This document shows, piece after piece, positions 1-64,000 of a stretch of 64,000 nucleotides of DNA (positions are counted from its first letter, which is position 1; each line of letters starts with the position of its first letter). The translations under genes and the position numbers were made by a program. Origin of the DNA: the human T2T-CHM13v2.0 reference genome, Homo sapiens; the NCBI GenBank assembly GCA_009914755.4, contig CP068257.2, forward strand, positions 26,208,001 through 26,272,000, given 5' to 3'. The notes under the pieces are model-generated. The model was not told the DNA's origin, did no database searches, and worked only from the letters and a program-made list of their open reading frames with translations.

Positions 1-354
1 TGGGGATTCCAGCATCCCCATCTCTTTGTAAAGTTATTTTGAGACAATCTCCATACCTCCGTCATTACTGAGCACATAGCAGTAACTACTTATTCACACT
101 GGCTTCGTGTTCTGTTTCATTTTCTCCACTTCCGTGCTTTCTCACTCAATTTCTGATTAAAGTATCTGACCCCAAATATTTGTTTCATAGTCTATTTTTG
201 AGGGAATCCAGAGCCAAGACAATAACAATGGGAGCTTTGCAATGAGGGAGGGTGGGTATAATCATCAGAAGGGTACCTACCTCACTGGGAACATGAAGGC
301 CAGGAGAGCTTACTGTTTCATTGAAAGAAACATGTTGAATCTCAGTTGAATACC

Positions 355-369
355 TATATATATATATAT
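355..369. repeat. (TA)n microsatellite, about 7-8 units
   Basis: Direct reading shows tatatatatatatat. Confidence 0.8.
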
Positions 370-766
370 GCAATAAGTCGTGCCCTTTACTTATATCAAA
401 GGAAAGTGCTCTTTACCTCTCTTTGTTGTTGTGTTTTTATCACTATTGCCTACACAAGCAGAATATCATACCCAGGATTTAAAGCCCTGTCTGCAGGATT
501 TTCAAGCTCATGTTTTTATCATAAGTCACTCTGCTTCCATGTGTTTTAAATCTAATCCTCATTCCTCTGCTTTTACACCAGAGAATTCATCACTGACTTA
601 TTTTTGACTGACCTCCTTATAGAGCTGTCAAGTACACAATTTCTGCTGTGACCTTTCTCTTAGAGTTCAGTCATATAGCCTCTCACTAGAGATCATCTCC
701 TCTTATCTTTCCTAATAATGAATTGTCAGTTAAAACTCAACATTTTTAAGATTGAGCTTACCATCT

Positions 767-781
767 GCACACACACACACC
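767..781. repeat. (CA)n microsatellite, about 7 units
   Basis: Direct reading shows cacacacacacacac. Confidence 0.8.
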
Positions 782-2477
782 ATTATTGGTGTATTCTCAT
801 AGCCTTGAAACACTAATGTCATGTTGATGTCTGCCTTTTCTTTCTCTGCTACCTCATCCCTCATCCTTAGATTATTCTAAAAGATTCAATTAGATCAAGT
901 TGGCTAATTATATTTTTCAGATCCTCTCTACCCTTACCAATTTTTTGTTTAACAAATTTTATAAATTTCTGGCAGGAGACTGTTGAAATCCCCATGGATG
1001 ACTGTGGTTTTACTATTTTACCTTTCAGTTTTAATAGGTTTTATATTATGTATGTTGAAGTAATGCTACTGTGTGCATACATATTTATTATTTACATGTC
1101 TTCTTGTTGTATTTTCCCCTTTGTCATTATGAAATGTTATTCTTCATCCCCAGTGATATTTCCTGTTCTGATGTCTACTTTGCTCATCACAGTTTTAGTG
1201 GGTTTTGGTTTGTTTGTTTTTCTTTTTTTGGGTTCAAGTAAGTTTCTTATAAAGAGCATACAGTTGAGTCTGGGTTTTTAATCCTGTCTTATGATCTCTG
1301 CCTTTTAATAAGAATATTTTGTCAATTTACATTTAATGCAATTATCACTATGATTGAGTGTATAACTACTCTCTTGCTATATGTTTTCTAAATGTCTCAT
1401 CATTTTTGTTCATTTTCCCCCTTTTTCTGCCTTCTTTTGAATTGAGAATTTAGTTTTTAAGATCCGCTTTTATCTCCACTATTAATTTTTAACCATTCAT
1501 TTTTATTTTAATTTTAATGATTGATATAGGGCTCATAAAATAGACAGTTCTTGTTTTCCTTAGTTTTGATATGCAAAGGCTTTAGTTATCATGCTTTAGT
1601 TACATAGCACAAGCCCCAAAACAAAACAGTTTAGGTACAGCAGTGTATTAATTGGGACTAACGGCTTGAAGTACAAATTTTTTCTGTGAACTCTTCAGTC
1701 CATAAAACTATTAGGTAAATATCAGATTTGCATCAAGATCCATGGTTAGTCATGTCACTTTTCTCAATATCTATCAATAATCAATTATTATGTACCTGTT
1801 TTGTATTCATACAGAGACAGGAAAGCATACAGTAGTGTTGCTTCTTTGTCTTTCAGTGATAAAGGCATGACATTATACAAAAATTGATAAATGACAGAAA
1901 ATCAGCCAACGAAAATGAAAGTGTGGCAAATAAATGAAAGTGTCAACACCGAAAGTGAAATTCAAATTGGATCTTGATGGATTTATAGAAGCAATAGTTA
2001 ATTGCGAGAATGCTGACACAACTACCATCCAAGAGATTTCATATGTGCAGTCATGGGAACTTATGGAAGACATATTTACAACTTAAATGAAGAAGCTGAT
2101 TGCAGGGAAAAGATGAAAGTTTTCCCAGAAGATGTGATGCTGAGGAAAAAAATTACATTGAAGAAACTCTCCAAGATGTTTAAAGACAATGAACGCACAA
2201 ACAATAAAATGTTGGACAAATAATCAAAGTTATAAAGAAGAATGGCAATTCACTAAAGCATAAAAAATATTGAGAGTCACATGATGAGAAGTTGTGCAAA
2301 TACTGTACAAACTACTCTGAATACATTTCAAAGAAATATATAAAACATGTATTTTAATTATCAATGTTTTAAATTATAGTGTACTATATAGATACTAGTT
2401 TCAGGGTTGTTTTTTGGTTTTTACTTTTCTATACATATATAACAGTAAGACATTTTTAATATTTTGACAAAGGTGTT

Positions 2478-2780
<303 letters not shown>

Positions 2781-3019
2781 ACAAGTGTTTTTAATGATTG
2801 CAGGAAGAAGTTTATGTTTTCCCATTAATTATTAAGATAACTTTGCCCAGTTTCAACTTGCACAGTGGTTACTAAGGCCCCACACTGATGTGCATAAAGA
2901 GTACCATCTGTACTTTTTTTTTAACTTAAAACACACAACCTTCAAATAATATTTATAATACCTGCTATATAGTTTTAAAATATTGCAATTCTGAAGCCAG
3001 CATTACCATGATACCAAAA

Positions 3020-4225
3020 CCTGGCAACCTATAATCCTGAAATGTAAGACCTCAAACTATAAGAATGCTAGAAGTAATCCTAGGAAACACCATTCTGAAA
3101 ATCAGCCTTGGGCAAGAATTTATGACTAAGTCCTCAAAAGCAATTTCAACAAAACAAAAATTGACAAGTGGGACCTAATTAAACTAAAGAGCTTCTGCAC
3201 AGTAAAAGAAACTATCAACAGAGCAAGCAAACACCCCACAGCATGGGCGAAAATATTCACAAACAATATGTTCAAGAAAAGTCTCATATCTGGAATCTAT
3301 AAGGAACTTAAACAATTAAACAAGCAAAAAATGAATAACTTAATTTTAATAATGAGCAAAACCATGAACAGATACTTCTCAAAAGAAGACATACAAGTGG
3401 CTAACAAACATGAAAAAAAATGCTCGTAATCACTGATCTCAGAGAAATGTAAATCAAAACCAAAATGAGATATCGTCTCACACTAGCCAGAGTGGCTATT
3501 ATTAAAGAACTCCAAAAATGTTTAGTAATATCTTTTATTGAAAAGTTCCTGCCAAGGCTATAGAAAAAGGGGAATGTTTATACACTGTTGGTGGGAATGT
3601 AAGTTAGTTCAGCCACTGAGGAAAGTAGTTTGGAGATTTCTCAAAGAGCTTAAAACAGAACTACCATTTGACTTAATAATCCCATTTCTGGTTATATATC
3701 CATAAGAAAATAAACTATTCTACCAAAAAGACACATAGACTTGTATGTTCATTGTAGCACTGTTCCCAATAGCAAAGATATGGAATCAACCTAAGTGCCC
3801 ATCAGCAGCAGATTGGATAAAGAGAATATGGTACATATACACTATGGAATACTACACAGCCATAATAAAGAACAAAACCGTCTATTTGCAGCAACATGGA
3901 TGCAACTTGCAGCCATTATCTTAAGCGAATTAATGCAGAAACAGAAAATCAAATACCACACGTTCTCACGTATAAATGGGAGTTAAACACAGGGTACTCA
4001 TGGACATAAAAAGGGCAACAATAGAAACTGGACACTGCTAGAGGGAGAGGAAGGGAGGGAGGGAGACCGGGGTTGAAAAACTATCTGTTGGGTACTATGC
4101 TCAGTACCTGGGAGATGGGCTCAACCGTACCACCAACCTCAGCATCACACAATATATCCATGTAACAAACCTGTACATGTATTCCATAAATTTAAAATAA
4201 ATGTTCAAATAAAAAAACAAATATT
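3020..4225 (+). mobile_element. L1 3' end fragment (ORF2 C-terminal region plus 3' UTR), older primate subfamily (L1PA/L1PB-like)
   Basis: The sense strand contains the L1 ORF2 motifs aaattgacaagtgggacctaattaaactaaagagcttctgcacag ... atgaaaaaaaatgctcgtaatcactgatctcagagaaatgtaaatcaaaaccaaaatgagatatcgtctcacac ... ctgttggtgggaatgtaagttagttcagccactg. The ORF 3795-3986 (WMQLAAIILSELMQKQKIKYHTFSRINGS) matches the ORF2p C-terminus. It ends in an A-rich tail (aaataaaaaaacaaat). Confidence 0.85.
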
Positions 4226-4275
4226 ATAACTGTCTATCCATTTTCTCTCTACAGTTCTTTGCCCTACTGTCATAG

Positions 4276-4708
<433 letters not shown>

Positions 4709-4751
4709 CTATGTATTATTTCTAACATGAGTCATCTCTTTTTAAAAATGT

Positions 4752-4795
4752 AAATTATCCCAGCACCATTTATTAAATAGGAATCCTTTCCCCCA
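4752..4795 (-). mobile_element. Short inverted L1 ORF2 fragment
   Basis: The run cccagcaccatttattaaataggaatcctttcccc matches the reverse complement of the L1 ORF2 segment ggggaaaggattccctatttaataaatggtgctggg. It sits only about 8 bp upstream of a plus-oriented L1 3' end. Confidence 0.6.
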
Positions 4796-4803
4796 TATCC
4801 AAG

Positions 4804-5205
4804 GATGATAGACTGGATTAAGAAAATGTGGCACATATACACCATGGAATACTATGCAGCCATAAAAAATGATGAGTTCATGTCCTTTATAGGGACATGG
4901 ATGAAGCTGGAAACCATCATTCTCAGCAAACTATCGCATGGACAAAAAACCAAACACCGCATGTTCTCACTCATAGGTGGGAACTGAACAATGAGAACAC
5001 ATGGACACAGGAAGGGGAACATCACACACTGGGGCCTGTTGTGGGGTGGGGGCAGGGGGGAGGGATAGCATTAGGAGATATACCTAATGTTAAATGACAA
5101 GTTAATGGGTGCAGCACACCAACATGGCACATGTATACATGTGTAACAAACCTGCACGTTGTGCACATGTACCCTAAAACTTAAAGTATAATAATAAAGA
5201 AAGTA
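4804..5205 (+). mobile_element. L1 3' end, relatively young primate subfamily (L1PA-like), 5'-truncated, about 400 bp
   Basis: It is nearly identical to the L1PA 3' end: atagactggattaagaaaatgtggcacatatacaccatggaatactatgcagccataaaaaatgatgagttcatgtcctttatagggacatggatgaagctggaaaccatcattctcagcaaactatcgcatggacaaaaaaccaaacaccgcatgttctcactcataggtgggaactgaacaatgagaacacatggacacaggaaggggaacatcacacactggggcctgttgtggggtgggggcagggggagggatagc ... The ORF 4805-4987 (MIDWIKKMWHIYTMEYYAAIKNDEFMSFIGTWMKLETIILSKLSHGQKTKHRMFSLIGGN) is the ORF2p C-terminus. The 3' UTR variant positions taaatgacaagttaatggg ... acgttgtgcacatg indicate a pre-L1HS subfamily. Confidence 0.9.
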
Positions 5206-8200
5206 AATTATCATCCTGTTACTTTCTTTTTGTCTACCATTTCTTTCAGTCCCAGTATGCTGTTGATAAAATCTATCAGCTACTTATTGTCAAAATAGCT
5301 TTATTTGCTTTCATTTTTGTAAATTTCTTGATTTTTTTAGAATTTTCACTTGAATGAATTTCCAGGTTGACTTGTTTCTCTTGCTTTAAGTAATAGAATG
5401 TTGCGCTATGGTCTTCTGATATACATGCTTATCATAAAAAGTAGTTATTACATTGGTTCCATTGTCAATAATACATCTCTTTTTCTCCAACTGCTTTTAA
5501 GTTTTCTTTTTAAAAATAGCTTTCTTCAACTTAATCCTTTTATTCATTTTGATTTGAGTTCACTGCACTTCTGTTACCTGTTGGTTTATAGTTTTACCAA
5601 GTTTTAAAAATATCTCAACCACTACCTTTATAAATAGTTTTTGCCCTCCCCCCATTTCCTGGGGTTTCAATTATGTGTGTTGTTAAGCTGCTTAATATTT
5701 TCTAATTCCATAATTTCTGTCTTTTCTTGGTCTGTTTCTATTAACTTTTTGTCTTGTTTTGGATCTTTTTTTGTTTATATGCATTTCTGTTTTTTTTTTT
5801 TAATGTCTAAGGGAAATTCTGAATTGTACGTTGTTAGGATCTGGATTTTGTTTTATTTCTTTAAAGAGAGATGAACTCTGTTTTCAAATGCAGTTAAGTT
5901 ATCTGAGATCAATGGTGATATTTTTTGCTTTTAAATGTGATTATAATGGCTTCAGAGCCTTGACTCTAGAGCTGATTCACCCCCCTACTAAGGTGTGATT
6001 ATTCTGAGAACTCTATCGGATATTATAAGTTTCTCACTCTGGCTGGAGCACATACGGGTTCTTCTAAGGCCCACATGACCTCCAGGAATTTCTCTGGCCC
6101 ACTGCTAATGAAGACTCATTTTTCTATCTCATGGAGTTTTCCTTTATGTAGGCACAGTTCAGTTCTCACTCAAGGACTCCAGAGAACCTCTATGTAAATC
6201 TCCACAGTTCTCTCTCTGTGCAGCCCTCTTCTCTCTGTCAGTCTGCCTTGATGATTCTAGTCACCTTGGCCTCCATAAACTTTGATATCTTGCTCTTAAA
6301 TTCAGCAAATCATGATATTCTCTCTCAGATTGTCTCATACCATGCTGGAGGCTGGAAATCACTTTCAGTAAGTATGCTGGCACAATAAAGGGTATATATT
6401 GTTTTCTTTCTCTCAGAAATCACAGTTTTGTGCTGCCTATTTTTTTCATGCAATAAAAACAGTTTATATACTTGTTCTGGATTTCTAAACGTTTACAAAA
6501 GTTGCATAATTCTGGTAGTCATTAATTCTTCATCAGCAACAGTTGAATTCTCAGAGACTTGTTTAACTGCCCAGATGACAATTATCCTATTGCTTTATTC
6601 TTCAAATCAAGTAAGTGAATCAAAGTCAGTCTTAGTGATGATCAGTATCTCTATATTTTTGTCTAAAAAACAGAATGCTATTTTAATCTATAGATTCAAG
6701 TGTCATTTTATCTCTTTGAAGTTTTCAACAAGTAATGTTTCCGGTATTAACGTTCTTTCTTATTCTTCAAAACATCAAGTAGGCAGAGGTTGAGTCTCCA
6801 TTGTCACGCATCTATATTTACCAACGCCGTATTAAGGATTTTTATTATGCCTTTGTCTTTTCATATAATTTACTTTTGTGTGGTTTCTACTAGATATTCA
6901 CTATTTTTCTGGATGTAATTGCTGATGTATAGTGCCTATGTATTTCTTTCTTACATAATTCCTTAGTTGTTCACTTCAATTTCTAAATTGAGATTAACTT
7001 CAATTTGTCCTCTGATTACTTTGGTAATTCTACTTGTGATGCAGTTTTAGCAACTGTATCTTGTTTATGCTTTGTGTTCATTTTCATATTTAGAAAATAG
7101 AACACCAGGCATATATATTTTACTGATTTTTTTCTCTCTGCATTCCTTGTAGAACAGATCCAGGTATTAGCTAAGGGATCCTCTGGGGCAGGAGTGGTGT
7201 GGCATTGCAGTTTGTATCTTTTTTTAAATCCATGATTTTGTAATGGAATACCGTCACACTAATTTTCTTACTCCCTAAGTACTGGGTAATTGTTTCTCCT
7301 CCTATTAGCATTCACTTTTCTAAAGGTAATGTGGCTCGGATTTAGATTCCTAGGTTTCTAAATCTACATTTCTAATCTCTATATTATCACATGCTGGTTA
7401 ATGCTTTTCTCTTTTGCTCCTCTCCACTTCTGTGAGCTTCATTCTGTTTGGAACTCAGAGTATATGAAATGAATAGAGTACATCAGCCTGAATTCTCTTA
7501 CAACTTCAAATTCTTTCCATTTTATGGATAGACAACACTGAGTTACTCTATAGTGACTTTCCTACTTTTATTAATATCATGGTCACATTATTCCATAAAA
7601 TCTTACCATTTTAAGAAAAATAGTTTTTGAATTACATCTCCCAGAGTAGCAGCAATGATATCTAGAAAAAGTGATCATCCTGAACATGTACTGATTATAC
7701 ATGTAAAAGCACTCACTCTGATCACTCCTTGTTTTAGTTGAAATATAACAGTGTTTGGCAGGTTTGCTTCTCCGTTTATGGTTTCAGGCTATAGTTGTTT
7801 CTCTGAAGATGCTTATCTTCTTATTTTTTCTTGTTTTCTTTTTGTTCTCAATGAAATGAATTTTAATAGAAGAATGAAATGTAAAATATTCAAATTCAGT
7901 GTCTTATAGTGTCTATAGTTTTGGGCACTTATTTTAAAACTGAATAATAATTTTCAATGCATATGACTCATTCTCTACCCTCCTTTCTTCCATTCTTCTG
8001 AATGTGTGACAAACAAGTATAGATGCTCTGAATGGTAATAAATTAAAAAATCATTTCATGATGGTCCTATTCCTGTAATTCTATTTTCCAATTGACCTCC
8101 ATTTCCTATCCTAACTGCATAAAAGTGAAATAAATCAGTAACTATATAATTTTAAAAATAAGTGGTCTGAATGATTTTGCTGGGATAAGTAATAAAAAAT

Positions 8201-8439
8201 GTTGAAATCTTTGAAGTTTTCAATTTGCTTAAAAAGAAAAAAGTTTCAGGCTTTGGCAAAGCAAACATGCATTTTGCTAAGTAATATTCCCCCTTAATTT
8301 TGAGATTTATTTTGGCTTCATACATTTCTTTCTTATATGAATACCATTAAAGTAAAAGTTATTTCAGAGTTATCAGGTTGAAGACTTTTATAGATGTATG
8401 TGCATGCATATTTATTCTTTCCTAAAAATACAGTTGTTT

Positions 8440-8822
8440 TAGTTTGGGCTGCCAGAGCAAAGTACCATAGACTAGGCACTTTGTAAACTGGATGGGTTTA
8501 TAAACAACAGAAATTTATTTCTCACAGATCTTGAGTTCAGAAATATGAGATTAGAGTGCCAGCATGGATGGATTCTTGTGAGGACCCTCTTCTGACTTGC
8601 AGACTGCCGTCTTTTCTTTATATCCTCACATGATAGAAAAAGAGCAAGAGAGTTCTCTGGGGTCTTTTTTATAAGGGTGCTAATCTCATTCACATGGGCT
8701 CCAGTCTCATGACGTAATTAGCTCCCAAAGACCCCACCTCCTAGTACCATACATTATGGGTTAGGATTTTGACATATGAATTTGGGTGGGGGAGAACAAC
8801 AACCATTTTGTCCATTGCAATA
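8440..8822 (+). mobile_element. ERVL-MaLR LTR fragment (MLT1-like)
   Basis: The motifs atttatttctcacag ... ctcacatgatagaaaaagagcaagagagttctctggggtcttttttataagggtgctaatctcattcacatgggctccagtctcatgacgtaattagctcccaaagaccccacctcctagtaccatacattatgggttaggattttgacatatgaatttgggtggggg correspond to the MLT1 consensus (ttatttctcacagttctgg ... tcctcacatggtggaagg ... tcttttataagggcactaatcccattcatgaggg ... cccaaaggccccacctcctaataccatcacattgggggttaggatttcaacatatgaattttggggg). The subfamily is not determinable by eye. Confidence 0.55.
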
Positions 8823-8940
8823 GTGAAGGTGAAGGAGATATAAAATGAAATAAGTAAATCTTCCATAAATCTTTCATAAATTATAGTATAAGAAAATATC
8901 ATGAATGGTTCAAATTTGTGATTTTTATCACTACAAAAGA

Positions 8941-9298
8941 GATTATGGGACTGTGATATGATCTGGCTATGTCCCCACCCACATCTCACCTTGAATTGTA
9001 ATAATCCCAAAATGTCAAGGGTGGGGCCAGGTGGAGATAACTGAATCATGGGGGCGGTCTCCCCCATCCTGTTCTCATGGTAATGAATAAGTCTCTGTTG
9101 GTTTCATAAATGGGAGTTCCCCTGCACAAGCTCTTTTTCCTGCTGCCATGTAAGACATGCCTTTGCTCCTCCTTTGCGTTCTGCCATGATTGTGAGGCCT
9201 CCCCAGCCATGTGAAACTGTGAGTCCATTAAATCACTTGTTCTTTATAAATTACCCAGTCAAGTATGTCTTTATTTGCATGAAAACAGACTAATAACA
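8941..9298 (+). mobile_element. ERVL-MaLR LTR (MST/THE1-like), solo or 3' LTR
   Basis: The sequence reads tgatatgatctggctatgtccccacccacatctcaccttgaattgtaata ... ggtggagataactgaatcatgggggcggtctcccccatcctgttctcatggtaatgaataagtctc ... gggagttcccctgcacaagctc ... gccatgattgtgaggcctccccagccatgtgaaactgtgagtccattaaatcac ... ctttataaattacccagtc ... agactaataaca. This is collinear with the THE1/MST LTR consensus from its TGATATGG... start to its ...GACTAATACA end. Confidence 0.85.
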
Positions 9299-9530
9299 GA
9301 CTGATTCATCTGACTCAGAAATATTTGAATAGGACATCTAAAAAGGGCCTTGCAAGGTATGTTTTATGTGTATTGATGAAGATGGATGGAGTTTTCATGA
9401 AAGTTACACGCAAATGCACAGACCAGCCAAGGTGAATAATGAAAGAAATAAAAATTAGCAGAGATGGACAGAATAGAAACCAAACACGACTCATTTATTT
9501 ACTTCTCTTTAAAGTGCCAAAGCACATACT

Positions 9531-9906
9531 TAATTTTTTTTTTTTTTTTTGAACTGGAGTCTCACTCTGTCACCCAGGCTGCAGTGCAGTGGCGCAGTCT
9601 AGGCTCACTGCAACCTCCACCTCCCCGGTTCAAGAAATTCTCCTGCCTCAGCCTCCCAAGTAGCTGGGATTCAAGCAATTCTCCTGCCTCAGCCTCCCAA
9701 GTAGCTGGGATTCAAGCAATTCTCCTGCCAAAGCCTCCCAAGTAGCTGGCACCAGCCACCACACCTGGTTAAATTTTTTTGTATTTTTAGTAAAGACGGG
9801 GTTTTACCATATTGGCCATGCTGGTCTTGAACTCCTGACCTTGTGATCTGCCTGCCTTGGCCTCCCGAAGTGTTGGGATTACAGGCATGAGCCACCATGC
9901 CCAACC
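9531..9906 (-). mobile_element. Alu SINE, antisense, with poly(T) tail, internal 41-bp tandem triplication and TSD
   Basis: A 20-nt poly(T) is followed by gaactggagtctcactctgtcacccaggctgcagtgcagtggcgc ... ggcctcccgaagtgttgggattacaggcatgagccaccatgcccaacc. Flanking repeats acatacttaatt (9519-9530) and acataattaatt (9907-9918) are consistent with a TSD. Confidence 0.88.
9637..9750. repeat. 41-bp unit repeated about 2.8 times inside the Alu at 9531-9906
   Basis: The unit attctcctgcctcagcctcccaagtagctgggattcaagca occurs perfectly twice (9637-9677 and 9678-9718), followed by a degraded third copy. It derives from the Alu right-arm segment cctcagcctcccgagtagctgggattacagg. Confidence 0.85.
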
Positions 9907-10899
9907 ACATAATTAATTTTTATCACAGATTTCACAGATTTTAAACTCCTCAAGTTACATTTCTCAAGTAGTAAAATCACTTATTTCTGAGTGCATTTAA
10001 GATGGACCTTGAGTTTATTTAAAATGCAGATTCCCAGGTCCTGTTCTATGCCTGTTAAATCAGAATCTCTGGACTTGGAACTAACTGACAAGTTTGCACT
10101 TTAAGCAAAAATCCTGGTGAATTCTACCGACTAAGGTTTTAAAGCAATTCATCTGACATGTGGAGTACAATCTCTTTAGTTATCTTTAGTGAATATCCTG
10201 CATAATATTCACAAAGATTGTAAGTAAATAGTTAAATGTATCAATGTTAAGACTTCAACAATTTAAGAAATGTTCCCAAATGCAGCTGGTTTTCTTACAA
10301 ACTGGGAGGTATAGTTGAGTGTATGAATTGGAAAATGAGGACTAAAACTCTCTTTAAGGATAATACCAAAGGTAATTTTCCTAATCCATACTTTTTAAAA
10401 TATTGCATTGGCTTTGGTCTTCTTGTTGAACGGTTAATAATTTGACCGATAAATCTATAAATTCTTGTTAAGAGCTTACTATAATCTTAGCTACATAAAG
10501 GTGATACAAAAGGAAGGGAACTATATAGTGCATGAAATTTGACCTAAGAGTTATGAAGAGTTTGAGAAAACAAGAGAAAATATGAAAGATTATCATAGAA
10601 CAGAAGGTAATTGCATGGTATTAATTTTAAATGCTGCCACTATTCACAGGCTAAGGAAGAACAAAGAAGGTTTTTGTTGTAAAGTCAGGTTTCAGGAAGT
10701 GATTTGGCTAAGATCTGGACCTAAAAGCTGGGTAATATCACTTACAGAAAATATCATTACTGAAAATACCGAAACAGTCACTACCCACAATTTAGAAGAA
10801 AAAAACCTAAAGTTATCTTTGTCCCATAATAATCAAGCAGTTGTCATTTAGCTCCTTTCAAGGTAACAAGGGATTTCATAGAATATTATACTTCAATAG

Positions 10900-11160
<261 letters not shown>

Positions 11161-12232
11161 TAGATGATGCTTGGTATTGTTCCCATTTATTTTTAAAACT
11201 TGATATTTCTTCAGAGAATAAACTTTGACTGTTATATGATGACAACATGTCGGGTATCATCAATTTGGATTTTGTTAGATTCATTTTTTTTTTAGAATCC
11301 CAAGATAAATTGCTCAGTTTTTATGCTTAGTTTAAATTTGAGAGCCTTAATATAAACTTGTACAATTTTGTTGTCACTGTATGTTTTGTTATTATTTGGG
11401 AGGTGAGGAGAGTTCATTTGCAGTACAATTTTAGCATATTTTATAATATAGTCAGTCAAAAAAAAAAGCTTCACATGTATATATTTCTTCTTTATTTTAG
11501 ACTGTAGGTTATGTATTTTAAAACCAATGGTTAGATGTCCCGTTATACAGATTTACTTCTTCCTATTTGGTGATTTTTTGATGCATTAAAAAGAGAAAAT
11601 TGTATAAACTTAATGACTATTGACAAGTATTCAGAGAGATAATAAAGATCTATAATTAGCACAATGGAAGGACCTCCAAATCCACACTCTTTTGACGTTT
11701 TCTCACCTAAAAAGTATTTATTGCAGTTTTACTGGTCGATTGGTTGTCATTTTTCTTTCAGTTGTGTTTCTATGCAGAAATTGCATGGAACTGAACAGGA
11801 ATTGCATTAGAATTGAGATTGCTTCCGATATTATTCACTAATGGGCAAATCCATTACTTTAGGTCCATTTCATATACAAGGAAATGCAGTTATTCCAAGG
11901 ACAATTCAGGTAAATAACTACCGCAGCATGGACCCAAGGGTAGCAGTAGAAAGTGGTGCTGCTCTAAGTTTCTCCTCTAGTGGATGCCAAAAGAAAACAT
12001 TCTTATCACTGTGTACATGCTAGGCATAATTGTTTTGGTATGTGTTCAGCACAGGCTTTGGCAAAAGTCTTTCTATGTAAATCCAAACAGTAACTGTTGA
12101 ATTACTCATTTAAACTTACGTGTTTCACAGCACAAGTTGTTAGTGAAAGGTTTCAACTTCTTATTTTAGACATTAAACAGATACCTCAAATGTTTGGGAA
12201 TTCTTCGTTTACATCTCAGCAATGGAAATATT

Positions 12233-12236
<4 letters not shown>

Positions 12237-12267
<31 letters not shown>

Positions 12268-12275
12268 CTAGCCAA
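12237..12275. repeat. Poly(T) mononucleotide run, about 39 nt
   Basis: Direct reading shows uninterrupted T's with no adjacent Alu or L1 body. It may be an orphan retroposon tail or an expanded T-tract. Confidence 0.8.
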
Positions 12276-13582
12276 GAGTCCCTGTACAGTGAGCAATCTT
12301 TTGGGGTCTTATCTTCTCAGCACTGAAGAATTTCTATGTGGACACTAAAGTAATATTAAAACCACTCACTCTCACTGGTAATTTACAAAATACAGTTTTA
12401 ATAAACAGCAATATCGACAACAACAATAGCAGTGATGAAACCTCTGAGGCAAGAGAGAATGTTAATTTTAGCAAAGAGTGTCTTGTCAACTGGACAAGCC
12501 TTACCAGTTCCTAGCCTCTAGTTTGTATACATTTATGCAATCATTTTGAATATCTACTCCCTGCATGCTGGTAAAAAAAATATGTGTCAGGACATTACAT
12601 GTGAAGGGATAATTCAACATTTAAGTTTTTAAGAGTATGTTTTTTTCAGATCTTGTTCCCCAAAGTTAAACATTGTGGTAGATTGAGACTTTCATTATTA
12701 AATATTCTTACAGAAAACAGGAAATCATAAGGTCTTATTTATAATCATTAAGAGAAACCTGAAGGCCAATTACTCATTGAGTGTCAGGCAACTCAATTAC
12801 ATTATTGTGTAGGACTTTGGTATGATAAAAGAATCCTCAGAACTATATTAAAAAATTGTGAGAAGGAGTTTACACAGGTCAGCCTATAAAACTACTGCAT
12901 AATTTCTATCTGTAAATTAAAATAGAAAAGAAAAAAGATTGAATTAAATATGATAATAGTAAATTTCATTTCTAAGTGTGCCAAACTAGCTGGCCTTTCC
13001 TATTCTTGAATAAAATTATTCTGGTTGCCATAATGCATCCCGAAGCTTACCTAGATGAGGAGAAATTCAAAGTATTCCAACGTCTGGCCTCATGAATAGA
13101 TCAAGCCTTGGGGGAAACCAGTGATCTCTTGGCAACAGGACCAGAAGGTACGTAATCTCTTGTTTTAATTATATTTCATCTGCTGAAAAATTGCTTATCT
13201 CTCTGAGATTTATCTTAGAGATGACTGAAAGTAATTTTGTGACCTTCACATTGTCCATATCTAAGTTAGATAATTGAAAATTTGGTGAGGATCCCAAAAC
13301 CTCAAGTATGTATGGAGATTAAGATTTCCAACTCTGAAGAAAAACTGTCAGGTTCAAATCTTGGTCCTGTTCACCTCTGATGACTAGCTCTGTGGTTACG
13401 AAACCCTCCTGCCTCCCTTTATCCATCTGAAAAAAAAAATTGGTATGACTACATGGTTTGGCAAGTGGGGGCTAACTGAGCTACTAGACAACTTACACCG
13501 TAAGTTGACACAAAGCACATGTACAATAAGCATAATTAATATTACATTATTTTATTTTGTATGAGGTGGCAACAAATAGTTA

Positions 13583-13812
13583 TCACATGCTTAATTTTAA
13601 ATAAGCATTAATAGTGGTAGAAATTAAGGAAATATATTAGAGAAAACTCTTAGAAATATGAAGGCTCTATCTAGTTATATTTGTTTCTTATGTATCACAT
13701 CCTCAATTTTAAATAAGAAGCATTAATAATAGTAGAAATTAAGAAAATACATTTATTAGAAAAGTCTATTAGAAATATCAAGGCTTAATCTAATTATATT
13801 TGTTTGTTAACT
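13583..13812. repeat. Local tandem duplication, two copies of about 111-119 bp
   Basis: Copy 1 reads cacatgcttaattttaaataagcattaatagtggtagaaattaaggaaatatattagagaaaactcttagaaatatgaaggctctatctagttatatttgtttcttatgtat. Copy 2 reads cacatcctcaattttaaataagaagcattaataatagtagaaattaagaaaatacatttattagaaaagtctattagaaatatcaaggcttaatctaattatatttgtttgttaactg. By eye they are about 80% identical. Confidence 0.8.
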
Positions 13813-13970
13813 GAACTTGAGACATATGAATATTCACATACTTTAAGATATTTTATCACCTATTTGAAGAGGGACTCTGGCCACTCTAAGAACAACTCGC
13901 ACATAGCAAAAACTAGTGATTGAGTACATTCTAAAGAGTAACATACATTTTGAAAGTAAGCTGTTGTTGT

Positions 13971-14284
<314 letters not shown>

Positions 14285-16380
14285 TTATTGAACTTTTTAT
14301 TATTACTTAATTACAAGAAAAAAACAAAGTAAACAACCAAAAAAATTATAGTGTTGAGAAAATGCCAAGGCTGCTCACCCACTTCTTTAACCATTCTTCA
14401 AACTTACCATATATATTTTTTTTGACTAAGTGAGATAAATCACATTGAAATGCATGAAATAATGTCTGGCATCCGGTAGATGCTCAGTGACTTTGTCCCC
14501 TTTAATGGTTTCAGCTGGCTAGGATTTCACACGAAGAACAGTAGCATTTTGGTATCACTAGGCTAACGTCCATTTTCTGTATTGGAGAGTAGAGAAACCC
14601 CTTGGGTGATAGCTTATTTTACCTACTATGGAATTTTTACAGAACAAAGTTAAGGGTCATCTGCTGTGTGGATTCCCACTGGTTACGTGAGACGTGGCAG
14701 AACATAATGGTAAGAAGAAGGATTCAGGAGCTGAACCATCTGGGTTCTTCAGGCTATATCACCTACTGCCTATGAGAGGCTTAGCCAGTTAGTTACCTTT
14801 GCGAGCTTCCTCTGGTGAGAATCAGAAGAGTTAATACATAAGGCACCAATTATAATACTAACCCTGGGATGTAAAAAGGCTGAGTTATTATTACTGGTTA
14901 CCATTATTATTAAGAGTGTTAATAATAATTACTACAGCAATCTTTTCTAGACAAGGGAAAGTGAAGCAACTAATTAACTCTCAAGGAAAAAAAGGTTTTT
15001 TTTCACTGCTAAAGACTATTAACTCTGACATGAGTTTTAGAATAGTTTTGCTTTCTCTCTCTTTGCCTATATTTTCTTTATTTTTTATTCTAATGTTTTC
15101 AATTTACTCAAGGATTTTGGTACTAGATGGTGGTTCTGGTAGGCTGATCAAAGTTCATACCACAGGCAGTTAATTTTACCCAGATGGCTCCTGGTTCCTT
15201 TCTTTTTTAAATAAATCATATCCACTGCCGAGGTTGATATGAGGACTTCTGTCCATTGGCAAGTAGCATTGTAGCCACAATCTCTTATTAAAGCTTGAAA
15301 CAAAATGGTGATTACTAGTGTTTATGGCCAAATTTTGTTCATGCCTGCCCACTGAATTTGTTTGGATACCAGGAAATTACGGACTGTGTGATTCAAATTA
15401 GGATAAGAGATTAAACCCTGGGAGCCATTCTTTAGCAAAGACTGTGCTGTTAAAAAAAATGGAAAATATCCTTTTAACCAAGTCAGTGAAATTAGCTTAG
15501 TCATGAGGATTGCAAGTGAGCTTTCTGAACTTGAGATGTAAACACAGTGCCAAAAAATTTCATCAGGAGACTGGGGAGAGATGCTGATTCTTATTTTGTG
15601 AGAGATTTGTAATGCTAACTTAATCTTCTGACTGAACCCCTTAATTTCCCATTTTTAACTATTCTAGATGCTTGTCTCAGGAAATGGAAGAAGAAGTCTC
15701 CTCAATGTTACCAGAGACATGCCATGTCATTTCTATCTTCTCGATACAACTACTTAGTTCCTTTTTTCTTTCATTTTTGCATAATTTCCATAGCAACATG
15801 TACATGGTGACTACATTACATCAATCAGCACCTCCACTCCTGGTCCCAGTTTTTTCTTTGCTAATCCTCACTGCTGACTTTTGTTGTTGTGGTTTCATTA
15901 TCATTTCACAAGGTAACTACTGTCACCTTGGAAATGAATTGCGTGGTCAAAGCCCTTTAATACACAAAATATGTAAAATCTCCTCTTATGCGTATTATAC
16001 ATGAAAGAAGGTAAGACCATCAGTTAGTTGTGTCTCCTCTGTAGAAATAGCCAGAGCACCAGGACAGCTGCATCCTCTTTCATAGAAGTAGGAGAGCAGA
16101 TGCTGAGGCAGGACACAATAGTTCTTCAGCCTGTGTTTTCTCCACTTGCATCCTAGAGCACTTGTTGAACTCTCTCTTAGGTAAATGGTAATATTTTCTG
16201 AAGGCACTAAGGGAATTTTTACCATGAGGGTAAATACCAATTAGCTATTATCTCCTCTTAGTAGGAGTGTAGCACAAAGAACTTCTGATTGATTGCTTTT
16301 CAGGGGCAGGGATAATTTGTTTGTTTGCTTGTTTATATAATTATTTATGATTTTAGTCAGATTGCATTCTAAGACTTTAG

Positions 16381-16704
<324 letters not shown>

Positions 16705-18197
16705 ACATTTTCCTATTTAAGCTTTGCCACTGAAAATTTTCTGTCTTTAAGTCCCACATAACAACTGCAGCCTGTAACATCTTGCTGACTGGCTTGACAG
16801 AGGATGGCCAATTTTTGTGTTTAGGCTCAGATGTGCAGTGCTGGGTTCTCAAATTGTGTCCCAGCCTGGGACAGTGTGGCTTTAATAACATCCTCATTAT
16901 CCATCCTTTATACAAAAAAACCTTATATCTGTATGCAAAGCCATGGGCTCTTAAGATTTTGAGTGCATCATACACGCTACAGGCAGCAGATATATGAAGG
17001 ATGTGCTTTCAGGCCAATCCCTGCCTAGTGTAGGCCCAGGTGGTATAATGCCTCATAACAGACCACATTCCCTGGGCAAAGACATTGTGAATGGTGGGAT
17101 TAGTACCCTCCTGTGACATGTGACATCCTCCTTTGACCTACTCATTATGATTTGGATAGTTCCCCTCAAGTTTGGGCTAGAGTGTCAGTGAGTGGATTAA
17201 CTCAGGACAATTCCAGTTCTTTCTATGTACCTTACTTTCATCATGAGGGATATGAAGAAAACATTAGATCATGTTGGATGCTGTTTGTCTGTTGTTTGGT
17301 TGGTTGGGTTTAACTATAAGAGCAGGTATCTAGTCTTCTAATTTTGTAAGGCTGCCATAATAATTTACATCCAAGCTGGTGGCTTAAAACAACAGATATT
17401 TATTCTCTCACAGTTGTAGAAACCAAAAGTCTGGAATCAGTGTCAGAGGACCATGTTCCTTCCAAAAGCCCTAGGGAAAAATTTTAATTCTTCCTTGCCT
17501 CTTCCAGCTTTTGGTGGCTCCAGGCGTTTCTTGGCTGATGGCAGCATAACTCCAGTCTCTACTTTTGTCTTCATATGTCATTATTCCCTACGTTTCTTTG
17601 TATTCTCCTTTTCTGTCTCTTATAAGGACACTCATTGGTGGATTTCGTGCTTATCTCAATCCAGCATGACCTCAAATTAAGATGCTAACCTTAATTACAT
17701 CTACAAAGATTCTTATGCCAAATAAAGTTACATTCTGAGATTCCAGTTGAACATATCTTTGGGGAGCCACTGTTGAACCTACTATGCCTAACAGCTCAGG
17801 CCTGTCCCAAGGGCAGATTTAAAAAGAAAGAGAAATTCATTTTGCTTTCTGATTTTGAGATTGTTCCTCTTACCCCTACACTCCATTTTCAACCCCTGAA
17901 CTTTATCAAGAAAGCTCAAAGACAAAATGTGGCCAAGGTTGGCAATAAATACATTTTTGCCAATAATCTGATGGGAAATGTATGTTACTTCTTATAAATC
18001 AAAATAAATTGGATCTGCTGGCAATCTGGTTAACCTGCAATTTAGATTATGACAATGGTGTTCTTATTTTATGCATTTTCACATGCTCCAAATCTCCTTC
18101 TGTATCCCTTTCTAAAATTTTGCTGAGAGTCCATCTTTTCTGACCAAAGGTGATTTGATTCTCCACTAAAGTAGTTATTAAAAATATCTCCTTGTAG

Positions 18198-18595
18198 ATA
18201 AAGAAAAAGTGGTTCATGTATACCACTGGAATTCTACACAGCCATAAAAAAGAACAAAATTAGGTTATTTGCAGCAAAATGGATGCATATGGAGGCCATT
18301 ATCCTAAGCAAGATAACATGGAAACAGAACCAAATACTGCATGTTCTCACTTATAAGCAGGAGCAAACTATTGGGTATTCATGGTAATAATGGTGGAAAG
18401 GATAGTCACTGGGGACTACTAGAGGATGGAAAGAGGGTGAGAGGCAAGGGCCAAAAAACTATTTTTTGGGTCTTATGCCCACTACCTCGGTGAAAGATTG
18501 ATTCATACTCCAAACCTCAACATCACTCAATATACCTTTGCAACTAACCTGCATGCATACCCCCAATTCTAAAATAAAAGTTGAAAAAAAAAAAG
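18198..18595 (+). mobile_element. L1 3' end fragment (ORF2 C-terminus plus 3' UTR), older subfamily
   Basis: The sequence reads gataaagaaaaagtggttcatgtataccactggaattctacacagccataaaaaagaacaaaattaggttatttgcagcaaaatggatgcatatggaggccattatcctaagcaagataacatggaaacagaaccaaatactgcatgttctcacttataagcaggagcaaac ... gcaactaacctgcatgcatacccc ... followed by a poly(A) stretch. This is the canonical L1 3'-end organisation. Confidence 0.85.
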
Positions 18596-21213
18596 CTTAG
18601 AAAAGAATTGAAGGAAATACAAAAATAAGTTACCATGACTACCTCTTGATGGTGAGTATGGGTAATTTTTGTTGGTTTATATTGACCCCCTATTTAGCAA
18701 AATTCCTGAAATGATCACATTAATGGGAAAATATAGTTTTTCAGTTCCTAGAAAGGTTTGCTTGGTTTGTGTTTAAAAACAAATGATTCAATGGCTCTTT
18801 TCACAGACTTGATGGTGATTTGGGAGAAAATCCAGAAATTGGTGACCTATCATGAGTTCATAATTAGGCGATTATTTCTGATAAACCATTTCAATAGCAT
18901 TAAAATGCTAAGCTGAACTAAGATGTTCATGAAATGTATTCAAATAAACAAACCCAATTTAAATATGATTGTATAAAAATATCTTACTTGAATTGATAAT
19001 ATAAATGCAAAATTTGTGAATGTTTATTTATAGTTCCTGTAATTTGGGGAAATTAAAGTCACTTGGGAACAATGTTTACTTCACTAGCAACCAAAGGAGT
19101 ACAATTGAAAAATAATGACTTGAAAATATAAAAGTTAAAAAGGACTTCATTTCTTTTCACACAGTCTGAAAGAGTGAGTGCACAAGCTTTTCTCTGCCCA
19201 ACTCCTCTTTGTCCACAACGAATTTTCAGAATTCCTCCGTGTCTGTCTTATAATTTCATTCCTTGCTCATCTAAGCAAGTTGGTTCAGAAACCCTAAGAC
19301 TCTTATACCGTCAGTTGGGTTAGTTTAAAATAACCCCTATGAGCAGTTCAACACTGAATTGGCAATGCTTTGGAAAGCAGAGACCCTGTCAGCTAACCAG
19401 CCATCCTTTAAAATCAATTCATATTCTCACAGTCCCTGGGGATTGTTTCACAGAGCTAAAATTTCGCTGTTGGAACAGGGTTGCTTGAAGATAACAGGGA
19501 CACTTGAAGGTAAGGATGTCAATATTTTGCTGTTTCTGAATGTCATTCATTCACAGATGGCTTAAGACATTTCAATTAATTCAAAGATGGCATAAGAAAT
19601 TTGGATTTTCAAACTTTAGTTTTCTCATCTTAGAGTTTGAGGTAATTTTATTTGTCAGCTGCCAGAAAATAAAAAGAACGCGTAAGGTAGCAGACTAATA
19701 TCTACACTGACCTATTGTAAAACCAGAAGGACCCATTTATTCAGCAAGAGACTTCTTTACTGTGTCTAGTTCAGGTTCCCGGAAAGATGGGACAATTCGT
19801 AGTAACACTCATTCCTTCTGCTAAGTGTCATGAGATAGGTTTAGACATACGGTCTCATTTTGATGATGTTTTAAACTTTGTTTATTTTACATAACCTGTG
19901 ATAGAGCCAGTCAATGTAGGGGCCTAAACGTCGGTATAGCCTGTAATTTTGACAGATGCCCAGATTGTGGTATTGAGAAATAGGACAGATGTCCCGAGGG
20001 GCATATGTATAGAAATAGATGACATTTCACAGAGAATTTACTAATTTAATATAATGCTGAAACAACATGTGATAGTAGTTGAACCCATAATATAGAATAC
20101 ATTTGGGGAAATTTTTCTCACATATTTGACGTGGTGCCCAGAACTATATGATGTGAAGAGTAATTGTGTGTTTTATATGGGAACACATTAGTAAAACCTC
20201 ATGTAAATCAAAATCAATCCAGATGAAAAATAATTAATAATGGTGTTTACAAACTCAAATAATACCTGCACAAGGCAATGGTATAAACAAAGTTTACAAT
20301 GCCTCCAGATGGCAATATTTGAAAGATGATTTCGAGTTTTACACACAAATCGAGAATTTATTCATATAACATATGGAGCTAACTAAAATCCATATAATTC
20401 AAATTCGCTTACATTGTAACTAAATGGAATGGAAAAGGAGTTCCTGTTCATTTTACCACTTTCAGAATAGAAAATTCTGGATCTGGTGAAAATTGATCAT
20501 TTTCCTTTTGTTTTAATTCAAGGTATAGACCCGTGTCTAAAGACATGGTTAACTGTTTAAGGAGAATAGAAGATGAAGAAGGGTTAAATGACAAGCAAGT
20601 TTTAAAAGTCTGATATCAACTAATTTTTAGGCAAGGAAGATTTAAAAATTTCACTGTGATTTGAGTGAGAAGCCCCTGATTTCTTATATCACATTGTAAG
20701 TTTAAAGAGGTAGGAATAAAAACATCATGGCTAAATCACCTGAAATGACTTCAAATTTTCTACAAATGATAAACATATCCAATGTGATAATTATAATTCA
20801 AGGCCCATTTTAATCTGACCCTAAATTTTCTTTCCCATTCTAAAAATCAATAAGCTAATCAATAAGCTCATAACATCCTACAGATTCTGCACACACACAT
20901 GCACACACACACAGAGAAACACAGTCACTTCTTCAAACACATTGTTTTTTCATTTTTCTTCACCTTTCATCTATTTATTTATTTGAGTGCCCACCTCCAA
21001 GGTAAGAGGGTTATTGAGATAATTTTATAAATGTCATGGGGCTTGCCCTCATAAAGTCTATATTCCAGAAAGGAAGTTGATAAGAAACAACCAATGGTTC
21101 AATTATTTATTAAAATTAGTTTTGATCATTATCTCTCTATCCACTATTAATCTACCTATAATCTTCTTTGCTCTTTTCCATGTTTAATGAACTCTTAGAC
21201 TTTTCTTTTAACT

Positions 21214-23628
21214 TTTATTTTAAGTTCACGAGTACAAGTGCAGGTTTGGTACATTGGTAAATTTGTGTTGTGGTGGTTTATTGTACAGATTATTTCATCA
21301 CCCTGATATTAAGCCTAATACCCACTAGTTATTTTTCCTGATCCTCTCCCTCTACCCTCTACCCTGTGAAAAGCCCCAGTGGGTGTTGTTTCCCTCTGTG
21401 TCCATGTGTGCTCATCAGTTAGCTCCCACTTATAAGTGAGAACATGTGGTATTTGGTTTTCTGTCTCTACATTAGTTGGCTAAGAATAATGGCCTCCAGC
21501 TCCATAATGTCCCTAAAAAGGACATGATCTCACTCTTTTTATGGCTGCATAGTATTCCATGATGAATATGTACCATATTTTCTTTATCCAGTCTATCACT
21601 GATGGGCATTTAGATTGATTCCATGTCTTTGCTTTGTGAATAGTGCTGCAATGAAGATATGCATGCATGTGTCTTTATAATAGAGTAATTTATATTCCTT
21701 TGGGTATTGATAAGGTTTGGCTGTTACCCCACCCAAATCTCATCTTGAATTATAGCTCCCATAATTCCCATGTGGCATGAGAGGGACCCAGTGGAAGATA
21801 ATTGAATCATGGGGGCAGGTCTTTCCCATGCTGTTCTCCTGATAGTGAATAGATCTCATGAGATCTGATGGTTTTATAAATGGGAGTTGCCCTGCACAAG
21901 TTACAAGTTCTCTCTTGCCTGCCTCCATGTAAGATGTGACTTTGATCCTCATTCTCTTTCTGCCATGATTGTGAGGCCTCCCCAGCCATGTGGAACTGTG
22001 AGTCCATTAAACCTCTTTTCTTTATAATTTACCCAGTTTCAGATACATCTTTATTAACAGCATGAGAACAGACTAGTACCGGTAATGGGATTACTGGGTT
22101 GAGTGGTATTCCTTTCTTTAGGTCTTTGAAGAATCACCACCCTGTCTTCCACAATGGATGAACTAATTTACACTCCCACCAACTGTGTATAAGCATCCCT
22201 TTTTCTCTACAACCTTGCCAGCATCTTTCATTTTTTTATTTTTGATAATAGCCATTCTGACTGGTGTTAGTATCTCATTGTGGTTTTGATTTGCATTTCT
22301 CAGAGTCTAAAATCTAGAATTAAAACTTTTAACTTGGTAAGCCTATGTTGAATGGCTACAGAGAACCTAGATAAGCAATTTTCATTTGCATTTTATCCAA
22401 AACAGGTGGCAAGAAGAAAAGTTTAAGAATTTCAGGTGGCTTGATTGGACTCTTCTTCATGGGCCCTGAGTCAAGGACCTTCTCTTCCAGTGAATTTAAG
22501 GGTTTTGTGGAACACTAGTCTTTCTTTATGAACTCTGTCCTCTTTTCTCATACGATTTATCTTTTCCATATATGGATGGAATAAAACTGCAGAAAATATA
22601 ATGAAATGGAAAACCATATATTTTTTAAAATAGAAATTTTTGAGTATTGACGTTCAAGGTTTTAATTCTAGATTAAAAAATACATTTTATTTACACACTC
22701 ATCAGTTAATGGGCGCTTGAATTATTTTCACTTTTGGTTTATTATGAATAATGCTACTATGAACATTAATGTAGAAGTATTTGTGTGAACAAATAGAACA
22801 GACATGGTCAGTTCTCTTGGGTATATTCCTACAAGTAGAATTTCTGGGTCATATGGCAGCTCTATGTTTGATTTTATGCAGAATTTCTAAACTGTTTTTC
22901 AAAGAAACTGTTTTACATTCTGAGAAGCAATGTATGAGAGTTCTAATTCTTTTACATCCTCAACAACACTTGTTATTATCTGTCTTTTTTATTATAGTTA
23001 TTCTGGTATTTGTGAAGTTTCATCTCATTATGATTGTGATTTGCATTTCCCTAATGGCTAATAACAGTCAGCATACTTTCGTGTGCCTGTTGGCCATTTG
23101 TATATCTTCCTTGGCGTAAAGTCTTTCAAATTACTTGCTCATTTTTTAATTATTTGTCTTTTGATTTTTTGGTTGTAACAGTTCCGTATATATTATGCAT
23201 AAGTCCTTATCAGATACACAATGTGAAAATATTTTAGTCCTGCTATACTTGGTTTTCCCCTTTATAAGTGGTGTATTTTGTAGATCAAAAGCCTTTAATT
23301 TTAATGAAGTCCAATTTAACAATATTTTTCTTGTGTTGCTTGTGTTTTAAGTGTCATATTGTTTGTTAAGTGTCATAGGTTTTTTAATATGAATGAGTGT
23401 GGGATTTTCTCCAAAGATTTTTCTACAACCATTGTCATGATTATCCTTTTTGATCCTTTATTTTATTAATATAAATATTTTATTAATTGATTCTCCATTG
23501 TTGAAGCGTATCTGGGATAAATCCTACTTGGTCATGCTGTGTAATCCTATTTAAAGTTACTGGGTTTAGTTTGCTAGTATTTGAGGGTTTTTTCTGTTTG
23601 CTTTGTATTTATAAGGAATATCAGACAG
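21214..23628 (-). mobile_element. Old L1 (L1M/L1PB-like) 3' portion, antisense, interrupted by a THE1B solo LTR at 21707-22079
   Basis: The antisense L1 3' UTR and ORF2 C-terminus reads ttttattttaagttcacgagtacaagtgcaggtttggtacattggtaaatttgtgttgtggtggtttattgtacagattatttcatcaccc ... gtgagaacatgtggtatttggttttctg ... ggctgcatagtattccatgatgaatatgtaccatattttctttatccagtctatcactgatgggcatttag ... tttgggtat [LTR] ccggtaatgggattactgggt ... cttccacaatggatgaactaatttacactcccaccaactgtgtataagcatccc ... tctcattgtggttttgatttgcatttctc. The flanks join exactly across the LTR relative to the L1 consensus cctttgggtatatacccagtaatgggattgctgggtc. Confidence 0.8.
21707..22079 (+). mobile_element. THE1B-like (ERVL-MaLR) solo LTR inserted into the older L1
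   Basis: The sequence reads tgataaggtttggctgttaccccacccaaatctcatcttgaattatagctcccataattcccatgtggcatgagagggacccagtggaagataattgaatcatgggggcaggtctttcccatgctgttctcctgatagtgaatagatctcatgagatctgatggttttataaatgggagttgccctgcacaag ... gccatgattgtgaggcctccccagccatgtggaactgtgagtccattaaacctcttttctttataatttacccagtttcagatacatctttattaacagcatgagaacagactagtac. It is collinear with the THE1B consensus from start to end. Confidence 0.9.
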
Positions 23629-25195
23629 TTTTTTTCAACATTTATTTTAGATTCATGGGGCATATGTGCTGCTTTGTTACTTGGATATATTGTCTGATGT
23701 TAAGGTTTGGGGTATAAGTGATCCCATTTACCAAGGTACTACACATAGTACACAAAAGCAGGTTTTTCAACCCTTGCCTCTACTCCTCCTTCACTCCACC
23801 TGCTAGCTGTACCCAGTGTCTATTTTTGCCATCTTTACGTTTATGAGTATCTAATATTTAGCTCCAATTTATAATTGAGAAAAGACTGTATTTGGTTTTC
23901 TGTTACTGCATTAATCTGCTTAGGATAATGGCCTCCAGCTACATCTGTGTTGCTGCAAAGGACATGATTTTGTTATTTTTATGGCTGTGTAGTGTTCCAT
24001 CATGTATATGTGCCATGTTTTCTTTATCCATTCCACCATTAGTGGGCACCTAGGTTGATTTCATGGCTGCTATTGTGAATAGGACTGCGAGGAACATATG
24101 AGAGCCTATGTATTATTGCTAAAACAATTTGTTTTCTTTTGGATACATAACCAGTAATGGGATTGCTGGGTCAAATCGTAATTCCCTTTTAAAGTCTTTA
24201 AAAAATCTCCAAACTACTTTCCATAGTGGCTGAACTAATTTAGATTTCCACTGAAAGTGTGCAAGCATTCCCTTTTCTCCATAGCCTTGCCAGCATCTGT
24301 TATTTTTTGATGTTTTAATAATACCCATTCTGACTGATGTGAGATGGAACCTCATTGTAGTGATTTGCATTTCTCTGATGATTAGTGATGAGAATTTTTT
24401 ATATGTTTGTAAACCACTTTTATGTCTTCTTCTGAGAGGTGTCTATTCATGTCTTTTGTTCATTTGTATTCATTGTTTTATGCTTATTAATTGGTTTAAT
24501 TTTCTTATAGATTTGGGGTATTGGGACCTTTGTTGGAAGTGTAGTTTGTGAGTATTTTATCTCATTCTGTAGGTTGCCTGTTTTCTCTGTTGATAATTTC
24601 TTTTACTGTGCAGAGCTCTTTAATTTAATTAGATCCCACTTGTCAATTTTTGTTTTGGTTGCAATTGCTTTTGAGGACTTAGTCATAAATTATTTCCCAA
24701 GGCCAATGTCCAGAATGGTGTTTCCTAGGATTCTTGTAGTTTGAGGTCTTATGTTTAAATCTTTAATCCAACCTCAGATAATTTTTTTATATGGTGAAAG
24801 GTGGGGTTGAGTTTCATTCTTCTACATATCGCTACCCAACTAGCCCAGCACCATTTATTGAATAGGGAGTAGTCTTTTCCCTGTTGGTTATTTTTCTTAA
24901 CTTTGTTAAAGATCAGATATCTGTAGGTGTGCAGCTTTATTTCTGGGTTCTCTGTTCCGTTCCATTGGTCTATGTGTTTTTGTACCAATACCATGCTGTT
25001 CTGGCACCAGCACCATGCTATTTTGGTTACTGTCACCTGATAGTATATTTTGAAGTCAGCAAACATGATGCCTCTGGCTTTGTTCTTTGTGATTAAGATT
25101 ACTTTGGCTATTTTGGCTGTTTGGAGTTTCATATGAATTATTAGTTTTTTTCTGGTTTTATAGAAGAAAAATAAACGACATGGTAGTTTGGAACT
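23629..25195 (-). mobile_element. Second L1 3' portion (L1P-like; ORF2 C-terminal half plus 3' UTR), antisense, with ORF2 reading-frame remnants
   Basis: The antisense L1 3' end reads tttattttagattcatggggcatatgtgctgctttgttacttggatatattgtctgatgttaaggtttggggtataagtgatcccatttacc ... ggctgtgtagtgttccatcatgtatatgtgccatgttttctttatccattccaccattagtgggcacctaggttgatttc ... cctcattgtagtgatttgcatttctctgatgattagtgatgagaattttttatatgtttg ... ctagcccagcaccatttattgaatagggagtagtcttttccc. Minus-strand ORFs 24119-24370 (MQITTMRFHLTSVRMGIIKTSKNNRCWQGYGEKGML ... FDPAIPLL) and 24755-25309 ([18 protein letters not shown] ... [29 protein letters not shown]) match ORF2p. Confidence 0.85.
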
Positions 25196-25196
25196 T

Positions 25197-27016
25197 CCTA
25201 GAGACTTATTGAATGGCTCTGACCAAAATACTAATAGTGATATGGACAATAAAGTCCAGGCTGAAGTGGTCTCAGATGGAGATGAGGAACTTGTTGGGAA
25301 CTGAAGCAAAGGTGACTCTTGTTATACTTTAGCAAAGAGACTGGCAGCATTTTTCCCCTGCCCTAAAGATTTGTGGAACTTTGAACTTGAGAGAGATGAT
25401 TTAGGGCATCTGGTGCAATAAATTTCTAAGGAGCAAAGCATTCAAGAAGTGACTTGGGTACTGTTAAAAACATTCAGTTTTATTTATTCAGAAAGGTAGG
25501 ATTTGGAGTTGAAATTTATGTTTAAAAGGGAAGCAGATCATAAAAGTTTGGTAAATTTGTAGCCTGATGATGTGATAGAAAAGAAAAACCCATTTTCTGA
25601 GGAGAAATTCAAGCTGGCTGTAGAAATTTGCATAAGTAATAAGGAGCCAAATGTTAATCATGAAGACAATGGGGAAAATGTCTCCAGGGCATGTCAGAGG
25701 TCTTTATGGCAGCCCCTCCCATCACAGGCCCAGAGGCCTAGGAGGAAAAAATGGTTTCATAGGTTGGGTCCAGGGCCTTGCTGCTTTGAACACTCTCCAA
25801 ACTTGCTCCCCTGCATCCCAGCCATGGCTAAGAGGAGCCAGTGTATGTAGATCAGGTCATTGCTTCAGAGGGTGCAAGTCTCAAGCCTTGGCAGCTTACA
25901 TGTGGCTTTGGGCCTCCAGGTACACAGAAATCAAGAATTGAGGTTTGAGAACCTCCACATAGATTTCAGAGGATTTGTGGAAATGTCTGGATGTCCAGGC
26001 AGAGGTGTGCTGCAGGGGCAGAGTCCTCATGGAAAACCTCATGTTAGCGCAGAGTGGAAGGGAAATGTGGAGTCAAGCACCCTCTGGGGCACTGCCTGGT
26101 GGAGCTGTGAGAAGAGGGCCACCATCATCTGGACTCCAAAATGGTAGATCCACTGACAACGTGCACCATGCACCTGGAAAAACTGCAGACACTCAATGCC
26201 AGCTCATGAAAGCAGCCAGAAGGGGAGCTGTACCCTGTAAAGACACAGGGGCAGAGCTGCCTAAGGTCATGGGCGCCTACCTCTTGCATCAGTGAGACCT
26301 CGATGTGAGACATGGAGAAAAAAGGATCATTTTGGAGCTTTAAGATTTGACTGCTCTGCTGGATTTTGGATTTCTATGGGGCCTGTAGCCCCTTCATTTT
26401 GCCAATTTTTCCCATCTGGAATAGCTGTATTTACACAATGCCTGTATCTCCATTGTATCTAGGAAGTAACTAACTTGCTTTTGATTTTACAGGCTCATAG
26501 GCAGAAGGGACTTGCCTTGTCTTAGATGAGACTTTGGACTGTGGACTTTTGAGTTAATGCTGAAATGAGTTAAGATTTTGGAGGACTGTTGGGAAAGCAT
26601 GATTGGTTTTGAAATGTGAGGATGAGATTTGGGAGGGGCCACGGGTGGAATATTATTTGCTGTGTCCCCACTCAAATCTCATCCAGAATTTTAGCTCTCA
26701 CAATCCCCATGTGTTGTGGGAGGGGCCCAGTGGGAAGTAATTGAATCTTAGAAGTGGGTCTTTCCCATGCTGTTCTTGTGATAGTAAATAAGTCTCATGA
26801 CTCATGAGATCTGATGGTTTGATAAAGGGGAGTTCCCCTGCACACACTCTTTCTTGCCTGCTGCCATGTAAGACGTGTTTGCTTCCCCTTTGCTTTCCAC
26901 CATGATTGTGAGGCCTCCCCAGCCATGTGGATTTGTGAGTCAATTAAAACTTTCCTTTATAAATTACCCAATCCCAAGTATGTCTTTATTAGCAGCCTGA
27001 GAACAGACTAATACAA
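25197..27016 (+). mobile_element. THE1-type ERVL-MaLR element: internal region (25197-26649) plus 3' LTR (26650-27016), no recognisable 5' LTR
   Basis: The internal part starts cctagagacttattgaatggctctgaccaaaatactaatagtgatatggacaataaagtccaggctgaagtggtctcagatggagatgagg and its 3' end reads ggatcattttggagctttaagatttgactgctctgctggattttggatttctatggggcc ... gattttacaggctcataggcagaagggacttgccttgtcttagatgag ... gttgggaaagcatgattggttttgaaatgtgaggatgagatttgggagggg. The LTR reads gaatattatttgctgtgtccccactcaaatctcatccagaattttagctctcacaatccccatgtgttgtgggaggggcccagtgggaagtaattgaatct ... tgtgaggcctccccagccatgtgg ... tttataaattacccaatcccaagtatgtctttattagcagcctgagaacagactaatacaa. The partially open plus-strand frames 25572-26295 are decayed gag-like remnants. 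Confidence 0.85.
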
Positions 27017-27790
27017 CAGGATTGTGGGAAGTTCTCCAGGCATTCAGAGCACCCACCTTCCTGAATTAGGAGTAGGGAAACCAACTGCACCAAGATCTTT
27101 GCACAGAAGAGGTGGGGTGATTCAGGCTGCTGAACCAGGCAAGCAGAAGCTTTGAATGCCTGGAGATCTACCTGAGCATGTAGCAGCAAAGGCCCCTGCA
27201 CCAAGACCTCTGGCCAGGAAGGGTGGGGCATATCAAGCTGCTGATCCAGGCAAGTTGGTGCTCTGAATGTCTGGAGGTCTGCCTGAGTGTGGAGTAGAGA
27301 GGGCCATTCTGTATCATGATCTACGTCCAGGAAGGTTGGGTGGCTCAGGCTGCTGAACCAGAAGAACAGGTGCTTTAACTGCCTGGAGATCTGCCCAGGC
27401 ATAAAGCAGAGAAGGCCTCCCTGCACCGTAGCTCTGAACAGAAAGAATAGTGGTGAGTCAGGCTGCTGATTCAAGTGAGTAAATGTCTGGAGGCCTGCCT
27501 GGTTATGGAGCAGAGAAAGCCCCACTGCACCAGGATCTCTGTACAGGAAGGGTGGAGCAGGTTAGGCTCTGAACCCAGTGAACAGATGCTCCTAATGCCT
27601 GGAGATCTGCCTTGGCATAAAGTGTAGGGGGCTGCTCTGCACCACAATCTATGTTCATGAAGAGTTGAGTGGCTAAGGCTGCTAGTCCAGGAAAGCAGCT
27701 GCGCCAAATGCCTGAATTTTTGCCTGGGGTTTGAGCAGAGGACCTCACTGCACTATTATCTTGGTAGGGCAGATGGAGACACCTAGAAAT
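27017..27790. repeat. Tandem array, 7 units of about 104-113 bp (mostly 111-113), immediately 3' of the THE1 LTR
   Basis: Unit starts (gctgctgaaccagg / gctgctgatccagg / gctgctgaaccaga / gctgctgattcaag / gctctgaacccagt / gctgctagtccagg) fall at 27126, 27237, 27349, 27462, 27566 and 27677. Each unit contains gcctggagatctgcc ... ggccc/aaggcccctgcaccaagacctctg ... caggaagggtgg. Because the period is close to 3n, long open minus-strand frames result (26989-27525 at 178 aa and 27503-27943 at 146 aa). Confidence 0.85.
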
Positions 27791-28559
27791 GGCACACACA
27801 GACCAATTCCAGGTCACTAGGCTGGCCTTGGCTGCAAATCTCACCACCCAGAAGAAACTGCAGCTGTAGCAGCACTCCTCCTGCCCCAGGCTTGTGACAA
27901 GGGAAAGCACAATTTCAGTGTCCACTCTGGATGTGCTTTCCATAGCTCTGGTGGTGGAGGCCCTTATCCCACTCTAGAGCAGGCCCCCCCCCCCAATCTC
28001 TGGTTCAAGAATAAAATTCCTGAGTGGTCATGCTGCCAAGTTGCCAAAGAATGCCTGACTTTGTATGCCTGGATTAAAAATGTTATCCTGTTCTTGGTCC
28101 CAGGTCTGGGAAAATGTCTGCAGCTTTTCCCAGTGTCTTTCCCTCACAACATCTCCAAGCCTCTCCCCATGCTGGCTCTAGGGCTTGGGAGAAAGACAGT
28201 GCTGTTTCTCGACCTGGGTCGCTTGAGTTCCCAATGGAAAAATGAGTCACATAGGGAGGCTCTCTGCCTCTCTCGTATCCTCCTGGAGCTTCAATCACTT
28301 TTACCAGGCAGATACCATCATGGAGACTGTCTGTCAGTGTTCTTTCTCCTCCACAGGATCTGGAGTGCCCTTCACAATTCTGATGATTTCCCATTTTCTT
28401 CTTGAATTAAAGCTCACAGAGTTGATCTTTATGCACTACTTACTACTTCCAAGTGGCTGAGGCATCATAAAAGCCTCTAATCTGCCACCTTGGGAAAAAC
28501 AAATAGGGATTCTTAATTTGTTTTACTTGTGACGTATTTGTCTGGTTTTACTAGTCTTA

Positions 28560-31100
28560 TAAAAAGAGTTGGAAAATAATCCCTCCTTTTCTATTTTTTG
28601 AGTGTGTTTGTGAAGAATTAGTGTAAACTCTTCTAAACATTTGGTAGAATGTATCAGTAAAGCCATCTATTCTAGGGATTATGTGTGTATTGGTGGAGGG
28701 AAGTTTTATATTGCCTACTTTATTTCTTCCTTCATGTATTTTGGGATTCTCTTGATAGGGGCATATGTGCTTACTGTTATGTTTTCTTGATGTATTAATC
28801 CTTTCTATCATTGTAAAATGCTCTTTCTCGCTAATCACAATTTATCTCTTGAAGTTTGTTTTGTGTGTTATTATGACCAGGTCTCTTTTGATTACTGTTT
28901 GAATGATTTATCTTATTCAGTCATTTGTATTCAAACTGTTTGTGTCTTTGAATATAAAGTGTGCCTGCTGAATAAAACAGATAGTTGGATTATGTTTTTT
29001 CTAAACCCATCTGCAAACTCTATTTTAAATGGAGTTTTTAATCTATATACATTTAATGTAATTACTGATACATAGAATTTATGTTTGCCAGTTTACCAGT
29101 TGTTTTCTATATGTCTTCTGCTTTTTTATTTCTCTATTTTTCTAAGATTGCCTTTTCTTTAGTCAATAGATATTTTTAATGCACTGTATTAATCCCCTTA
29201 TCACTGATTTTATTATATTTTATAAGTTATTTTCTTAGGGTTGCCTGATGGGCTACAAGTAGTATCTTAATTTTTAAAAATCTAGTTAGATTTACCATCA
29301 ACTTAATTTTAATAGCATACAAAAATTTTGATTCTAAATAGCATTGTTCTCTCCTTCTTCCTTTGTTGTATTACTATACATATTACATCTTTATTCATTG
29401 TATGCCAATCGGTACATTACTTATAACCATTGCTTTATGCAGTTTATTTTTGAATCAGGTAGGAGAAAAGAAAATAGTTACAAAGAATACATTTACATTC
29501 TCTTTCATATATTTCTAATTTTTGCTTTTTCTATTGTTCTGCATTTGTTTATATGGACTCTAGATATTGTCAAGTGTAATTTTATTTCATATTGAAATAC
29601 CTCTTTTAATATTTCTTGCATGGAAACTTTGCTAGTAGGAGATTCTGTCAGTTTTGGTTTCAGAGAATAAGTGAGAATATTTTCACTTCTTTTTCATTTT
29701 TGAAGTATAGTTTTGTTGGTTATGAAATTAATCGTTGATAGTCATTTACTTCCAAAACTTTAAAAATGTCATCTCACTGCCTCTGGTTTCCATGGTTTCT
29801 AATGAAAAATCAGTGAAAAATTATTCAGACTCTTTTGCACATGATGAATTGCTCCTCTCTTGTTGTTTTCAAGATTCTTTCTTTGTCATTTTCTTTTGAT
29901 TGTTTAATTATAATTTTTTAAAAATGTGAATCTCTTTGAGTTTATCCTACTTGGGAGTCATAGATCTTCTTGGATGTGCAAGTTAGTATTCTTTATCAAA
30001 TTTTGGAAGTTTTTAAGTATGTTTTGTATTGCTCTTCATATATTTTTATGCCCCATTTCTCTTCTGTTCCCTCTCCTTTTGGGACTTCCATTATACATGT
30101 TTTGCTATGCTTGATGGTATCTCTGAGTCAGTCTATTTGTCTTTATTTCTTTTTCTTTCTGTTTCTTGCATTAGATAATCTCATTGACCTATATTTAAGT
30201 TAGCTAACTCTTTTCCCTGCTTGCTAAAATCTGCTGTTAAGTCACTCCAGTACATTTTTATACAGTTATTATACATTTTAATTCTATAATTAATATATAT
30301 TTATACAATTGCTTATTTGTATTATTTATTTGGTGAGACATTTATTCTCAAATGTTCCTTTAGATTTTTAGGAATAGCTTATTTTAGTTATTAAACAAAT
30401 TTTCATCATGGTGGATTTAAAAACCTTTGTCTACTAAGCCAAACACCTGAGATTTCTCATGGACAGTTTTATCGATTGCGTGTTTTCCTGTGTATGAGCC
30501 ATATTGTCTTACTTTTTGTATGCCTTATAAGTTTTTGTTGAAAACTGAACATTTTAAATAATAAAAATGTGACAACTCTGAAAATTATATTTTACTCCCT
30601 TCAAATTTTGTTGATTTTGCTATTTGTTTTTGTTGTCATTTGTTTCTTTAGTGAATTTTCTGAACTAATTGTCTAAAGTTTTTGTTTTTTATCATGTTTG
30701 AACACTGAAGTCTCTGTTTGCTTAACTTACTAGTCAGTGAAAGAATAGACAGAAATTTCATTAAAGACCTGGAACCCGTAACTCTTCCAGTCTCTGCTGA
30801 GTGGCTCTGTGTGCATTTTAGGCCACACTTTTAACACCCAGCTGGTTGGTTGACAACTCTGCCTTAGTCTTCACATTCTGCTTTCCCATAGCTTCATGGT
30901 CATCTGGAGGTGAAAGCTTAGGGCCTTCTCATATTTTTCTTGAGAATAAGCATTGTGCTTAGAATGTGCACAATCATACATGTGTGTGACCTTTTATAGT
31001 GCCAATAATATGTCAGAAGTCTCCGGAACTCCTATGTACATTTCCTAGCTTTTTAAGTTTTCCAGCTACCGTATTATTTGCCCTAACTGTTATCTACCAC
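28560..31100 (-). mobile_element. Old L1 (L1M-like) internal region, antisense, highly diverged
   Basis: AT-rich antisense L1 blocks are recognisable, for example ttggtagaatgtatcagtaaagccatctattctagggattatgtgtgtattggtggagggaagttttatattgcctactttatttcttccttc ... tcttgataggggcatatgtgc, and ctgctgttaagtcactccagtacattttt resembles L1 ...aatctgctgttgaacccctctagtgaatttt. The level of divergence prevents precise boundaries. Confidence 0.5.
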
Positions 31101-31289
31101 TTCATTCTACCATGATTTAAAGAATTTGCCTTTCAATATTTTCAATAAGTATGCTAGTTAAAAAGACTTTCATGGGCCAGCTACAAATGAGGTCAAATAA
31201 AGACAGTTTTATAAGTGGTATCTTGCAGTAAGCCACGTTCCAGGTCAAACAATAATTCTCAGGGAACTAAGCTGAAGGCTGCCAGGCTG

Positions 31290-31710
31290 CTAGTAGTCAG
31301 CGACTGAGGGATATTTGTTTTCAGGGTAACTGTAGAACTTGAGACAGGGTGATGAGAATAGGCAGCTTAAAATACCACAAAGCTTACAGCTCTTACCATA
31401 ATTTAGCCTTTCTCTTTTGTTTTTTTGTTTATTAAATAAATTATTTTCAGATTCCTCAAAGTATTTGGCTAATTTCCAGAGTTTTAAAAGAGCTGATTCT
31501 GATTATTTTTGCACATTTTTAATTGTTTATATGGAGGAGATAATTTGCATATGCCCTCACATCATCATTTGTATTGCTATCACTCTTCTTTTTCATATTA
31601 CGGTCAAATGTAATATCACTAGAAGTAAAAATATTTTCATGAGCACTTGCTAATAAGATAAAAATAAGATATCTATTACGTATATAATTTAAATCCAATT
31701 TAAGATCAAG
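31290..31710 (+). repeat. Interspersed-repeat segment homologous to 55498-55810 (likely a 3'-region variant of an ancient L1 subfamily)
   Basis: The sequence cttacagctcttaccataatttagcctttctcttttgtttttttgtttattaaataaattattttcagattcctcaaagtatttggctaatttccagagttttaaaagagctgattctgattatttttgcacatttttaattgtttatatggaggagataatttgcatatgccctcacatcatcatttgtattgctatcac ... parallels 55480-55810 (cttacagttcttaccaaacttctaccttttttgtttgttttttgaataaacactttgtggattcctcaaagcatttggctaatttttcaagttctaaaaatgttgatcctgattatttttgccagtttttaaaattgcctttatggaggaagtaatttgctgatgccctcactccatcattttcattgataccattcc ...). I cannot name the family by eye. Confidence 0.6.
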
Positions 31711-34700
31711 ATTCAGCCTTAAACTTGACCTTTTCAGAAATGCTTTTTAATATTCAGAAGGTAGTGGTTCCTTCCTAAATAACACAATGTAGCTGTAAAC
31801 AATTGGATCCGTTTCCTTTCCTTACCCATTTCATTGAACAAATGTCTTTTCCCTCAACTCCCTTATATTTTAGAATTATCTGACTCCTGTGGTCATCTTC
31901 TTTCCGAGGGTTAGTAATCATGAAATAACTTCTAAGCATATAAGTTTTTAGAAATTCATTTACATGATGTATAGTAGGCACACCGTCTTTCATGGAATTG
32001 AAACAGGATTCCTTCTTATCTCAAACCTGCAGGTTGTTGGGAAGCATGTAAGTGATACTGTTCACTTTGGCTACATCACGCCATTCTAAATTCATATCTT
32101 TTCAATGCTATTATTTCTGACATTTCATGTTGTAAACCTAGAAAGGCAGTACTCAGATGTCCACTTTGTGGATTTTGTATTTTTCTATGTGATAGGCCCA
32201 TTTAATAATATATTTTTCCCTTTCAGGCACTTCGAATAATTTAAAGCAAATTATTTTCATGGAAAACTGGTCGATGTTTGAGTCCTCAAGTGCTTACACT
32301 AGGAGGGAAGTAACCTTTTCAGATGAGTGTCTGTTTCACTACATTTCCACAAGAAACATCAAATTTCATATTTCACTATTTTTAAACTAGAGAAATCTAG
32401 GAAATTGTCATTTTCCAAGAACAATATGATGCTGAATTTCCCCCTCTCCCTTTGCCAAACAGTGTGATAGAATTTTCAGTCATTCTCACAAGAATTAATA
32501 ATTAATTATTCTATTACTGTTTCAAAATAAAAATTCTCTGCCATTATCTCCACAAAATTTGTCACTTTGCCACCACCAGCACTATGATGACTGAGAATAA
32601 TCAGAGCATAATTTGATTCCTATAACGTTAATAGAAGCTGACTAAATGGACATTTATTTGATAAGTGTTAGAGTGTAAGCTCCACACAGACAGTTTTTTT
32701 ATCTGTTTTTTTCAGTGTCAGATACCAAGATTTGAGCACAGTTTCTGATGTATACTCAGTGCTAAATAGCATGTTGAATGAAGGGGTGAATGACTCCTGT
32801 GCTCAAATTCTATTTGATTAATTCAAACATAATCTGCCTCTTGTGCACAGGATGAAATTATCCTGACTCTGTATTTTTAACTATAATAATAGCAATATGA
32901 AATATATATGTATAATTTTATAAAATTTACAAAATCATTTACACACCACATTTTCTCACCTAAGACTCTAAACAGAGCAAGGCTTTATGATCATAATTTT
33001 ATTGATAATCACATTTAGACTAGGAGAAATTGAGTGTGATTTATCCAAGAGTCACAGAGTGAGAAAATATCAAAAGGAGGATTCAAACTCAAGGCTTATG
33101 ACTTCTAAGTCTCTATGTATTTCACTACATCCATACATTCTATATAGTATTTTTCAAAGTTTGCAAAGCAATGCCCCTTATTTACCTTATGTGATCCTTT
33201 TATTTCTCCGCTTCCCCAACTTTGGAGATAAGCAGGGTTTTGTTTATCTAATGCTACACAAAAAGTCACCCCCAAACTTGGAAACCAAAATAATTATTTA
33301 TGGTAATGTGTGTTGACTGAGCTCAACTGGTTATTTCTCACTTCAGATATCTCCTGGAGTGTCGGTCAGATGGTAGCAGAATCTAGAGTCATCTGAAAGT
33401 TCAACTAGACTGGACAACCAAGAAAGTATCTTCATTCACATGTCTGACACCTCAGGTGGGATTGCTAAAAGAGCAGACACTATAGCTCTTTTTCTTTTTG
33501 TGGACTCCCCATATGGCTAGCTTTGGCTTCCTCAAACTTAGAGTCCTCAGAGTGCTTGAACTTCATGTTCAAAAAGTTGGCTTCCCACAGACTACACATT
33601 CCAAGAGAAAAAGAAACATGCCACATTCTATTGTTTACATACGGCAAGCCCTCATTTATTTTGGTTAAAAACTATACAGAAAAGTGAATACTGGACAGCA
33701 TGTTTCACTCAGGGCCATTTTTCAAAAGATAGCAGCACTCTACAATGGTGAACATACATATTGTAGAACTGAGTGGCCAATTTCTTTACCTATAGCCTGG
33801 GTTTGACTCACTTATTGGATTACGTTGGAAATCCAAGGTAAATCTTACTTAATTTCTCTTAGTTTCCATTCCTTATTAAAGTATAGCAATTGCTACCTCA
33901 TAAGGTTGTGTCACTTTGGAATTAGATAATCAAAATAAATGAACTTTGCAAACTCTAAAGTGTTATCTATTTTTTTTTTTATTAATGGTGTCATGGGACA
34001 TTGGCTGCTTCTGTTTGAAAATCAAACCTTTCTTCACTGGTATCTTCTTAATCCTCAGAGACTAGAAATTTGAAGTCAAAATATATCATATGAACTGATC
34101 TTTCCCTCCACCACCATTTTATTCCACTGTTATATGTACTCAACAGACTTCTTACAGTTAAATTCATTTTCCAAAGCCGCCATTCTGACTAACCACTCCC
34201 TAATATTCTCTGTACCAAATATGTCTCAAGCCTGGTAAAAAATGAACCCTATAATTTTCCTGGACAACATTTCCTTATAAATTCAAATTTACCTAAAATT
34301 ATCTCCTCCATAATTATTCCTTAAGCTTCTTTGAGATCAGTAGCTTCAAAGCAGGTGAAGTCTCAGTAACTCGAGCAGAAGATGTTACCTATTAAGCATC
34401 CAGCACTATTGCAGGAATTGGTTTTCACTCAATTGTTTAATTATCATCACTGTTCTCTTTCAATTAGGAAAAAATAAGGATATAAGAGAATAGAAAGTAG
34501 GGCAGTATCAGGTACTGTATTGGAGAAAGGCAGAAAAATTGAGGAGGAATGAAGTGCATGTACGGAGAGTTACGCTGTGAAGATAGTACTTCAATAGTTT
34601 CCAACACGGTGCAAAAAGAACTTTTATGTTCTGAACCAATCTTAATGTTAAATGTAACCTTTATCTCTCACTCATTGCACTAAAAGATATATTGAATTAT

Positions 34701-35544
34701 AACTCTTCATTTGAAACAAATGATAATCGGAACGATTCAGTATAGGGGAAAACATAAGGGGGAACGCAGAAATGGTCATTTTCAGGAAAATGTTCTCTGG
34801 TAAGAGGATAGGATGTGGTGTGGTCTTTGGTAGAAATACTGACAGACCAGCCACTCTCAAAGGAAGGAAAGCAAAGAATGTGATTTCAGATGCAGGTATG
34901 CTGATGGATTTGATGGTGGGAGCATCAGGAAATTCTCTTTTGGCTGCTATCATTTTCACTGTAAAATGAAAAACAAGAATATTAGCTGAGAGAGGAAGGG
35001 CAGAAAAATTTGGAAGTTTAAGAAGAGAGGTCAAAGTGTACCTCACAAAGGTACATGTCCCAGGTAGGACCCAAAAACTCTTTTAAGGGATTAGTATGAA
35101 TGGTGGAAAAGAAAGAATTTTGCTTTCCTCAGATCTGGAATTGCATGCTATATTGGCCTGGAGCTGCCAACAGCCATCTTTCCAAATGTGTAGAAAAGTC
35201 AGACTGAAAACAAAGTCAACACGGAAAATAATAGATCAAATATGGAATGAGAGAGGCAAAATTCTTACATTACCATTGCAGGGCATGAGAGCAGCCAGGC
35301 TTGTACAGAGAGCACCCCCTGAGGTTTTCTACTACATGAGTGAATAAATTTCTTTGTTGATTAAGCTTGTTTGAATGTGTTTTTGTCAATTATAATCAAA
35401 AGAGTACTCAATACATCAGATAGTTAAGGAGTGGTGTTTTAAGTTTCACATAATAAATTCTTAAAATGACCAGAAAAATAGTGTAACAAATTGATAGATT
35501 ATCAAGATGGTTTTTAGAATTAGAAAACTGAGTTTGAATTTTGA

Positions 35545-35830
35545 CTGCTCCATGTAATGAGATGTGTGAACTTTGGGCTTACTTAATCTCTCTGAGCTTC
35601 ATATCATCGATAAATTGAGTATAATGATAACATCTCCCATGTAAGTCCTGGGCAATATATCAGTGTTTTATACATATTATCTTCCCAATATTCCAATTCT
35701 CCAGTAGAGCAGGTATTATTATCTTGCATTTACAAATGAGAAGAGTGAGACTTAGCAAGGTTAATAATCAGCCCAACATTCCACAACTAGTAAGGTGGTA
35801 TTGAACCCATGTTTCTATTACCTGAAACCT
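35545..35830. mobile_element. MIR (ancient tRNA-derived SINE) fragments: antisense-like piece at about 35545-35600, sense core at about 35690-35830
   Basis: The stretch ttattatcttgcatttacaaatgagaagagtgagacttagcaaggttaataatcagcccaacattccacaactagtaaggtggtattgaacccatgt resembles the MIR core tattattatccccattttacagatgaggaaactgaggcacagagaggttaagtaacttgcccaaggtcacacagctagtaagtggcagagctgggattcgaacccagg. Upstream, tgtgaactttgggcttacttaatctctctgagcttcat resembles the reverse-strand MIR tgtgaccttgggcaagtcacttaacctctctgagcctcag. Confidence 0.45.
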
Positions 35831-36408
35831 GGAGTGACCACAAAGTCTCAATTCACCTGGGACTATTGTAGTCTGTGCCTATTGCACCTGCATTCCATCC
35901 AATTAGCACACTCTTTCACTTACAAAAAAAAGAAAATCTCGGATTTGACAATAGATTAGATGGTCACCGTTGAAGGTTGGGTTTTACAAGAAGCTGACTC
36001 TGAAGTCACAGATCAGCTTGCGGGAAGTTAATTGGGGAATACTCTCTGGATCTACATCTTAGGGGGTAAAAAAAAAAATCAAGATTGGCCACGGGAAGAA
36101 CAAAAGTCTCAGCAAACCCCACAGGGACCTTGGAAGCTGGAATGACACTTTGGAGTTGTTCCATTTGGAAAAGAGTTTCTGAGCCATGATATCACTGTAT
36201 CATCCCACTCACCATATGAGGTCTGGCCCTAAGAAAAGGGAGTGCTCTTCAACAAGATAGCACTCTTCAGCTGAGGACAATTTCTGGAGAAAGCTGACAG
36301 CCGAGAGTTTTATGCTGGCAGCACTCCCAGTAGCTGGAGAAAGAAGTTCTTCAGAAGGACTGGGCCACATACATCTCTACCACAGCTGTAAGCTTTCATT
36401 TCTCATGA

Positions 36409-36757
<349 letters not shown>

Positions 36758-37654
36758 GCTCTGAGTATTAATAAAAGCATGCTTATATTATGTTTAATAG
36801 TACCTGGTATATATTAATATATACTTACATATTTATACACACACCACACCTACTCCTATACATATAGATTCAATAAATGGCAACAATTATTTTGTTAAAT
36901 ACGTGTGATATACATATAATAATAACATAAATATTATTATTGTAAAGTTACCACTTCAAAACGAGGAGTCTGAAATCATTGAAAGATAAGATTTATAAAA
37001 TTTTGTTTGGAGTTCGTCTAACTTGAAAGATCGCCAAGAGCAGCCCAGCACAATGTCCTGATACATAAACTGTTAAAAATCCTGAAGCTTCTTGAGAGCC
37101 ACATAGGCAGAAAGAATCTAGGTATAGGTCAGTGAAAGGAATCCCATATGAGAAGTGGTGGTGGAGGAAGTGTGGGTTGGTGGGAGAGATGTATGGCTAT
37201 TAACGTGCTGTTGAAATCCACCAATTCTCATAGTCAAAAGCCTTTGGGAAGAAGAGAGGAAAATGTTTTTCCCCTAACTGTTTGCAATCTTCTTTAAGTA
37301 CTAAGCCCATGATTGGGGTGGTTGTGGAAAAGGTGGATCTAGAACTCCATCAAACAACTTCCCTCTGGCCATTTCTGCATCCTCACTGTATTATTTGTTA
37401 ATTCTACTCCTAAAATTGTGTGGAGGTTAACCAGGGCTTTAAACTAAACATATTAGTAGTAAAAGAGAGATTCCCTATTGAATTAATCTGACGTGATTAC
37501 AGAAAAGACAACTCATTCCTCCAGGACTTGGAGCCTTTGGAGTGTGCACATGCATAGAAAATGTGGTGGTTAATTTTTCTAAGGTCAGCTTGGCTGGGCT
37601 AAGGGATGCCCAAATAGCGGGTAAAACATTATTTCTGGCTGCGTCTGTGAACGC

Positions 37655-38060
37655 GTCATTTTGATAGACTGAGTAAAGATTGCCCTCACCAATGTGGGTG
37701 GAGCTCATGCAATGCATTGAGGACCCAAACAGAACAAAAAGGCAGAGGAAGGGAGAACTGGCTGTCTCTGCTTGAGCTGGGACAGCATCTTTTTCTTTCT
37801 TTGGACATCAGTTATTTGGTTCTCTGAACTTTGGACTCAAAATGGAATTTCTGCCATTGATTCCCCTGGTTCTCACACCTTGAAGTTTGGACTGGCACTA
37901 TACTACTTGCCTTCCTGGGCCTCTGGCTTGCAAACAGCAGTTGATGGGATTTCTCAGCCTCCAAAATCACATGACCCAATCCCTCATAATAATTATCTTT
38001 CTATATATTTTTATATAGGTATTGATTCTGTTTCTCTGGAGAACTCTGTCTGAAATAGAT
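37655..38060 (+). mobile_element. ERVL-MaLR-type LTR fragment (MLT1-like)
   Basis: The sequence reads gattgccctcaccaatgtgggtggagctcatgcaatgcattgaggacccaaacagaacaaaaaggcagaggaagggagaactggctgtctctgcttgagctgggacagcatct ... ggactcaaaatggaatttctgccattgattcccctggttctcacaccttgaagtttggactggcactatac ... ctcagcctccaaaatcacatgacccaatccctcataataattatc ... attgattctgtttctctggagaactctgtctgaa. It matches the MaLR LTR pattern of a ccctc..caatgtgggtggg...atccaat 5' part through to ...tggttctgtttctctggagaaccctgactaatacac at the end. Confidence 0.6.
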
Positions 38061-38212
38061 ATTTGGAAATAGCAAGCAAAAATTTCGGAAACTCTTCCTA
38101 GTCAAAATATAAAGTAGACAATTAATTACCCTCATGGAGTAGTAGCATCCCGGGCAATATATTTTGCTAATGCAGCAAAATACAATTGTTAGTTGACTCA
38201 CACTTGCTCTAA

Positions 38213-38234
38213 GTCTATCTATCTATCTATATAT
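38213..38234. repeat. (TCTA)n microsatellite, about 5 units
   Basis: Direct reading shows tctatctatctatctatctata. Confidence 0.7.
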
Positions 38235-39839
38235 GATTTTTTTTGTCTCTTTCAATTTTCTTATGCTGATCACGACGATCAGAAGACTGGTTTTTAGACT
38301 ACTGGTAACTACTACAAGTTTGAAATATTTAATTTGAGTTAATTCATATACCATTATGAGAAAGTTTGAGAGAAACTTAATGCTCAATTAACAAATAATT
38401 TAAATATTATTTCCATTTTATTACTTGATTCCCCAAGTCTTTCAGTGGCTGCCTTGGATAATAGGTATGCTTTGGAATGTACACGTGAGCTTTCAAAAGC
38501 AAAACAAAATGAATTATGACATTCTTTTATGAAGTAGAATTTCTGAGAGTAATTCAGTGTAAGTAAAATCAATATAAACATCTATATTACCCCTGATTGA
38601 TGGGAAAAGGATAATATACTATCAAAACTACCTTGAAAGTAATCATAAAGTGGATTTTCCACTCAGGATAACTTTTCACAGTTTTATTCCCTAGAAGAGA
38701 ATGTTACGTGCTATTAAACCTCATGAACCCTTGACCTTGGTTCATATAAAGACAGTGAGAACTGGTCCCAGTTATTAAAGAAATTTGGCATAGACACATT
38801 CTTGCTTTTATAGTAAGAAATAATAAGGTTTTCTTTCACTCTGGGGAGAGGCTATTAAAGCTAAATATTACAATGATTTTTAAGGGAGAGAGTTCGTTTT
38901 GACAATCCAAGAGAAGTGTATGTTTCGCATAAATACATAATGTAGAGGAGATTTGTGATTTTATAAAGATGACCAAAAGTAAAAACAAAGTAAGTGTGTT
39001 AACATATGGAAGAATAAGAAACATTCCTGTTAGACCAGCTTCTAAAAACAATTTGAATTATTAGACGGAGATTACATTTCATTTTATAAAGAGCAAAAAT
39101 TAGATAGGTAATTGTCCTGTTACAAATTATTGGAGAATATTTTATATATTTAAATAATTCACTACCAATGACTGCATGAACAGAAATACAGATTACATTT
39201 ACTGTCCCTCTCTATTAGAGGAAGTTTAATTTTATGATTGTGTCTGGAATTGGTGGGTTCTTGGTCTGACTTCAAGAATGATGCCGCGGACCTTCGCAGC
39301 GAGTGTTACAATTCTTAAAGATGGTGTGTCTGGAGTCTGTTCCTTCATATTTTCAGATGCGTCCCGAGTTTCTTCTTTCTGGTGGGTTCGTGGGTTCGTG
39401 GTCGCGCTGACTTCAGGGGTGAAGCTGCAGACCTTCCCCGTGAGTGTTACAGCTCTTAAAGGTGGCACATCTGGAGTTGTCATTCCTTCCGGTGGGTTCC
39501 TGGTCTCGCTGGCCTCAGGACTGAAACTGCAGACCTTCCAGATGAGTGTTACAGTTCATAAAGGTGGTGTCCAGAGTTGTTGGTTCCTCCCATCCAGAGT
39601 TGTTCCACTCTCCCCATGGTTCATGGTCTCGCTGGCTTCAGCAGTTAAGCCGCAGACCTGCACTGTGAGTGTTACAGCTTATAAAGGCGGCACAGACCCA
39701 AAGAGTGAACAGCAGCAATATTTATTGCAAAGAGGGAAAGAACAAAGCCACCACAGCATGGAAGGTGACCTGAGAGGGTTGCAGCTGCTGGCTCGGGTGG
39801 TCTGCTTTTATTCCCTTATCTGGTCCCACCCACATCCTG

Positions 39840-39965
39840 CTGATTGGTCCATTTTACAGAGAGCTGATTGGTCCATTTTACAGAGAGCTGATTGGTACGT
39901 TTGGACAGAGTGCTTATTGGTGTGTTTACAAACCTTTAGCTAGACACAGAGTGCTGATTGGTGCG
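39840..39965 (+). promoter_or_regulatory. Cluster of 4-5 CCAAT-box (ATTGG, reverse orientation) repeats in LTR12 U3, the canonical NF-Y site array of this LTR family
   Basis: The motif ctgattggt occurs at 39840, 39864, 39887 and 39952, with a degenerate tgcttattggtg at 39911. LTR12 promoter activity is reported in the literature to depend on such NF-Y and Sp1 sites. Confidence 0.6.
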
Positions 39966-40019
39966 TTTACAATCCTTTAGCTAGATGGAAAAGTTCTCCA
40001 AGTCCCTACCCGGGCCAGA

Positions 40020-40489
40020 AGCCCAGCCGGTTTCACCTCTCACTGGCACTGGCTGCGGGACTTTGCGGCACTTATCCCGGGCACTCCGGCAGCCTAGAGA
40101 AAGCTCCTCCCAGACAATCAAGAGGAAAAGAGGGGAAGCAAGAAAGAGACGGAGACCCGCCATCGTGGCCAAAGACCCCGCGAAGAGGGAACGGTGGTCG
40201 ACGCACGGGACCCAGCCTCCGATCAAGCCCAGCAGGCGCTGAGATCACGCCCACCCAGACCGCACGCCGGCCGGCCAGCGCTGGGCGCAGCCCCGGCTCC
40301 TGCTGGCACCTCTCTCTTCACACTTCCCCAAGAGCAGAGGGAGCCGGCTCAGGCCTCGGCCAGCCCCAGAGAAGGGCCCTCATAGTGCAGAGGTGTGCTG
40401 AAGGGCTCCTGGAGCGCAGCCAGAGCGGACGCGGAGGCCGAGGAAGCGCCGAGAGCCAGCGAGGGCTGCTAGCACGTTGTCACCTCTCA
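40020..40489 (+). promoter_or_regulatory. CpG-rich, GC-rich segment (3' part of LTR12), the only CpG-island-like stretch in the window
   Basis: Dense CpGs are visible, for example cgccatcgtggccaaagaccccgcgaagagggaacggtggtcgacgcacgggacc ... ccgcacgccggccggccagcgctgggcgcagccccggctcc ... gcgcagccagagcggacgcggaggccgaggaagcgccgagagccagcgagggc. This contrasts with near-absence of CpG elsewhere. Confidence 0.7.
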
Positions 40490-40538
40490 TGATGTTGTAA
40501 AATAAGAAAGGGTAAATGTTATTTAAGAATTCCTTCCT

Positions 40539-40888
<350 letters not shown>

Positions 40889-43800
40889 TCAAAAGATACA
40901 AAAAATCTATAAGAGTTAAGCAAAGCTATATTTATTTTGCTGCAACACTACTATGCACAGTGACATGGTCAAGTTGCTTTTTATAATGATTTATAGTGAT
41001 ATTAATTTGCGTCAGTCATTTTCATGACCCCAAAGCCAACTCAATAATACCAGAAAATACTTGTTTGCTTGCCTACATTTTGTAATAATCCAATGTCCTG
41101 AAATAAAAATGAATATTTTCTTCCTGGAAATAAAGTGAGATAATTTTCTTCTTCCAAGAGAGTCATGAAACAAGAACAGAATGACATTATACTAAACTAT
41201 TTCACAAATATGGGTCAACAGTGGAGGCTTTTTTGTTCATTTATGTAAATTTGATTTGGCTCTATTTTCCTGAGTTGCATTTTATGCTTCTTTCACCTGC
41301 CTTGCCAAATGAAAAGAAAAATCATTTATTTATTAAAACATACACTAATACAAGAAAATAATTTCACTCTTCACAAACTTTGGCATTATGAAGTCACTGG
41401 TTACTGGAGATTTAATTTCTGTAACATATCTGAAGTGCTTATTTTTTTCTTTCCATGAAGGAAACCTTTTGGAATTAAGATATGGTACATTTAACTAAAC
41501 GAGGATTGCATTTGCTGTTTCTGTGATAACATTTTACATCTGAAATTCCAATAAATATTTCTCTTCTTGCTTTGAGGTGGTTTAGTTAATCATTCAGGTG
41601 GTTGGCTTTCATAAGAAGTAAAGGCGCGCCAGCATTTATAGTTTCCCAGAGTTCGTTTTTTGCCTCAAGCTTGTATTTATTCTTATTACACTCACTAGCT
41701 TAGATACCAGGTGAATACCTGGGAGAAAGAAAAAATTAATTTAAAAAGTAATAAAAATAAAAGAACAAAAAAACACAAAACTATTCAACATGCCAGCAAT
41801 CCTGTTCTCTTAAGAAACCTACCTGTTTTTTTCAATGCGTATAAGTTTTAGCATTTTATAGCAATTAGATGAGTCTCTATATCATTAGAACTTAGGTCCT
41901 TGGAATTAGGACAATACTATTTTCTGCAATAAATATTTGGCTCTAGAAATCTATTTTGACCTGTACTATAATGCATAGCAGCAGAATTAAAATATTGTGT
42001 GTTATCATCAAAAGTTTCAGCCTTATTTTTTCACATTTGAATATAAATATTAAAATGATGAAGGCCCCTTTTAGTCTTTTTATTCTTAGAGAAGGCTGAA
42101 TAAATGTTATAAAACAAGAAAAAGACTGTAAAAGAATAATTGCTAATTATAAAAAAAATTTTAAATATATCATCAAGCCATAATAGCGGTTCTCTATTTC
42201 CTTTTTTAATTTAAAATGGACATGAACAAACTTTCATAATACCTTTGTGGAATCTAGTTAGAGCTTTACTCCATTACAGAACAGAAACTTTTCACTGTGA
42301 AGAGATCAAAAGCACTGCTTTCCTTTGTGGCAAATGAACATTTAATTATCTAACGCTAAATAAAATTTGCTGGCAAAAGATATGCTAGTAAAAAAACAAC
42401 ACAAGGCTTTTTTCTGACAGTATGATTTACATAGCTACATTTTCATTACTTTTATTTTTCTACATAACTAGTGTCTTTTCAGTTGCAAATGTTTGACATT
42501 CTGACAAGTAGTGTGGCAGAGTCTTAGATTATAGGTTGCATTTAGCCAAAAGAAAGACTTCGAATGGAATTTTTTTCTATTGACACACTTTCTAACAACA
42601 TACTTATTTTCTAAAAAGGTTTTTATAACTTAGTGTTGATAATATCAAATATCTAAGCAATTTTGCTTAAAAAGCATAGAACACCAATATTTAATGAAGA
42701 TTAGTTAAATAGCACACATTGACTACTTGTTTAAAAATATTCAGAAAAGTTTTGACACATGCTAAAGTGCTGAAGTATGGTTTTGGCCTTCCATAAAAAT
42801 AATATATTGTGCATAAATGGAAGCAGAATGAAGAAAGCGATGAGAAAACATCTAGAAAATTGCTAGTGTGGTAAACATATTAAAATAATTTGGCATGGGA
42901 AATGTTTTTTCTCTTTTAAATTTAATTATGGTAAGAAAGAAGAGCATTTTAAAGAAGATGTTAATTTCCATCAACAATATGCAAGAGAAACTAATGTAGA
43001 GTATGTATATTAGAGAAACACATAACTGCATATATGTATGGTTAAAACTTAATGCCTTCTGGCTTTGTCATTTATAAGAATTATTACCTACACAAGGAGT
43101 ACTGTGCTGAACCCTTTGCATTTCCTTAGTTTTATCACATAAAAGCAAACACATCTCCATTTTCTAGATTTTCTTTCTTTTTTTTTTTTTTTTTTTGGTG
43201 TTCACCTGGTATTTACCTCTAAATTTCTAAATAACTGTGCAAAGGAGGGTTAACCCAATAGATGAGATTGCTCAAACCTTCCACATTCCCAAGAAAAATC
43301 TATTTTCCGGACTAGTCCCTGGCTGGCTCATGGAAGCTTAAGCACTGGGCTTCTCAGAGTCATGAAAATAAGGTCGCTCCACTTTTTACTCTTTGGTTCT
43401 TGGACTCATACAGTCTATCTTAATGGTTAAATGACCGTCAGGTCAACACACATTCTGCATCTCAAAGGACAACACTACAATCCCACGCATATTATCTCCA
43501 AGTTTATGCTTAGCTTCACTTTTAATTTTCTCAGGCCTCACCTTTTTGGGTGATATGGGGTTTAGTATGCAACCGTCTTGTGTCCATTAACACACCTCTT
43601 TCACCATAAAACAGGTTTCTTTGCCTGTGAGTATATAATACAGGGTCCCATGCCAATATATCTGTGAACAATACTATCCTTAAGTAGTAGTATGGTCCTA
43701 GCCATTGCTGGCAAGAAAAGCAAATTTTAAATGAGCCTTACTCAAAACCAACTGCTCCCCTTTTTGGAATGATCCTAAATGCTCAACTTGCAACCAAGTG

Positions 43801-45876
43801 GCTGGTTGGCCTCCCCATAGAACAGTGTCCTGTTGAGGTCATGGTTTCTGATGATGACAGGATGGATATTCTGCAGCCACAATAGAAACCTGGATGAGAG
43901 GGAGCCTATGCTGTTGGCTTGCCAGCAGCCACCTTGGCTACCTCCACTATGAGCGCCTCCACTATAAGGAGCTAAGGAGAGATACTAGCTGGCATTTGCT
44001 GGATAAAAGACATCCCATCCACTTTGTTGTTTAGTGTCTGCTCTTCAGTGGGTGTTCTCTGATGGGCAGTGATGTAAGATAACAATACATCTTCTTTCTA
44101 CCTGATTCCATGTGTTCATCTACACTACTTTTTCCCAAATCGAGGTCAGTGTTAGGGCTCTGAACACAATACCCTAAAGTTTGGTACCTGGTGTGCTGAG
44201 TACTTTGAACTAAAGGAGATTGGAAGGACCTCAGAAGCAAGGTCTTTCTGACTTCTTATCCTCCTGTTTCCTTCTTCTCTTTCTTTGCTGAAGTCAGTCA
44301 TGGAACTCAGAATTCCTATTCTCCAAGGTGGATCATAGAAAGTAAAATTCTTCTTCCCCGAGGCACGTCATGGAAACAAAAATTCTCTTCCAAAGCAAGC
44401 CATAAAACCTAGAAGGCTCATTCTAACTTTTTTCCCTTCTCCCTTGCAGACACTTATTCTAGGAAGGTCCTGCCCACACCTAGGAGGAAGAAACCCTACA
44501 CAAAGAGGCTAATAAATATTTGAATAGAAAGGCATTATTGTGCTTCCCCCTTCAGTCTATTACCAATGGATTATACACTTTTGTCTAGTCAGCTTTCTAC
44601 GTGGATACCCATTCTTCATGAGCCTAAGCATCAAAATAGACAGTTCCCCCTGGGTCATTGGGTCTTCATTTCTGAAGGCTCCTGTGTCATGTAAAAAACT
44701 GATTAAATAAATTGCTATCCTTTTCTCTTGTTAATCTCTGTCTTTTGTTACAGGAGTGTCAGCCATGACCTATGATGTGTGAAGAAAGATATCTCACACC
44801 TTTCTACCCCTTCACCGCTGTCTATTCCACTCTTAACCTGCACTCAACTACTGTGACTCTCCTCTTGGTCTCTTATCCCAGAGTACTGTGACTCTACCTC
44901 TAAGCCTTGCTTCCTGCTCTTGTGCCATTTTTTACATCTTTCTCTAATCTTACGGATTAAATTATATCCATTTGAACGTCTGGGATGAAATCTGTTTTCT
45001 GATGCATCCCTTACAAATATAAGGACATTTCAACAAATATTTAAGGGAGGATATCTCAGAGGAGGCTGTTTTGGACAGAATTAACACCAAGATCTAATAA
45101 TGAAATCATACCTTGCCTGGATCTTTGAAAAACAGTACGACCAGTGTGAATGAATGGAGCAACCAAGAGGTTAGGCAGTAGGAGATGAGGCCAGAGAAGA
45201 AAGAGGGTGTGGTAGCCCCCTAATCCTGGCACTTACTTCCACTGGATCTAAAATCCAGCACGGAATTATGCTGACCACATCAGCCTAACTAATATTGATC
45301 TAAGTAACATTTATGTTCTAGCACCTAAATCAGGAGTCTGCAAAGGATAGCCCACTGCCAAAATCTGGCCCACTCTCCAGTTTTTGTAACTAAAATGTTA
45401 TCAGAACTCAGCCAAGTCCATTCATTTACAAACTGTCTACGGTGGCAGAGACAATACGGCTCACAAAGTCTAAAATATTTACTCTCTGGCTCTTTATAGA
45501 AAAAATTTGCTGACCCCTTGTCTAAATTATAGCAAGTATGAAATCCTCTATCATCAGCAATGGCATAGAAGGCAGCATAGGAATTTTTAAATTTGCCCTT
45601 GAATTATATTGTAAGCCTTATGTATGAGGTCCTATTTTTGCAAAGTGCTGAGCACCCCGTCCTATAATGAGGAGTGCCCACTTTCCTTTCTCAATTGGTC
45701 TGTCTTATAACATTTACGAAGAGACTCACAGTCTCTCTGTGGCCTTGTATTCTTGGCTAATATCCCTTTTTTTTCTTCCTGGAGTACTCTCTACTCTGTC
45801 TTAGAGTTTCCAACTGTTTATCTGAAGTAGTGGTGTCAGCCTCTGCAATGCTTTCTGTTCTACAGGGTGTAGGGTC

Positions 45877-46182
45877 TTTTTTTTTTTTTTTTTTTTTTTT
45901 TTGAGACAGGGTTTCACTTCCTTGCCCATGCTGGATCACAGTGGCATGATAATGGCTCACTGCAGCCTTGACCTCCTAGTCCCAAACTAATCATCCCAAC
46001 AGCCTCCCAAGTAGCTGGGACTACAGGTACACACCATCGTGCCTGGCTAACTTTTGAACTGTTTTGTAGAGGTTTCCCCATTTTGCCTAGGCTGGTCATG
46101 AACTCCCGGCCTCAAGCCATCCAACCCACCTCAGCCTTCCAAAGCACTGAGATTACAGGCATAAGCCACAGTGCCCAGCTGA
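45877..46182 (-). mobile_element. Alu SINE, old (AluJ-like), antisense, with 25-nt poly(T) and TSD
   Basis: Poly(T) is followed by gagacagggtttcacttccttgcccatgctggatcacagtggcatgataatggctcactgcagccttgacctcctagtcccaaactaatcatcccaacagcctcccaagtagctgggactacaggtacacaccatcgtgcctggctaa ... cctcagccttccaaagcactgagattacaggcataagccacagtgcccagc. The TSD is gtgtagggtct (45868-45878) and gtgtagggtct (46183-46193). Confidence 0.9.
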
Positions 46183-49073
46183 GTGTAGGGTCTTGATCCT
46201 CTGGTCTGTCCCACCTTGTCTTCTTTTGCTACAAGTAATTAGACAAAGTTCTAAGGTACAACAGGGATGCTGAGTCTAGTTTGTTTAAAGATACTATTCA
46301 GTTCCTATGAAAAGATCCATGAGTGTGTAGCTTGGTTTTTAGTACAGCCTTGACAAGTTAATCCAGTAGAGAAACCTGCATGCAAATGTGATTTCTGATT
46401 ATAGCCTTGGCTACTTACGCAGTTTTTGGTGTTACTGAATTTTTTTAAACAACTTTCCAATTTCACAGGCTTACCCAAGGGTATGATCAGTGAAAACCAC
46501 AGCTTCTTTGTTAGTTGTAAAGGACTCGGAAGTCAGTGATGGCTGTTGTTGACTCACTCATAAACAGCACATTAAGGAAAAGGAAGTTGAACAGTCGTCT
46601 ACAGTTGTAAAAGGAGCACAAATAGTCTCTGTTTAATTTTTTTTTCTTTTTATATGTGGCCCGTCTAACAATTCTATCATGATCATCGTCAATCATTATC
46701 ATCCTCCTCAACAAAGCTCTAATTTTATTTAGTTTCAGAAAAATTTAAGCTGATGGCAGTTCAATCCCTTTGAACCTGTGATTGAGATCATATTGTTCTT
46801 TAATTGTGAAGCCTCATTTAGATTAATATTAATAAAATATTTATATAAATTTTGATGATTTTATAAATGTAGTCTTGACAGAATGATATGATCTCAATCA
46901 CAGAATAGTATTTGTGAGAAACCAATGCTACCTCATTCAGTAACTTTACCTTATATAGTTATTGGCTGTTTAGTTTTTCTTCTTCGTGGTCAAACAAAAC
47001 ATAGTAATCAGATTTACAAACCTAGTAATCAGATTATGAGATTATTCAACTCAAATATATACAATATAATTGTACTACATGAGCTGTTTGTACAAACATT
47101 TTCACTAACATCACCAGAATTGAGAAATATGTAAAGTAATGTATATTTTTTATTAGATAGTTTAATTCCAGCCAAGTATCAAGCCGTTTCCATAATCTGA
47201 CATACTAGCTAAGGGAAAATAATGAGGCCACTCAGAAGTTTCTTTTTCTAGTTGTCTCAGTAGCTTGGATGTGATAAGCATGAAAAAACATGAATTGCTA
47301 AACCAAATTAAAAAAAAATTTCTGAAACTATATAACACTTCTGAGAGGGCTGCAGATTTGTTAGCAGGTTGTTTTTCAGTCTGAAAAAAATGATTAAATA
47401 TTTCTACTGGGAATGGAACATTTCAGTCATAACAAAATATAAACTCTAAGGAAGCTAATACTAATATTGTTTGTTAAAATCCTTTTGTATTCTTTGCTTT
47501 TCATGGAGGGAGAGAGTTAAGTTACAAGGGAATGGTGAACCACAACAAATGAAAAGTCGTTTTGTGAGTAGTGTACCTTTGCATTGCTGTATTTCGAAAG
47601 GTTTGCAAAAAAAAAAATGAAAAAGAATGTCAATTATTTTTCTCTAAAATTGTGCCTAATTATGTTATATGATATTAAGTTAACTAATGTTTAAAGAGAA
47701 TACATAGTATGCAAAATACTTCACACTTCACACATATCATTTTTAATTGAATTGTTAAAAAAAAATAAGCACAATTGCCCCTGTTTCACCAATGATTAAA
47801 TTAAGATGGCCATAATCTATGGAAGCTGCCCAAAGAAAAACAGTGATGGAGTCAGATATAAATGAGTCAGACTCCAAATCCCAATCCCTTTTTCATAAAG
47901 TGTTTAGTAAATATTTTGATCTAAAATGTAAGAGTGTGGCTATAAAAATGCCAACTATATAATAGTTTGATTCTTGTTTCTATTTATTTGAAACCTAATT
48001 AGTGTATTTCCACAGTATATAACATAATGCTAAAAGAGAAATTTGGTATTTTCAGTTTCCTTTAAATTTTCTGACCTGATTTTATTTTATAAACAATTTG
48101 CATTTACCAGAATGTTAGAAACTCGGTAATTATGTTTTGGTTCAGTGTTTTTTACCTGCCATCTACTTTACATAAAAAACATTTCTGTAAAAGGAAGCAG
48201 ATTTTAATGAGCAAGCTACACAGAAATTTTCATCTCACACTTAACAATGGATATTATTGTTCTTATAATTTGCACTTCTCAGTCATAAGACATCCCTCTG
48301 TGGTTGTCATAATTGGTCTAATGAATTTCTTAAAATAAATGAAAGTCTAATTTGATCCGGTGCCCATGAACAATCCACTCATTCAAATCTAAATCACTGA
48401 CCTGATTTGAAGACGAATCATGCCAAAATGAAGTCATGCTTTCCTATTAAGTGTGTTGCCTCAGTGCAAGCTTTTGAATGGCTTGTTCTTAAGGTTTGAA
48501 GTGGGGATTTCCAGTGACAAAGAAACACAATTTGATCTCATAACCCTAGACACCCAGACTTATTTTAAATGACAGAGACTTAAGATTGAGAGAAAATCTG
48601 AGTCATCGTCCAGTTCAGTACTTTTCACTTAGTGGGAAATGTTCTGGTCACCTTGGGTTTGAACAGTTTAGCAACATTGCAGGATCTTCTACAGATGCAT
48701 ACATAAGCATTTGAACAAATTCTCTAGGTAGGCAAAGATCATTGCAGCTGAATGTCTAATGATCTTTATCGCAGACTTATCTATCCAATGTTCCAGGGTA
48801 AATGTTCTATTATTAACATTCCTGAGGAAATACATTCATGGATATATATGTTTAGCTATATTATTTAACTACTATTTCAAATCTATATCAAGACTGGTCT
48901 TAACATTTCTAAAATAAGTAACTATATCAACATCATAAAAAATGCTGCCACATTTTTTTCGAGAAAGAAATACTCTCTAGACATAGTGTTAAACCTTTCT
49001 GCATTAGAACTAAAAACCGTGAAAAGAAGAACAGTTTTTATTGTGTTAAGACACTGATTGCTGGTTAGGAAAG

Positions 49074-49125
49074 AGTGTGTGTGTGTGTGTGTGTGTGTGT
49101 CAGAGAGACAGAGAGAGAGAAAAGC
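49074..49125. repeat. Compound microsatellite (GT)about 14 followed by an interrupted (GA)n
   Basis: Direct reading shows gtgtgtgtgtgtgtgtgtgtgtgtgtcagagagacagagagagagaaaag. Confidence 0.85.
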
Positions 49126-49639
49126 AGGGGAAGCTTGTAATGCATAATCAAATAGTAAGGTTATGAGAGATTTATCCCAGATTATCTATAATTTTCATTG
49201 GTCCATGAATGGTGGAGGAAAGGTAAAAATATCTTTAATTCCAGATTTCATCTTTGGCCACCAACAAAGGGGCATCACTTATCCTATTGGTTTTAAATAC
49301 CAATGAACTAGTGTAAAAGATGAGGATTCATAAATTATTTCACTCAGAACAAAGCTTTCAAATGTCTGAAACTAGCCAGAATCTTGTCAACAATTTCCAA
49401 AATCAGATTCTGAAATTTGATGTTGTTTGCAAAACTCCTTCACCAAGATTCCCAAGAAAGGAAAATGATAGGAGTGAAGTTTGGGAGAGAGGACATAATA
49501 AAAACATAAAATTGAAGAATTTGTTCTTGATCATTGTGGAAATAGGAGAATACCATATTTTATATTTATTAATTAACTTGTCTCTAATGACAGAAAGAAA
49601 TGTAAAGAAATACTATGAACACCACAAAATTAGACAGCC

Positions 49640-51880
<2,241 letters not shown>

Positions 51881-52265
51881 GTTGAAAAATAAAAGAAAAA
51901 ATTGAAAGAACACACACTACCCAATTACTACAAAGCCAGGTAATCAAATCAGTATGATCCTGGCACATGGATAAACATACAGGCCAATGGAATAAAATTG
52001 AGAGTTCAGAAATAAACCTATACATCTATGGAAAATCGATTTTTAACAAGAGCACTCACCTTGCTTAATGAGTTTCTATCTGAGTTGAGAATTTCTCCCT
52101 GGGATGATAAAAAGTTTTGCAAATAATGATGATGGTTGCATAGCATTGCAAATGTAATCGACACCACTAAATGATATATGTAAAATAATTAAGATATCAA
52201 ATTTTATTTTATGTGCATTATACCCCAAGGAAAAAAAATAAAAAGGAAATAAAACAGAATGTATG
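51881..52265 (+). mobile_element. Additional short L1 pieces: an ORF2 segment duplicating the region at 50340-50510, plus an old L1 3'-end-like tail
   Basis: 51895-52060 (cacactacccaattactacaaagccaggtaatcaaatcagtatgatcctggcacatggataaacatacaggccaatggaataaaattgagagttcagaaataaacctatacatctatggaaaatcgatttttaacaagagcac) is about 85% identical to 50345-50510 and is the L1 ORF2 segment ...QWNRIE.PEINPHIYGQLIF.KGAK.... 52060-52265 contains gatggttgcatagcattgcaaatgtaatcgacaccactaaatgatatatgtaaaataattaagatatcaaattttattttatgtgcattat, resembling an old L1M 3' end. Confidence 0.6.

Positions 52266-64000: not shown

What the first reader, a model, noticed from the sequence alone, without database searches (positions are those of the whole stretch)
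39238..40489. HERV9 LTR12 solo LTR with intact CCAAT-box array and the only CpG-rich block in the window: candidate alternative promoter
This about 1.25-kb element is collinear with the LTR12 (HERV9) consensus. It keeps the family's U3 tandem repeats (about 4 units of 95-100 bp, 39262-39700). It keeps the repeated gctgattggt / ATTGG (reverse CCAAT) boxes at 39840-39965, which in this LTR family are the NF-Y binding sites needed for promoter activity. It keeps a strongly CpG-rich 3' half (40020-40489), although the rest of the 64 kb is almost CpG-free. In established literature LTR12 copies act as germline and testis promoters, first exons of chimeric transcripts and lncRNAs, and are de-repressed by HDAC inhibitors. 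A copy that has kept its CpGs and CCAAT boxes in a gene desert is the most plausible transcriptionally active element here, with plus-strand transcripts reading towards the Alu at 40539 and beyond. The 221-aa plus-strand ORF at 39278-39943 is only the in-frame readout of the U3 tandem repeats and is not a gene.
Basis: partly seen in the sequence, partly recalled or inferred. Interest (0 to 1): 0.5.

Follow-up and report, generated by a model that had tools for sequence, protein, structure and literature searches.

The report
Ordinary ERV9 solo LTR, minus strand

Summary
The observed features are real. A 1251-bp element (39239-40489), flanked by a 4-bp target-site duplication (TGAT), is collinear end to end with independent LTR12/ERV9 LTR copies that I recovered from human DNA in public metagenome and genome contigs. 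It carries four long repeats and five CCAAT boxes. It also has a CpG-island-grade block (o/e 0.68, against 0.195 for the rest of the window).

The orientation in the finding is wrong. Every strand-specific LTR12 signal lies on the minus strand:
- the CCAAT boxes;
- the AATAAAA TATA-like box, 28 nt before the GCCAGCAG initiator motif;
- the AGATAA site;
- the AATAAA signal in R;
- the U7-complementary motifs.

In proviral copies a polypurine tract abuts the TGAGAGG end. This has three consequences:
- the "U3 tandem repeats" are the U5 B elements;
- the "CpG-rich 3' half" is the 5' U3 extension typical of LTR12C/D/E;
- LTR-driven transcripts would run towards lower coordinates, not towards the Alu at 40539.

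The copy is not LTR12C-like. Its extension is 452 nt against a modal 626 nt, and its initiator palindrome is lost. It is about 10% diverged from the nearest consensus I could build. CpG richness is largely a family trait. Promoter activity could not be tested. Verdict: a known kind of element, of low interest.

The parts
39235..39238 (.). Target-site duplication TGAT (left copy)
   Evidence: Read directly. The identical 4-mer lies at 40490-40493. Another copy (L107) also shows a 4-bp duplication, GTTG.
39239..40489 (-). Solo LTR12 (ERV9 LTR), 1251 bp. The sense strand is the minus strand: 5' TGAGAGGTGACA ... CCAATTCCAGACACA 3'.
   Evidence: Collinear end to end with independent LTR12 copies whose flanks differ. 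123 of 130 fetched loci match it. There is no second copy in the window. Strand.
40038..40489 (-). 5' U3 extension, CpG-rich (452 nt; GC 0.66, 34 CpG, o/e 0.69)
   Evidence: The literature describes a roughly 600-bp 5' extension in LTR12C/D/E that is bound by ZNF676/KAP1 (PMC8767690). The modal length in my sample is 626 nt, and only 5 of 41 copies have 449 nt or fewer.
40112..40245 (-). Segment of the 5' extension found in few sampled copies (a trait of a minority variant)
   Evidence: It does not align to LTR12C-like copies L009 and L004. It is shared with L028 (76% identity across sense 1-627) and in part with L090.
39839..39993 (-). U3 enhancer array (E-type repeats) with five CCAAT boxes at 39961-39957, 39920-39916, 39895-39891, 39871-39867 and 39847-39843. 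Four read CCAATCAG and one reads CCAATAAG.
   Evidence: The array is 189 nt, in the lower third of 89 sampled copies.
39826..39831 (-). GT-box-like GGGTGG. The nearest consensus reads GGGTGGGGCC; this copy reads GGGTGGGACC.
   Evidence: An Sp1 site directly upstream of the TATA-like box is reported for ERV9.
39816..39821 (-). GATA site AGATAA
   Evidence: Present in 75 of 118 sampled promoter cores.
39806..39812 (-). TATA-like box AATAAAA
   Evidence: the only occurrence, on the minus strand. Present in 96 of 118 sampled cores. Its role is described.
39781..39792 (-). Initiator/TSS motif GCCAGCAGCTGC (LTR12C has GCCAGCAGTGGC). The inferred start site is near 39784, 28 nt after the first A of the TATA-like box. 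The GCCANNNNTGGC palindrome is lost.
   Evidence: 43 of 118 cores have the LTR12C form, 51 of 118 keep the palindrome, and the window's 12-mer is seen only once. Literature.
39706..39785 (-). R region (boundaries inferred). It contains AATAAA(T) at 39726-39720, which is the polyadenylation signal and also the 'TATA II' of the literature.
   Evidence: A second AATAAAT/initiator pair is used in the GBP2 and GBP5 LTR12C copies (PMC7641743).
39239..39705 (-). U5 with four B-type repeats (71-nt cores at 39266-39336, 39407-39477, 39509-39579 and 39632-39702)
   Evidence: B elements (72 bp) belong to U5. The distance from the promoter-proximal CCAAT to the LTR 3' end is 610 nt, against modal values of 379 and 481 nt; only 2 of 56 copies are as long.
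39302..39682 (-). Four U7-snRNA-complementary 'HDE-like' motifs (39316-39302, 39457-39443 perfect, 39559-39545, 39682-39668), one per B element
   Evidence: 4 hits, all on the minus strand, 0.13 expected. The motif AAGAGCTGTAACACT with up to 2 mismatches comes from PMC11417402.
40490..40493 (.). Target-site duplication TGAT (right copy)
39278..39943 (+). 221-aa ORF, antisense to the LTR, running through U5, R, the core promoter and part of the CCAAT array. Not a gene.
   Evidence: No Pfam family.

Best explanation
The element is a solo long terminal repeat of the endogenous retrovirus ERV9 (HERV9), family LTR12. It lies on the minus strand at 39239-40489.

Origin. An ERV9 provirus integrated here and made a 4-bp duplication, TGAT (shown). 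Recombination between its two LTRs then removed the internal genes (inferred from a single LTR flanked by the duplication).

Layout, read on the minus strand:
- a CpG-rich 5' U3 extension (40489-40038);
- a short enhancer array with five CCAAT (NF-Y) boxes (39993-39839);
- a GT box, AGATAA, and the AATAAAA TATA-like box;
- the initiator motif 28 nt further on (start site near 39784, inferred);
- a short R region with AATAAA;
- a U5 enlarged to four B repeats, each with a U7-complementary motif.

Expected behaviour, from what is published on the family. The element is probably silent in most somatic cells. If it is de-repressed (germ line, HDAC or DNMT inhibitors), transcription would depend on NF-Y, start near 39784 or at the second TATA/initiator pair near 39700, and run towards lower coordinates.

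This copy is a structurally atypical, fairly diverged member, so it is more likely an inert or weak copy than a used promoter.
For: Identity:
- TG...CA ends and a TGAT duplication.
- Collinear with L009, L004, L001, L005 and L010 and with L028, L123, L107, L090 and L032 along its whole length.
- 123 of 130 fetched loci match.
- In the other copies the flanks change exactly at TGAGAGG and at GACACA.

Strand:
- CCAAT: 0 on the plus strand, 6 on the minus strand.
- AATAAAA 0/1, AATAAA 0/2, initiator motif 0/2, GATA 0/1.
- HDE-like motif 0/4.
- The sense-strand forms of these motifs, and the placement of E repeats in U3 and B repeats in U5, are stated in PMC11853044, PMC7641743 and PMC11417402.
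- The purine tract AGAGGGGGGAT directly precedes TGAGAGG in L071, L076, L119, L130 and L098. A PBS-like TGGCGACCC... follows GGACACA in L024.

Solo status: there is no other copy or fragment of the element in the 64 kb.

Atypical, diverged copy:
- The extension is 452 nt against a modal 626 nt. The distance from the promoter-proximal CCAAT to the LTR 3' end is 610 nt against modal 379 and 481 nt.
- The initiator 12-mer is seen only in this copy among 118 cores.
- Divergence is 10.6% (9.2% outside CpG) from the consensus of the 18 nearest copies.

Activity prior:
- About 100 of more than 2000 LTR12C copies respond to a DNA-methylation inhibitor.
- Drug-induced start sites are mainly in LTR12C and unidirectional.
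- NF-Y-bound LTR12 copies in K562 cells are mostly in closed chromatin.
Against: - No Dfam or RepeatMasker model was available. Family membership rests on literature motifs and on copies recovered from human DNA in public contigs. The subfamily name (LTR12D/E-like is my guess) is untested.
- The CpG o/e of the 5' extension (0.69) is the second highest of 43 sampled copies. That could reflect low germline methylation and hence some activity. However, CpG density is mid-range, and retention at 21 shared family CpG sites is 48% against a median of 60%.
- Five CCAAT boxes, the TATA-like box, the GATA site and the second TATA/initiator pair are intact, so promoter competence cannot be excluded.
- The divergence estimate is inflated if the consensus I built belongs to a different subfamily.
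Confidence: 0.88

Rival explanations
1. One reading: the LTR is on the plus strand, with U3 repeats at 39262-39700, CCAAT boxes in the middle and a CpG-rich 3' half. It would drive plus-strand transcripts into the Alu at 40539 and beyond.
For: The element has TG...CA ends on either strand, so the ends alone do not decide the strand. Some LTR12 copies are reported to drive bidirectional transcription.
Against: All strand-specific family motifs are on the minus strand. The literature puts 72-bp B repeats in U5 and 41-bp CCAAT repeats in U3. The polypurine tract abuts the TGAGAGG end in proviral copies. The plus strand has no AATAAAA, no AATAAA and no initiator motif.
Confidence: 0.03
2. The same minus-strand solo LTR12, but exapted: an NF-Y-dependent promoter active in the germ line or inducible by HDAC/DNMT inhibitors, or an orientation-independent enhancer, giving a minus-strand lncRNA or an alternative first exon towards lower coordinates.
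For: Five CCAAT boxes, AGATAA, AATAAAA and the second AATAAAT/initiator pair are intact. The 5' extension that coincides with promoter use in LTR12C/D/E is present. CpG o/e is the second highest of 43 copies. LTR12 activation depends on NF-Y (PMC5085097).
Against: The copy is not LTR12C-like. The initiator palindrome is lost. The GT box carries a G-to-A change and the copy is about 10% diverged. Only a small fraction of copies are ever activated. No expression data were available.
Confidence: 0.1
3. The CpG-rich block is a host-gene CpG-island promoter that merely sits next to retroviral debris.
For: It meets the CpG-island thresholds.
Against: The whole block, from its first base (TGAGAGG) on, is homologous to the 5' extension of other LTR12 copies at other loci. 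Comparable CpG content is found across the family (median o/e 0.54, range 0.23-0.72).
Confidence: 0.01
4. The element is one LTR of a full or truncated HERV9 provirus rather than a solo LTR.
For: None beyond the family identity.
Against: Matching 4-bp duplications flank this single LTR. The flanks are AT-rich unique DNA, with no PBS or polypurine tract. There is no second copy within the window, which extends 39 kb on one side and 23 kb on the other.
Confidence: 0.01

Closest known systems
LTR12C solo LTRs used as promoters (for example upstream of GBP2, GBP5, SEMA4D, TP63/GTAp63 and TNFRSF10B)
   Same: Same retroviral family and the same order of parts: 5' extension, CCAAT (NF-Y) repeat array, AATAAAA, initiator, R with AATAAA(T), and U5 B repeats.
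   Different: The 5' extension is 452 nt instead of about 626 nt, and it has a segment that LTR12C-like copies lack. The initiator reads GCCAGCAGCTGC instead of GCCAGCAGTGGC, so the palindrome is lost. There are four B repeats instead of two or three. There are fewer E repeats. No evidence of use as a promoter.
LTR12D / LTR12E (variants of LTR12C with indels that also carry the 5' extension)
   Same: A 5' extension is present, the length is in the 1.2-1.3 kb range, and the architecture relative to LTR12C is rich in indels.
   Different: The assignment is a guess, because no subfamily consensus was available to test it.
[quoted passage not shown]
   Same: CCAAT boxes in tandem U3 repeats that recruit NF-Y, and an AATAAAA box acting as TATA.
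   Different: The published NF-Y/MZF1/GATA-2 sites TCTGTATCTAGCT and GTGGGGA are each one base off here (TCTGTGTCTAGCT, GTAGGGA). The first change removes the GATA core. The nearest-copy consensus also has the TGTC form.

Membership tests
LTR12 (ERV9/HERV9 LTR) | Retroviral LTR ends (TG...CA) with a short target-site duplication | tested here: met
   The ends are TGAGAGG...GACACA. TGAT lies at 39235-39238 and 40490-40493. Copy L107 has a 4-bp GTTG duplication.
LTR12 (ERV9/HERV9 LTR) | Sequence collinearity with independent family copies over the whole length | tested here: met
   Local identity is 66-88%, with the best at 88.5% over 425 nt (L106).
LTR12 (ERV9/HERV9 LTR) | Tandem E-type repeats of about 41 bp with CCAAT boxes in U3 | tested here: met
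   Two 41-nt units plus three 24-25-nt units, giving five CCAAT boxes on the sense (minus) strand.
LTR12 (ERV9/HERV9 LTR) | AATAAAA about 30 nt upstream of the initiator motif GCCAGCAGTGGC (palindrome GCCANNNNTGGC) | tested here: inconclusive
   AATAAAA is present, and the spacing to the motif is 28 nt. The motif has 2 mismatches (GCCAGCAGCTGC) and the palindrome is absent. The palindrome is also absent from 67 of 118 sampled cores.
LTR12 (ERV9/HERV9 LTR) | B-type repeats (72 bp) in U5 | tested here: met
   Four copies of a 71-nt core lie downstream of R on the minus strand.
LTR12C specifically | A 5' extension of about 600 nt and the GCCAGCAGTGGC start motif; consensus length 1577 nt | tested here: not met
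   The extension is 452 nt against a modal 626 nt. The total is 1251 nt against 1577 nt. The start motif differs. A named subfamily call needs Dfam.
Active LTR12 promoter (germ line, or HDACi/DNMTi-inducible) | Transcription start sites within the LTR, NF-Y occupancy, and spliced or read-through transcripts | not testable with these tools
   No CAGE, RNA-seq, ChIP or methylation data and no genome annotation were available.
CpG island (Gardiner-Garden and Frommer thresholds) | At least 200 bp, GC at least 0.5, CpG o/e at least 0.6 | tested here: met
   40020-40489 has GC 0.66 and o/e 0.68. The merged segment 39991-40900, which includes the Alu, has o/e 0.66.
Full-length HERV9 provirus | Internal sequence with a PBS after the 5' LTR, a polypurine tract before the 3' LTR, and a second LTR | tested here: not met
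   The flanks carry neither signal. There is no second LTR in the window. The signals are visible in other sampled copies.

The most novel reading that the evidence does not exclude
This copy represents a minority structural variant of LTR12. It has a short 452-nt 5' extension with a segment (40112-40245) seen in only 1-2 of about 40 sampled copies, and a U5 enlarged to four B repeats. Its unusually high CpG o/e would reflect protection from germline methylation, because it serves as a minus-strand germline promoter or enhancer for an unannotated transcript.
Probability: 0.07. Interest if true: 0.3.

Novelty: already known. Interest (0 to 1): 0.1.

Why it matters
It matters little beyond correct annotation. 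LTR12 solo LTRs number 4,000-6,000 in the human genome and their promoter biology is well described. The practical point is the direction. Anyone checking CAGE, RNA-seq or chimeric transcripts at this locus must look on the minus strand, with start sites near 39.70-39.79 kb and transcripts running towards lower coordinates. They should also treat the CpG-rich block as the upstream part of the LTR, the region reported to be bound by ZNF676/KAP1, and not as its transcribed 3' end.

Tried and rejected
- A scan of viral contigs for the CCAAT-array 23-mer found nothing.
- The search for related loci, using the 85-aa ORF across the odd middle segment as a probe in metagenome contigs, gave 600 pattern hits but none confirmed.
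- Rfam at gathering thresholds over the whole window gave no match.
- Pfam gave no match for the 221-aa ORF or five other ORFs.
- The bacterial promoter/terminator scan is not relevant to a primate sequence and I ignored it.
- Six of the ten genome-contig hits (L002, L003, L006-L008 and most of L004) are bacterial DNA with chance matches to the 20-mer. I did not use them.
- I considered whether 40038-40245 is a foreign insertion, because it did not align to LTR12C-like copies. I rejected this because L028, L123, L107, L090 and L032 share it wholly or in part.
- I considered whether the high CpG content marks an unusually well-preserved copy. I rejected this as a firm conclusion because the measures disagree: o/e ranks 2nd of 43, CpG density is mid-range, and retention at shared sites ranks 29th of 41.
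- I recalled an LTR12C consensus from memory. It gave the lead on orientation, but I did not use it as evidence.
Full report
**What is in the sequence.** Reading 38900-40900 shows a discrete GC-rich element in AT-rich DNA. On the + strand it begins TGTGTCTGG at 39239 and ends CACCTCTCA at 40489. The 4-mer TGAT lies directly outside both ends (39235-39238 and 40490-40493).

The repeat tools confirm the described features:
- Four long direct repeats lie at 39266-39702. The core is 71 nt, the spacing is 141, 102 and 123 nt, and identity to the first copy is 61-77%.
- A 24-nt unit is repeated 3.4 times and a 41-nt unit 2.0 times at 39839-39985.
- Five ATTGG boxes lie at 39843-39961. The whole window has 134 sites on both strands.

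CpG statistics:
- 40020-40489 has GC 0.66, 35 CpG and o/e 0.68.
- The whole element has o/e 0.56.
- The other 62.7 kb has o/e 0.195.

Five other short patches pass CpG-island thresholds. All coincide with Alu copies. The Alu at 40539-40835 merges with the LTR block into one 910-bp segment. The 221-aa ORF at 39278-39943 (+) exists and matches no Pfam family.

**Is it an LTR12?** No Dfam or Repbase library was available, so I fetched family copies from public contigs that contain human DNA. A 20-mer from the CCAAT repeat found ten loci in the GTDB genome contigs. Four short low-coverage contigs and the end of one long contig carry the element. A 20-mer from the promoter-proximal CCAAT box then found 120 contigs, many of them labelled as human skin, gut or oral metagenomes.

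Of the 130 loci, 123 match the window element. Alignments show collinearity from the first to the last base. They also show that the flanks of the other copies become unrelated exactly at TGAGAGGTGACA and after GACACA, which fixes both boundaries. Copy L107 has its own 4-bp duplication, GTTG. A self-comparison finds no other piece of the element in the 64 kb. A single LTR bracketed by a duplication, with no PBS or polypurine tract next to it, is a solo LTR.

**Orientation.** This is where the finding goes wrong. The 2025 review of LTR12 (PMC11853044) states the following for the sense strand:
- U3 carries E repeats of about 41 bp with CCAAT, the GATA motif TCTGTATCTAGCT and GTGGGGA.
- An AATAAAA motif lies about 30 nt upstream of the start site, which sits in GCCAGCAGTGGC.
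- U5 carries 72-bp B repeats.
- LTR12C, LTR12D and LTR12E have an extra stretch of about 600 nt at the 5' end.

PMC7641743 gives the same AATAAAA/initiator pair and a second AATAAAT/initiator pair further downstream.

Motif counts in the element:

| Motif | Plus strand | Minus strand |
|---|---|---|
| CCAAT | 0 | 6 |
| AATAAAA | 0 | 1 |
| AATAAA | 0 | 2 |
| Initiator motif (up to 2 mismatches) | 0 | 2 |
| GATA-E motif | 0 | 1 |
| WGATAR | 0 | 1 |

The U7-complementary "HDE-like" motif AAGAGCTGTAACACT (PMC11417402) occurs four times, all on the minus strand and once per long repeat, against 0.13 expected.

Independent evidence comes from proviral copies in the sample. The purine tract AGAGGGGGGAT directly precedes TGAGAGG in L071, L076, L119, L130 and L098, as a polypurine tract must precede a 3' LTR. 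In L024 the GGACACA end is followed by TTT and then TGGCGACCCAGATGGGAC, which looks like a primer-binding site. My reading of it as tRNA-Arg-like rests on memory only.

The sense strand of the window element is therefore the minus strand.

**Corrected anatomy (minus strand).**
- 40489-40038: 5' U3 extension, 452 nt, CpG-rich.
- 39993-39839: enhancer array with five CCAAT boxes. Four read CCAATCAG and one reads CCAATAAG.
- 39831-39826: GT box.
- 39821-39816: AGATAA.
- 39812-39806: AATAAAA.
- 39792-39781: GCCAGCAGCTGC, which puts the inferred start site near 39784, 28 nt after the first A of AATAAAA.
- About 39785-39706: R (inferred), with AATAAA(T) at 39726-39720.
- 39705-39239: U5 with four B repeats.

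The "CpG-rich 3' half" is the upstream end of U3. The 221-aa ORF is antisense to the LTR.

**How this copy compares with the family.** All figures come from the sampled copies.

*Structure.*
- The 5' extension is 452 nt. The mode is 626 nt, and only 5 of 41 copies have 449 nt or fewer.
- The part at 40112-40245 does not align to LTR12C-like copies. It is shared with L028 and partly with L090. The part at 40038-40111 is shared with L123, L107, L090 and L032. It is therefore a variant-specific stretch, not foreign DNA.
- The CCAAT array (189 nt, 5 boxes) is in the lower third of 89 copies.
- The distance from the proximal CCAAT to the 3' end is 610 nt, against modes of 379 and 481 nt. Only 2 of 56 copies are as long, which corresponds to four B repeats instead of two or three.

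*Promoter core.*
- The initiator 12-mer GCCAGCAGCTGC was seen only in this copy. 43 of 118 cores have the LTR12C form, and 51 of 118 keep the GCCANNNNTGGC palindrome. The review reports that palindrome as essential for proper start-site use.

*Divergence.*
- Over sense 448-872 the copy has the same 425-nt architecture as L106, L095 and L023 (88.5-86.6% pairwise).
- It is 10.6% from the consensus of the 18 nearest copies, or 9.2% outside CpG sites. That places it among the more diverged members of the set.
- This figure is an upper bound, because the consensus may belong to a somewhat different subfamily.

**Has it "kept its CpGs"?** Partly, and not distinctively.
- The 5' extension is CpG-rich across the family. 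The median o/e is 0.54, the interquartile range is 0.49-0.62, and the maximum is 0.72.
- The window copy, at 0.69, ranks second of 43.
- Its GC content is the lowest of the sample, and its CpG density (7.5 per 100 bp) is mid-range.
- At 21 CpG sites inferred from the family alignment of the terminal 244 nt, it retains 10, has 5 typical decay products and 6 other states. That is rank 29 of 41, against a median retention of 60%.

The measures disagree, so I do not treat CpG content as evidence of activity.

**Function.**
- LTR12-driven transcription occurs in testis.
- It is strongly induced by HDAC inhibitors and depends on NF-Y (PMC5085097).
- LTR12C, D and E, which carry the 5' extension, are the subfamilies that drive chimeric gene transcripts, and the extension is bound by the repressor ZNF676 with KAP1 (PMC8767690).
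- U7 snRNA is proposed to restrain NF-Y at LTR12 through the HDE-like motifs.

Activity is nevertheless the exception:
- About 100 of more than 2000 LTR12C copies respond to 5-aza-CdR. About 600 respond even to forced CRISPR activation, and only 20% of those gain promoter marks (PMC11317136).
- Drug-induced start sites are mainly in LTR12C and unidirectional.
- NF-Y-bound LTR12 copies in K562 cells are reported to sit in closed chromatin.

This copy keeps the CCAAT boxes, AGATAA, AATAAAA and the second AATAAAT/initiator pair. It is not LTR12C-like, it has lost the initiator palindrome, it has a G-to-A change in the GT box relative to the nearest consensus, and it is diverged.

My estimate is about 0.1 that it is a used promoter or enhancer, and about 0.03 that any meaningful plus-strand transcription leaves it. 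None of this can be settled without expression, ChIP and methylation data or a genome annotation. I could not test the "gene desert" statement either.

**Verdict.** The family identification and most observations are correct. The strand, the U3/U5 labelling and the predicted direction of transcription are wrong. The element is an ordinary member of a well-known repeat family.

Noticed in passing
window 39302-39682 (minus strand): Each of the four U5 B repeats carries a match to the 15-nt U7-snRNA-complementary 'HDE-like' motif AAGAGCTGTAACACT (one perfect, three with 2 mismatches). Four hits were found against 0.13 expected. The + strand therefore contains U7-like sequence.
   Followed up: partly
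L004 (contig CAVXBB010000006.1, 144,627 bp, labelled as an Acidobacteriaceae MAG), locus 1-8000: The contig looks chimeric. About 5.5 kb has GC near 0.55, and CpG o/e over the first 7 kb is 1.06 (bacterial-like). This is followed by AT-rich DNA and then a human-type LTR12 that starts exactly at TGAGAGG at 7081 and runs to the end of the stored stretch.
   Followed up: partly
L017, L034, L061, L094, L120; also L014, L034, L066: The same LTR12 flank (CTTATACACTTGGCACTGGGAGG...) recurs in five contigs from different metagenome assemblies. Either the same human locus, or a segmentally duplicated one, is repeatedly assembled from contaminating host reads.
   Followed up: no
window 25300-28000: This is the only other GC-rich stretch of the window (GC 0.41-0.53), but it is CpG-poor. 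It contains 111-nt units repeated 1.8 times at 27085-27287. A stretch around 26640-27010 resembles, from memory, a MaLR (THE1/MST-type) LTR on the + strand. ORFs of 146-178 aa there have no Pfam match.
   Followed up: partly
window 24600-25200 (minus strand): This sequence reads like the 3' part of a LINE-1 ORF2 (recognised from memory, not tested). The 184-aa ORF there gave no Pfam hit.
   Followed up: no
window 9560-9901: An Alu copy on the minus strand carries an internal 41-nt triplication at 9629-9749 (3.0 copies, 96% identical), which splits the Alu match into two pieces.
   Followed up: no
window 59113-59314: A long (AAGA)n microsatellite of about 51 units with many interruptions. It accounts for the 130-aa ORF at 58978-59370.
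   Followed up: no
window 13581-13809: An AT-rich 119-nt unit is repeated twice (82% identity), next to an Alu at 13974-14253.
   Followed up: no
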